Assembly (NCBI RefSeq): GCF_006345805.1
Contig: NC_043003.1
Location: forward strand, 17,422,001 to 17,486,000
Direction: 5' to 3'
DNA from: Octopus sinensis
Lineage: Eukaryota
DNA: 64,000 nucleotides
Shown: piece after piece, positions 1 to 64,000 of the stretch
Layout of the letters: every line of letters begins with the position of its first letter
How positions within the stretch are numbered: position 1 is the stretch's first letter
Notes under the pieces: generated by a model
What the model was told of the DNA's origin: nothing
The model's database searches: none
Seen by the model: the letters and a program-made list of their open reading frames with translations, nothing else
Program-made: the position numbers and the translations under genes

Positions 1-2351
1 CTCTTAAATCATCTCGATGTTGAATGATGATGACACATATTGAAATAAAAAATGCCAAGTTTAAACATTACTCTAACTTATACTTAAATGATAGTTAATC
101 ATAATTACCAGTGTATAGATCAATATTTTTACTGGTTGATTATTGAAGCTTGCGGTATATATAGATGACAAAATAATTTGATTGAATTTAAGAGTTTTCA
201 AATTGGGGAATTTACACATTGTAAATTTGAGTATAAATTGAACATAATTATATATATATATACACATCTATATTGAAATAGATATTTAAAAATTTAAATA
301 TTATACTGCAAGTATAAGTTTAGTTAAAAGAATGCAGATAAGTTACAATTTTCTTAGTAAAACAAAATACTTATTTTACCAGTATTTTGTTATGGTTTAA
401 ACTATGCTTATTAACCCATAGGAGTCACTATCTCTATGCCATTGGAAATCAACAAGATTCCTATAAAATAATAACCAAATCTATGATTCAATACTTAATG
501 TTTGAAGTAGGTATTTCACCACTGCCTTAGTTTGTATATAAATGAAACAGTTACCCTACTGAAAACAAAACAGTGATATAAAATTAGTTTGTAAAATAAA
601 TAAGGCACTAACATTAACAACTATAAAAAGGAGGATATATAATTAGACAGTTAAGGATAGATTTACCCTTGTTTGCTAATTGTTAAAGTTTGTTAGAGAC
701 AATATAAATTGAAATTATAATTTTGTTTCAGCAGTTATGTATCATTTGTGTTGATTGCACACTGATGTCACGAAAAAAAAAACACATATTATTGAACACT
801 TAATAATAATTGCTGCATGTTTCCTGTCAATAGTTCGCTTCGTCACTACTAATCTCATTAATATTTGTCATTCCGCAGTGGTAACTTAGTAATGTAGCAG
901 TTTTCTAAAACCAATAGAAAAAAAAATTGTTATTTAGTTGATCAAATTCCTAACACTATTATGAATAGTGGTATTATAATTAACATGATGAACATGAACA
1001 TTATATCATCACTGTCTTATCACCAGTGTCTTTTCATAAACATCATCATAATGACATCCATCGAATCATCATGCTTTTTTAATATTGTCATCATCATCAT
1101 CATCACAAACATCATATTAAGTTACAATGAAAAGAATCAGAATATTTCTGACTATTGATAATAATAATTGTTTCTCAATAATATATATGTTTATTTCCAA
1201 TTGGATGCATATATATATATATATATATATATATACTAGTGATTTATCTAGAGTTTCTTTTAAACCAGTTCCAGAATATTGGAGAACTTTAGCCTACTTA
1301 TGAAAATATCTTAAAACTATATATATATATCTGAATGTAGTTTTATGTCTGAGTTGATTTATAATATTTATACAGAGTAGAAAGGAAAGAATAAAATCAA
1401 AGTATTTGATTTTAAATTGTTTCATAATCAAAAAATATATGATAAAATATTGGCTTTCCTTAAGACTGTAATACTTTCTACAAATTTCATTATATATTCG
1501 TTTATTATTCTTTTTGTTAATGTTATTGGAAAAATATATATTTTAAGATGGATGCATCTGAAGCATCATATTTTTTTAATTAATTATCTTTGAAAAAAAA
1601 AGTTATATATTTATTTGCCTTTAAGAAGTAATATATTGTTTCTGTTCTTAGCAAAATATATATTTAAAATAATAAATGATAACTACAATGTTTTGTTTCC
1701 TTTTCAGAAATGTAATTCTGTTTTAGACTGTTTTTAATATAATTTTCTATTATTTTGGGCTTCTATATATGGGATAGTGTAGTAACATTGAAATAATTTA
1801 TTGGATTAATTTATCAATAATTCTTGTACTTATATATGTGTGTGTACTAAATGAAAAGGAAATAAACTGATGACCAAAAGATGGAAATGTTCCATCGTGA
1901 CTACAAGCATAACTAACTAAAAGAACGGTAGCAATGGGATTGAGATATTGATACAAATAATTTCTTTGGTTTTAATTTGAAGCAGAATAATGAAAATACA
2001 TTGAAATTAGATAAGCAACAAGATATTATTTTATGACTAAAATAAGAACTAAATCATGCTTCTAGATAAAGAAACAAACAATAGTATGGCATTTAAAATA
2101 GTTCTGTAATAAAAGCAAAAATTATAATTTTGGCCCACAGAAAAGAAAATTTGGTGCATTTATTCAATTGTTTTCTTTTGTTTTTGTTTTTTTTTTACCC
2201 AATTATCTTGTTATAGGGTGATCACAGTAATCTTACACACAGAATTCCATCAAGTCGATACAACAAAATCAGGCAGAAGATCAAAGAGAAATACGTAAGT
2301 ATTAATGTAAAATTTATTATTATTGTTATTATTATTATTATAATTATTATT

Positions 2352-2403
<52 letters not shown>

Positions 2404-3891
2404 GCATTAGCATGCCAGGCAAATTGCTTAGTTCAAATTCTACCAAAGTTCACTTTGCCTTTCATCCTTTTGGGGGTCGATAATATAAGTACCAGTTGAA
2501 CACTTGGATTGATGTAATCAACTTTTCCCATTTCCCCCAAATTTCAGGCCTTGTGCCAATAGTAGAAAGGATTATTGATATTATTATCATTATTACTTTT
2601 GTAATAATTTCGATAGATGCACATTTTCCTATTATTATCCAGTGAAGAATTATTAAAAACAACCTTGCTTTAAGTAGATGTATATATTTCATGTCCCTCA
2701 TCAAAACTATTTTATTTACTTCTCTGAAGCTTTTGAGAAAAATATAAATATCACAAACCACATTTGGATTTATAATCTTGATTTCATATACTTATGATTT
2801 TAATCTCTGGAGTGTCATTGCTGTTCTTCAAACAAATATTATCCAGTGAAATATATCTTTTTTAATAAACTTGTAACTGGCTATTGATTAAGCGGAATGC
2901 TTGTCTCTAAAAGGTAGCCAGCAGATTAAGTGATATTAGCTGAAGTTCATACCAGTGTTCTTGAAGTTTAGCTGTTGCAAGATTTATCTCTCATTTTATA
3001 AGAACAGCAGCTGACTGAAATCTCACACATTTTGTTCTTAAAAGATATCATTCTTGGAAAATTTGAAGGCAGTCACACAATGATCCAGTTAAAGTGCTGT
3101 GAAAAAGTTATAAAACTACATGTTTCCTTATAATTTATCCTATCATTTTAACAGTTTTCCTTCTTAAAATCATAGGGTAAGAAATTATTGCTATATTTAA
3201 TAGCATAAAAGATACGTGGGCATATTAGACATAACCCAATTTCTGTATCACATATTCATATATGCTTATTGTATATTAGTTTTCTCTAGAGAGGGTTATT
3301 TTGTTATTCAAACAATTTTTTGTTTTCTCATCAGATGAATTAGCGCTTTCTATGATTAGGCTTTGAACGTTGTAAAGTATAATCATTAACAAAACAATAA
3401 AATATATCTTTCATGTTCCTTCCACCCGTCCTGTGCCAGTAGCTTTGCGTTTTCAGTAATACAGTAATAATCTGATTCATGATTGATAAGATATTTAATC
3501 AGTATATATTTGTAATCGATGCCTTACCAGTAAAAGTGACAACAATGTGTATGTGTGTGTGTGTGTGTGTGTGTGTAAAGTGGTACATATTCATAAATAT
3601 TTAGAGAGTAAAAGTAACAATTACACTTGTGTGTATGCAAATATGTATATATACATATCATTTTAATTTTCAATATTATAAATATATTATTGTTAATCAG
3701 AATATTTTAATGACAATAATTCAAAATATTACTTTCTTTCGTAATATTTTCAAACTGTTTTGCAAATGCTGTAGATAGTCCTAAAAATGTTAAATAAACG
3801 CTTCTAAAATAGAAATTATTAGCATTTCCGTTTATTTTTATACCTAATAAAAATGTTCTCAAACTAATAAACATTTTTTCTCCTTATCTAG

Positions 3892-3994
3892 GCTGATTGG
3901 CCTCAACCAATGCCCGCCATTGGTCGTATTGCTAACTTCAGTTCATTGCGTAAACACAGACCCAAGGAGTACCAGATATATGATACCTACTTTG
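3892..3994 (+). CDS. unc-22: Twitchin exon 1 in window: C-terminal regulatory (autoinhibitory) tail of the kinase domain
   Basis: ttatctag|GCT...TTTG|gtaagg. Translates ADWPQPMPAIGRIANFSSLRKHRPKEYQIYDTYF, nearly identical to the Aplysia twitchin kinase regulatory tail as recalled (ADWPAPQPAIGRIANFSSLRKHRPQEYQIYDSYF). Phase 0 to 1. Confidence 0.95.
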
Positions 3995-4639
3995 GTAAGG
4001 ACCATCTTATCTGATTAAAATTCAATTATCTAACTTTAATATCATACACTTTTACCCTTTTTACTGATTTCAGCGATTCCACAGTGGTCCCATTAACACA
4101 CAGTGATATTGTATATCTAAGTTCTAAAAAATTACATCAGGAAACTGATAAAAATCTCTAGATTATATAAAAAATCATTACAATAAAACACTTGTATCAA
4201 TGTGCAACTGAATCACACATGATAAAATAAATAATACTAGTGAATTTAAAGCAGCAATCTTTGATAAGCAATTCAGTTGTAATTATTTTTACCAGATAAA
4301 ATTTTGAAGAACTATAAAGTTAAAATTATAAATCAAGAAATCAATTATGATTCGTGAACAATCTTCATTAAAATAGTTTGAAATATATTAATTTAACTTC
4401 ATTCGGTCAGCTTCTTTTACTAATATTGTACATATTGGTTGTCCAAGATGAATGCAATATAGTGAATATTATTAAAAATATGTAATAATAATAATAATGA
4501 ACTTAATTCATACAGTGCTGAGGTGCACTGCAATAGCTGCACTATTGAAAATATGCAATATTTTTCCCATCATGTGATTAAACTATAAAGACCAGTTATT
4601 CTAATAAAAAAGACAAATAAGAAATATTAAAAAGTAGAA

Positions 4640-5108
4640 GAAATCAAAATCGAAATCAAATTCGATGACTGGCATCCATGCTAGTGGAGTGCTAAGAGCA
4701 CCATCTGAGCGTTATCATTGTCAGAGCAGCTAACTAGCTTCCATGCCGGTGGCACATAAAAATCATCATAAAAGCATCGTTACCAGCGTCGCCTTACTGG
4801 CACTTGTGCCGGTGGAACATGAAAAATATTCGCGTGAGGTCATTGCCAGTGCTGCTGGACTGGCTCATGTGCAGGTGGCATGTAGAAAACACCATTGCCA
4901 GTACTGTCTGAATGACCCTCGTGCCGGCAGCATGTAAAGGCACCCACCACACTCTCGGAGTGGTTGGCGTTAGGAAGGGCATCCAGCTGTAGAAACTCTG
5001 CCAGATCAGATTGGAGCCTGTTGCAGCCATTTGGTTCGCCAGTCCTCAGTCAAATCGTCCAACCCATGCTAGCATGGAAAGCGAACGTTAAACAATGATG
5101 ATGATGAT
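4640..5108 (+). mobile_element. SINE-like family F with (GAT)n tail (other copies near 5930, 11770, 21320, 25360, 25890, 43240, 46900, 52880, 62960, 63830 plus; 31285, 40900, 52215 minus)
   Basis: Recurring GGCGTTAGGAAGGGCATCCAGCTGTAGAAAC...AACCCATGCTAGCATGGAAAG..CGTTAAAC(GAT)n. Confidence 0.85.
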
Positions 5109-5634
5109 TTGCATACCCAATACAATATTTACATAGCACCCTTGTATTTATCTGAATACTACGTTACAAAAAGCTTGATAAACATTTTATACGTGTGAGA
5201 TATATTCACTAACATACTTTTAGAATATATGAAAGAGAGACAAAATGTTTATAAATCCATTAGGATGCACTATAAATATTTTCTTTCATATCAATGTAAA
5301 CGAACCTATTACAATATATTAATAAAAAGTTTCAGATAAATGTTTATTACGATATCAGAGTGACTATGAAAATGATTAGAATACAAATATCAAATTCCAA
5401 TAATCTGTTGTGTCTGGGGAGAGTCATTTTAATTTTTATGCCTTTTACACTCACCGGTAAAATTTGCACTTATTTCTTATTTTTATTTTCCTAAAATTTT
5501 CGTTGCGTCTTGCAACCTTTTCAATAGTCTTGACTCATATAAAGAATCTTGCAAACCAAATCAAAAAACGAAATTCCAATAATGAAATATAATAGCAAAA
5601 ATGCAATCATAAATATTATTTGTGTCTTATTCAG

Positions 5635-5752
5635 ATCGCCGTGAAGCTGTTCCTCGCTTTGTGCGTAAGCCACGTAATGTTTTGGCTGGTGAAGGCCAAA
5701 TTGCTAAATTTGACTGCAAAGTCATTGCAGTTTCACCTCCTATTATTACATG
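5635..5752 (+). CDS. unc-22: Twitchin exon 2: first half of post-kinase Ig domain 1
   Basis: ttcag|ATCGC...ACATG|gtatgt. DRREAVPRFVRKPRNVLAGEGQIAKFDCKVIAVSPPIITW. Phase 1 to 2, in frame with exon 1. Confidence 0.95.
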
Positions 5753-6310
5753 GTATGTATCATAATTTATAATCTACATTATATATGTGAAATTAATTAT
5801 ATATTATAATTGTTTTAAAGGAATTAAAATTTCTCATCTGAAATTAACAGGGTATATTTTACTTACTTGAGAGGTTAGCATGCATTAGCTTCTCAACACC
5901 TGTTATAAAGACACCTCCTTCTCAACTACAACTTCACTCTGCCAAAGGTGGTTTTTCATTGAGTTACCTGGCAACCTTAATATTGCCAGTAGCACAAAAA
6001 ACGTACACACTACACTCTGTAAAACGGTTGGCATTAAGAAGGAAATTCAGCCATAGAAACCATGCCAAAGCAGACAATGGCGCAAAACCCAGTCCTCTGG
6101 CTCATCAGATTCTGTTGAACCATTCAACTCATGCCAAGAAAGAAGACCAAATTTAAAAGACGACGATGATGATGGTGATGACGATGATGATGGCAATGAT
6201 GATGATGATAAAGACGATGAGGATGGGAATGGCTATATAGTTAAGATGTTCACTTCACAACCATAGGATCTTGGGTTCAGACTTTTACTATGACCCCATA
6301 TTGTGATTTG

Positions 6311-6616
6311 TGGAGGCACATGGCCTAGTGGTTAGAGCAGCGGACTTGTGGTCGAGGGATCATGGGTTCAAATCTCAGACTGGGCGATGTGTGTGTTTAT
6401 GAGCGAAATCCCTAAGCTCCACGCAGCTCCGGCAGAAGGTAATAGCGAACTTCTGCTGACTCTTTCGCCACAACTTTCTCTCGCTCTTTCCTCCTGCATT
6501 TTGCAGTTCACCTGCAACGGACCGGCGTCGTGTCCAGGTGGGGAACATATACGCCAAGGAAACCAGGAAACCGGCTCTTACGAGCCAGGCATGGCTCAAG
6601 AAGGAACAAACAAAAA
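6311..6616 (+). mobile_element. tRNA-derived SINE, family B (also ~37845-38132 and ~55378-55682)
   Basis: A box TGGCCTAGTGG and B box GGTTCAAATC, shared body, A-rich tail. Three similar copies. Confidence 0.85.
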
Positions 6617-6665
6617 AAGAACATATTATGATTTATATTTATTTAAATTTTTTTTTTTCTAATAG

Positions 6666-6838
6666 GGCAAAGGAAGATTCCATACTCACTCAGAGTGTAA
6701 AACATATGCAGAAATACAATAACAACGAATATGAACTGAAGATCAGCAGACTGAAAGTTGACGACAAGGGTGAATATGTTGTAAGAGCAGAAAACTCTTT
6801 TGGTAGCCGTGAAGAAGTTGCTATACTTAAAGTCGAAC
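6666..6838 (+). CDS. unc-22: Twitchin exon 3: second half of post-kinase Ig domain 1
   Basis: aatag|GGCA...GAAC|gtaagt. AKEDSILTQSVKHMQKY...DDKGEYVVRAENSFGSREEVAILKVE carries the I-set DxGxY motif. Phase 2 to 1. Confidence 0.95.
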
Positions 6839-6983
6839 GTAAGTGCACCTTTAACGAAATTTTATTTCATATATTAATTGAAAACAAAAATCTTGCATTC
6901 AATATTTTAACATCTGTGATCAGTTTCAAAAGTATATAAAAATAAATAGCTTGGCATTTTAAATTATTGTGTATATATATATG

Positions 6984-7226
6984 GTGGAGGTGCATAGCTT
7001 AGTGGTTAGGGTGTCAGCATCGTGATCGTAAGATTGTGGTTTTGATTCCTGGACCGGGCGATGCGTTGTATTCTTGAGCAAAACACTTCATTTCACATTG
7101 CTCCAGTCCACTCAGCTGGCAAAAATGAGTAATCCTGCGATGGACTGGCGTCCCATCCAGCTGAGGAACACATACGCCATAGAAACCGGGAAACCGGGCC
7201 CATGAGCCTGGCTAGGCTTTAAAAAG
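6984..7226 (+). mobile_element. tRNA-derived SINE, family C (also ~44828-45030 minus, ~29630-29720 minus, degenerate ~10500-10760)
   Basis: tRNA-like head and a shared 3' end CATGAGCCTGGCTAGGCTT(T)AAAA. Confidence 0.8.
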
Positions 7227-7626
7227 GTGAGAAAGAAATATATGTGTGTATGTGTGTGTGTGGAGGTGCAATGGTCCAGTGGTTAGGGTGGCAGACTCAC
7301 AGCCGTAGGATCATGGTTTTGATTCCCAGACTAGGCGTTGTGAGTGTTTATTGAGCAAAAACACCTAAAAGGTCCACGAGGCTCTGGCAGGGGATGGTGG
7401 TGAACCCTGCTGTACTCTTTCACCACAACTTTCTCTCACTCTTTCTTCCTACTTCTGATGTACCTGTATTTCAAAGGACCAGCCCTGTCACACTCTGTGT
7501 CATGCTGAGTCTCCCCCGAGAACTATTTTAAGGGTACACGTGTCTGTGGAGTTAATTTCATGAGCAGGCTGTTCCATTGGTCTCATCAAATTGAACCCTT
7601 GTCGTCATAACCGACATAGTGCTATG

Positions 7627-7658
<32 letters not shown>

Positions 7659-7860
7659 ATGTGTGTGTGTAATATATGTATTATTTTGACATTTTAAACT
7701 CTTTATTTATCTGTTTGTGTACTAATTTTTGCTTTTGGGTTTACGAAATTTAAAAATTCTAAAAGTTTATTTAAAAGAACATACACCAACTTTGATTGGA
7801 ACATTTAGAATACTCTGGGAAACTTGATAAACTGTAAATTTCCAATTCTTATTATTTCAG

Positions 7861-7912
7861 CAATGAGAGAAGTCAGCCGTCAACCATCTAGCCGTGAGAG
7901 TACACCTAAAAG
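7861..7912 (+). CDS. unc-22: Twitchin exon 4: 52-nt Ser/Arg-rich inter-Ig linker exon
   Basis: tttcag|CAATG...AAAAG|gtaatt. PMREVSRQPSSRESTPK. Phase 1 to 2, which reconciles the phases of exons 3 and 5. Confidence 0.88.
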
Positions 7913-9431
7913 GTAATTCAACTTCACATGCAAATAAATTTTGTTTTGTAATCTAATTACAATTATATTGAAATCTGATAAAAAAGTAAAATTATTTTGT
8001 TAAGTGCTTATAATGTTTTATTATTAACATATTCTTAGTTTATGTACTTCTAATTGTATTAAAAGTAAAAACACAGGTCTTAGCAATTTCAAAAAAAGAA
8101 ATAAGCTACAAATTTATATTCTAACTTTAAATTTCAAAATGTCTATCCTGACCCGTACATAAAATAATAATAATAAATAAAGATACTAAACACTAACCAA
8201 TGATCATGGTGATCAAAAGTCTGAGATTCAGTTTTTAATTGGAACAAATTATGAATTTTGTATCTGATGTGTCGATAGACATTAACACCCTTGTGTGATT
8301 AAAAGGTGGATTTGTAGAAATTTTACATGGCTGTGTGGTAAGTAGCTTGCTTACCAACCACATGGTTCCAGGTTCAGTCCCACTGTGTGGCACCTTGGGC
8401 AAATATCTTCTACTATAGCCCTAGACTGACCAAAGCCTTGTGAGTGGATTTGGTAGACAGAAACTGAAAGAAGCCTGTTGTATATATGTATGTGTGTGTA
8501 TATGTTTGCACGTCTGTGTTTGTCCCCCAACATCACTTGACAACCGATGGTGGTGTGTTTATGTCCCTGTAATTTAGCGGTTTGGCAAAAGCAACTGACT
8601 AAAGCCAGTGCTCCAGCATGGCCGCAGTCAAAGGACTGAAACAAGTAAAAGAGTAAAAGAGTAAAGAGTAATGTCTTGTTGAGACACAGGAGGAGAAGGC
8701 GTTGAAGTCTCATGTATTGGTAGTCAGAAGTTACATCTGTGAATACATTGCTTTGCCCCCACTTCATTAAAATCATATATCCACAACCAAGGATATAAAA
8801 GTATCACTAATTGTTCTGGGTTGCATAAGATATGAAAAACAGTTATTCTCTGTTCTTCTCTAATGTAAAAATGGTTATTTATAATGTCTGAAGTTTTATT
8901 GAGTTTGATATTTGGTAGAGACTTCTGTCCTAAACATCTTTTACAAAATAGTAAACTGTTTACAAAATAGTAAACTTCAGAAGAAAGATATTGTGGTGAC
9001 CATTCTTTCAGCAATTTTCTGGTTTTAAAACAAAACCCCACATAGAGATATCTGCTTAATGAATTATCTATAACTCTAGTTATTAATCTAAAATATATTT
9101 CAGTTATTTTGCTGTATCTTAGGAGGGTCATTATGTCAATAATAAACACATGCACTGGTTCTATTTCACTTTTATTGTTATTAATTGATTAGTTAACATC
9201 TAATCAATTAACTGATCAATTGTTTAATTAATCACTGAGTCAATCAATCAAGTTTGTCAAAGTCCTTTCATCACCATTCACAACCTCATCAATGACATAC
9301 CCTCTCAAACCCAGACCTGCTACAGGTTTTCTATTATCACACATCTTTACATCTTACGAACCAAATGCAAAATTTAACTAGATTATGTAAAACATGTTAG
9401 ATGAAAGACAAATCTCATGATAATATCTTAA

Positions 9432-9654
9432 CCTTTTCGTTACTGTATTTATTTTGAGATGCTCTGTGTTTCTTTCGATTATTTTAAATATAACAAAGAA
9501 TTTAGTAAAATAACTTACAGTTATCATTCAGCTAGTGTTAGGAACATAAATTGTGACTAAGGTTTGGTGGAAGATTTTAATTCAAAACTTATGGAAACAA
9601 GACATTTGTACTACAGACCTAGGAGCCGTTTGAGCCGGATTAGTAATGAAAGGG
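9432..9654 (+). mobile_element. piggyBac-like MITE, family G (tandem minus-strand copies at ~45690-45920 and ~45946-46170)
   Basis: TTAA|CCTTTTCGTTAC...GTAATGAAAGGG|TTAA gives short TIRs and a TTAA TSD. Confidence 0.75.
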
Positions 9655-9883
9655 TTAAGCATTGTATGCATAAATGAAATCATCATATGATTCAAAGTTA
9701 CATTTTTTCTAATATTTATTTTGTATAACATAATTACAGACGTCGATAAAATGATATCATTACAGTACAGTTAATGGTCGTAGCTTCCTTAGTATATGGA
9801 ACATTATTTTTCTTTTATTCCATTTAAAAAAATATTGATGCAACAAACATTTTTGAGTCAATTACTCTGTTTTACTTCAATAG

Positions 9884-10025
9884 GAAGCGTGTGTCACAAG
9901 AGAGAGCAGTTGAGAAACCAAAGGATATTCCTCCTTCATTTACTTTTGATCTTCGTGAAAGAATTATTCAGCTTGGTATTGGATTCAAGCTTCTGTGTAC
10001 AGTCGCAGCTTTGCCACATCCAAAG
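9884..10025 (+). CDS. unc-22: Twitchin exon 5: end of linker and first half of Ig domain 2
   Basis: aatag|GAAG...CAAAG|gtaaat. RKRVSQERAVEKPKDIPPSFTFDLRERIIQLGIGFKLLCTVAALPHPK. Phase 2 to 0. Confidence 0.93.
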
Positions 10026-10079
10026 GTAAATATACTAGTTTAACTACAATAATCTACTTATGTAATAGAACTTATCTAA

Positions 10080-10472
10080 ATTTTAGCATTCAAATTACTT
10101 TGTCAAAAGTAATGCATATTTATTCACATTGTTTTGAATTAATATGCATTGTCTCATAGCTTAAATATTTCGATGATGTGATTATTTATTTTCAGAATGA
10201 CATTGTGGGATAGGTGTGAGAGGTTGGATCTGGCCAGTTTAAATCATAACCTTTTAGCATTCAGATTATTCTGTCAAATGCAATGCTTATTTATTCACAT
10301 TGTTTCGAATTAATCATGCATTGTCTCACAGCTTTGAAATTTTAGTGAGGTCATTGTATGTTTTTAGAATGACATTGGAGGGTTAGTGGGAGAACCTGGG
10401 TCTGGCCGATTTAATCATAAAGCAGGTAGAATAATTGGCCAGATATGGCCAGTTTAAATGGTAAAGGGTTGA
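10080..10472 (+). mobile_element. piggyBac-like MITE, family H, two tandem copies (another at 54332-54542 on the minus strand)
   Basis: CC(T)TTTAGCATTCA...TAAAGGGTT termini. The 54332 copy is flanked by TTAA. Confidence 0.65.
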
Positions 10473-10827
10473 ATTATAACAATGTGTTATAGTGTGTTAT
10501 GGTGAAGGCACGTGGTCAAGTGGCTAGAGTGTCACACTCATGACCATAAGATCACGATTTCAATTCTTAGAGCCGGTGATATGTTATGTTCTTATGTAAA
10601 ACACTTCATTTCCCATTGTTCCAGGCCAATAGTTCCAACAATAGCAGGGAATTTAACCCTTGCATTGGACCAGCATCCCATTCGGTGGAGATGAGAGTAT
10701 TGTAATCTCAGTTACTTTTATTCCATGGAAACTGGCTTAAGTTCCAGCTTTATGAGTTCTAGGTCTCAAGACACCCAAGTGTTTGTAGTGTAATACATAA
10801 TATGTATTCTTCATGAATCATTATGAA

Positions 10828-10861
<34 letters not shown>

Positions 10862-11441
10862 GAAGGTGGGAGCTGGCAGAATCATTAGCACCCTGGATGA
10901 AATAATGCTTAGTGGTATCTTAACTAACGCTAAGTTCTGAGTTCAAATTCTGCTGAAGTCGACTTTGCCTTTCATCCTTTCAGGGTTGATAAATTAAGTA
11001 CCAGTTGTGTACTGGGGTCGATCTAATCAACTGGCGCCCCCTCACCCCAAATTTCAGGCTTTGTGCCTATAATAGAAAGGATTATTATTACTTTTATTAA
11101 ATTCTACTTCTCGGAGCTCTCAATTTTACTTGCTCCGGTTAATTCTGTGAAAGCAGTTAATTATGTTGTCAAGGGTCTCAAAGGGTCTCTTTCCATGAAT
11201 TATAAGATACGGTACTTAGATGTCAGGTATCATTGAAGATACTGAACACCCAAGTACCAATCAAAAAATCCTTGCTGTCTCCAACAGAATAGTTTTTTTT
11301 TGAGTATGTATTTATCCTCATATCAGTTTCAATTTCTCTGACATATTTCTCAAACTTGGTTGTTGGTGCTCCTACAACTACTGAAATGGCAGTTACTCTC
11401 TGTTATTATTATTATTATTATATTATTATTATTACTATTAC

Positions 11442-11475
<34 letters not shown>

Positions 11476-11480
11476 TGCAG

Positions 11481-11661
11481 GTCACATGGCTTAAAGATGG
11501 TAAAGAAATAAAGACTGGTGATCATTATATGGTTACTTATTCATATGGAATCTGTTCATTAGAAGTACACACAGCTGAACTTTCTGATGCTGGTAAATAC
11601 ACATGTATTGCAGAAAACTCACTAGGAGAGGTTCAGAGTTCATGCCGAGTGAATGTTGAAA
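11481..11661 (+). CDS. unc-22: Twitchin exon 6: second half of Ig domain 2
   Basis: ttgcag|GTC...GAAA|gtaagt. VTWLKDGKEI...DAGKYTCIAENSLGEVQSSCRVNVE. Phase 0 to 1. Confidence 0.96.
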
Positions 11662-12654
11662 GTAAGTATTTATTTACATTTGTTATATATTTGAAAATCT
11701 GCCTCCATAAACTTTGTTCAACAAATGCAAGTATATGTATATATATACATATATACAAAATTGCACCATTTGAGTGTGATCGTTACCAGCATTGCCTTAC
11801 TGGCACTTGTGCTGGTGGCATGTGGAGAACAACATTTGAGTGAGGTCGTTGCCTGTGCCACTGGACTGGATCCTGTGCAGGTGGCACATAAAAAACACCA
11901 TTTGAGCATGACTGTCACTAGTACTACTTGGCTGAGCCTCGTGCCAGTGGCATGTAAAAGCACTCACTACACTATCAGAGTGGTTGGCGTTAGGAAGAGC
12001 ATCCAGCTGTAGAAACGCTGCCAGATCAGATTGGAGCCCAGTGCAGCCATTTGGCTTGCCAGTCCTCAGTCAAACCGTCCAACCCATGCCAGCATAGAAA
12101 GCGGACGTTAAATGATGATGATGATGATGAGGTTATAGATGGTTTCAATAACTATTTGGATACTTCTCATCCATTAGACAAAATTCCGAAGTTATCCTTC
12201 TTTAATCTGAGTGCTCCAAACTACCATCAGAATAACTGTTGTTCAGTTAAATGGGAAAATCAAAGAATATAAAACATTCAGACATTAATGTTTTGCATTA
12301 ATATACTTCAAGCTATATATATTATATTGTACATTATGTTATATATATTATATTGCTCATAATAAACATAATAATTTTTTTTTGTTAGTATATTGTGAGG
12401 AAAAAATCATTTATATACATTTCCTTTTCTCTTTGAAAACTTGTCTGTGTCTAATTTCTGTCTCAACAAGCAAAATGAAGATGGCATGACTAATTGTTAT
12501 ATTAAATGCAACATCTAATATAAATACAAGTTAAAATCCCAATTCAAATCCTGCTAAATACAATCTTTGGTCTTGAACTATTCTATTAATAATTGAATCA
12601 ATTATTACTATCACTTTTCTAAAGAAAATTTCCAGTTAATATAAACATCATTTA

Positions 12655-13047
12655 GGCGTAGGAGTGGCTGTGTGGTAAGTAGCTTGCTTACCAACCACAT
12701 GGTTCCTGGTTCAGTCCCACTGCGTGGCACCTAGGGCAAGTGTCTTCTACTATAGCCTCGGGCCGACCAAAGCCTTGTGAGTGGATTTGGTAAACGGAAA
12801 CTGAAAGAAGCCCATCGTATATGTGTATATATATGTGTGTCTGCATTTGCCCCCCCCCCCAACATCGCCTGACAACCGATGCTGCTGTGCTTACGTCCTC
12901 ATAACTTAGCGGTTCGGCAAAAGACACCGATAGAATAAGTACTAGGCTTACAAAAAATAAGTCCTGGGGTCGATTTGCTCGATTAAAGGCAGTGCTCCAG
13001 CATGGCCACAGTCAAATGACTGAAACAAGTAAAAGAGTAAAAGAGAG
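12655..13047 (+). mobile_element. SINE family D with CORE-like CCTTGGGCAAGT segment and internal microsatellite (other copies near 8327, 22706, 23559, 30891, 37040, 37250, 38135, 48108, 52497, 59305, 61935 plus; 51965, 56597 minus)
   Basis: Head GTAGGAGTGGCTGTGTGGTAAG...GGTTCAGTCCC, internal (TA/TG)n and tail CAAGTAAAAGAGTAAAAGAG recur more than 12 times. Confidence 0.9.
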
Positions 13048-13202
13048 CTTGTTGAGTTTGCAATCAACTACCAGACATTTTGCTTCGTTTGTAAAATATG
13101 CTCAACCTGATCTATTGGGGGCTATTTACAATGATTAACTATATGTAAATTTAAAAAAATTCTATTGATTACTAATACTGCAAAACTATTTTCTTTTTAT
13201 AG

Positions 13203-13445
13203 ATCGCATAGGTGATATAAAGCAAAAACCAATTGGCTTAGATTTGTCTAAGCAGAAACAGAGCAGAATTACCCGTGTTGCAAGACGTACCAAAAATCTT
13301 GATGATATGCTTAATTCTCTTGACAACGAGGAAAGTAGCAGCAGACATTCCTCACGCACTACTACTTCTACTAGTGAGGATGGAACAATCAGAACAACTA
13401 CAACTGTTCAATCTTCATCTTCATCCAGCAGGACAACACACAAAA
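13203..13445 (+). CDS. unc-22: Twitchin exon 7: Ser/Thr-rich linker, phase 1-1 (243 nt); reads through to TAA at 13469-13471 if the donor is not used
   Basis: tttttatag|ATCGC...CAAAA|gtatgt. NRIGDIKQKPIGLDLSKQKQSRITRVARRTKNLDDMLNSLDNEESSS...SSRTTHK. Open reading frame in register with exons 6 and 8. Confidence 0.85.
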
Positions 13446-15598
13446 GTATGTTTAATGGAGATTTAATCTAAAAATGTTCTTATATATATATATATGATGC
13501 AAAATACAAAAAATCTTAAAACAAAAAGTCATTTTAAAATACAATTAATTATTTAAGTTTTCCAACTTGATGTTGGTTCAATTGGCCTAACTCTACTAGA
13601 CTATATTTTCTGACAATATTTATTAATATTAATACTGACTTTTTTTTTAACAAAAAAACAAAAAGGAGAAAAGACAATCCTTTTAAAGATCTCTTTTGTA
13701 TTTGCCAAACCTTTAGTATTTATTAAAAATGAAGGTAACCCTAATACAAATCATATATGCACACACACAAACACACACACACATAAATACTGAATTTATC
13801 AGAAGTAAAACTGTTAAATGTAATTAATGGTTGAATAGCATTATCATTGTCCCAATAAAAATATCTCAAGTTTTCTACTGAGATATCTGAAGTAGTATAT
13901 AAAAAGTGTGAAAAATAAAGGTGGTAATACTGCTACTAATAATGGTGTCTGGCATGGTACAGGCAACACTAGTAGTTAAGGAAAAGAATTCTATTTATAT
14001 ATTCTAAAATAACAAATAAAAAAAAATGAAAATAAAATATTTTGCAAATTAATTTAGCAATTCTGAGGCTGTGCACTTTCTAGAAGGTAAATGGAAAAAC
14101 AAGAAAGATCTTGTTTTTAAGTATTTTATTTTACCTGAATTCACTAAGTTTACATTAAAACTTACTTCATGCATATATAACAACACATTGAATCTAATAT
14201 CTAATTATTTCAATGATTAGATTTAATGGAGTAAATCTATTAAATTTCTTATATGCATTTTTTATTTATATGTTCATCTTTAGCACGAAAAAATTCTGAT
14301 TTCTTTATCTTGTAAGGAAAAATAAACTAAAAGCAGTTTGTGAATTCTAATAACAATTTGCCTTCTAGTTTGTACGGCTGAAAAACTAAGAAAAAAAATA
14401 TAGAGAAATGAATAGAGAACTGACTAAAGTTTTCTTCTTTCGGTTGATTTATTTGAAGGAAGAAATTTAAGTGTAATTCATTAACCTTCATTTTTTTTTC
14501 CCTATACTCCTTCCTAGTAAACTTTCCTTCAGCCTTGAAATTTATCTGCAATGAATATTAAAAAAAAATAATTTAAATATCTCAGTTAAAAACTGAAGAA
14601 CTTAATAAGAATACTAAGAAAAGATTCTGTTGATCAGTTAGATCAATTTTATGTATTAATTTAATTAATATTCTGAAAGATACTGAATTGACCTGTGCTA
14701 TTAAAATTTGCTTAAATTTCAACAATTGTATTTTGTTTCGTAAATAAACTTTTTCATAAATTATTCATAGAACTTAATTTTTCACTTAGAATTGTTCTTA
14801 ATCACCGTCAGTCATTTGCTTTGTTTATTATTTATGGTTCACAATTATTTTTATGTGCTTCATCACAGTAATGAGTTAAGTTTGGAGAAATAACATAACC
14901 AATCATCATCTACTTAATTAAATAAATTGAATATTTCTCAATAAGAAAATTAAGTTAATATTATATGATTATTTTAATACAAAATTATCATGTTCTAAAT
15001 TAAGTAAAAACAATAAAACCTTTCAAACAAAATGCAAGGACAAAATAAAAAATATTAAGTTCATTAAGAAAGTTAATCCAAGTTATTATGCTACTATGAA
15101 AGAGAATAATACTGTCACAGAATAGATGATTTTATATCTTATTTTTTTAATATTTCAAATAGTTGAATAAAATTATGTATAAAAAAAACTAATTTCAATA
15201 ATCTATAATTATTTTGTTTTAACAAATCCTTCTTAATCTGAAGGTTAAAAAGTAGTTTGAGTTTTTCTACTTAATTTTACAGATATTTATCTGCAAGAAT
15301 TGAAGAATACTTTTGCATACAATTCTTTAAATCATTGTAATTAAATTAAAATGAATTTTGCTATAGTGCTACTTTTAGTAGTTCATAAAGTACATATACA
15401 AAAGGTACATAGAAGGAAATCTTTATTTTAGTAAAGAAAGTGAGGAGGAAGTCATATGACATCGAGTTAGAGTTGTATGCTACTTATATACATAATAATT
15501 TGGTGGCATAATGTGTTATATTAAAAAAAAAGTTCCAATAGATAGGTTTTATTTAACAGATTATTCAATAAACTTTTCGAAGTTTTCCATCTGATGTA

Positions 15599-15656
<58 letters not shown>

Positions 15657-17743
15657 CATAAGACTGTTATATTTTAATGTTGTTAGTGCTGTATTTCCAA
15701 ATTGTAGTCCAAGATATATACTTCTAATTTCATACACTATCAATTGAATTTTATAAGGCTAATTCAGTTCATAAACAATGTTTATTGCAAAATACATATG
15801 TGTGTTCATATTTCTAGATAGCACATTTAATATTTAGTATATGTGTTTATGTGTGTGGTAAATGATAAATATCCATCAATTCTCTTTTTGTTAATTGCCT
15901 TTATGAAACACAGCTGATGGGTGGGGGTGAATAAGAAATGAAGAAAGGAAAAACAATTATATTTCAACTGTCACTTATTCTATTTATCGTAATTTGTTGC
16001 AAGCTGTATAGTATTTGCATCTTTTTCATGTAGAATAGAACTTAAAAAAACTAATAACTGTACATTGCATGAATGGAATCATCTAGAAAAATTATTTGCT
16101 TGCTTGAATTAGCTATTCAATTGATCTCATACTTGGTAGATTTTTAAAAGTGTTTGGTACGTAGAATTTAATATGTGAATATCTTTTTCACACTAGATGA
16201 TCTTAGTCACTGAAATTATTAACTTTTAAGATAATCAGAAGTGAAAAGACATATTTATCAGCTCATATTTTTTTGCAAGAAACTATAATTGTTTATAAGG
16301 AATCAGAATATAGTTTTTCTTCTGGAATTTTTTTTAGTTTAAGTGTACTGTTTTTGATGTTTTTTATGCTTCCTACAATGTTTTTTTTTTCTCCAGAAGA
16401 CAGTATTTTGTATATGTTATTTCATTAGACTTATTCATTTCATACCATCTATAAATCAAAATATTTTAACTCAATTTGAAATAGTTTTAAAAATTTCCAA
16501 TTCTAAATAATTTACTCTTGAATTGAACAGAATATATCATGTTTATCATGATACTCGTAGTTATGCAACACCAGCTAAATATATATACATATATATACAA
16601 TTAGTTTTCAGTCCAAAAATATTTTTTCAACTGAAATAAATATGATATTAATCAAGAATATGTGAAATTAGTCTAGTGCTTGGAATTATTATTTGATGTA
16701 GAGATTTTGATGTGCTTTAACTGAAAATTTTTTCTCTATATTAGTTGTGTAGAAAATTTTGCTACTGTCCAAGTTTAAGTATATATTCTAATATTGTTCA
16801 GGTATACTCTGATCCCAGAAACAGAAAATAATTAGCGTAATTCATTAACAAATTGAAAGATTTCCATAAAATACATCTCTTTAATAGTTAACGGTGGTGC
16901 ATCAGCATGGCCGCAGCTCTGTGCTGAAACTACAAGAAAAACAAAGGTTTTCCTTTCATGTCAAAAATATGCTATATTGTATGAAAAGTGAGTTGATCAT
17001 TCTTTAAGGAATTTCTTTATTTAAATTTATCATAAATTTGACTAGTATAAGTGAAGAAACTTCATGTGGCAGAACAACTAAATATATATATACCAGGATG
17101 TCTTAACAGCTTTATGAGCCCTGAGGAAAAGCAATATATCAAAGTCCTTTCATTTATCTATTGGCAGCAAACCACTGACCACATAATACCTTGACACAAT
17201 ACTCTGTGTGTGTATATATATATAATTGTAGTATATGCATTTTGATGCAAAAAAATACATGTTGCTTAAGTCATTTGTCTCCTGAACAATTTCATAAACA
17301 GGGGAAACTCAGAGTAACAATAGAGGGATCAGCTTCAAATGAATATATCACCATCTTTTTACATCATCACAATTTTGATGTCCACTACTTCATGCTGACA
17401 TACACTGAATGGGTTTCACAACATAAGTCCATGTGTTTCATCTTCTGGCACACCATGTAACAGAGAAAACTGGCAAAACTTTGCTGCTATGTACATCATT
17501 TTTTTCCCCTTAGTGGTGGGATGAATATTTTTTATGGTTGGATACCTTTCTTATCAACAATCATTTTACAGCAGCAACTGACTACATTTTATCATGTAAC
17601 AAGCACTAGAGGTTGTCTGCAACAAAAGTCAGATCTACCCTGCATCAGGTGTTACTAAGACTTAGAGCTCTCCGAGATGAGTTACCAGTTTAGAGAGCAG
17701 ATAGCAGGAGTTTTGAGCATTGTAAGCTCAATAGTTCACAGCA

Positions 17744-17785
<42 letters not shown>

Positions 17786-17928
17786 ATAATGTATATTTAA
17801 ACACAAGAGAAATCCACTTATAGGAATTCAACACGCTAGAAAGAACAGCTAGGTTCTATAACCACAAAAATTAGGGATAAAATTCGACAGGAACGAAATG
17901 AAAAATAAAATCATTTTACCATCTAGTT

Positions 17929-18002
17929 TCCTGGACCAATTGGTTTCTGATTTTAGTTTAGCAAGTAAAGGAACTCACTAGGTGCAATCTTCTTCAGCAG
18001 GA
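17929..18002 (-). ncRNA. Minimal type I hammerhead ribozyme motif
   Basis: UCCUG-CUGAAGA-AGAUU..AAUCA-GAAA-CC AAUU GG-UC-CAGGA. Stem I has 5 perfect pairs, the core is intact, the triplet is GUC and stem III is palindromic. There is an A-A mismatch at the base of stem II. Confidence 0.75.
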
Positions 18003-18268
18003 CCACCTAGGGTTAAACGTTTACACATGGAGCGATCAAACTATTTGTCCCGAATTTATACATCCTAACTTTTTCAAAATCTACTGCGCAGCCACAGTCC
18101 TTCGCCAGCAATAAAAAAATGCCAACTTTTAAAACCGAAAATTATCCAAAAACTTACAATATTTAATCATATCAAAGGGAAATGTGTGTATATATTTATA
18201 TATATATACATATATATATATATGCATATGCATGTAGTTACTTTCATATACACACACACATATATATA

Positions 18269-18317
<49 letters not shown>

Positions 18318-21111
18318 ATAAAATGTTATATTAAAAATTTTTTGCTTTCATATCTGAATAAAACAATGCAAAAATCTCAAAACCTAATATTGTCCACATT
18401 TTAAGAAACCACAACTAAATTAAATAACACAAATTCATTTTGCTGAAGAATGAATTTTAGTATTTAAGAGAAAAAGTGTAAGTGTCAAACTATGAAACTT
18501 AACACACACATTCTTGTTTGTTTTTAATGTAGACATATCTGATAATTATAATTTGAATTTTAAAAGTTGCTTTTTTTTATATATAAATGTATGCAAAAGT
18601 GCATATTGAACATAATGAAAATTTTTTTTTATATATAAGCGGTTTCTTTGATTAATTTTAATTTGAAAGTTTCATGTATTCACATATAATAATCGAACAC
18701 ATTCCTATGGAAAAAAGAAACAAAATGAATTTTATTTTAAGGAATATTTTCTGCTAGTTATCTTAAGTCTCCAGAATATTTAAGAAGCAGAAACAAATCA
18801 ATAAAATGTGGCTTTTTCCCCAAGTTAATTTGAAAACAAAAAAAAAGAACCTTTCAAAGTTTGCTTAGCTACATTTGGCTGAAATTGGAGCGAACTGTAT
18901 AATGGGTTTGATCATTTAAAGTAGTGCCATATACTTGGCTACTTCAATACCACACAAAGCTATGATGAGAGCAACCTATTTCAACTTCCACCTGAGGACA
19001 ATAGCACCTGGTAGGTGAATATGCAATATGCATGTATGGCAGCATGAGCCACAGAAGTGTCAGTTCTGCTCTACTTGGAATGAAAGATTTTTCAAATGAT
19101 AGAAGATTTTTTTGTTGTGCAATATTTATCCCTTGAAGCATATATTATTTATATATTCTTAATTTTTACCTTGTGTTTCCCCCCATTCTACCTTTCCTAT
19201 ATATTATATAACACTGTGTGCAAAGTTTTACCAACCCAAAGAACTTCCCTTTTCCCATAAATTTTTTTTAATTATGACTGACCTTGGGGTGCTTTTCATT
19301 GACAAGAATGTTTTAATATTCTTCATTTTGTAATTATTTTATTTATTTCCCCATTTTGGAAGCATTGTATATTCTTTACTCTTTTCCATTTTCATATTCA
19401 CACAAAACATTACTGCATGTAAGGATACAATGCATAAACACGTGAGGATAAGTTTAACTGTAATAGTCTAGGAATTTGCTTTGCTATATAAAAGAAAACT
19501 CAAAATTAGATATTTTTAATATAAATTACAATGTTAGTATGCATAGGCTAGAGGCAACAAATGTCAGATTGATAAAATTCTTAGATTCATTACATTTCAA
19601 TATTTTTCTATCCTCATATATAATACTGCTCTACCATTTTGAGCTAATTTATTACATTTTATTTTCAGTTTCTATTCACTTTTTTCATAAATTCAATCAT
19701 CTTGATAAACCTTCTGTATTTTAAATTTTATTATAAATTTGTTTTCATTTCATCAACAAACAAGTATTCACCAATTGAAAGTATAATAAGTGATAACAAT
19801 AACTTACATCTATAATTGAATTTTAAGTAACAATATAGTTATCATAACAAAAAAAAATATCTAGAGGCAATTTATGAATCTTTTTTTACTTTATTTGAAT
19901 ATTCATATATTCATATCTTATGGAATATATTTCTGATATTTTTTAGAATATTTTTGAAATTTTAGATTTTGTGTTTTCCAAGACTAATTTTAATATTCAG
20001 ATTTGTTCTATTTTTTCCTTATGATTGTTTGCGTTTGAATTCTAAATTGAAATCTAACTTGGTAACTTGCTTTAATTAACATTAAATTTGGGAATTGGCG
20101 TGCTTTTTTTTTTTGTATATATTTTAGAACATTCCTGAAATTCAAAATTATTTTTTGAAATATATATATCTTGACTAGAAGTGAATTGTTTTATATATCA
20201 AGGATATTTACTAACAAGAAACAAATGTGGTGTTTTAACTCCAAAATGTAGCAAAAAGATATGAAATTTATTTACACAGCTACTTTAAAATGAGAAAATG
20301 GACTTCTGTTTTGTTATTTCATACTTACATACACACATATATATGTGTGTACATATAAATATGTGTATGAATGTATGTACATATGTGTGTGTGTGTATAC
20401 ATATATAAATATACATACACACACACACATATGTAAATAAGTATATATGTATGCACATATATATATAGATATATATATATTTATATGCATATATATATAT
20501 CTGTATATATACAGATACATATATGCATATATACACATACATATATATTTATATGTTTATACATACATACATATATATATTGTATATATATATATATATA
20601 TATATATTTATTTATAATATACATATATATATGATGCATACCATATTAATATTAATATACATTTTGCTTCATACTGCATCTTTTTTATCATCTTTTGTGT
20701 TCCAATAACCTACCCTTTTTTTATTGTGGTGTTAAATGGAAAAAGAAATTAAAAACAAAATAAACTCCCATGTATCTATTAATTTATTATAAGTATAATA
20801 TAATACACACATTTAATTTAGGAATTTTTTTATTGGTGATAGTTGTATACTTTTTAATGAAATATGAAGCTTTACAGTGATTCAGATATTATTTACAAAA
20901 TTTTAATTTCTCTTTATGAGTATTTATAAATTTAATTAAAAATAAATTTATTCATATCTAATGTGAATTATAACATTTAAGGAAATTAATCTAAAAATAT
21001 TTAAAATCACACTGCTAATATTTTTTTGTGTGTATGAAAAATGCTTAAAAATTTGCTTAAAAATTGATTACAAAAATGATATAAGTATAATGAGTCTTGT
21101 TTCCATTTCAG

Positions 21112-21242
21112 ACGAAATTGATCTACCAAAATTCACCAAGCCACTTCAGTCGCAGGCTCTGAATGAAGGTGACAAACTTACCTTAAAGTGCACTGTTGAA
21201 TCAAGTGAAGAACCTGATATTGTGTGGTCAATAAACGATAGG
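21112..21242 (+). CDS. unc-22: Twitchin exon 8: first half of Ig domain 3
   Basis: tttcag|ACGAA...GATAGG|gtaaaa. EIDLPKFTKPLQSQALNEGDKLTLKCTVESSEEPDIVWSINDR. Phase 1 to 0. Confidence 0.94.
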
Positions 21243-21606
21243 GTAAAATATAATTTATCCATATTGTGCTTGAGTTATAATTTAGAATATTAGTGTGATA
21301 ATATTCACTATCCAAGTGTGGTCAATGCCAGTACTGCCTGACTGGCCCTCATGCCAGTGGTATGTAAAAAAAGTACCCACTACACTCTCAGAGTGGTTGG
21401 CGTTAGGAAGGGCATCCATCTGTAGAAACCTTGCCAGATCAGACTGGAGCCTGGTGCAGCCTTCTGGCTTGCCAGCCCTGAGCCCAACCATTCAACCCTT
21501 GCCAGCATGGAAGGCAGACATTAATATTACTACTAATAATAATAATAAATGTCATATTTTGTTTCATTTCATATTTATGAAAATATTGTTATGTTTACTT
21601 TTATAG

Positions 21607-21760
21607 ATTATTAAGAGTAATGTTGCTTCCCAAACGTACTCAAATGGTGTGTGCACACTACAGCTTCCAGAACTCCTTCCAAGTGATAAAGGAATATATG
21701 TTTGCAAAGCTACTAATTCTGCAGGAGAATCAAGTACATCAGCAACTGTCCATGTTAAAG
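21607..21760 (+). CDS. unc-22: Twitchin exon 9: second half of Ig domain 3
   Basis: tatag|ATT...AAAG|gtgagc. IIKSNVASQTYSNGVCTLQLPELLPSDKGIYVCKATNSAGESSTSATVHVK. Phase 0 to 1. Confidence 0.95.
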
Positions 21761-21790
21761 GTGAGCAATTTTAAACAACATTCTTCATGT

Positions 21791-21830
<40 letters not shown>

Positions 21831-22531
21831 ACATGCACACACACAGGTGGTGATTCTCAGTCTTGAAACCTACGCACTTTGACACTAGCTGCTGGGTAAG
21901 CACTCGATGTACCAGCACTATCATCTCTTCACTTCATTCTCAGTTTTAAAAACCAAGGAGCCTCCTCAATATACTTATTTCTTTTCTACCCACAAGGGGC
22001 TAAACACAGAGAGGACAAACAAGGACAGACAAACGGATTAAGTTGATTATATCGACCCCAGTACGTAGCTGGTACTTATTTAATCAACCCCGAAAGGATG
22101 AAAGGCAAAGTCAACCTCGGCGGAATTTGAACTCAGAACGTAGCGGCAGACAAAACACTGCTAAGCATTTCACCTGGTGTGCTAACCTTTCTACCAGCTC
22201 ACCGCCTTTATATACCCTCAATATACCCTTTCCCTGATGACGGAGTACACATACTACTGTGCATCAGCCAGACCTCCTCCAAGTCCACTTTTGTGGAAGT
22301 AAGATGTATACTCTATTTACTGGAAAAGAAAATACATAGAGGTACATCATGTTCCTTTTCACTCTTGCCTGGTTAAATTCATTGGGTGAAGAGCACTGTC
22401 TTTTGTAATTTTCCCTGATCATTGATTCTCCTTTTTCACAATTTGGTTCAGATCAGGTTCTCCTTTTGCATGATCTGACAATCTCCTAATATAAAAATGA
22501 GTGTAGTGTTTTTATATATTTGTGTGTGTGC

Positions 22532-22563
<32 letters not shown>

Positions 22564-23298
22564 TAAGGAGGCATGCTGGTAGAAATATTAGTACGCTGGG
22601 CGAAATGCTTAGCAGTATTTCGTCTGTCTTTATGTTGTGTGTTCAAATTCTGTTGAGGTTGACTTTGTCTTTCATCCTTTCGGGGTTGATAAATTAAGTA
22701 CCACCTGGCATCTTGGGCAAGTGTCTTCTACTATAGCCTCGGGCTGACCAAAGCCTTGTGAGTGGATTTGGTAGGCGGAAACTGAAAGAAGCCCGTCATA
22801 TATATGTATATATGTATGTATGCGTGTGTATATATTTGTGTGTCTGTGTTTGTCCCCCACCCCCAACAACGCTTGGCAACCGATGCTGGTGTGTTTACGT
22901 ACCAGTAACTTAGTGGTTCAGCAAAAGCAACCGATAGAATAAGTAACAGGCTTACAAAGAATAAGTCCTGGGCTCGATTTGCTCAACTGAAGGCGGTGCT
23001 CCAGCTTGGCCACAGTCAAATGACTGAAACAAGTAAAAGAGTAAAGTGGAAGTAGACAAAAATAAACATTATTTTCCCTCTTACTGCTTTGTTTTGTTTT
23101 GAAAAATAAAAAAATTATTTTATGGTTTGTTATTGTTTATATTTTGAATTACATAATCTTTTATGGGGGCACCAAAATCTTTTAAGTACTTAGGGCCTTG
23201 GTGGGTCTTAATCTGACCCTGTATATGAAGAATATATGAACAAAAAGTTGATGCAAACAATAATATAAAACAAATTTCGGTTTTTTTCTTTTTTTAAG

Positions 23299-23412
23299 TG
23301 CTTGAAAAACCTGTCATAACTGAAACAGGAAATCCACCATGTGTTACAAAACCCCTAACTGGTCTTGTGGTGAAAGATGGAGATGCTGTTTCTTTGAGTT
23401 GTGAAATATCTG
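23299..23412 (+). CDS. unc-22: Twitchin exon 10: first half of Ig domain 4
   Basis: ttttaag|TGCTT...TCTG|gtaagg. VLEKPVITETGNPPCVTKPLTGLVVKDGDAVSLSCEIS. Phase 1 to 1. Confidence 0.93.
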
Positions 23413-23705
23413 GTAAGGTATTTTCTTGGTATATCAGACTATATTGTTGAAAATTTGTCTAAAATCATAAAATTAAAGTAGCCTGGAATATTTTCATCTA
23501 CTGAATGAAATTAAAGCAAATTATAAATATCAACCAAATGTATTGGAGAAGATATCTGTGGCTGTGTGGTAAGAAGTTTGCTTCTCAATGACATGGTTCT
23601 GGATTCAATCCCACTGCATGGCATCTTGGGCAAGTGTCTTCTGCTATAACCTTGGGCCAACCAAAGCCTTGTGAGTGAATTTAAGAGATGAATACTGAAG
23701 GAAGC

Positions 23706-23793
<88 letters not shown>

Positions 23794-24191
23794 ATGTATA
23801 TGTGTGTGTATGTGTACCTTTGTGTCTATGTTTGTGCACCTGCTTCTTGACAACCAGTGTTGATGACAGCATCTCTATAACTTAGTGGCTTGGTAAAAAT
23901 AAAACCCCAGAAAACTAGTAGAATAAGTACAAGGCTTTAAAAAGATAAGCCCTGGGGTAGATTCATTTGACTAGAATTCTTCAAGGCAATTGCCACAGCA
24001 TGGCCTTAGTCTAATGACTGAGATAGATAAAAGATAAAAACAATTTTTACGATTATATCTAATAAAATATTTGAGTATAAAAATATCCTATAATTACTAA
24101 TTATAGTTTAATTTGTACTCTTAGCTTTATATGAATTCATTTTTTGACCTTTGTTATTTAAATTGATTTTTAGAAGGATCTTATTTGTATA

Positions 24192-24487
24192 ATTCTGTTG
24201 TGTCTGGGGAGAGTCATTTTCTTTTTGTGCCTTATAATTTAACACACTGACCAGTAAAATTTCCACTTATTTCTTATTTTTATTTTCCTAAACTTTTCGT
24301 TGCATCTTGCAACCTTTTCAATAGTCTTGACACACATACATATATAGTCAAAACTATTGAAAAGGTTGCAAGACACAACGAAAATTTTAGGAAAATAAAA
24401 ATAAGAAATAAGTGGAAATTTTACTGGTCAGTGTGTTAAATTATAAGGTAAAAAAAAGAAAATGACTCTACCCAGACACAACAGAAT
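24192..24487. repeat. Foldback palindrome, 140-bp arms and 15-nt loop, in twitchin intron 10
   Basis: 24192-24331 is the near-exact reverse complement of 24347-24487. Same family as ~5404-5575 and 61209-61935. Confidence 0.95.
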
Positions 24488-24671
24488 ATGCTTCAACACG
24501 TGAACTCATATAAAGAATCTTGCAAACCAAATCCCAAAACGAAATATTTGTATAATGTTTCATGTAATTGCATATTGTTTTTGTTTTTGCACTTTAGTTA
24601 TTTTTTAAGTGTGAAATATATTTTTTTAATGGTTGTAATGCAAGACTAATGAACTTTAAACTTTCATTTAG

Positions 24672-24869
24672 GAATGCCAAAACCAAGCATCACTTGGTTA
24701 CATGGTGAAAATAAGGTTGAAAATTCTGAAGAATTTGCATATGAAAATAGCGATGACACCTATAAATTAATAATTGCTGAAGTATTTCCTGAGGATGCTG
24801 GTATCTATTCCTGTGAAGCATCAAACGAGGCTGGTAGAACATCCTGTTGCTGTACTTTGAAAGTTGTTG
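24672..24869 (+). CDS. unc-22: Twitchin exon 11: second half of Ig domain 4
   Basis: catttag|GAATG...GTTG|gtaaat. GMPKPSITWLHGENKVE...EDAGIYSCEASNEAGRTSCCCTLKVV. Phase 1 to 1. Confidence 0.96.
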
Positions 24870-25870
24870 GTAAATACATAACCTTATATTTTTGTAGTTG
24901 CATTTTTATTATACAAAAGGGTGCTGAAAAGTGAAAAGTTCCTGGTTTTAAGGGTATCACAAAAGGCCTAGTTGGAGGCCCAACCTTCTAAGTTCTTTTA
25001 CAAGGCTTAGAAAAACTGAAGGACCTTTAGAATAAGTATGTGAATCTGAGAGGAGAATATGTTAAATAAAATCATGATCAACTGACCCTCTTGCATTTTC
25101 TTTTACCCAAAGCCAATAACTTTGCAGCACCCACTTGTAGTTTGGTTGAGATTGAAGTGAATAATATATTACTATAAAATATATTATATAATAATATATC
25201 ATGGTATAAGCGAACTTAAAAACAATTCAAAATATCTAGATGTGAATTTTAAACATAAAACATTTTAGTAGGTAGAATCTACAATTATTTTAGATTGCAT
25301 ATTTAATAAAAATATCACCAACATCAAAATAAAAATTAAATCGAAATTGTAGTTAAAATACCCATGCTGGTGACATGTATAAAGCACCGTCCGAACATGG
25401 CAGATGCCAGCGCCGCCTGACTGGCGTCCATGTCGGTGACACGTAAAAGCACCAACATTGAAGAACTACTAAAATGACATTGTCATTATTAAGTTGGTGT
25501 TGTTCTAAGTTCAAATTACACAGAGGTCAACTTTGCCTTTCATCCTTCCAGGGCTGATAAAAGAAGTACCATTTGAACACTGGATTCGATGTAATTGATT
25601 TATGCCTTCCTCCAAGGCTGCTAACCTTGTGCCAAAATTTGAAGCCATTTTAAGTTGGTGCAAGGAGCATAAAATTGCCTGAAGTTTTGATGGGAGAATT
25701 TAATTTATATAAAGTTTGTAGTGCAGAATCAGAGGTGTTTTCAAATGAGTTGGTATTAAAAGGGTTACTCCATGATACTAGAAATACTCACTTGGATTAA
25801 GTTTTCTCCTACATATATATATCATCATCATCATCATCGTTTAACGTTCATTTTCCATGCTAGCATGGGT

Positions 25871-25905
<35 letters not shown>

Positions 25906-26007
25906 AGTCTAGTGCAGCCTTCTGGCTTGCCAGCCCTCAGTCAAACCGTCCAACCCATGCCAGCATGGAAAGTAGACGTTAAACAACGACGATGAGGATC
26001 ATGATGA

Positions 26008-26053
<46 letters not shown>

Positions 26054-26067
26054 TATATATGTACATG

Positions 26068-26940
26068 TATATATGTATGTATATATACTTATATATGTAC
26101 ACATGTATATATGTTTATATACATACACACATGCATACATACATACATACATACATACATACTGCCTAAATGCCAATCCTGAGAAGTTAGGCTTCTCAAA
26201 ACCAGAAAGGAGAAAGCTAACTCGATGACTACAGATCTAATCCATCACTGGAACTGTAAAAATCTGTAAAACTTTCCAGAAGTTTATCATTTAAATATAT
26301 ATGAGCATGTCTAGATATGCAACAATATGTATGAAAATGCATACAAATCTGCACATACATACATATACACACATACATACATACATACATTACATACATA
26401 CAAAAATACCGTGTTGTTGATGTTGAATGACAGAACCTTGAATCTAGGTTAGAAACCGGCTCTTTCTCTATTAGCAAGAAATCTTGAAATAAACTGAATG
26501 ACATATATATGTATGTATATATACTTATATATGTACACATGTATATATGTTTATATACATACACACATGCATACATACATACATACATACATACATACTG
26601 CCTAAATGCCAATCCTGAGAAGTTAGGCTTCTCAAAACCAGAAAGGAGAAAGCTAACTCGATGACTACAGATCTAATCCATCACTGGAACTGTAAAAATC
26701 TGTAAAACTTTCCAGAAGTTTATCATTTAAATATATATGAGCATGTCTAGATATGCAACAATATGCATGAAAATGCATACAAATCTGCACATACATACAT
26801 ATACACACATACATACATACATTACATACATACAAAAATACCGTGTTGTTGATGTTGAATGACAGAACCTTGAATCTAGGTTAGAAACCGGCTCTTTCTC
26901 TATTAGCAAGAAATCTTGAAATAAACTGAATGACATATAT
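26068..26940. repeat. Near-identical tandem duplication, ~432-436 bp unit, plus a diverged partial third copy to ~27090
   Basis: ACTGCCTAAATGCC occurs at 26161 and 26597. The copies differ by microsatellite length and at least one substitution. Confidence 0.95.
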
Positions 26941-27136
26941 ATGTATGTATGTACATACATACATACAAACAAACAAAAATACCCCGTTGGTGATGTCAAA
27001 ATTCTACTGAGGAGCATTGGGTCTAGGTTAGAATCTGGCTCTTTCTCTATTGGCAAGAAAACTTGAAGTAAAACTGAATAATGACATACATATGTTTATG
27101 TATAATTAATTTTAATTTTTCTCTATTATTATTTAG

Positions 27137-27250
27137 TTCCAGACGATGAGGTTGTTGGTCCTACATTTGTAACATTTCCTCAATCTCTAAGTATTGAAGA
27201 AGGGACACTCGCTAGGTTCAGCTGCAGTTTTGAAGAAAGTAATGTAAAAG
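27137..27250 (+). CDS. unc-22: Twitchin exon 12: first half of Ig domain 5
   Basis: atttag|TTCCAG...AAAAG|gtgagc. VPDDEVVGPTFVTFPQSLSIEEGTLARFSCSFEESNVK. A second in-frame AG 6 nt downstream (exon start 27143) is also possible. Confidence 0.9.
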
Positions 27251-27363
27251 GTGAGCACTTTACAATTTTTGTAATTAGTTTCCGTCTGGTAAACAGGAAA
27301 AAATATATAGTAAATAAAAATCTGTTAAGATATTAAAGGAGATAACAAATACTTTTATAATTA

Positions 27364-28786
27364 CACTGGTCAACAAAATGAACCTTTTTTTAATCATCAG
27401 AGTTGCTGATTGACTTTTCTGGGTTAATTTTTGATGCTGATTAGGAATCTGAAATCTGATTTCCTCTATCAGGTCACATGTTCATGTTAATGATACTTGC
27501 TCTTTTAACTTATAGGATACGTAAAGCATGTCTCTATAAAATATATTGAATACAAGATACGATAATTTCATGGCTTTTTATTGTACAAAATTAAAATTAT
27601 TGTGTACAAATAAGTTAGAATACACTCAAATGCATAACAACTTAAAATCGTTGGTATTTGGACTTTCTATGGTGTTTTGTCTCAGGTTCATCCCTGTATA
27701 ACATCCAACAGTAGTCAGCTAACATTCCTGCATTCCAAAATCCTTGATATCGTTGTTCTATCGATACAATATCTTGATGAAAGCATTCCCCTTGCTCATC
27801 AGACACTGCTCGAAGGTTCTCTGCAAAAAAGCCCAGATGTGAATCAAGGAAATGGACTTTTAGTGACATCTGACAACCCATTGCAGCGTAGGAGTCTAGA
27901 AGACATTTCACTCCATTTCTAAACTCTAGAGATCTCTTGTTTACAGAGCCATTTGAAGGATTCCTAGGCTTTAAGCTCAATCTCATCCAGTGCTGTGAGG
28001 AAGTGGTTGTCCTTCAGGAGTTCTTTTATCTGCAGACCTATAAATATGCCCTCCTTCAGTTTTGCCTCAGTGATTTTTGGAAATTTAGCCTTTACATATT
28101 CAAAACCTTTTGAGCTTTCCCTGGCAAGTGTCTTCACGAATTGCTTCATGAGGCCAAGCTTTATGTGAAGAAGGGGAAGAAGAACATTTTCTGGGTTTAA
28201 AAGTGTCTTACTGTGGACGCTAGAAACTCCCAGTTCATATGATTTTGCAATCATTCTGATTGCACATAGTGCTTGCTAGTTGCACGACTGTCCCATAAAA
28301 AGCAACAATATTTCGTGAACCCAGATTGCATTCCCATCAACATTCCAATCAACTTCAAGTCTCCACATATTTTCCAGCTGTAGTTTATATACTTTATGGC
28401 ATTAAGGAGTACTTGCATATTTTCATAACACTCCTTCATGTGCACTGAATGTCCTATTGGAATAGATGGTTTCTTATTGCTGTTGTGTAGTAGTAGTACT
28501 GCCTTGAGACTTCGCTTAGCTGAATCAATGAATAAGCGCCATTCAGCTGGAACATGCTCTTGGAACAAACAGTGAAATAACTCATCAGTGTTATTACTGA
28601 AACAAAGTGGTCCATCAACAGAGAAGCATGAAGTCAGATCCCTATTTCTCTTCCTGAAATGAGTAATACAAACATCTTTCTTAAGCAGACACTTTTCTTG
28701 TAGGCGAGATGCTAATAGTTCAGCTTTATCCTTCGACAATGACAAGTCTCTAACTAAATCATTTAACTCTCCTTGTGAGTTAAAGG

Positions 28787-28790
<4 letters not shown>
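27364..28790 (-). mobile_element. 5'-truncated, frameshifted Chapaev3-like (CMC superfamily) DNA transposon in twitchin intron 12
   Basis: Three consecutive ORF pieces contain ELNDLVRDL, WRLFIDSAKRSLKAVLL, ICGDLK, LHIKLGLMKQFVK and SDEQGECFHQDI. The terminus TTA|CACTGG at 27361-27369 fits CAC ends with TWA target sites. The family name is from recall of these motifs. Confidence 0.75.
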
Positions 28791-28830
<40 letters not shown>

Positions 28831-29301
28831 GTCTTTTAAATTTGTTTATGGGAAATGTTTTGAATATGCAAATAAAGCTCCTATTCCATTATGCCAGCCA
28901 CTGGTCTAATGGTCTGACTGGTGAACCAGATTTTGGGGTTTGCATCAAACTGTACTGATATAATGTAAGATAAATATAGTAAAAATAACAATAATCTTTG
29001 GATGAAATTTATAAATATTTTAAGGTTGGACGCCCTTCTTAATACCAAGGTATATATTAAGTATATTATCACAGAATATAATAGTAAGACACAAAAGAAT
29101 CAACATCTGTTCATGATTTAATCAGCAACATACATTTAAGTTTCTATCATCAAAATTTCCCTCTTAACAATAGATCTATACAGTCAAACATCTGGTGTAA
29201 AGGCTTCCTATCCATTTAATGAGTATGATTTATATATTAGGTTCTTTAATGCATTGCACATTCCATCCAAATTAAGCTTAAATTATTTTGACTTATTTCA
29301 G

Positions 29302-29543
29302 TTACCTGGAAGAAAAATAATGAGGAAATTGAAAACACCGGTCGGTTTAAATTCACTGAGAATGATAAGGAATTTGAATTCGAGATCCCAGCAGCCCTAG
29401 CTACAGACAGTGGAGTTTATAAAGTATCTGCAAAAGATAGCAATGATGTAGTTTCTTTATGGACTTTTTCCTTGAATGTGACAGTAACAGATACAGCAAG
29501 CCCAGCACATGTTGATGTTCAAGAACTTCTCAAGTCTATTGAG
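29302..29543 (+). CDS. unc-22: Twitchin exon 13: second half of Ig domain 5 and C-terminal tail
   Basis: tttcag|TTACC...ATTGAG|gtaata. VTWKKNNEEIENTGRFKF...TDSGVYKVSAKD...VDVQELLKSIE. Phase 1 to 0. Confidence 0.92.
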
Positions 29544-30053
29544 GTAATAATTATTATCATTAATATAATAAAAAAAAAACATTGCTGTTATTATAACTAT
29601 TGATATAACTCATTTAATATGTATTTTTATTTATGTGCCCTTTTCAAGCCTAGCCAGGCTCATGGGCCTGGTTTCCCGCTTTCTGTGGTGTCTGTGTTCC
29701 CTCCAGCTGGACGGGACACCAGTCCATCACAGCATTACTCAAGAAACAGGAAGAGAGAGTGAGAGAAAGTTGTGGTGAAAGAGTTCAACAGGGGGGCACC
29801 ACCACCCCCTGCCAGAGCCTTGTGGAGCTTTTGGGTGTTTTTGCTCAATAAACACACACAACACCTGGTCTGAGAATTGAAACCGTGATCCTCCGACTGC
29901 AAGTCCACTGCCCTAACCACTAGGCCATTGCGCCTCCATTTAATATGTATATTTCACAAAACTATGGATGTAGAAGATTACAATCATTTCATTTGATAGT
30001 AACTGTGTGTATGTATATGTGTGTGTATGTATGCATGATATAAGTAAATAATC

Positions 30054-30486
30054 TGTAACAGGATGTGAGATCCCCGCACTTGATGGGTGCAGCCCACATC
30101 CTTTACATTAAATATTAATCGAAGAAAGAGTCAAGACTTCCAATTAACTTCAATAGTATAAATATTTATTTCTGGATTCGCAGTATAAACATTTCCTTCC
30201 TCTGGGTGAATCGGCAGCCTAGGAGCTTATTGGCAGTAGTCTAGTGGAATAAGTTAATCCTGCCCGTTCAAGCATAGTGGGGATGCGCCACGAGGTAGCA
30301 GCTCGAGACAGCTGCTGGAGACACGTCTGTCTTGTTCAGCTGCTAGCGTCCTAGAGAGCAATACCAGAGAGACTTTTGCTGCTGCTAGTTTTCTGCTCAT
30401 GCGCATGAGGGAACTCCTGGCAGGCCTCCCGGAAGACTCCAACCCTGCGCATGCATGCTGGAGATTTCCAAGATGGTGTCACTACA
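30054..30486 (-). mobile_element. Solo LTR (433 bp, Gypsy-like) in twitchin intron 13
   Basis: TGTA...TACA termini, exact 4-bp TSD AATC (30050-53 and 30487-90), minus-strand AATAAA near the end, GC-richer than the flanks. Confidence 0.8.
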
Positions 30487-31820
30487 AATCCTTTACCTTA
30501 CTGAGTAAAACAGCTCGTTTTAAATTTCTGAATGAGATCTAACTAGTAACTATACTCCATAGTATAGTTTGCCTTAATGTATGTATTAAAATCAGGTCAC
30601 AAGCTGGCAGAATCATTGCCGTGCTTAGCAGCATTTCATCTGTCTTTACATTCTGAGTTCAAATGCTACAAGGGTCAACTTTGCCAGTCATCTGTTTGGG
30701 GTCTATAAAATAAGTATCAGTTGATCCCTGGGGTCGATGTAAATAATTCATCTTCTTCTCCAAGATTTTTATTCCTCTGCCAAAATCTAAAATTAATGTA
30801 TATATTGCATAAGACGTTACATTACATATAGTATAAGACATTAAAAGATGACCATAAGTATGGAAAGAAAATGAAAAAAAAATCAAAGGTGCTGGCGTGG
30901 TTGTGTGGTAAGAAGCTTGCTTCTCAACCACATGGTTCTGGGTTCAGTCCCACTGCATGACACCTTGGGCAAGTATCTTCTACTATTGCCTCAAGCATAC
31001 AAAAGTCTTGTGAGTGAATTTGGTAGACGGAAACTGAAAGAAGCCTGTTGTATGTGTACATATTTTTGTGCCTGCATTTGTCTGCCCCATCATCTCTTAA
31101 AAACTGATGTTGGTGTGCTTACATCTCCGTAACTTAGTGGTTCAGCAAAAGAGACTGATAGAATAAGTATTAAGTTTACAAAGAATAAGTCCTGGGATTG
31201 CTTTGTTTGACTAACAGTGGTGCTCCAACATGGCTGCAGTCAAATGACTGAAACAAGCAAAAGAATAAAAGAATTAAAGGATGACTTATCATCATCATCA
31301 TCATCATTTAACGTTCGCTTTCCATGATGGCATGGGTTGGACAGTTGGACAGTTGGACAGTTTGACTGAAGACTGGCAAGTCAGGAGGATGCACCAGGCT
31401 CCAATCTGATCTGGCAGTTTCTATGGCGAGATGCCCTTCCTAATGCCAACCACTCTAAGAGTGTAGTGGGTGCTTTTTATATACCACCAGAATGGGAGCC
31501 AGTCAGGCAATACTGGCATCGACTACGCCTAAACAGTGCTTTTTACATGCCACCGGCATGAATGCCAGTCAGGCGGCACTGGCATTGGTCATGCTCAAAT
31601 GGTTCTTTTTACATGCCATCAGCAGAAGTGCTAGTCAGGCGGCACTGGCATCAGTCACACTCGAATGATGCTTTTTACATGCCACTGGCATGGTTGCCAG
31701 TCAGGTGGCACTGGCATTGGCCATGCTCAAATATTATTTTATTTTCCCTGTAAGTATGAACACTGTTGTAATCGTTTCTGTAAGTGTTCTTAATAATAAT
31801 TATTTTTCTTTCTGTTTCAG

Positions 31821-31823
31821 TGA
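31821..31823 (+). CDS. unc-22: Twitchin putative terminal exon, contributing only the TGA stop codon and followed by 3'UTR
   Basis: Strong acceptor tatttttctttctgtttcag|TGA in phase 0 after exon 13. It is followed by AT-rich sequence without SINEs. Confidence 0.7.
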   Translation, partial: 

Positions 31824-32007
31824 AATTGTGCCAGTCAAGAAATTCATTTGACAATCAACATTCAAACATTGAGCTAAACCTATGAAAAACCAAATGTGAT
31901 AGTCCATCAAATCTTTTAACTTATTGTGGATTATTACTCTCTGTGATGAGTGTTTTCATTTGATGTACAAACAGCTAAGCATGTAATAATGTTTTATAAG
32001 ATCTACA

Positions 32008-32013
32008 AATAAA
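32008..32013 (+). promoter_or_regulatory. First candidate polyadenylation signal (AATAAA) of the long twitchin isoform
   Basis: AATAAA ~185 nt after the stop. Several more occur up to ~32.65 kb, so the real site is undetermined. Confidence 0.3.
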
Positions 32014-33499
32014 TGCTCTCCTTCGGCTATTGGAATTTGAGCACAAATATGTATATATTAAAGCCTATCTAAATTAAAGTATGTATATCAAATTAGACAT
32101 TACAGTTAGTATTATCGATTTACATTAACCAAATCAGTGATAAACTGATGATTTGTTTGAAGGAACAATGAATACAAACATGAAATTTGAATGGAGATTG
32201 AAAATAAAGAGTTTTTGGAATATAAAAAGATTTATATTTTCTTACGCTTTAGGGTAAAATATTTTTATTTTGTTGAGAAAAATAATTGTTTATTACAAAT
32301 AATAGGCCATATATTTAAAATTTTGATTTTTTCTTTTTTTAAATAAAAATAATTTAAAACACTATTTTTCAGTTTCTTTTATATTTTTTTGTATGATTTC
32401 AAACTCCGTGTTTCGCTGATAGGCTATATATATATTTTATACATGCTTGGAGAAATTAATATATTGCATATTTATAGAATATTCTAAGCTGCTTCAGAAT
32501 ATTTATAAACTTAATCAGAATTTGAAATGACCATTGATCTTTCTTTAAAAAAATCAAATTGTTAACTATTTATAATTGTAAATGAAAATCGAAATGTTCG
32601 CTAAGAAAATGTGGGAATTAAAATACTGTTCGTTTGAATAAAGAGTTAAAAAAAATCCATTTCAAAATGAATTTGTTTTTCTTTTATTTTTAATAAGGAT
32701 CTGAAGAACTATAAGTATTTCTACTATAATTCTGTGCTTCTCTAGACCACTTTAACTATGGTTTCCTGCGAAGAAAATTCTCACTTTAGGCAAATGGTAT
32801 GACTAAGCTGCAGTGAAAATGGTTCTTTTATAAGTTAAGTAACTCCAAAAAAACTGATCTAAAAGTTTTCACTGATCTAAAAGTTTATTTATTCTACAAC
32901 ACTGTTTTGTGTGTCTACTATATACTTTATTTGACCTTGATGATCAGGACACAATCAATAGAAAGCTTCTACTGATCTATAAGGATTCAATACTTCTAAA
33001 ATCCTCTCAGTGCTGTCCCACTTGGTATCTGGTGGTGATTATAGTGAAGGAACTTGAAATGCATATATTGATCCATACGGAATGCTCTGAAATTGCTGTT
33101 GGTCTTTTAACATCTGCCTCGAATGACATTTTTCTCCATGGCAAACTGCAGCAAAAATGGCCTTACAGGTCAAATATGTCCCAAACATGTACAAACTGAT
33201 CTGAATGTTTGTTTATTTCACAACACTCCTTTCGATGCCTACTATGTAATATATATGTATATATAACTATGAGTATACACACAAATGCATATATATATAT
33301 ATATAAATATATATATATGTTATTTTGGGATAATGAATATGGGAGAAAATTTTCAACATACCAATGCTTTATATATATATACATACATACACACACACAC
33401 ACACACAACACACACACACACATATATATATAAATAGATGAGTGTATTTTTGCCTTGTTAACAATTAACATGGAAAAAATAAATAAATTGTTACCAGGG

Positions 33500-34980
33500 T
33501 AGCAAAAAATCTCACAAGTAAAGAAGTTGTAACTCCTTGTTTATAAAGGTAGAAACTTTGTATTTACGTGGAATTTTTTGTATAATATATGAATAAATAA
33601 ATGGAGTTTAACGCAGGTATAAATCAAATATTTTTACTTTCGACACATGTTTCGGAAATTCCACTGATATTATTCAAAAGAATAAATGGTATAAACAATG
33701 CAATCTTCTCTTCAGAAAAGTGAAAAAAGCAGTAATTAAAAAGTAATTAAAGCAGGTTATAGAGAGAAAATCTTCTACATTGATTTCACTCAGTCTAATT
33801 GTAAATTCAATAATGTAGATAAGATTTCTAGTCGTAAAAGAATTATTGATAACAAACATAACTTATACACCAATACAAAGCGGATGAAGGGAGATAACTC
33901 TTATTTAATCCCCTATTATCGTTCTAAAAGTAAATATAACACTTTCATAAATAATTACGCTATAATACTAGTAAAAATATTTGGTTAATAATTCCGTACA
34001 GGAGACAAATTAAATCTAATCTCCCACTGCTGTTTCATCAAGCTATTAGGAATTTTCCAAAGAATTCTAGGTATTATCAATTCACATACGGTTACGATCG
34101 GTTTTTCCAACACAAAAAATCTCTTACAAATTATCACTTCACATAATATCAACCTGCTAAATATTAATACATTTACTAATACTAACATTAATTTAGCTAA
34201 TGCCATCCAGCCCTCTAGAAATATTATTAACAAGGTTATTGTATTTGAAGTCAATTCCAACAGAATTAAGTTTTTATCAAGTAACTCTAAGATTAAAAAT
34301 TCTATATACCAGTGTATAATCAGTACTCGTTATAAAGTACGATTTTGCATTGGAAGCACATCGTTAGAGTTATCTAAAAGAATTTCTATCCATTACTCAA
34401 CATTTAGAGATAGAAATAAACTTAATAGTACCGGTCTCAGCAAACTAATTTGGGAACTAAAAGACCACAATGAACAATTTAACTTAGAATGGTTGATTCT
34501 CCCAATCTCGATACCTTACGACAAAGGCAAGGAATTGTGTCTTCTCTGTAATTCTGAACTATTTTTCATTATTTTTTCTAAAAATCCTCTAGTAAACATG
34601 GTTATAGAGCGAGCATACAGATGTAAACATTGGCAAAAACACACCTTTAGTGCATATAAGTAATCTCTGTCATTATATATAATTTAAACATTAATTTCCT
34701 TTATATTTAACATTCACTAGTGATATCCCTACTCTTTCTGTAAGCTACGTCTGACGTTATATCATATAACGTTTTTTTCAAACAATATATATATAAGGTT
34801 ATGTATGCTTTCCTCAAATAGTTCACATTCAAAATTGTTTTATTGTGAATAAGAATTGTTTCTAGTTGATGAACATGGGACAAAATTTTAAGCATGCTAA
34901 CACTTTGATTGAAATCATGTCACGACACCAAACAAAATCTGATTTAGAGATCATCTCACTAAATTCATATGAACAAAAGA
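33500..34980 (+). mobile_element. Degenerate Penelope-like retroelement with a GIY-YIG endonuclease relic and an inverted pLTR-like segment
   Basis: Frame 34259-34663 reads NSIYQC...FCIGST...STGLSKLIWELKD...CLLCNSE...RCKH*, typical of PLE endonucleases. Upstream, a frameshifted IWLIIPY...FPKNSRY segment resembles the PLE linker. Hammerhead motif on the opposite strand at 33636-33721. Confidence 0.78.
33636..33721 (-). ncRNA. Minimal type I hammerhead ribozyme motif (Penelope pLTR-type)
   Basis: ACUUUU-CUGAAGA-GAAGAUU..AAUUUCC-GAAA-C AUGU G-UC-GAAAGU. Stem I has 6 pairs, the triplet is GUC and loop III is the palindrome ACAUGU. Confidence 0.72.
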
Positions 34981-35558
34981 AATTTCAGCACATTAAAAGA
35001 GACCTTATCAGGAAATATTGATCCCTTGACATTCAAATTTCAACTCAATACACTTCCATATGAATCCAGCACAGAAATCATAAAAGTTTTTTAAATTATT
35101 CATAACATCTTAATGTTGAGAAGTGATTTCTGAATGATAATTTTAAATAGGGTAAAATAAACGTCAGAGATGTATTTTCCTATGCAGAAACAGCAAAAGG
35201 TGGTGAGCTGGCAGAAACGTTAGCACGCTGGGCGAAATACTTAGTGGTATTTCGTCTGCCGTTACGTTCTGAGTTCAAATTTCGCCAAGGTTGACTTTGC
35301 CTTTCATCCTTTCAGGGTTGATAAATTAAGTACCATTTACGCACTGGGGGCAATGTAATCGACTTAATCCCTTTATCTACCCTTGTTTGTCCCCTCTATG
35401 TTTAGCCCCCTGTGGGCAATAAAGAAACAAGAAACAGCAAGAGTTAGTTACTCAATGATATTACAAGCCCTTTTTTCTGAATCCATTGCAATATCAGAAA
35501 CTCTTCCATCTTCTCAGAAGGTATCTAAAGATCACAAACATTTCACACCTAAGCCTGT

Positions 35559-35945
35559 GTGTGGAAGCACTCCGTCAGTTACGACGACGAGGGTTCCGGT
35601 TGATCCGATCAACGGAACAGCCTGCTCGTGAAATTAACGTGTAAGTAGCTGAGCACTCCACAGACACGTGTACCCTTAACGTAGTTCTCAGGGATATTCA
35701 GCATGACACAGAGAGTGACAAGGCTGGCCCTTTGAAATACAGGTTCAACAGAAACAGGAAGTATGAGTGAGAGAAAGTTGTGGTGAAAGAGTACAGCAGG
35801 GATCACCACCATCCCTGCCGGAGCCTCGTGGAGCTTTTAGGTGTTTTCGCTCAATAAACACTCACAACGCCCGGCCTAAGAATCGAAACCGAGATCCTAC
35901 GACTGCGAGTCCGCTGCCCTAACCACTGGGCCATTGCGCCTCCAC
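35559..35945 (-). mobile_element. tRNA-derived SINE, family A, full length with TSD (also ~7260-7620 plus, ~29735-29940 minus)
   Basis: A and B boxes on the minus strand. Flanked by the direct repeat ACACCTAAGCCTGT (35545-58 and 35944-57). Confidence 0.85.
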
Positions 35946-35959
35946 ACCTAAGCCTGTAC

Positions 35960-36280
35960 ACTTCACTTGAGGGGTGCAGCAAACCACTTTGAGCTGGTTC
36001 CAACTGTCTAGTCTATTTCCTTGGTGGCTTTCTTCAGTTGTTTGGGTTCCAGACTGGCTTTCTGTAAGAAATATCACACTGACCTCGATGGAATGCTGCA
36101 GCAGCCGATCTCAAAAGGAATGAAGTCTTGTTGACCATGTCCTGGTATTTAGTTTTCTGTAGCTGGTGAGAAATGTTGAGTCTGTCCTCTCAGAGTACTG
36201 TAAGTTCAACTGCAACGATTGTTTTAGCATTTCTGGAAAGCAAGATATCTGGCTGAAGTGACGTTACTGCTATCTTCTCT
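35960..36280 (-). mobile_element. HERO/NeSL-like RLE LINE fragment
   Basis: TSLQPDILL..KTIVAVELTVL*EDRL...KTKYQDMV, then after a frameshift PFEIGC...KQLKKATKEI. PD-(D/E)xK-type RLE motif. Confidence 0.65.
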
Positions 36281-37015
36281 GAATAAGATGAATAACATTT
36301 ACCGGTTATCTGCTAGCTTGTTTATTTGGTTTACCACAGTCACACACATATGCACATAACACACACACAAATGTGTATGTGTGATGAGCTTCTTTTAGTT
36401 TCTGTCTCCCAAAACAATGCAATTTGCAAAAAAGCTAATCATACAGATCGATGATTTGTACTAATGCCTGATATTACAATAAAACGTGTCGGTAGCTGAT
36501 TTCTCTACTAATATAAACGCTTTTTTTCTCTGGAAACTTTCTGAAGGAGGGGACTTAATCCTGGAATATTCTTTTCTGCGTTTCTATGCTAGGCACAAGG
36601 CTCGAATTTTGGGGGAGGGGACCAGTCGATGAGATCGACCCCAGTACGCAACTGGTACTTAATTTATTGACCCCAAAAATGATGAAAGGCAAAGTTGACC
36701 TTGGTGGAATTTGAACTCAGAACATAAAGACAGACAAATACCTCCAAGCATTTTGCCTGGCATGCTAATGTTTCTGCCAGCTAGCTGCCTTCTAACCCCG
36801 AAATATTGAAATACCAAGTAATAGTACAACTATCATTCAGTGTTATTAATTTTGCATAGCTGGCACTGTTGTGGCTTTTAAAAAAATATCTAAAACATTT
36901 ATATATAGGCTTGAAACATAAAAGACTTTCTCGCCTTCTCAAGCGTTAAACTAATACACCGGTTTGTTGTTCATACACCTGTCTTCATTTTTTGCTTTTC
37001 TGTAAATTGCACCTA

Positions 37016-37211
37016 TATATATATATATATATATATGCACGCAGGAGTGGCTGTTTGGTAAGTAGCTTGGTAGCTTGTTTACCAACCACATGGTTCTGGG
37101 TCTAGTCTCATTGTGTGGCACCTTGGGCAATTGTCTTCTACTATTGCTTTGGGCCAATCGAAGCCGAGTGAATGGATTTGGTAGACGGAAACTCAAAGAA
37201 GCACATCATAT

Positions 37212-37246
<35 letters not shown>

Positions 37247-37413
37247 GCACGCAGGAGTGGCTGTTTGGTAAGTAGCTTGGTAGCTTGTTTACCAACCACA
37301 TGGTTCTGGGTCTAGTCTCATTGTGTGGCACCTTGGGCAATTGTCTTCTACTATTGCTTTGGGCCAATCGAAGCCGAGTGAATGGATTTGGTAGACGGAA
37401 ACTCAAAGAAGCA

Positions 37414-37435
<22 letters not shown>
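37016..37435. repeat. Exact 210-bp tandem duplication of a half SINE between (TA)n tracts
   Basis: ATATATGCACGCAGGAGTGG occurs at 37031 and 37241, and the non-microsatellite parts are identical. Confidence 0.95.
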
Positions 37436-37445
<10 letters not shown>

Positions 37446-37448
<3 letters not shown>

Positions 37449-37557
37449 CAAAATAAGCAACAAGTATATCCGAGGTAATGTGGTACGATCGTTTCATGCT
37501 ACTTCATTTTATTTGAAGTACCACATTACCTCGGAATACTTGTTGCTTATTTTGATT
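37446..37557. repeat. Hairpin with 40-bp arms and 31-nt loop, abutting (TA)n
   Basis: AATCAAAATAAGCAACAAGTATATCCGAGGTAATGTGGTAC and its reverse complement differ by one indel. Confidence 0.9.
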
Positions 37558-38450
37558 GTAATCACCCCGTGGATTTATATGGATAGTACCATACAAAATT
37601 CTGGTGTCTTTGACTTAAGTATCATATTCATCTGAATCTAAATTTTGTTGAATATATATATATATATATATATTGTTGAAATGTACAGAAAAACAAAAAA
37701 ACGTGGACAGGTGTCTAAACAACAAGCAGGTGCATTAGTTTGATGCTTGGGAAAATGAGAAAGTCTTTTATGTTTTGAGCCTACGCTCTTCAACAGAAAG
37801 GAACATGAGGAAATAAACAGAGAGAGAATAAAAAGAACTTGTGGATTTAGTGGTCAATATGTATGTTGAGGTTGAGGGATTGTGGGTTCGAATCTCAGAC
37901 CGAGCGATGTGTGTGTTTATAAGCGAAACACCTAAGCTCCACGCAGCTCCCGCAGAAGGTAATGGTGAACTTCTGCTGGCTCTTTCGCCACTTTCTCTCA
38001 TTTTTCCTTCCTGCACCTTGCAGCTCACCTGCGACGGACTGGCGTCCCATCCAGGTGGGGAACCTATATGCCAAGGAAACTGGGAAACCAGCCCATATGA
38101 GCCAGGCATGGCTCAAGAAGGAACAAACAAAAATATGTATGTGTGTATATATTTATGTGTCTGTGTTTGTCCTCCCGCCATCACTTGACAACCAATGTTG
38201 GTGTGTTTACGTCCCTGTAACTTAGTGGTTCAGCAAAGAGACCGATAGAATAAATACTAGCCTTGCAAAAAATAAATCTACGGGTTGATTTGTTTGACTA
38301 AAAGTGGTGCTCCAGCATAGCCACAGTCAAATGACTGAAACAAATAAAAGAATAAAAGAATATATATATATATATATATATATATATCAAACAATGCTTC
38401 ATGAAAGCTATTCTACTCAAATATGTATGTATGCATGTGTTAATTTTGCT

Positions 38451-38668
38451 ATGTTATTATCAGTCCGAATATGCTTGATGCACGTTTGAATGGGGAATGA
38501 GCTACGCACTGCGTTTTGTCACAGAGAATGTATCTCGCTTGTTGACAAATACCTCACTTTTTAACAAATTGTGAACAGGCAAGATATATTCACTGTGACA
38601 AAATGCAATTATTAGCTTTTTCCCCAGTTGGAATGTGCATCAAGCATGTTCGGACTAAAAATAACATT
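38451..38668. mobile_element. Foldback MITE-like element with ~100-bp diverged arms
   Basis: AGTCCGAATATGCTTGATGCAC...TTTTGTCACAG is mirrored by CTGTGACAAAA...GTGCATCAAGCATGTTCGGACT. Confidence 0.75.
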
Positions 38669-38709
38669 AGAATTTCACTTAGCACTCCTTAGCACTCACC
38701 CTCCATAAA

Positions 38710-39331
38710 GCATGTATTAATGTATGCACGTATTAATGTATGCATGTATTAATGTATGCATGTATTAATGTATGCACGTATTAATATATGCATGTATTAA
38801 TGTATGCATGTATTAATGTATGCACGTATCAATGCATGCATGTATTAATGTCTGCATGTATTAATGTAGGCACATATTAATGTATGCACGTATTAATGTA
38901 TGCATGTATTAATGTATGCACGTATCAGTGCATGCATGTATTAATGTCTGCATGTATTAATGTATGCACACATTAATGTACGCACGTATTAGTGTATGCA
39001 TGTATTAATGTATGCACGTATTAATGTATGCATGTATTAATGAATGCATGTATTAATGTATGCATGTAATAATGTATGCATGTATTAATGTATGCCTGTA
39101 TTAATGTATGCAGGTATTAATGTATGCACATATTAATGTATGCACGTATCAATGCATGCATGTATTAATGTCTGTATGTATTAATGTAGGCACGTATTAA
39201 TGTATGCATGTATTAATGTATGCATGTATTAATGTATGCATGTATTAATGTATGCATTATTAATGTATGCATGTATTAATGTATGCATGTATTAATGTAT
39301 TAATGTATGCATGTATTAATGTATGCACGTA
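38710..39331. repeat. 16-bp minisatellite, ~39 units of GCATGTATTAATGTAT
   Basis: Head-to-tail units with recurring variants (GCACGTATT, GCACGTATCAATGCAT). Confidence 0.95.
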
Positions 39332-39980
39332 TGTATAGAGTGTCTATAGTGTACATATTCTATCTATATTAATAAACTTGAAATTCTGTCTGTCCGGCTG
39401 GGACTCCTGTATCTCAGTCTACATTTGTTCTACATAGACATATTATACCTTTTTGGAATCAGGATGATCCTGGGATTGAAAATCTGCCCTTCATTTGGTT
39501 CTTGAACATCCAGCATTGGGATCAGGCCTGGATTAGGATTTGTTATATGCTAACAGTTGAAAATTCAAATTTTAAAAGAACTCCAGAAATTTGTGAACTT
39601 ACAGGTTTTTCCCTTAAACTGAATTTAAAGTAATACCATATTGGTAGGGTACCAATAAATGCTTTCTTATTATCACTCTCTTTAGTTTTGGGCTGCAGGC
39701 TCAATTAGCCCTCTGCAGGAACTAGCTTAAATGTCTGCACAGTGTGGCTTCTAAGCTGGTATATTAATAAAAGAAGACAGCAGTGAAAACCTGAAGAAAT
39801 ACTGTTTATTATTTTACCATATTCTTTTAGTGCTTATACTTTTCCTGGAACTTTTCAAAAATTGTAAAGTGCTGTGTATGGGCTGTGGGGGTTCACTTTA
39901 TATGTGTGTGTGAGTGTGTAAAGAATTGACAGCTGCTTATGGAAAAATCTCAGGAATTCAAGTATTCTGAATAAATTTAT

Positions 39981-40165
<185 letters not shown>

Positions 40166-40234
40166 CACAGTCAAATGACTGAAACAAGTAAAGGATAAAA
40201 GATAGATAGATAGATAGATACATGCATACATACA

Positions 40235-40268
<34 letters not shown>

Positions 40269-40329
40269 GATGTATGTAAGTATGTATATATGTATTATGT
40301 GTGTGTGTGAGAAGGACCAAGAGAGCAAT

Positions 40330-40700
40330 GGTGAGAGCAATATGCGAAATTATTGGATAAAAAGAGGGCTGAGAACTTGATGGGGATGCTGGGGTTGGAG
40401 AAATCAGTGGAACACCTGTCAAGGGTGAATAGAGTGCGGTAGTATAAACATATGTTGAGGAAGGATGAGGATCATGTTCTGAGGAGAGTGCTTGAGTTTA
40501 AAGTGAATGGACAGCGAAAGCAAGGTCGACCAAAGAAAAGGTGGAAGGGAAAGGTGGACGAGGATATTGTGAGGATTGGCTTGTGGAGGGTGGACTCTCC
40601 AAACCGGACGAGATGGTGTCAGAGCGGTTACTGTAAGAGTGAGATAGGTCCAGCCAGCCACATTAATGTGGACAATCCTGGATTCAAAATATTGGACAAG
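40330..40700 (+). mobile_element. RTE-clade LINE 3' fragment
   Basis: HMLRKDEDHVLRRVLEFKVNGQRKQGRPKKRWKGKVDEDI...NRTRW is an RTE C-terminal signature. Confidence 0.8.
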
Positions 40701-41272
40701 AAGAAGATATACAAACACACACACATATATATATATACATATTCGTATGTATGTATGAATGTATGTATATATATGTATGTATGCATGTATATGTATACAC
40801 ACACACACACATGTATATACGTATTGATGGTCATTGTACTTTCTATTTGTTTAATATGTAATAAAAATCAGAATGAAATTGCAAGCCATTCATCTCCCAC
40901 GTCGTCGTCATCGTCGTCCTCCTCCTCCCCTTCCTCCCCCTCATCATCATCATCATTTTACATTCATTGTCCATACAAGCATGGGTTGGACGAATCCAAT
41001 CCTTTAGATTTGTTGGAGTGACCTCATCTCATTTAGATTTAATTAGTTAGCTGCTAACGAATTTTCCTGCAATATAAGGATGTTCTATCCTATTTATGCT
41101 ATTCAGCGTTATTATTATGCATTTGAGAATAAAATGTTTCTATATCTGTATATTTCAATACATCTCAACGCTCCATAAAAGCAAACTTTGTTTACATACA
41201 TCTTAATTTCACATATAGCCTCTATAAAAGCTATATTTATAAGTTTAAAAATTGCAGAAGAATTTGTTTGTT

Positions 41273-41348
41273 AGCAGTTTAGCTTAATGGTAGAGCACTG
41301 TGACCGGTAATCACAGGGATGTGAGTTCAAGTCTCATGGCTGGCTGCT
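41273..41348 (+). pseudogene. tRNA-Thr-like pseudogene or tRNA-derived repeat
   Basis: D arm GCTT/GAGC, anticodon stem CTGTGA/TCACAG with loop CCGGTAA (GGT), T arm GTGAG-TTCAAGT-CTCAT. The acceptor AGCAGTT/GGCTGCT has a 4-nt GGCT duplication, and U33 is missing. Confidence 0.6.
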
Positions 41349-42125
41349 AACAAATTTTTCTGCGACATAAAGATGTTTTATGTTAATCAACATTATTATT
41401 ATGTTTTTGAGAGTAAAATATTTCCATATTTGTATATTTCAATACATCTCAACGCTTCTAAAGAGCAAACTTTGTTTGTTTACAAACATCGTAATTTCCA
41501 TACAAAGACAACAACTTGGTAATTTATTATATTGTATGTTGATTACATGATGACATCTGCTCTCTCTACTTAACGATTTGATAACAGTATACCTCTTCCA
41601 TCAAAATTATGTCTTCATTGAGAATGACAGTATATAGGGATATTATATCCATGGGGAATAAGAGTGTGGGTGTCCAGGAAACACAGGAGAGAAATTGAGA
41701 AAGTTTAAAAGCATGAGTAGTGTTCTAGATACGTTGTTAAATCTTCAAGTTATTTGTTTTGACACTATAAATGACATACATGTCTTTCCTCCTGGGACTC
41801 AAGTAATTTCAAACCGGGATTGAAATCAGGTCAGACCAGACTGTATTAGAGCATGTAATTGTTTTTCCTTTTTATGTTAACCACACTGTAAAAGTACAGA
41901 TGGAACAAGAAAAACAAAAAAACTTTTCTTTTTGGAGAATCTCTTACCCTCATTCTAATATCTGTTTTCGCCATCAAGAAAATATATATTGAATACATCT
42001 GTAATTTCAGACATTTGAAGGTGTTTCCAAAAGTAGATGTTCTAAAAAAAAAAGTAGGATATTTTTTTTCTACTGTAAACCACTCCTTCATTCAGAAAGT
42101 TGTGTTGCAGTCATTACTATGATAG

Positions 42126-42171
<46 letters not shown>

Positions 42172-42439
42172 GATGACGATGGGGATGGTGATGATGATGA
42201 TGATGATTAGCATCATCATCATCATCTGTATCACGACCATCATACAAGTCATAAAAGAGTCTACTTAAAAAGCTTCTATTTCAAAAATAGAGTCTCAAGG
42301 ATATGATATCTTGCATGATTAATTAAAAATAATGTGAAAAAGGGAGTATTAGATTGGAAAGAATTAAACATTTTTCTCTATTTTTTTGTGTGTTCTCCTA
42401 AAACATTGTCACCTTTACAACTTTTGTGTTAATCATATC

Positions 42440-42990
42440 CAATTCAGATTTTCAAATTCATTGCTAAAATTTCCAAGAAGACTGAGGGTGTCTTGGCATC
42501 ACTTACCAAGTCCTTTGTGAGCCGCTCTCCGGATATTTATCTGAGGCTTTATATAGTTATGGTGCAGCCTCACCTGGAATTTGCATCACCGGTCTGGAAC
42601 CCCTATCTTTCCCAGGATATTAATCGTCTGGAAACCGTTTAGTGATGTGCAACCAAGAGAATACCCTCCATCAGGCATTTGCCATATTCTGAACACCTTA
42701 CTTCCCTGGGCATGGATACATTGAAACTCCGACATCTGGCAGGTGACTTGGCAGACACCCATAAAATTATTAACCGTCTTACTAACAATAACTCTGAGCA
42801 CCTTTTCAAACTCCACCTGTCTAACACCCGTGGACATGTTTACAAAGTCAGAAATCAGCACAGCTTCCATGACTTTCGGAAACATTTTTCATGCTTAGAG
42901 TTGCTGAAGTATGGAACAAACTGCCGGCATCACTTGTTAGTTGTCGGAGCACTGCATCCTTCAAAACTTCCATGCTTCCTGATTTTCTCC
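42440..42990 (+). mobile_element. CR1/L2-group LINE 3' fragment
   Basis: VQPHLEFASPVWNPY...LPYSEHL..LGMDTLKLR..GDL...NTRGH...RVAEVWNKLP is a CR1-type C-terminus, frameshifted. Confidence 0.8.
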
Positions 42991-45900
42991 TCTCCATGTA
43001 TCTGGCTGATACACTGTTCACTTTCCAGACATTTGTACATTACTGCATATGCTTTATATGCACTTTTGACAAGTTGTGGTGCGCCTGAGCTCTATACACA
43101 ATAATTTCATTATTATTATTATTTTTATATCTACTTAGGTATTTCGCCTTATAAACTTTATAGGCTTCACTCATCCCTAAATTTGATGAGAAGAATATTG
43201 TGTTTATTCCTCTGTCATAGTCTAGCCTCTCAACACCTGGCACCACTACAACAACCCCACTCAGTTGAGGGGTTTGTTTTGTGAGTTACTTGGTGCCCTC
43301 CCTAGTGTCAGTGCCACAAAAACGAAGATAACATATCCAGTATATTCTGTAAAGTGGTGGGCATTAGGAAGGGCATCCAGCTGTCACAAACATGTCATGG
43401 TAGACATTAGAGCTCAATGCACTCCTCTGGTTTGTTGAATCTTGTTGAATCATCCAACTCCTGTCAGCATGGCAGACAGACTTAAACTGAGGATGAGGAT
43501 GATGAGAATACCAATAGTTATCACCAAGCTAATATGGCAGTCCATAAATATATATTAGCTTGGTGATAACTATTAATATCCAGAACCACTTAGAAATAAT
43601 AATATTTCTATTGATGATGAAAATGTTTTAAATTAAATCCTTGGAATATATACCAGATCTTTTTAATGCAACCACACACAAAAAAGAAAGAAAGAAAGAA
43701 AGAAAAAGAGAAAATACTGTAAACCAAAGACTATATAGCAAAACATAAAATTATTTACTTTCCTATAAGAATAAATAATTAATTTTACTCTCAAATAATT
43801 TTTAGACTAAAACCTTTAGGCAGATCATGTAGTTCTTTCAACCAAAGATTTAAGGTTTCATCTGACTCGAGTCGCCTCCAGTTTTGGTGGAACTGGGACC
43901 ACACATACTCTCGAGTAAAATTGTATAAAAATAAACAGGAAAACTAATTGCTCGTTAAAAGTTTTAACTGAAGTTTTACTGATAAATTTACTGTAAAATT
44001 TAAGTTTCTGAAGTATCTGATAATACAAGTGCTAAATGTTCAAATCTGTTTATTCTGAAGTCTGTTGTTTCCTTGTAAATGGTGCCAATTTTTTTTATTT
44101 TTTGTTCAAGCATTCCTGATGCTTTTGTTAATATGAGAAGAAATAATTTAGGGTAAACATTGGAACACAGAAATTGTTTGGGCAAAGCTCACATTCCATT
44201 GCATTTAGCAAACAACAGATGTTGCTGCATAGTTTATGGAAGACTATACTGAGATACAATCTTTATGGAAGGCTATACTAAGATATAATCTTTAATTTTA
44301 AAAGTATATCAACTTTATAACAAGTTTATTTAATTTTGACTTCTAATCACATGGCCTTGTAGTTAGAATGCTGCACTGATGGTTATAATTTTGAGGGTTC
44401 AGTTACTTGACCAGGTGATATGTTATACCTATTTCTTTACTGCCCACAAGGGGCTACACATAGAGGGGACAAACAAGGACAGACAAATGGATTAAGTTGA
44501 TTATATTGACCCCAGTGTGTAACTGGTACTTATTTAATCGACCCCGAAAGGATGAACGGCAAAGTCGACCTTGGCGGAATTTGAACTCAGAACGTTGTGG
44601 CAGACGAAATACCACTAACCATTTCGCCCGGCATGCTAACGTTTCTGCCAGCTCGCCGCCTTATGATGCGTTATACCATTGAGCAAGGTATTACATAATG
44701 CATTGCTCCTGTCTACTTAGCTAAAAATATGTACCACTCTCGGGTTAGAATAGTACCTTTTCTCCCCAATTATCACATCCTTAATATTCTGCTGGGTCAG
44801 TTGTTGTGAGATAATAATAAATAAATGCGCCCTTTTAAAGCCTAGCCAGGCTCATGGGCCCAGTTTCCTGGTCCATCGCAGTGTTACTCATTTTTGCCAG
44901 CTGAGTGGACTGGAGCAACATGAAATGAAGTGTTTTGCTCAAGAACACGTGTCGTCCGGTCCAGGAATCAAAACCACAATCTTACAATCATGGTGCTGAC
45001 TCCCTAACCACTAAGCCATGCACCTCCACCAGTTGGTGTGAGAGCTGACTATATTTGGTCACAACTATGTAGTCACCAGTTAGTGAAAACATGGTACATG
45101 CTACCAGGTCATAAAGGCTTGTGAGTGGCAGATCGGGTATGAGGAACATGTGTTCTTGCAGCGTGTCACTGATTTCACCATTTGTTGGTATCTACTCTGG
45201 TCATCCCAAGCAACCCTCCATACAAGTAAACATTGATTTCAAATTTTGACACAAGGCCAGCAGTTTTGGGGAGAGGGTAAGTTGATTACATTGACCCCAG
45301 TGTTCAACTGATACTTATTTTATCAATCTCAAAAAGATGAAAGCAAAGTCGACCCTGGCAGAATTTACACTCAGAATAACAAGACAGATGAAATGCCGCC
45401 AAGAATTTTGCATATCAGGGTAATGACTCTACCAGCTTGCCATCTTCTGCTAATTAAATATTGGTTTGAAATTTTGGCAAAGTACCAGTAATTTTGGGGG
45501 ATGGTTAAGTCAACTGAATCAACCTCAGCACTCAATAAGTACTTATTTTATCAACTCTGAAAGGATGAAAGGCAAAGTCAACCATGGCAGCATTTGAACT
45601 TAGAAAGTAAAAATGGATAAAATGCTACTAAGCATTTTGCCGGGCATGCTAACGATTCCACTAGCTCACCATTTTCTGCTAATTAAATATCAACCCTTTC
45701 GTTACCAACCCGGCTGAAACCAGCTCTATTTCTGAGTGCAAATGTTTTTTGTTTTCATAAGTTTTGAATTCAAATCTTCCACCAAACCTTAGTCACAATT
45801 TATGTTCCTAACACCAGCTTAATGATAACAAAGTTATTTTACTAAATTCTTTGTTATATTTAAAATTAATTGAAAGAAACACAGAATATTTCAACAGAAA

Positions 45901-47073
45901 TATGGTAACAAAAGGGTTACAATATATAATAGAGAAACAATTCTTAACCTTTTCATTACCAACCTGGCAGAAACTGGCTCTGGCAATGAGTACAAATGTC
46001 TTGTTTTCATAAGTTTTGAATTAAAATTTTCCACCAAACCTTACTTACAATTTATGTTTCTAACACTAGTTGAATGATGACTAAGTTATTTTACTAAATT
46101 CTTTGTTATATTTAAAATAATTGAAAGAAACACGGAGCATCTCAAAATAAATACAGTAACGAAAGGGTTAAAGAACCTTAACATAACACTATTCAAAATT
46201 GCATTTCCCAACATTTCATGCATTACCACTTTTCACTTCTTCCTCTCTAACCAACTCCTGCTTACCTTATATAACCCCAGACTGAGATTCACCATTGTTC
46301 ACGGCTCCATCAATGTTCAACATTCACTGAATTCGCTTCTATTCTCATCTCTACCATTTGCCATCCTCCTTTCACACTTGTGAACTTACCTACCTGCCGA
46401 AACGTTCTCAATCCTCAGTTCCTATTCTCTCTTTATCCACCATTTTGTACATTGAGGATATGACCCAACATCTCTTTCTGCTTTTCCTATTGGGGTTGGT
46501 AAGAATCTCATCTACAGCAAGACACCTGCTCTTGTTCCTCTATGATACTTCAGCCTTTATATAATTTTACTGCTCACAAGGGGCTAAACATAGAGGGACA
46601 AACAAGGACAGACAAAGGGATTAAGTCGATTACATCGACTCCAGTGTGTAACTGGTACTTTATTTATGGAACCTGAAAGGATGAAAAGCAAAGTCGACCG
46701 CGGCAGAATTTGAACTCAGAATGTAACAACAGACGAAATACCGCTAAGCATTTTGCCCGGCACGCTAACGTTTCTGCCAGCTCACCATGATACTTCAGCC
46801 TTTGAACACCAGGTATAAAACCCACCTCTCTCAATACTTCACATCTACCCTATCGAGGGTCTTGTTTTTCAAGTTATTTACTGATTTCAATGGTGCTAGT
46901 ACCACAGAAAAAAAATAGCACCTAGTACATTCTGTAAAGTGATTGACATTAGCGAGGGGGCATTCAACCGTAGAAACCTTGCCAAAGAGGGCAAAGGGGC
47001 CTAATGTAGCCCTCTGGCTTGTCAGATCCTGTTGAACTGTCAAATACATGCGAGCACAGGATACAAACGTTAA

Positions 47074-47502
47074 ATGATGATGATGATGATGATGATGATG
47101 ACGATGACGACGACGATGACGACGACGATGATGACGACGACGATGACGACGACGACGATGACGACAATGAAGAGAAGGAGGAAGAAGAGGAGGATGAGAA
47201 TGATGATGAGTATGATGATAAGGAGGAGGATGAAGAGGACGATGATGATAAGGAGGAGGAGGAGGAGGAGAAGAATGATGAATGTGACAATGACAATGGT
47301 GACAGCGATAACGATGATGATGATGATGATGATGATGAAGAGAAGGAGGAAGAGGAGGAGGAGACTGATGATGAGTATGATGATGAGTATGATGATAAGG
47401 AGAAGGAGGATGAATATGACAATGATGATGGTGACAGCGACAACGATGATGATGATGATGATGGTGATGACAACAACAACAACAACAATGATGATGATGA
47501 CG
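47074..47502 (+). repeat. Expanded compound (GAT/GAC/GAG)n tract, tail of a family F element
   Basis: Starts right after CGTTAAAT. Contains a ~170-bp higher-order duplication. Confidence 0.9.
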
Positions 47503-48688
47503 GATGTCAGCTATATAATCTTGCAATCAGTAAATCAAGCAACTTCAAACCTCATTCATTATTCATTTATTTAATGAAAAGATATTTGTAGGCTGCCATT
47601 TCAACCCCACAGCTCCCCTTTTACTAACCCTAAACAGAGAGAGAGAAATTTTGTAATCCTGTCAGGAACAGCCACTTCTTTATAGTGACTGTTGAATTCA
47701 TTGTGAAAGCTCAAGTGTGCTTTGCATACTTTGAAATTCTGTTTCCTCAGAACGGTGGGTTTTCAATGAGTTTGCTCTAAAATATATTTTGCCTAACTTG
47801 AAACAGTTTCAGAAATAAACTAGTCATTATAATGATCGTTCATATAGTTTGAAAGAGTTATTTAATTAATTGGAGATATTAAATAACAAAAATGTTTTAA
47901 AGAAGAAAGTATTATTGTGTATAATCTTAGAAAAGTAATCAGTGAGGAATTAATAAGGAAAATACCAGGCACAGGCATGGCTGTGTGGTTGTGTAATTGT
48001 GAAGTTAAGAAGCCTGCTATCTGTGTTCAGTCCTACTGCACAGCACCTTGGAAAAATGTTTACTACTATAATGCTGAACCAACGAAACTCTTGTGAACAG
48101 ATTATAGGTGTAGGAGTGGCTGTGTGGTAAGTAGCTTGCTAACGAACCACATGGTTCCGGGTTCAGTCCCACTGCATGGCACCTTGGCCAAATGTCTTCT
48201 ACTATAGCCTTGGGCCGACCAAAGCCTTGTGAGTGGATTTGGTAGACAGAAACTGAAAGAAACCCGCCATATATATATATATGTGTGTGTGTGTGTATAT
48301 GTTTGTGTGTCTGTGTTTATCCCCCCACCATCGTTTGACAACTGATGCTGGTGTGTTTGCATCCCCGTAACTTAGCAGTTTGGCAAAAGAGACTGATAGA
48401 ATAAGTACTAAGTTACAAAGAATAAGTCCTGGGGTCGATTTGGTCGACAAAAGTCAGTGCTCCAGCATGGCCACAGTCAAATGACTGAAACAAGTAAAAG
48501 AGTAAAAGAGTAAAGAGAGATTTTACTGGTGAAAACTAAAAGATTCTTTGTCTGCTTAATGTTGTCAGTCAGTTATTGCTATTGAAAAGCCTTCATCCCA
48601 AAGTAACCACCATAAGTGGTTTCCACAATATTAAAAATAAATTATGTAAAAAATCTATATCATTAAGTCAAATACATTTAGTAACAAA

Positions 48689-48910
48689 ATACAGTAATCC
48701 CTCACCTATCATGGTTCACTCAGTTCAAGCACTCAGTACTTTGAGGTTCACCTATCACACACTCAGTACATCGCAGATTTTTCTGGCTAATGTATGAGAA
48801 TTTATATGATGGACTATTCAGTATATCGTGGGTTTTTGCAGTTGATAGGTATTTATGTTTTTAGATTTTAATTAATTCTGCGGGAGGTTTTGGAATGCAA
48901 AACCTGTGAT
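48689..48910 (+). mobile_element. pogo/Tigger-like DNA transposon remnant
   Basis: TA|CAGTAATCCCTCACCTATC resembles Tigger-type TIR starts. The other end was not resolved. Confidence 0.35.
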
Positions 48911-48929
48911 CCCCTTAGGCCTCCATCAG

Positions 48930-49305
48930 TGATGGTTGACCATGGATGATGTCATCCGTCCCTTGAGTTGTCTATTCAGTTTTTGCAACGCCTCCTGTGG
49001 CTGTAGAAACTGATGTGAGAGTGGCAGTCTCATTTGCTGAGGTCACACCTTTACGTTGAATCCGGTCTGTAAGCTGTCATTTCTTTTCTACGAACTCGGT
49101 TTTCAGCTGCCGCTACCCTCTAATTCTCTTCGTCGGTCTGCAGTTGTCTGTGAAGAGTGCCTCTCTAGATAGTTCGGTTGGCTGCGAGATCTTCCCAGGA
49201 ATTGGTGTTGATGCCAAGTGCCTTCATATCCCTCCTGCACACATCCCTGTACCTCAGCTTCAGGCAACCAATGTTTCTCCACCCTGCGACAAGCTCTCCA
49301 ATAGT
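48930..49305 (-). mobile_element. RTE/BovB-like LINE 3' fragment
   Basis: Minus strand GELVAGWRNIGCLKLRYRDVCRRDMKALGINTNSWEDLAANR, with stops. Confidence 0.7.
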
Positions 49306-50134
49306 CAAGGGATTACTGTAAAAGTATATCGCTGAACAGGTTAAGTTGGTTTCATTGCATGTGTTTCATATATATAAGGAATGACTTGTAGGATTTTTTC
49401 CCGGTGGAATAGAATAACAATTGATAGATAAAAAAATGTACACATGTTTTATCAAATCCCTCAATAATACTTATATTCTGACATTCCCTAAAATATGTTC
49501 TTCTTGATCACCACTTCTTATTTCTTTACTGCCCACAAAGGGCTACACAGAGGGGACAAACAAGGACAGACAAATGGATTAAGTCGATTACATCAACCCC
49601 CAGTGCGTAACTGGTACTTAATTTATCGACCCCAAAAGGATGAAAGGCAATGTCAACCTTGGCAGAATTTGAACTCAGAACGTAACGGCAGATGAAATAC
49701 TGCTAAGTATTTCGCCCGGCACGCTAATGTTTCTGCCAATCACTTCTTTATCACCACTTCTGCAAAAAAATTTGTTATCAAAATTGTGTAGTATATTTTG
49801 AAGTGGTTCTGTTAATATAAAATATAAAACTAGAGATTAAAACTGTATGCTTCAGTTGTAAAAAGATAAAAATGAAATTAATTTGTATCTTTCAAACACG
49901 AAACTATTTTCAGTTAAATTTTCACCCCAATTTGACACAAAGTAGTGAGCTTAATTACAAGTTAGTAAACATTACCAGAAAAAATATTCAGTTTCCTTCC
50001 CCCACTAGTTACTGGAAAGAAAGGTACTTAAATTGTCTGTCTACCCTTACAAAATGAAGCTATACAAACAGTCAAGACAAATGGTGAAATGTAATTAAAA
50101 ATATGAGATAGCTGGTGGAGAAAAATATATGCTA

Positions 50135-50706
50135 CAAAGGTGAGTCAAAAAGTAAGGCCATTTTGTTTAGGACAGGTATAATTACCAACACAGGAACATG
50201 TATCTTACATCAAAATGAAGCTGGTCCTCTGTGGATCACATTCCTACTTCTCAACATAATCACCATTTCTCTCAATAGCAATGTTCCACCTTTGAATGAG
50301 AGCATGTATCCCTGCCCTGTAAAATTTTGTTGACTGTTCTTTGAGCCACTTCTTCACTACAATTTTTACTTCCTTGTCACTGGAATAATGCTTGCCTCTC
50401 AAACCCTCTTTCATGGGGCTGGCCGAAGAGATGATAGTCTGAAAGTGCTAAATTATTCCAGTGACGAGGAAGTGAAAACTGTAGTGAAGAAGTGGTTCAA
50501 AGAAGCTTCGACAGAATATTACAGGGCAGGGATACATGCTCTCATTCGAAGGTGGAACATTGCTATTGAGAGAAATGGTGACTATGTTCAGAAGTAGGGA
50601 TGTGATTCACAGAGAACCAGCTTCATTTTGATGTATGATACATGTTCCTGTGTTGGTAATTATACCTGCCCTAAACAAAATGACATTACTTTTTGACTCA
50701 GCCTCA
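50135..50706 (+). mobile_element. Internally deleted mariner element
   Basis: ~115-bp TIRs flanked by TA. The internal ORF piece SDEEVKTVVKKWF...GIHALIRRWNIAIERNGDYVQK matches the mariner transposase C-terminus. Confidence 0.88.
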
Positions 50707-53119
50707 TAACTTCTTTTTCTGGATAGGAATACTTCTGATCTCTTCTGGTTCCCTAGTATTATGATATGAAACCATCTGAAATACTAAACAATTTAAATTA
50801 AACACAAACAAAAAAATAATTCTAATTATTTTTATTATTCCATACATTTTATTTTTCCCTTAATCGGGAAAGAATAATTAGAAAAAAATATATTTTAAAT
50901 TAGAACAACATGGCTGTTTAAAACCATATTTGTCTCTAAAGGCATGTTAATGAAGGTTTCAAGCATGATAGGATTTTGAACAATGCAACAACAGTTTTCA
51001 TAAAGAACTCTAATAGTCTGGTCACTGATTAAAGGAAAATCAGCTCAGGATGGTCAAGATGGCAATTTCTGATTATGAAGATTGGATCGAGATGATAATT
51101 TCTGAAGATCAAATTTAAATTGTCTTTCTTCGTAATTTCTTCGAAATTCTATCTGAAACAAAAACATTATTCTGTGAACTCAGAGTCAAAGAATTATTAA
51201 AACAGAAATTTACATGTAAAAAATGAAAAAAAAATGCTTATTGATTGTTTTTAATCGTTTACTTGCTTCACTCATTGGACAGTGGCCATGCTGGGGCACT
51301 TTCTTGAAGGGTGTATTACAAGTACATATTATATAACAGTAACCCTTAGATGAAGCATATATTTACTAATGATGACTAAAATCTTTGAATAGTTTGAAAT
51401 AGGCTCTATGCTTTGCATCTTGTCTAGGCCAGCTATCAGTTAAAACCAAGCCTACATTTTACATCTTGTCTGAGATTAGTACCAGCTTTGTACAAGATTG
51501 TAAAGAACTATTTGGAGTGGGGTACACTTTTAGAATTAGTTAAACGAAGATGATGATGATGATGAAAAGGTGCAGCATCACACCGATAGCCAGCTGGCAG
51601 ATCATCAGCCTGGGGTTAAACAAGTAGTAACAGTCACTTTGACATGGTGATTGACTTAACATTTATCTGTTTCGATGTTTATCTTTGAGAAAATTATTAT
51701 CAACTATAAATATCCTAACAATTTTGTCTCTCAAAATAAATATATTCAATTTCTAAGAGTAACTTATTTTTTTTCTGAAATGGGAAATTAAATAAGTGTA
51801 AGTTAAATAGTTTCTCCATCTGATACAATCAGATGTCTTCTGCGAAAATAATTGGCTTGAATTGGAATTGGTGTTTTATCATTTACCCAAATACAAAGTT
51901 ATTTTAAATTGTTCACATCTGGAGAAAGTTGCCATTTTTTCTTCTGTCTACCCTCTTTAAATATTCTTTTATCTTTTATTTGTCTCAGCCACTGGATGGC
52001 GACCATGCTGGGGCACCACCTTAAAGGGTTTTAGTTGAATAAATTGGCCCAAGTAGTTATTTTACAGTCAGGTAGTTATTCTCTAGATCTCTTTTGCCAG
52101 TTTGCTAAGTTGTGGGGATGTAAACAAACCAACACCAGTTGCCAAGTGGTCGTGATGGTGGTGGTGGTGGAACAAGACAAATACACACACATACACATGC
52201 TTATACAATTATATATATATATTATATCATCATCGTCATCAGCATCATTATTTAGCATCTGTTTCCCATGCTGGCATGGGTTGGATGGTTTGACTTGGAA
52301 CTGGCTTGCAGGGAACTGTCCAGACTCCACCAGTCTATTGTGGCATAGTTCCTACAGGTGGCTGGATGCCCTTCCTAACACCAACCACTTAACAGAGTGT
52401 GCTGGGTGCCTTTTGCATGTCACTGGCACACATATCTATATATATTTTCAGGATTAAATAATAAGTAGACAACGAACAGGAAATATGACATACCTATAGG
52501 TGTAGGAGTGGCTGTGTGGTAAGTAGCTTACTTACCAACCACCTGGTTCTGGGTTCAGTCCCACTGTGTGGCACCTTGGGCAAGTGTCTTCTGCTATAGC
52601 CTCGGGCCGACCAAAGCCTTGTGAGTGGATTTGGTAGACGGAAACTGAAAAGAAGTGTGTGTGTGTATGTTTGTGTGTCTGTGTTTTTCCCCACAACATT
52701 GCTTGACAACCAATGCTGGTGTGTTTACGTCCCTTTAACTTAGCAGTTTGGCAAAAGAAACCAATAGAATAATTAAGTACTAGGCTTCCAAAGAATAAGT
52801 CCTGTGGTTGATTTGCTTGACTAAAGGTGGTGCTTCAGCATGACCACAGTTAAATGACTGAAGCATGTAGAAGAATAAAAGATATGTGAATTTAACGTGG
52901 TTGATGCCAGCCCTCTTGCTTCAACTGGCTCCTGTGCCATTGGCATGTAAAAAGCACCATCCAAACGTGGCTGATGCCAGTGCCACCTTGCTGGTGGTAT
53001 GTAAAAAGCACCCACTCTCAGAGTGGTTGGCGTTAGGAAGGGCATCCAGCTGTAGAAACTCTGCCAGATCAGATTGGAGCCTGGGTCAGCCTCCTGGCTT
53101 GCCAGACCCCAGCTAAACC

Positions 53120-53349
53120 TATTTCTTTATTACCCACAAGGGGCTAAACACAGAGGGGACAAACAAGGACAGACATAGGTATTAAGTCGATTACATCGAC
53201 CCCAGTGCCTAACTGGTACTTAATTTATCGACCCCGAAAGGATGAAAGGCAAAGTCGACCTCGGCGGAATTTGAACTCACAACGTAACGCAGACGAAATA
53301 CCGCAAAGCATTTCGCCCGGCGTGCTAACATTTCTGCCAGCTCGCCGCC
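53120..53349 (-). mobile_element. SINE family E (other copies near 2405, 10864, 21985, 22575, 35200, 36590, 44435, 45240, 45470, 46570, 49515, 54165-54975, 57640)
   Basis: tRNA-like head plus conserved body GAGGTCGACTTTGCCTTTCATCCTTTCGGGGTCGATAAATTAAGTACC. This copy is nested in a family F element with TSD CTAAACC. The 46570 copy has the 17-bp TSD ATGATACTTCAGCCTTT. Confidence 0.9.
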
Positions 53350-53519
53350 TAAACCGTCCAATCCATGCCAGCATGGAAAACAGACGTTAAACGATGTTGA
53401 TGATGATGATGATGATTATGATGACATGTGTATGTACACATGTACACATACAAAACAAGCTTCCACACAGTCTTCATCAACTAAATTCACCCAAAAGTAT
53501 TGGACAGTTTCATCAATCC

Positions 53520-53870
53520 AGTGCTCTAGAAGAAGTCAGCCGCCCAAGCTGCTGTGCAGCGGGAATGAACCTGAGACCACATGCTTTGCAAAGAGAGCTT
53601 CTTAATGCCTGTGTCTATAAACAAGTAAATAGCTTTTTAATGATGCTGCTGTGAATTGCATCTTCAGTAAACAAGTGATGGCAGACAATACAAACTTACA
53701 TAAAGATAAAAAAGATGTATGTATGCTGCTGTGCAGCGGGAATGAACCTGAGACCACATGGTTGCAAAGCGAGCTTCTTAACCACACAGCAGTGCCTCTG
53801 TCTATTAACAAGTAAATAGCTTTTTAATGATGCTATTGTGAATTGCATCTCCAGTAAACAAGTAATGCCA
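53520..53870. repeat. Diverged tandem duplication, ~176-bp unit
   Basis: GCTGCTGTGCAGCGGGAATGAACCTGAGACCACATG occurs at ~53549 and ~53725. Confidence 0.8.
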
Positions 53871-55249
53871 GACAATACCCACTTACATGCAAATAAAAAA
53901 GATATATATCTATGTACACACACACACACTAATGTAAATCCATGCATTCACACTTATACTCAAACTATAACTGTATTCGGTATATCTTCTTTCGGTTTTA
54001 TGTCTTATTTTGTTGTGGTGTGGCTTAGTCATGTCTTCTCTTTTAGAAACTATTTTATCTCTCCTTTTTACTTGAAAGGAGCCACAGCTGCAAACATTTT
54101 AACTTATATAAAAGCCTCATCAGTACATAGTTACTTTTTGTTTTTCCTCTTACTTTTGGTGGTGTAGTGAGCTGGCAGAAACATTAGCATGTTGGGCGAA
54201 ATGCGTAGCTGTATTTTGTCTGCCGTTACGTTCTGAGTTCAAATTCCACCGAGGTTGACTTTGCCTTTCATCCTTTCGGGGTCAATAAATTAAGTACTAG
54301 TTATGCACTGGAGTCAATGTAATCGACTTAACCCTTTAGCATTCAAACCGGCCCAAATTTTCTACTTCTTTTATGGTCAAACCATCTAGATCTGGCCTCT
54401 CACTCATATCCTACAATGACATCCTCAAAATAAAACCATCACATCATCAAATACTCAGAACTACAAGATAATGCAGGATTAATTCAAAACAATGAGAATG
54501 AAAAAGCATTATATTTGACAGAGTAATCTGAACACTAAAAGGTTAATCCATTTGTCTGTCCTTGTTTGTCCTCTCTGTGTTTAGACCCTTGTGGGTAGTA
54601 AAGAAATACTTATTTCGTCTGCCGTTATGTTCTGAGTTCAAATTCTACCGAGGTTGACTTTGCCTTTCATCCTTTCGGGGTCGATAAATTAAGTACTAGT
54701 TATGCACTGGGGTCGATGTAATCGACTTAATCCCTTTGTCTGTCCTTGTTTGTCCTCTCTGTGTTTAGCCCCTTGTGGGTAGTAAATAAATAGGTATTTC
54801 GTCTGCTGTTACGTTCTGACTTCAAATTCCGCCGAGGTCGACTTTGCCTTTCATCCTTTTGGGGTCGATAAATTAAGTACCAGTTACGCACTGGGATCGA
54901 TGTAATCGACTTAATCCGTTTGTCTGTCCTTGTTTGTCCTCTCTGTGTTTAGCCCCTTGTGGGCAGTAAAGAAATAGGTAAGTACACCTGCTTGTCATGT
55001 TCAATTTGGGGATTCAGTTCACGGCCAGGGAGGCTAATTATCTCTTTAAGGATATAGACATGGTTATAGGTGCAGGCATGACCCCATAGATGCAGGTATG
55101 GATCTGTGGCTTAGAAGCCCACTTTGCAACTATGTGGTCTCAGGTTCAGTCTCACAGTGCAGCACCTTGGACAAATGCCTTCGACTACAGTCCCAGGTCA
55201 AGTAATAACTTCTGAGTCAACTTAGTACACAGAAACAGTTATGAAGCCC

Positions 55250-55293
<44 letters not shown>

Positions 55294-55906
55294 TGTGTGC
55301 TGTTACATAGGCTCGTCTGCTACAATTTGAAAATCTAGATTACATAATCATTTTCATTCATCTAAGTGTAGAAGAGTGGAGGTGCATGGCCTAGTGGTTA
55401 GAGCAGTGGACTCATGGTCGAGGGATCATGGGTTCGAATCTCAGACCGGGCAATGTGTGTGTTTATGAGCAAAACACCTAAGCTCCATGCAGCTCTGCCA
55501 GAAGGTAATGACGAACCTCTGCTGACTCTTTCACCACAACTTTCTCTCACTCTTTCCTCCTGCATCTTGCAGCTCACCTATGATGGACCGGCGTCCCATC
55601 CAGGTGGAGTACCTATACGCCAAGGAAACTGGGAAACCGGCCCTTATGAGCCAGGCATGGTTCGAGAAGGAACAAACAACAAGTGAAGAAGAAAATGTAA
55701 TTCTATGAAGCTTAGTAAATATGGTTGGGATTTCAAAGACAAGAACATTAACTCTAGTTTGAAAGGGTCCATCGTAAGATACTGGTAAGTTTAAATGTGA
55801 TCCTTGCATTGAGAAAATGTATCATATAATTACTTCTAAATTAATATCATTGTATTGTAACAGTAATTTTACATTGAAATGTTCTCATAAATATAGAACA
55901 TTTATA

Positions 55907-56281
55907 TCCCTCTATATATAAAGCTGAAGTTGTCTGTGTATGGTAGGTTCGGTAGCCTTCAACTAACACTATCTCCTCTGAGACCCTGTGGCACAAGTTG
56001 ACCAAAATTGAGAGTATGATAGAAGGCTTACTCTTCCTTCCATAGAAGAAAAAAATTCAAATCGGACCATGTTAACACCAAAAGTTATTTAATTCAAAAA
56101 GGTGCTTTTTTTCTATGAAAATCCCAATTTTTTACTATTTTTTGACTGCTGTGTCGCCATTTTTTGATGTATTTCAACCAGAAAAATGTTCACTTAAAGA
56201 GAATAACAAGCTACATAATGCAAAATTTTTACTTTTCAAAGGGTTGAAACAAACCCGAGCAACACCGGGTAATACTGCTAG
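55907..56281 (+). mobile_element. Non-autonomous Helitron-like element
   Basis: A|TC 5' end (TCCCTCTATATATAAAG), 3' hairpin CCCGAGCAACACCGGG followed by CTAG|T, no TSD. Confidence 0.65.
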
Positions 56282-56809
56282 TATGCTAGTATTTCTATAT
56301 AAAATAACCCATTTTTTTTATAATTGCGTTTCCGATAATCTAATATGCATAATTTTTCTAAAATTTCTTTTACCATATTTAATTGATAGATAACTAATTG
56401 TAATGATGTACAATTTCTATGTTACCAATGTTTATTTTTTATTCTTTCGTTGTCTACTGATGTCATCAAAAGTTCAATACTAAACTAGATATGCTTAGAA
56501 TATTTTATTTAATCTTAAAATTCTTTTTCTATGCTTTCATCTGTTAGAGGTATTTTCTTAGTTTACTTTGAATTTAGACTATTTTTGAATGCCTTACTCT
56601 TTTACTCTTTTACTTGTTTCAGTCATTTGACTGTGGCCATGCTGGAGCACCGCCTTTAGTCAAGCAAACCGACCCCAGGATTTATTCTTTGTAAGCCTAG
56701 TACTTATTCTATCGGTCTCTTTTGCAGAACCGCTAAGTTATGGGAATGTAAACACACCAGCAACGGTTGTCAAGCAATGTTGTAGGGACAAACACAGACA
56801 CACAAATAT

Positions 56810-56842
<33 letters not shown>

Positions 56843-57871
56843 CATATATACAACAGGCTTCTTTCAGTTTCCGTCTACCAAATCTACTCACAAGGCTTTG
56901 GTCAGCCCGTGAATTTAGTAGAAGACACCTGCCCAAGACTGAACCCGGAGGTTTGTAAGCAAGCTACACATTATTAGTATTAAAGTTTTTACAACATTCA
57001 AATGGGAGACGGTTTGTCTTCAAAGTCTGGTTTTTACATTGAGGAAACTCTTTTGATGTTTCCCAAATTTTCAGAAAACAATGAGTTAATTTTCTTTTGA
57101 AATAATGAATGTTTACATAGAAAAATTACAGAAACTTCCTTTAAAAGATTTACTGAACCTCTTCTGGCTTTTAAGTACAATTAGAATGTTTCACATATTT
57201 TAATAGTGTTTCCTCTCTGTTGAAAATCATAACATAACATTTTTTTTTATATGTTGCTGATGTAAATTACCCTCTTTCTTGTTTTCTTGTTTTCTTTTTT
57301 GTTGTTTTTATATCTGGTTTTCCTTGCTTCTGTGGAATGTTTTTGTAGATACAGTGATTATTTTCCCAGTGTGTTGCCCTTCCTTCAGCTAATACACAGC
57401 CGTAATGTAGTAATGCAACCTGTTTCATCTGTTATGAACACCATGACAAATTGAATTATGCGTCCTGTTCAAAAATACACAGTTCTGCTTTGCCTTTTCA
57501 TTGGTCGAGATAAAGTTTGAACTGAAGAACCCTTTAAACCTCAGACTAACATCTTCAACTCACAACTATTGTGTGTCAGTCTTCATCTTATGACATTTTA
57601 ATGATGAAATGTAATTTGAGTGAAATTTCTATTTACCATGAGCTGGCAGAATCCATAGCATGTCAGAAAAACAGCCTAGTAGTATTTCTTCCATTTCCTT
57701 AGGCTCTGAGTTCAAATCCCACCATGGTCAACTTTACCTTTCATCCCTCTGGGGCTGATAAAATAATGTATCATAAAAGTACTGAAGTTGATGACATTGA
57801 TTAATTACCTTCCCTCAAACTTCTTAGCCTTGTGCCAAAATTTCAAACCATTATTATTATTATTATTATTA

Positions 57872-57903
<32 letters not shown>

Positions 57904-57929
57904 GTTATTATTATTATTATTATTATTGA

Positions 57930-58985
57930 GTGCCATCAAAGTAACACCAGGGTAAAATATACAAAGCCCAGTATACCCATCATGACTACCCACCTGATAA
58001 GGGTACACCAGGTACATGCATCATAGCCATATGTATATAACATGGCGGTCTCATATCAAGATTAACAGCACATGACCTTGTAGGTGGAGCCCAGTTAGAA
58101 TTTTCTTCAGGTCGAGTAGCCCATCTCACTCAAAAGGTCCCTGAATAAGGGTTGTTTAAGGATGTTGAATGACTCACCCATGTTTCCAAAGGTGAATTAT
58201 CCAAACCTCTGAGAATTCTTTTCAACACATGGCTATAATGCTCCCTGACTACTTCTGCTTGTGATCGGAGATGCACATATCGTCAGCCACTAAGGGACAT
58301 GGTCAACTGGTTAAGGTCAAACAACTGATGTGCAAATCTGTGGTATTGAGCAGAATATCTGCTGTAGCCCATCTTTTATACTAAGACAAAACATCTATAT
58401 ATGGTAACACTTCCAATCAGTTAAGATCAGAAGCGATGAGAGCCACTGCTTGGTACTGCATCGCTAGTATGGCATCAGAGTCTTTCAGAACAACAACAAC
58501 TACAACAATTATTGTTGTTGTTGTTATTCTGAAAGACTCTTTCTGGCTGATTTGCATTTTATTTCATCTTCTGGCCAGCTCTCAACCAGACACCTTTCTG
58601 GGAATGTGGGCAGTTGATGTTGACACAAATTTTTGAGTCTCATAGATTGTTGGTTTCACAGGGATCTCAGTCAAAAAATTTGTCACTACCTTTCTTCATC
58701 ATTTCTAGGGCACCTACAACAACATGGATGGTTTTGGCTTTTAATTGCCATGTCCTAGATATTTCAATCTCAAGGTCTTTACATTTTGAGAGTTTTTCAA
58801 ATTCCTTTGCTGAGATGTTCCTATCAGAAGGCACTGTCATATCAATTAACAAGCATGTTTTTTCTCTTAGGTCTTTGATGACAATGTCTGGTCAATTATC
58901 ATTTATTTGCCTGTCTGTATGCATCTCATAATCCCATAGGATGGTAACATTTTCCCCCTCAGTGACTGGCTCTGGATGGTGCTCA
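57930..58985 (-). mobile_element. R4/Dong-like LINE fragment (restriction-like endonuclease) and adjoining repeat sequence
   Basis: LIDMTVPSDRNISAKEFEKLSKCKDLEIEISRTW...VVVGAL (58667-58852) is an RLE-domain motif. Including 57930-58480 in the same element is an inference. Confidence 0.65.
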
Positions 58986-59908
58986 TATCAGTTTTATAGA
59001 GTATAGTGAGTGCTTTTTATATGGCTCTACAACCACCATTTTTTATGCAGCACCAGCACTAACAACAACACCAGTTCTTACACTTCTTACATGGCACCTT
59101 AGTTTTTGGATATCAATTTTGTTGAGGTTGGCAGGTCTCCTCGAGTACAGTAATATGCTACATATCTCAGTTCTCTGTCATCTCCTTCATAAGGCTTAGT
59201 GTTTTGTGATTAGCCTTCAATACTTTAATACAGTCAGTCACATCAAATCATGTGTGTCCAAACATACGTATTCAATCACCTCATTCCATCCAAATATGCT
59301 GTTGCATGTAGGAGTGGCTGTGTGGTAAGTAGCTTGCTTGCCAACCACATGGTTCCGGGTTCAGTCCCACTGCGTGACACCTTGGGCAAGTGTCTTCTGC
59401 TATTAGCCTCAGAGTGACCAAAGCTTTGTGAGTGGATTTTGTAGACAGAAACTGAAAGAAGCCCGTTGTATATATGTATACATGTGTGTGTATGTGTATG
59501 TGTGTGTGTTTGTGTGTGTGTGTGTGTTTGTGTGTCTGTGTTTGTCCCCCCATCATTGCTTGACAACTGATGCTGGTGTGTTTACGTCCCCATAAGTTAG
59601 CAGTTCGGCAAAAGAGACCAATAGAATAAGTACTAGGCTTACAAAGAATAAGTTCTGGGGGTCGATTTGCTCGACTAAAGGCAGTGCTCCAGCATGGCCA
59701 CAGTCAAATGACTGAAACAAGTAAAAGAGTAAAGAGTAAAAGAATATATTTAACTCCTTGATGGAATGTACATCTAACAAAACAATAGCAACTGACTTGT
59801 GGGTCCCTAACATATGCTAAAGGCCCCGTGCCAGCTTAATCTGGCACTGCAATGAGGGTGTAAAAATGGGATAACAAAATTTGGCAATGGAATTTGACTT
59901 GAACTTAC

Positions 59909-60018
59909 CCAACTATTTCATTATTACAAAACTCTTCCCAATACATCCTTAGTTTCTCTTTAGTGTTGGGATCTTTCTTTTCACCAACCAGCCAGTACGT
60001 AGGCATCAAACCTTTGCC
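59909..60018 (-). CDS. Exon of a nucleotide cyclase gene (probably guanylyl cyclase), end of the catalytic domain
   Basis: Minus strand ttatttcctttag|GGCAAAGG...GTTGG|gtaagt. GKGLMPTYWLVGEKKDPNTKEKLRMYWEEFCNNEIV matches the class III cyclase (K)GKGxMxTYWL motif. The Trp is typical of guanylyl cyclases. Not in the ORF track. Confidence 0.8.
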
Positions 60019-60096
60019 CTAAAGGAAATAAATGAAAAACATTAGAAGGTCAGTTATGTCATCAAGGTATTTTCAAATATGATTAATAATTACAAT

Positions 60097-60120
<24 letters not shown>

Positions 60121-60132
<12 letters not shown>

Positions 60133-60362
60133 AGAGAAGAACCACTATTAAACAATTCAATAAAGAAAGATGTTATTCACACCATATAGAAATCATATAC
60201 TATAAAAAAACCTTATTTTAAATCAATAAAGTACAATAAATAGTAAACAGTACTTTATTGATTTAAAATAAGGTTTTTATATACTATATGTTTTCTATAT
60301 GGTGTGAATAACATCTTTCTTTATTGAATTGTTTAATAGTGGTTCTTCTCTAAATTATATAT
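60121..60362. repeat. Near-perfect palindrome, ~110-bp arms and 15-nt loop, bounded by (TA)n
   Basis: Arms 60121-60234 and 60250-60362 differ at about three positions. Confidence 0.95.
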
Positions 60363-60441
60363 ATATATTATATATTGTGAAATTTGATTTAAAATTGTTA
60401 AATTGAATTTTTCCCTGTAAGTTTTGGAATTATATTCCCTA

Positions 60442-60772
<331 letters not shown>

Positions 60773-60842
60773 TCATGCTGCTACTGTTTATATCTCGCTC
60801 AGAGATTTATTGCTTATATATATATTTATGTATTTATCTATA

Positions 60843-60889
<47 letters not shown>

Positions 60890-60954
60890 ATATATATATA
60901 TATATATACGTATATATGTGTAAATGTAATATGAGACAATTATTCGGTAGCCAT

Positions 60955-61015
60955 GATAAAACTCTGAGTTTCGGATGCCAAGGTGGAAATCCATGCCGCC
61001 ATCTCTTCAGTTATC
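60955..61015 (-). ncRNA. Minimal type I hammerhead ribozyme motif
   Basis: GAUAA-CUGAAGA-GAUG..CAUCC-GAAA-CUCAGAG-UU-UUAUC. Stem I has 5 perfect pairs, the triplet is GUU and the base of stem II is imperfect. Confidence 0.6.
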
Positions 61016-61432
61016 CAGCCATCAAAAAATGCTATGAAAAATGACCGTTATACAAAGGGAAATTACTGTGTGATTGACCATTATTAAGACAAAGGAGCTA
61101 TTTGAATGACCGCTAAGTAAGGGGAGGGAGTAAAAGTAACGGGGTAAAAAAGTTCATAGTATTCGCGTAAGAGCGCCTGTTCATACCTACACATATGCCC
61201 CCGCACGAGAGTCATTCTCTTTTAGTGCCTTACTAATTTAACACACACACTGGTCTGATTTCCACTCATTTACTTAATATTTTTTACTAAAATTTTCATT
61301 GCGACTTGCAACCTTTTCAATAGTTATTAATTCTGTCCATTATCGGGCATGCACACACAAGGAGACAAAGGTACACACACAAATATGTACACTCACACAC
61401 ACATACAGACAAACAGACACACAAACAAACAG

Positions 61433-61467
<35 letters not shown>

Positions 61468-62400
61468 AGCATACAAACATAAGCATGAACACACAAGCAC
61501 ATGGATATCAAGAATACATACATACATACAAACGTGCACACATGCATAGACCTATATATGCATACATGCACACATGCATACACACATACATGCAGAATAC
61601 ATACAAATGTGTACACATGCATGCATGTATATATACATACACACACAGACATGCATACATATATATATATATACATGTACACACACACGGATACATGCAT
61701 ACACACATAATACATTCATATACACATACATACATAAATACATACTTAACATACATACATACATACATACATATGTATGCACACACACACACTGACGTAC
61801 ACACATGTATACAAAAAACAATAAAAAAACATAAAACAAAGAAAAAGAGAATGCAATTCTGATAATGGACAGAATCAATGACTATTGAAAAGGTTGCAAG
61901 TCGCAACAAAAATTTTAGTAAAAAATAATAAGTAGGTGTAGGAGTGGCTGTGTGGTAAGTAGTTTGCTTATGAACCACATTGTTCCAGGTTCAGTCACAC
62001 TGCGTGGCATCTTGGGAAAGTGTCTTCTACTATAGCCTCGGACCGACCAAAGCCTTGTGAGTGGATTTGGTAGACGGAAACAGATTTGGTAAACAGAAAC
62101 AGAAAGAAGCCCGTCATATATATGTATATATATATATGTATGTGTGTGTGTATATGTTTGTGTGTCTGTGTTTGTCCCCCCCCCCAGCATTGCTTGACAC
62201 CTGATGCTGGTGTGTTTACGTCCCTGTAACTTAGTGGTTCAGTAAAATAGACCGATAAAATAAATACTGGGCTTACAAAGAATAAGTCCTGGGGTCAATT
62301 TGCTCGACTAAAGGCGGTGCTCCAGCATGGCCTCAGTCACATGACTGAAACAAGTAAAGGAATTCTAAATCTCACAACGTGAGATATTCATCAACAGTAC

Positions 62401-62670
62401 TTTGTAGTAAAGATTGTTTGCCAACATAACATGGCAGTCCTGGTTTAGGACTAATGCATCTGTAATTTAGCCCCAGGAGATATTGTCTCCAGCTGGCTCT
62501 ATGACACGATCCGTGTTCTTATATTTTCAAAATAAGGGAATACCCTTGTTTCGAAAATATAAGGACAGGACACAGATCGTGTCATATAGCCAGCTGGAGA
62601 CTAAATTACAACAACATTAGTTCTAAACCAGGACTGCCATGTTATGTTGGTAAACAATCTTTACTGCAAA
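62401..62670. mobile_element. Foldback MITE-like element
   Basis: TTTGTAGTAAAGATTGTTTGCCAACATAACATGGCAGTCCTGGTTTAG is mirrored at 62620-62670, and pairing continues to the centre near 62540. Confidence 0.8.
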
Positions 62671-64000
62671 AACATTTTGTGGTATGAAATACTTGTAATT
62701 TATGACCATAGTGTTACGTTATTAGTTGATCATTATATGAAATACTTTGCAGAATTTATATTTTGGCCCTTTACATTTTGAGTTCAAATCCTGTTAGGGT
62801 CAACTTTGTCATTTACCTCTTGTACCAGTCAAGTACTATTATCAAGACTACTCCTGAAGTTTCCAAGACATCTTCAAGAATTAATTGTTCAACATTTTCT
62901 CATTAATATCTCACTGAGTCTTGGGGTCTATCTTACATGTTACTTGGAGACCTCACTAGTGCTGATGCCCTTAAAAAAAAAGACTTTCAGTAGACTCTGC
63001 AGTGGCTGGCATAAGGAATGGCATGCAGCCATAGAAACCCTACCACAGCTCACATTGGAACTTGATGCAATCCTCTAGCAAGTCAGTTCCTGTTATGCCA
63101 GCATGGAAAACAGATGTTAAAGGATGACTATGATGAGGGTAGTGGTGGCAGTGGAGATGGTGCTGGTGGTGCTGGTGGTGCTGGTGATGATGATGATGAT
63201 GATAAAATATTTTCTTGTCTCCGATATGAATGGTTTTATTCATGTAAAATTTTTCAGACATATATTTTTGTTTTGTTTTTTCTTATGCCAGACACTCATT
63301 CATAAATGTTGGACAGAAAATTTGTACATAGAAAAATCACATGTAGTTTCGACTGTTCTTGTTTATAAAAGCAGAAAAATACAAACCCCAAAAAATAATA
63401 TAGTGTAAAAACAGTTGGTACAGTTGGTTATAATTGAAAGACTAGCAGTGGAGGCAGAGTTTATAATTAGATAAACACAAATGTGGTGACAAAATATTAA
63501 CAATTGAATGGAGTTGGTATGATTCATTTAAGTTTACTTTGACCAAGGAAGTGTGTAAATATATTTTGCAGACCACAGCAGAGTAAGTAAATCATAGAAT
63601 ATAATAATAAATAAATAACGTAGATAATTAACTTTTATTTTTTTTTTATCTTTTTGTGATTTTTTTTTTTTTTTGAGTAAGTGGAAGGATATTTTTTAAA
63701 GTTCATGGTGAGAGAAAAAAATGGCTTACTATTCTATTTAGTTTGGAAGACAACCTAGAATCTGAAAGGAAACAGCATTGAGAAATAATGACATCAACAA
63801 ATATACGAACTGAAAATTGAAATTATATTATCCCGCCCGTGCTAGCATAGAAAACAGACATTAAATGATGATGATGATGATGATGATGATGATAATGATG
63901 AGGAAATGAAATAACTATGTGATTTTCACTGAGAAAAATAAATCATAGCAATCTAATAAAGAACTTGTATTTGGATAAGTCCATTGTTATAAGTCCATAG

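What the first reader, a model, noticed from the sequence alone, without database searches (positions are those of the whole stretch)
13203..13471. Composite internal/terminal exon predicts a short twitchin ending after two post-kinase Ig domains
Exon 7 has a good donor (AAAA|gtatgt at 13446) that keeps frame with exon 8. Unspliced read-through gives ...TTHKSMFNGDLI* (TAA 13469-71). The exon is also phase 1-1 and 243 nt, so it can be skipped cleanly. Three C-terminal outputs are therefore possible: five Ig domains with the linker, five Ig domains without it, or a truncated two-Ig form with a disordered Ser/Thr tail.
Basis: partly seen in the sequence, partly recalled or inferred. Interest (0 to 1): 0.7.

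Follow-up and report, generated by a model that had tools for sequence, protein, structure and literature searches.

The report
Linker exon of octopus twitchin gene
This is an ordinary internal exon of the muscle protein twitchin, coding for the serine/threonine-rich linker between two of its domains; nothing in the octopus DNA shows the proposed short protein ending here, although transcripts from other invertebrates do end at this same point.

Summary
Window 13203-13445 (+) is a 243-nt, phase 1-1 exon with acceptor tttatag| and donor AAA|GTATGT. Read-through gives SMFNGDLI and a TAA stop at 13469-13471.

It is exon 7 of 14 exons covering the 3' end of a twitchin gene. The order is kinase regulatory tail, 2 Ig domains, Ser/Thr-rich linker (this exon), 3 Ig domains, then stop. 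The exon sits where the mussel twitchin D2 phosphorylation linker sits.

The "composite exon" signature is not distinctive:
- All 13 donors of the gene meet an in-frame stop within 1-60 codons (median 12).
- A stop within 8 codons is expected 44-51% of the time in these AT-rich introns.
- The donor strength is average, and poly(A) hexamers appear only at +277 and +409.

No octopus transcript covering this exon could be found, so neither the short form nor the skipped form is shown.

One unexpected result: ten sequences from an unidentified, probably lophotrochozoan group end at the position matching this exon's 3' end. Five transcript contigs and one genomic contig show a real stop, and the five transcripts have 157-1512 nt of 3'UTR. 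No long form from that group was recovered.

The predicted short architecture therefore exists elsewhere, and in octopus it is untested rather than unlikely.

The parts
3892..3994 (+). Exon 1 in the window: autoinhibitory tail that follows the twitchin kinase domain (ADWPQPMPAIGRIANFSSLRKHRPKEYQIYDTYF)
   Evidence: About 80% identical to the same stretch in P0006-P0008, which continues upstream into a kinase C-lobe in L004.
5635..6838 (+). Exons 2 (5635-5752) and 3 (6666-6838): first post-kinase Ig domain (Ig-a)
   Evidence: Pfam I-set.
7861..7912 (+). Exon 4: a 52-nt micro-exon (PMREVSRQPSSRESTPK) that forms the Ig-a/Ig-b linker. It is needed to keep the reading frame.
   Evidence: It was the only candidate that passed the splice and phase filter. 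'VEP' and the position match relatives. A homologous micro-exon sits in genomic contig L003 at 9599-9655.
9884..11661 (+). Exons 5 (9884-10025) and 6 (11481-11661): second post-kinase Ig domain (Ig-b). Exon 6 ends in phase 1 (GAA A|gtaagt).
13203..13445 (+). Exon 7, the finding: 243 nt, phase 1-1, 81 codons, 36% Ser+Thr. It encodes the linker between Ig-b and Ig-c and is the positional counterpart of the Mytilus D2 linker.
   Evidence: Homology of the KP..L.D start and of the EDGTIRTT..SS..SR motif to linkers and tails of relatives. The D2 position is from review PMC12040844.
13446..13471 (+). Donor GTATGT, then read-through codons (S)MFNGDLI and TAA at 13469-13471
   Evidence: Not distinctive.
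13446..21111 (+). Intron 7: the longest intron (7666 nt; the others are 364-2277 nt) and the most AT-rich (GC 0.253). Nearest poly(A)-type hexamers: ATTAAA at 13722, AATAAA at 13854 and 13914.
21112..21760 (+). Exons 8 (21112-21242) and 9 (21607-21760): third post-kinase Ig domain (Ig-c)
   Evidence: Spliced together in transcript contig L001, which is 95% identical.
23299..29543 (+). Exons 10-13 (23299-23412, 24672-24869, 27137-27250, 29302-29543): Ig-d and Ig-e, ending ...QELLKSIE
31821..32653 (+). Exon 14: its first codon is the TGA stop of the long form. The rest is 3'UTR, with AATAAA at 32637 and the transcript end near 32653.
   Evidence: L001 is colinear with the window at 95.6% identity and ends in a run of A.

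Best explanation
Window 13203-13445 is a normal internal coding exon (exon 7 of the 14 seen here) of a cephalopod twitchin gene. It encodes the Ser/Thr-rich, probably unstructured linker between the second and third Ig domains that follow the kinase. It is spliced 11661>13203 and 13445>21112. The resulting C-terminus is kinase tail, Ig, Ig, linker, Ig, Ig, Ig, ending ...QELLKSIE, with the stop at 31821 and poly(A) near 32653.

The linker occupies the position of the D2 cAMP-kinase phosphorylation linker of mussel twitchin, between Ig21 and Ig22 of 24. It most likely acts as a flexible, phosphorylatable hinge. The in-frame stop 8 codons past the donor is what any AT-rich intron gives, and is not a designed terminator.

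Shown: exon anatomy, frame, domain content, orthology, and use of exons 8-14 in a transcript. Inferred: inclusion of exon 7 in the main mRNA (from conservation of the linker in orthologues), and its phosphorylation role (from position only).
For: - Exon model with consensus splice sites and a continuous 655-aa ORF.
- Five I-set domains.
- The ORF aligns end-to-end with the C-terminus of Anopheles twitchin X7, 36% identity over 647 aa.
- A linker between Ig-b and Ig-c is present in every long-form orthologue whose junction was read: Anopheles, Seison, Neoechinorhynchus, P0146 and three arthropod-type transcripts.
- Shared motifs link exon 7 to those linkers: octopus EDGTIRTT, Seison EDGTMIKT, and the unnamed group GGYRTTYRRT.
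- L001, from a 95%-identical octopus, shows exons 8-14 spliced and polyadenylated.
- Read-through stops follow all 13 donors, and the chance of a stop within 8 codons is 0.44-0.51.
- The donor is of average strength.
- D2 lies behind the kinase between Ig21 and Ig22 (PMC12040844).
Against: - No octopus transcript covering exon 7 was recovered, so its inclusion and the 13445>21112 junction are inferred, not seen.
- Intron 7 is by far the longest and most AT-rich intron. That is the setting in which intronic polyadenylation tends to occur (general knowledge).
- In another animal group the homologous exon is where the mRNA ends.
- The octopus linker has no canonical RRxS/T kinase-A site. RRT, RIT, RHSS and RTT are present, so the D2-like function is only positional.
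Confidence: 0.72

Rival explanations
1. Composite internal/terminal exon. In some tissues the 13446 donor is not used, and cleavage and polyadenylation occur in intron 7. The product would be a twitchin that ends after two post-kinase Ig domains with the Ser/Thr-rich tail ...RTTHKSMFNGDLI and lacks the last three Ig domains.
For: - Ten sequences from an unnamed, probably lophotrochozoan group carry kinase tail, Ig, Ig and a Ser-rich tail. They are P0003, P0006-P0012 and P0184, plus the tail exon read from genomic contig L003. They are 60-82% identical to each other and about 50% identical to octopus.
- All ten end 2-3 residues after a conserved [S/D]-R that aligns with the S-R of octopus ...SRTTHK| at the end of exon 7.
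- L002, L004, L005, L006 and L008 show true stops plus 157-1512 nt of 3'UTR.
- In L003 the tail is a separate exon and the stop lies two codons past a phase-1 GT, the same phase as the octopus donor.
- No long form from that group was recovered.
- Intron 7 is the longest and most AT-rich intron, and it has AATAAA hexamers with GT-rich downstream sequence at 13854 and 13914.
Against: - Nothing in the octopus sequence separates this donor from the other 12.
- The hexamers are no denser than composition predicts.
- No ORF or transcript with the read-through tail is on record.
- In the other group the GT at the homologous point is a poor donor (GTTACT, GTCGAC). Those exons look like fixed terminal exons rather than composite ones, and that gene could be a paralogue.
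- One metatranscriptome contig (L007) also reads through the conserved boundary after Ig-c. Such contigs may therefore reflect unspliced RNA.
Confidence: 0.17
2. Cassette exon. Exon 7 is skipped in some transcripts (11661>21112), giving five Ig domains with Ig-b joined directly to Ig-c and removing the phosphorylatable linker.
For: The exon is 243 nt and phase 1-1, and the junction codon stays Asn. From memory (Kusaka et al. 2008, not readable here), the N-terminal phosphorylation linker D1 of mussel twitchin is alternatively spliced between tissues.
Against: All seven long-form orthologues or transcripts whose Ig-b to Ig-c junction was read keep a linker of about 45-120 aa. Phase symmetry is common in this gene, as in exons 10-12. 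The acceptor and donor are of ordinary strength. No transcript evidence is available either way.
Confidence: 0.1
3. The 13203-13445 stretch is not an exon at all. It would be an open frame by chance in an intron, with exon 6 always spliced to exon 8.
For: There is no direct transcript evidence for it. It is compositionally biased (36% Ser+Thr).
Against: It is a 100-codon open frame in DNA where the median open run is 10 codons. The acceptor and donor sit in exactly the phase needed. GC is 0.395 against 0.22 just downstream. It is homologous to linkers of relatives at the same position.
Confidence: 0.03

Closest known systems
D2 phosphorylation linker of Mytilus galloprovincialis twitchin (Ser-4316, between Ig21 and Ig22; Funabara et al. 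2003, as summarised in PMC12040844)
   Same: The position is the same: behind the kinase, after two Ig domains and before the last three (24 Ig in total in Mytilus). It is a non-domain, Ser-rich linker in a molluscan twitchin.
   Different: The octopus linker has no canonical RRxS/T site. Phosphorylation and any catch-type role in cephalopods are untested.
Twitchin / projectin / UNC-22 C-terminal module (kinase, autoinhibitory tail, 2 Ig, linker, 3 Ig), e.g. Anopheles coluzzii twitchin isoform X7
   Same: The alignment runs end-to-end to the C-terminus (36% identity over 647 aa). The domain order is the same and the protein ends at the same point.
   Different: The linker sequence is poorly conserved. 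Arthropod transcripts share RSRSATKEL just before Ig-c, and octopus lacks it.
Short-ended twitchin-like transcripts of an unnamed invertebrate group (P0003, P0006-P0012, P0184; genomic contig L003)
   Same: They have the same kinase tail, two Ig domains, micro-exon and Ser-rich segment. They are about 50% identical to octopus, and the exon boundary after Ig-b is the same.
   Different: They stop at the point where the octopus exon 7 is spliced onward. Their GT at that point is a poor donor. No downstream Ig exons were seen (only 1.9 kb of genomic sequence was available). The taxon is unknown, and paralogy is not excluded.
Composite internal/terminal exons used through intronic polyadenylation (for example the immunoglobulin heavy-chain secreted/membrane switch; general knowledge)
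   Same: The required raw ingredients exist: a 5' splice site followed by an in-frame stop and AATAAA-type hexamers in a long intron.
   Different: Nearly every exon of this gene has these ingredients. The defining evidence, mRNA 3' ends inside the intron, is missing.

Membership tests
Twitchin (UNC-22/projectin) gene, 3' part | Autoinhibitory regulatory tail directly after an MLCK-type kinase | tested here: met
   Exon 1 encodes ADWPQPMPAIGRIANFSSLRKHRPKEY. The same motif in L004 continues upstream into a kinase C-lobe. The catalytic domain itself lies outside the window.
Twitchin (UNC-22/projectin) gene, 3' part | Five I-set Ig domains after the kinase, arranged 2 + linker + 3, ending the protein | tested here: met
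   Pfam finds five I-set stretches. End-to-end alignment to the Anopheles twitchin X7 C-terminus. The stop and poly(A) end come from L001.
Twitchin (UNC-22/projectin) gene, 3' part | Giant upstream array of Fn3/Ig repeats | not testable with these tools
   It lies upstream of the window.
D2-type phosphorylation linker of molluscan twitchin | Non-domain linker between the second and third Ig domain after the kinase | tested here: met
   Exon 7 lies between Ig-b and Ig-c. The D2 position is from PMC12040844.
D2-type phosphorylation linker of molluscan twitchin | A serine phosphorylated by cAMP-dependent kinase in a basic consensus | tested here: inconclusive
   Basic-Ser/Thr motifs are present (RRT, RIT, RHSS, RTT) but there is no RRxS/T (read by eye).
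Composite internal/terminal exon (intronic polyadenylation) | In-frame stop in the read-through past the 5' splice site | tested here: met
   TAA at 13469-13471. The feature is uninformative because all 13 donors have one.
Composite internal/terminal exon (intronic polyadenylation) | A functional poly(A) site in the downstream intron, stronger or better placed than chance | tested here: not met
   The first ATTAAA is at +277 and the first AATAAA at +409. Density is 4.2/kb in an intron with 75% A+T, which is not above expectation. Other introns have hexamers at +20 to +71.
Composite internal/terminal exon (intronic polyadenylation) | mRNA 3' ends mapped inside the intron | not testable with these tools
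   No octopus transcript covering exon 7 is in the collections.
Cassette (skippable) exon | Length divisible by 3 with symmetric phase | tested here: met
   243 nt, phase 1-1.
Cassette (skippable) exon | Transcripts with and without the exon | not testable with these tools
   No transcripts are available. All seven orthologues or transcripts whose Ig-b to Ig-c junction was read keep a linker.

The most novel reading that the evidence does not exclude
Twitchin may have an evolutionarily recurrent short C-terminal form, made by ending the mRNA at the D2-type linker exon. That form would keep the kinase, two Ig domains and a phosphorylatable Ser-rich tail, and would drop the last three Ig domains. 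It appears to be the only form recovered in one unnamed lophotrochozoan group. In octopus it could be produced as a tissue-specific alternative through read-through of the 13446 donor and polyadenylation in the unusually long intron 7.
Probability: 0.15. Interest if true: 0.55.

Novelty: new member of a known kind. Interest (0 to 1): 0.33.

Why it matters
In bivalves, twitchin phosphorylation controls the catch state (holding tension at low energy cost). One of the two mapped sites, D2, sits in the linker that this exon corresponds to by position. Cephalopod skin papillae show catch-like behaviour of unknown mechanism (PMC6059360). Knowing where the octopus linker exon lies makes it possible to test whether it is kept, skipped or used as an end point. 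A short form without the last three Ig domains would change how the kinase end of twitchin is anchored. At present this is only a hypothesis for octopus. The more solid new observation is that such short-ended transcripts exist in another animal group.

Tried and rejected
1. Octopus proteins or transcripts covering exons 5-9. Only L001 was found. It covers exons 8-14, and its 5' 494 nt are an unrelated reverse-strand RLP24-like sequence (my translation by eye, no tool check), so it says nothing about what precedes exon 8.

2. Exact look-ups of the two ORFs a gene caller would make from exon 7 plus read-through. Nothing is on record.

3. Exhaustive profile search for orthologues. The top 150 were swamped by giant multi-Ig proteins. 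Only Anopheles, Seison, Neoechinorhynchus, a crinoid and P0146 were useful. No named mollusc or annelid twitchin surfaced.

4. Search for long forms from the short-ended group with an Ig-c to Ig-e profile. None was found, and the hits were mostly arthropod-type.

5. Genomic contig L003. The tail exon was found, but the contig ends 1.9 kb later, so the presence or absence of downstream Ig exons is unknown.

6. 3'UTRs of the short-form contigs compared with each other and with L003. No similarity was found, so colinearity could not be tested.

7. Literature. The primary Mytilus papers were not held. No paper in the library reports a C-terminally short twitchin or projectin.

9. Pfam on long non-Ig ORFs in intron 12 and downstream of the gene found nothing.

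10. The taxon of the short-ended group could not be identified. Only sample numbers are known.

Full report
**What is there**

The window is AT-rich animal DNA (GC 0.20-0.44). The + strand carries the 3' end of a twitchin gene. I rebuilt 14 exons from open frames, splice consensus, phase continuity and a related transcript:

| Exon | Coordinates | Content |
|---|---|---|
| E1 | 3892-3994 | Regulatory tail that follows the kinase (ADWPQPMPAIGRIANFSSLRKHRPKEY) |
| E2, E3 | 5635-5752, 6666-6838 | Ig-a |
| E4 | 7861-7912 | 52-nt micro-exon, the only candidate that restores the frame |
| E5, E6 | 9884-10025, 11481-11661 | Ig-b |
| E7 | 13203-13445 | The finding |
| E8, E9 | 21112-21242, 21607-21760 | Ig-c |
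| E10-E13 | 23299-23412, 24672-24869, 27137-27250, 29302-29543 | Ig-d and Ig-e |
| E14 | 31821-32653 | First codon is the TGA stop; the rest is 3'UTR |

- The spliced product is 655 aa and ends ...QELLKSIE.
- Pfam finds five I-set domains.
- The product aligns end-to-end with the C-terminus of Anopheles coluzzii twitchin isoform X7, 36% identity over 647 aa.
- L001, a transcript contig from a 95%-identical octopus, confirms the junctions of exons 8-14, the stop and the poly(A) end. AATAAA is at 32637.

**The observation**

- The acceptor is tttatag|A at 13203 and the donor is AAA|GTATGT at 13446.
- The exon is 243 nt and phase 1-1.
- Read-through gives SMFNGDLI and then TAA at 13469-13471.
- Joining 6-7-8 or 6-8 keeps the frame.

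The exon looks real for four reasons:
- Its open frame runs 100 codons, where the median open run in this gene's introns is 10.
- GC is 0.395, against 0.22 in the next 300 nt.
- The phases fit both neighbouring exons.
- The peptide is homologous to the segment that follows Ig-b in relatives.

**Is the "composite exon" signature more than chance?**

No.
- Reading through each of the 13 donors of this gene gives a stop after 6, 4, 33, 1, 5, 60, 8, 16, 4, 12, 21, 28 and 19 codons. Exon 7's eight codons are below the median of 12 and well inside the range.
- From the base composition of intron 7, a stop within eight codons has probability 0.51. Empirically in this gene's introns it is 0.44.
- The donor matches CAG|GTAAGT at 6 of 9 positions. 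The gene's range is 5-7.
- The first ATTAAA and AATAAA are 277 and 409 nt past the donor. Several other introns have such hexamers within 20-71 nt. The hexamer density in intron 7 is what 75% A+T predicts.
- Phase 1-1 symmetry is shared by exons 10-12.
- One real peculiarity remains. Intron 7 is the longest intron (7666 nt against 364-2277) and the most AT-rich (GC 0.253). That is permissive for intronic polyadenylation but is not evidence of it.

**What the exon encodes**

The 81 residues are 36% Ser+Thr and lie between Ig-b and Ig-c. Mytilus twitchin has 24 Ig domains. Its D2 cAMP-kinase site (Ser-4316) lies behind the kinase, between Ig21 and Ig22 (review PMC12040844). That is after two post-kinase Ig domains and before the last three, which is the position of exon 7.

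A linker at this place is present in all seven long-form orthologues or transcripts I could read: Anopheles, Seison nebaliae, Neoechinorhynchus, P0146 and three arthropod-type transcripts. Short motifs are shared:
- Octopus IKQKPIGLDLS matches KVYKPSALLD in the unnamed group.
- Octopus EDGTIRTTTTVQSS matches Seison EDGTMIKTESYSS and the unnamed group's GGYRTTYRRTEYS.

The octopus linker has basic-Ser/Thr motifs but no canonical RRxS/T. A D2-like function is therefore inferred from position only.

**Evidence on isoforms in octopus**

There is none either way.
- The protein collection holds no octopus ORF covering exons 5-7.
- Exact look-ups of exon 7 plus read-through ORFs found nothing.
- The 5' part of L001 is an unrelated reverse-strand RLP24-like sequence joined at the first base of exon 8. 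This reading comes from my own translation by eye and I did not confirm it with a tool. L001 therefore gives no information about what precedes exon 8.

**An unexpected parallel**

Searching with a relative (P0003) gave nine distinct transcript-derived proteins from JGI metatranscriptomes and one Logan run: P0003, P0006-P0012 and P0184. They are 60-82% identical to each other and about 50% identical to octopus, closer than Seison or Anopheles at 38-40%.

- Each one runs from the kinase tail through Ig-a and Ig-b into a Ser/Tyr-rich tail. The tail carries an RRT that is invariant in the eight aligned proteins and also present in P0184. Each then ends.
- The five contigs I read show real stop codons followed by 157-1512 nt of 3'UTR.
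- In alignment, the stops fall 2-3 residues after a conserved [S/D]-R. That pair matches the S-R of octopus ...SRTTHK|, the end of exon 7, and ...SRYSSDK in P0146, which continues into Ig-c.
- Genomic contig L003, from the same group, shows the tail as a separate exon about 500 bp after the Ig-b exon. Its sequence there is ...AGC CGC C|GT TAC TAG. That puts a GT in phase 1, as in octopus, two codons before the stop.
- An Ig-c to Ig-e profile search found no long form from this group.

Caveats:
- The taxon is unknown.
- The GT is a poor donor, so these look like fixed terminal exons rather than composite ones.
- L003 ends 1.9 kb after the tail exon.
- The gene might be a paralogue.
- Another metatranscriptome contig (L007) reads through the conserved boundary after Ig-c into AT-rich sequence. 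Such contigs can therefore reflect unspliced or intron-terminated RNA.

**Verdict**

The exon is an ordinary internal exon for the conserved post-kinase linker of twitchin. The long five-Ig product with the linker is the best-supported output (confidence about 0.7).

The short form is not indicated by anything specific in the octopus sequence. It is not excluded either, and transcripts of another invertebrate group give it real precedent (about 0.15-0.2). Skipping is merely possible (about 0.1).

Noticed in passing
window 7861-7912 (+): A 52-nt micro-exon (PMREVSRQPSSRESTPK) is needed to keep the frame between Ig-a and Ig-b. Its junction with exon 5 creates KRKRVS, a basic-x-Ser motif. Relatives have an invariant RRAxSxE at the same place, encoded by its own micro-exon in L003 at 9599-9655.
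   Followed up: partly
L001 1-494: The octopus transcript contig from SRR16213286 is chimeric. Its first 494 nt read, by my own translation by eye and without a tool check, as the reverse complement of an RLP24/RSL24D1-like mRNA. The join is at the first base of twitchin exon 8, across a short shared ACAAAATTG. It is probably a library or assembly artefact.
   Followed up: partly
L007 (JGI 3300018959), ORF end at 1150: A twitchin-like transcript from another marine animal carries Ig-a, Ig-b, the linker and Ig-c. It then reads through the conserved phase-1 boundary (AGA A|GTAGCT) to SSSGDR*, followed by 1.27 kb of AT-rich sequence. This is either a three-Ig ending or unspliced RNA.
   Followed up: partly
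P0216, P0235, P0248, P0254, P0268: Arthropod-type twitchin C-terminal transcripts share a conserved R-S-R-S/T-A-T-K-E/D-L-E/D-L-P-P motif directly before Ig-c, at the end of a long Ser-rich linker. It is a candidate conserved phosphorylation site, and octopus lacks it.
   Followed up: no
window 13446-21111: Intron 7 is 3-20 times longer than the other introns of this part of the gene. It has the lowest GC (0.253, with stretches near 0.20) and many AT and CA microsatellites. No convincing extra coding exon was seen in it.
   Followed up: partly
window 27645-28835 (-), in intron 12: Three adjoining long ORFs on the opposite strand (123, 103 and 194 aa), not Ig-like, look like the remains of a mobile-element gene. 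Pfam found nothing.
   Followed up: partly
window, e.g. 4734-5095, 11695-12094, 21285-21603, 22004-22234, 52824-53415: Copies of the same interspersed repeat occur on both strands throughout the window. Their translations recur as ...LPNANHSESVVG... and ...THKGLNTERTNKDRQ... They are probably SINE-type elements.
   Followed up: no
window 40443-41018, 42433-43101, 50247-50594: Downstream of the twitchin gene there are long ORFs that, from memory, resemble retrotransposon and mariner-type transposase fragments. Pfam gave no hit at E<=0.01.
   Followed up: partly
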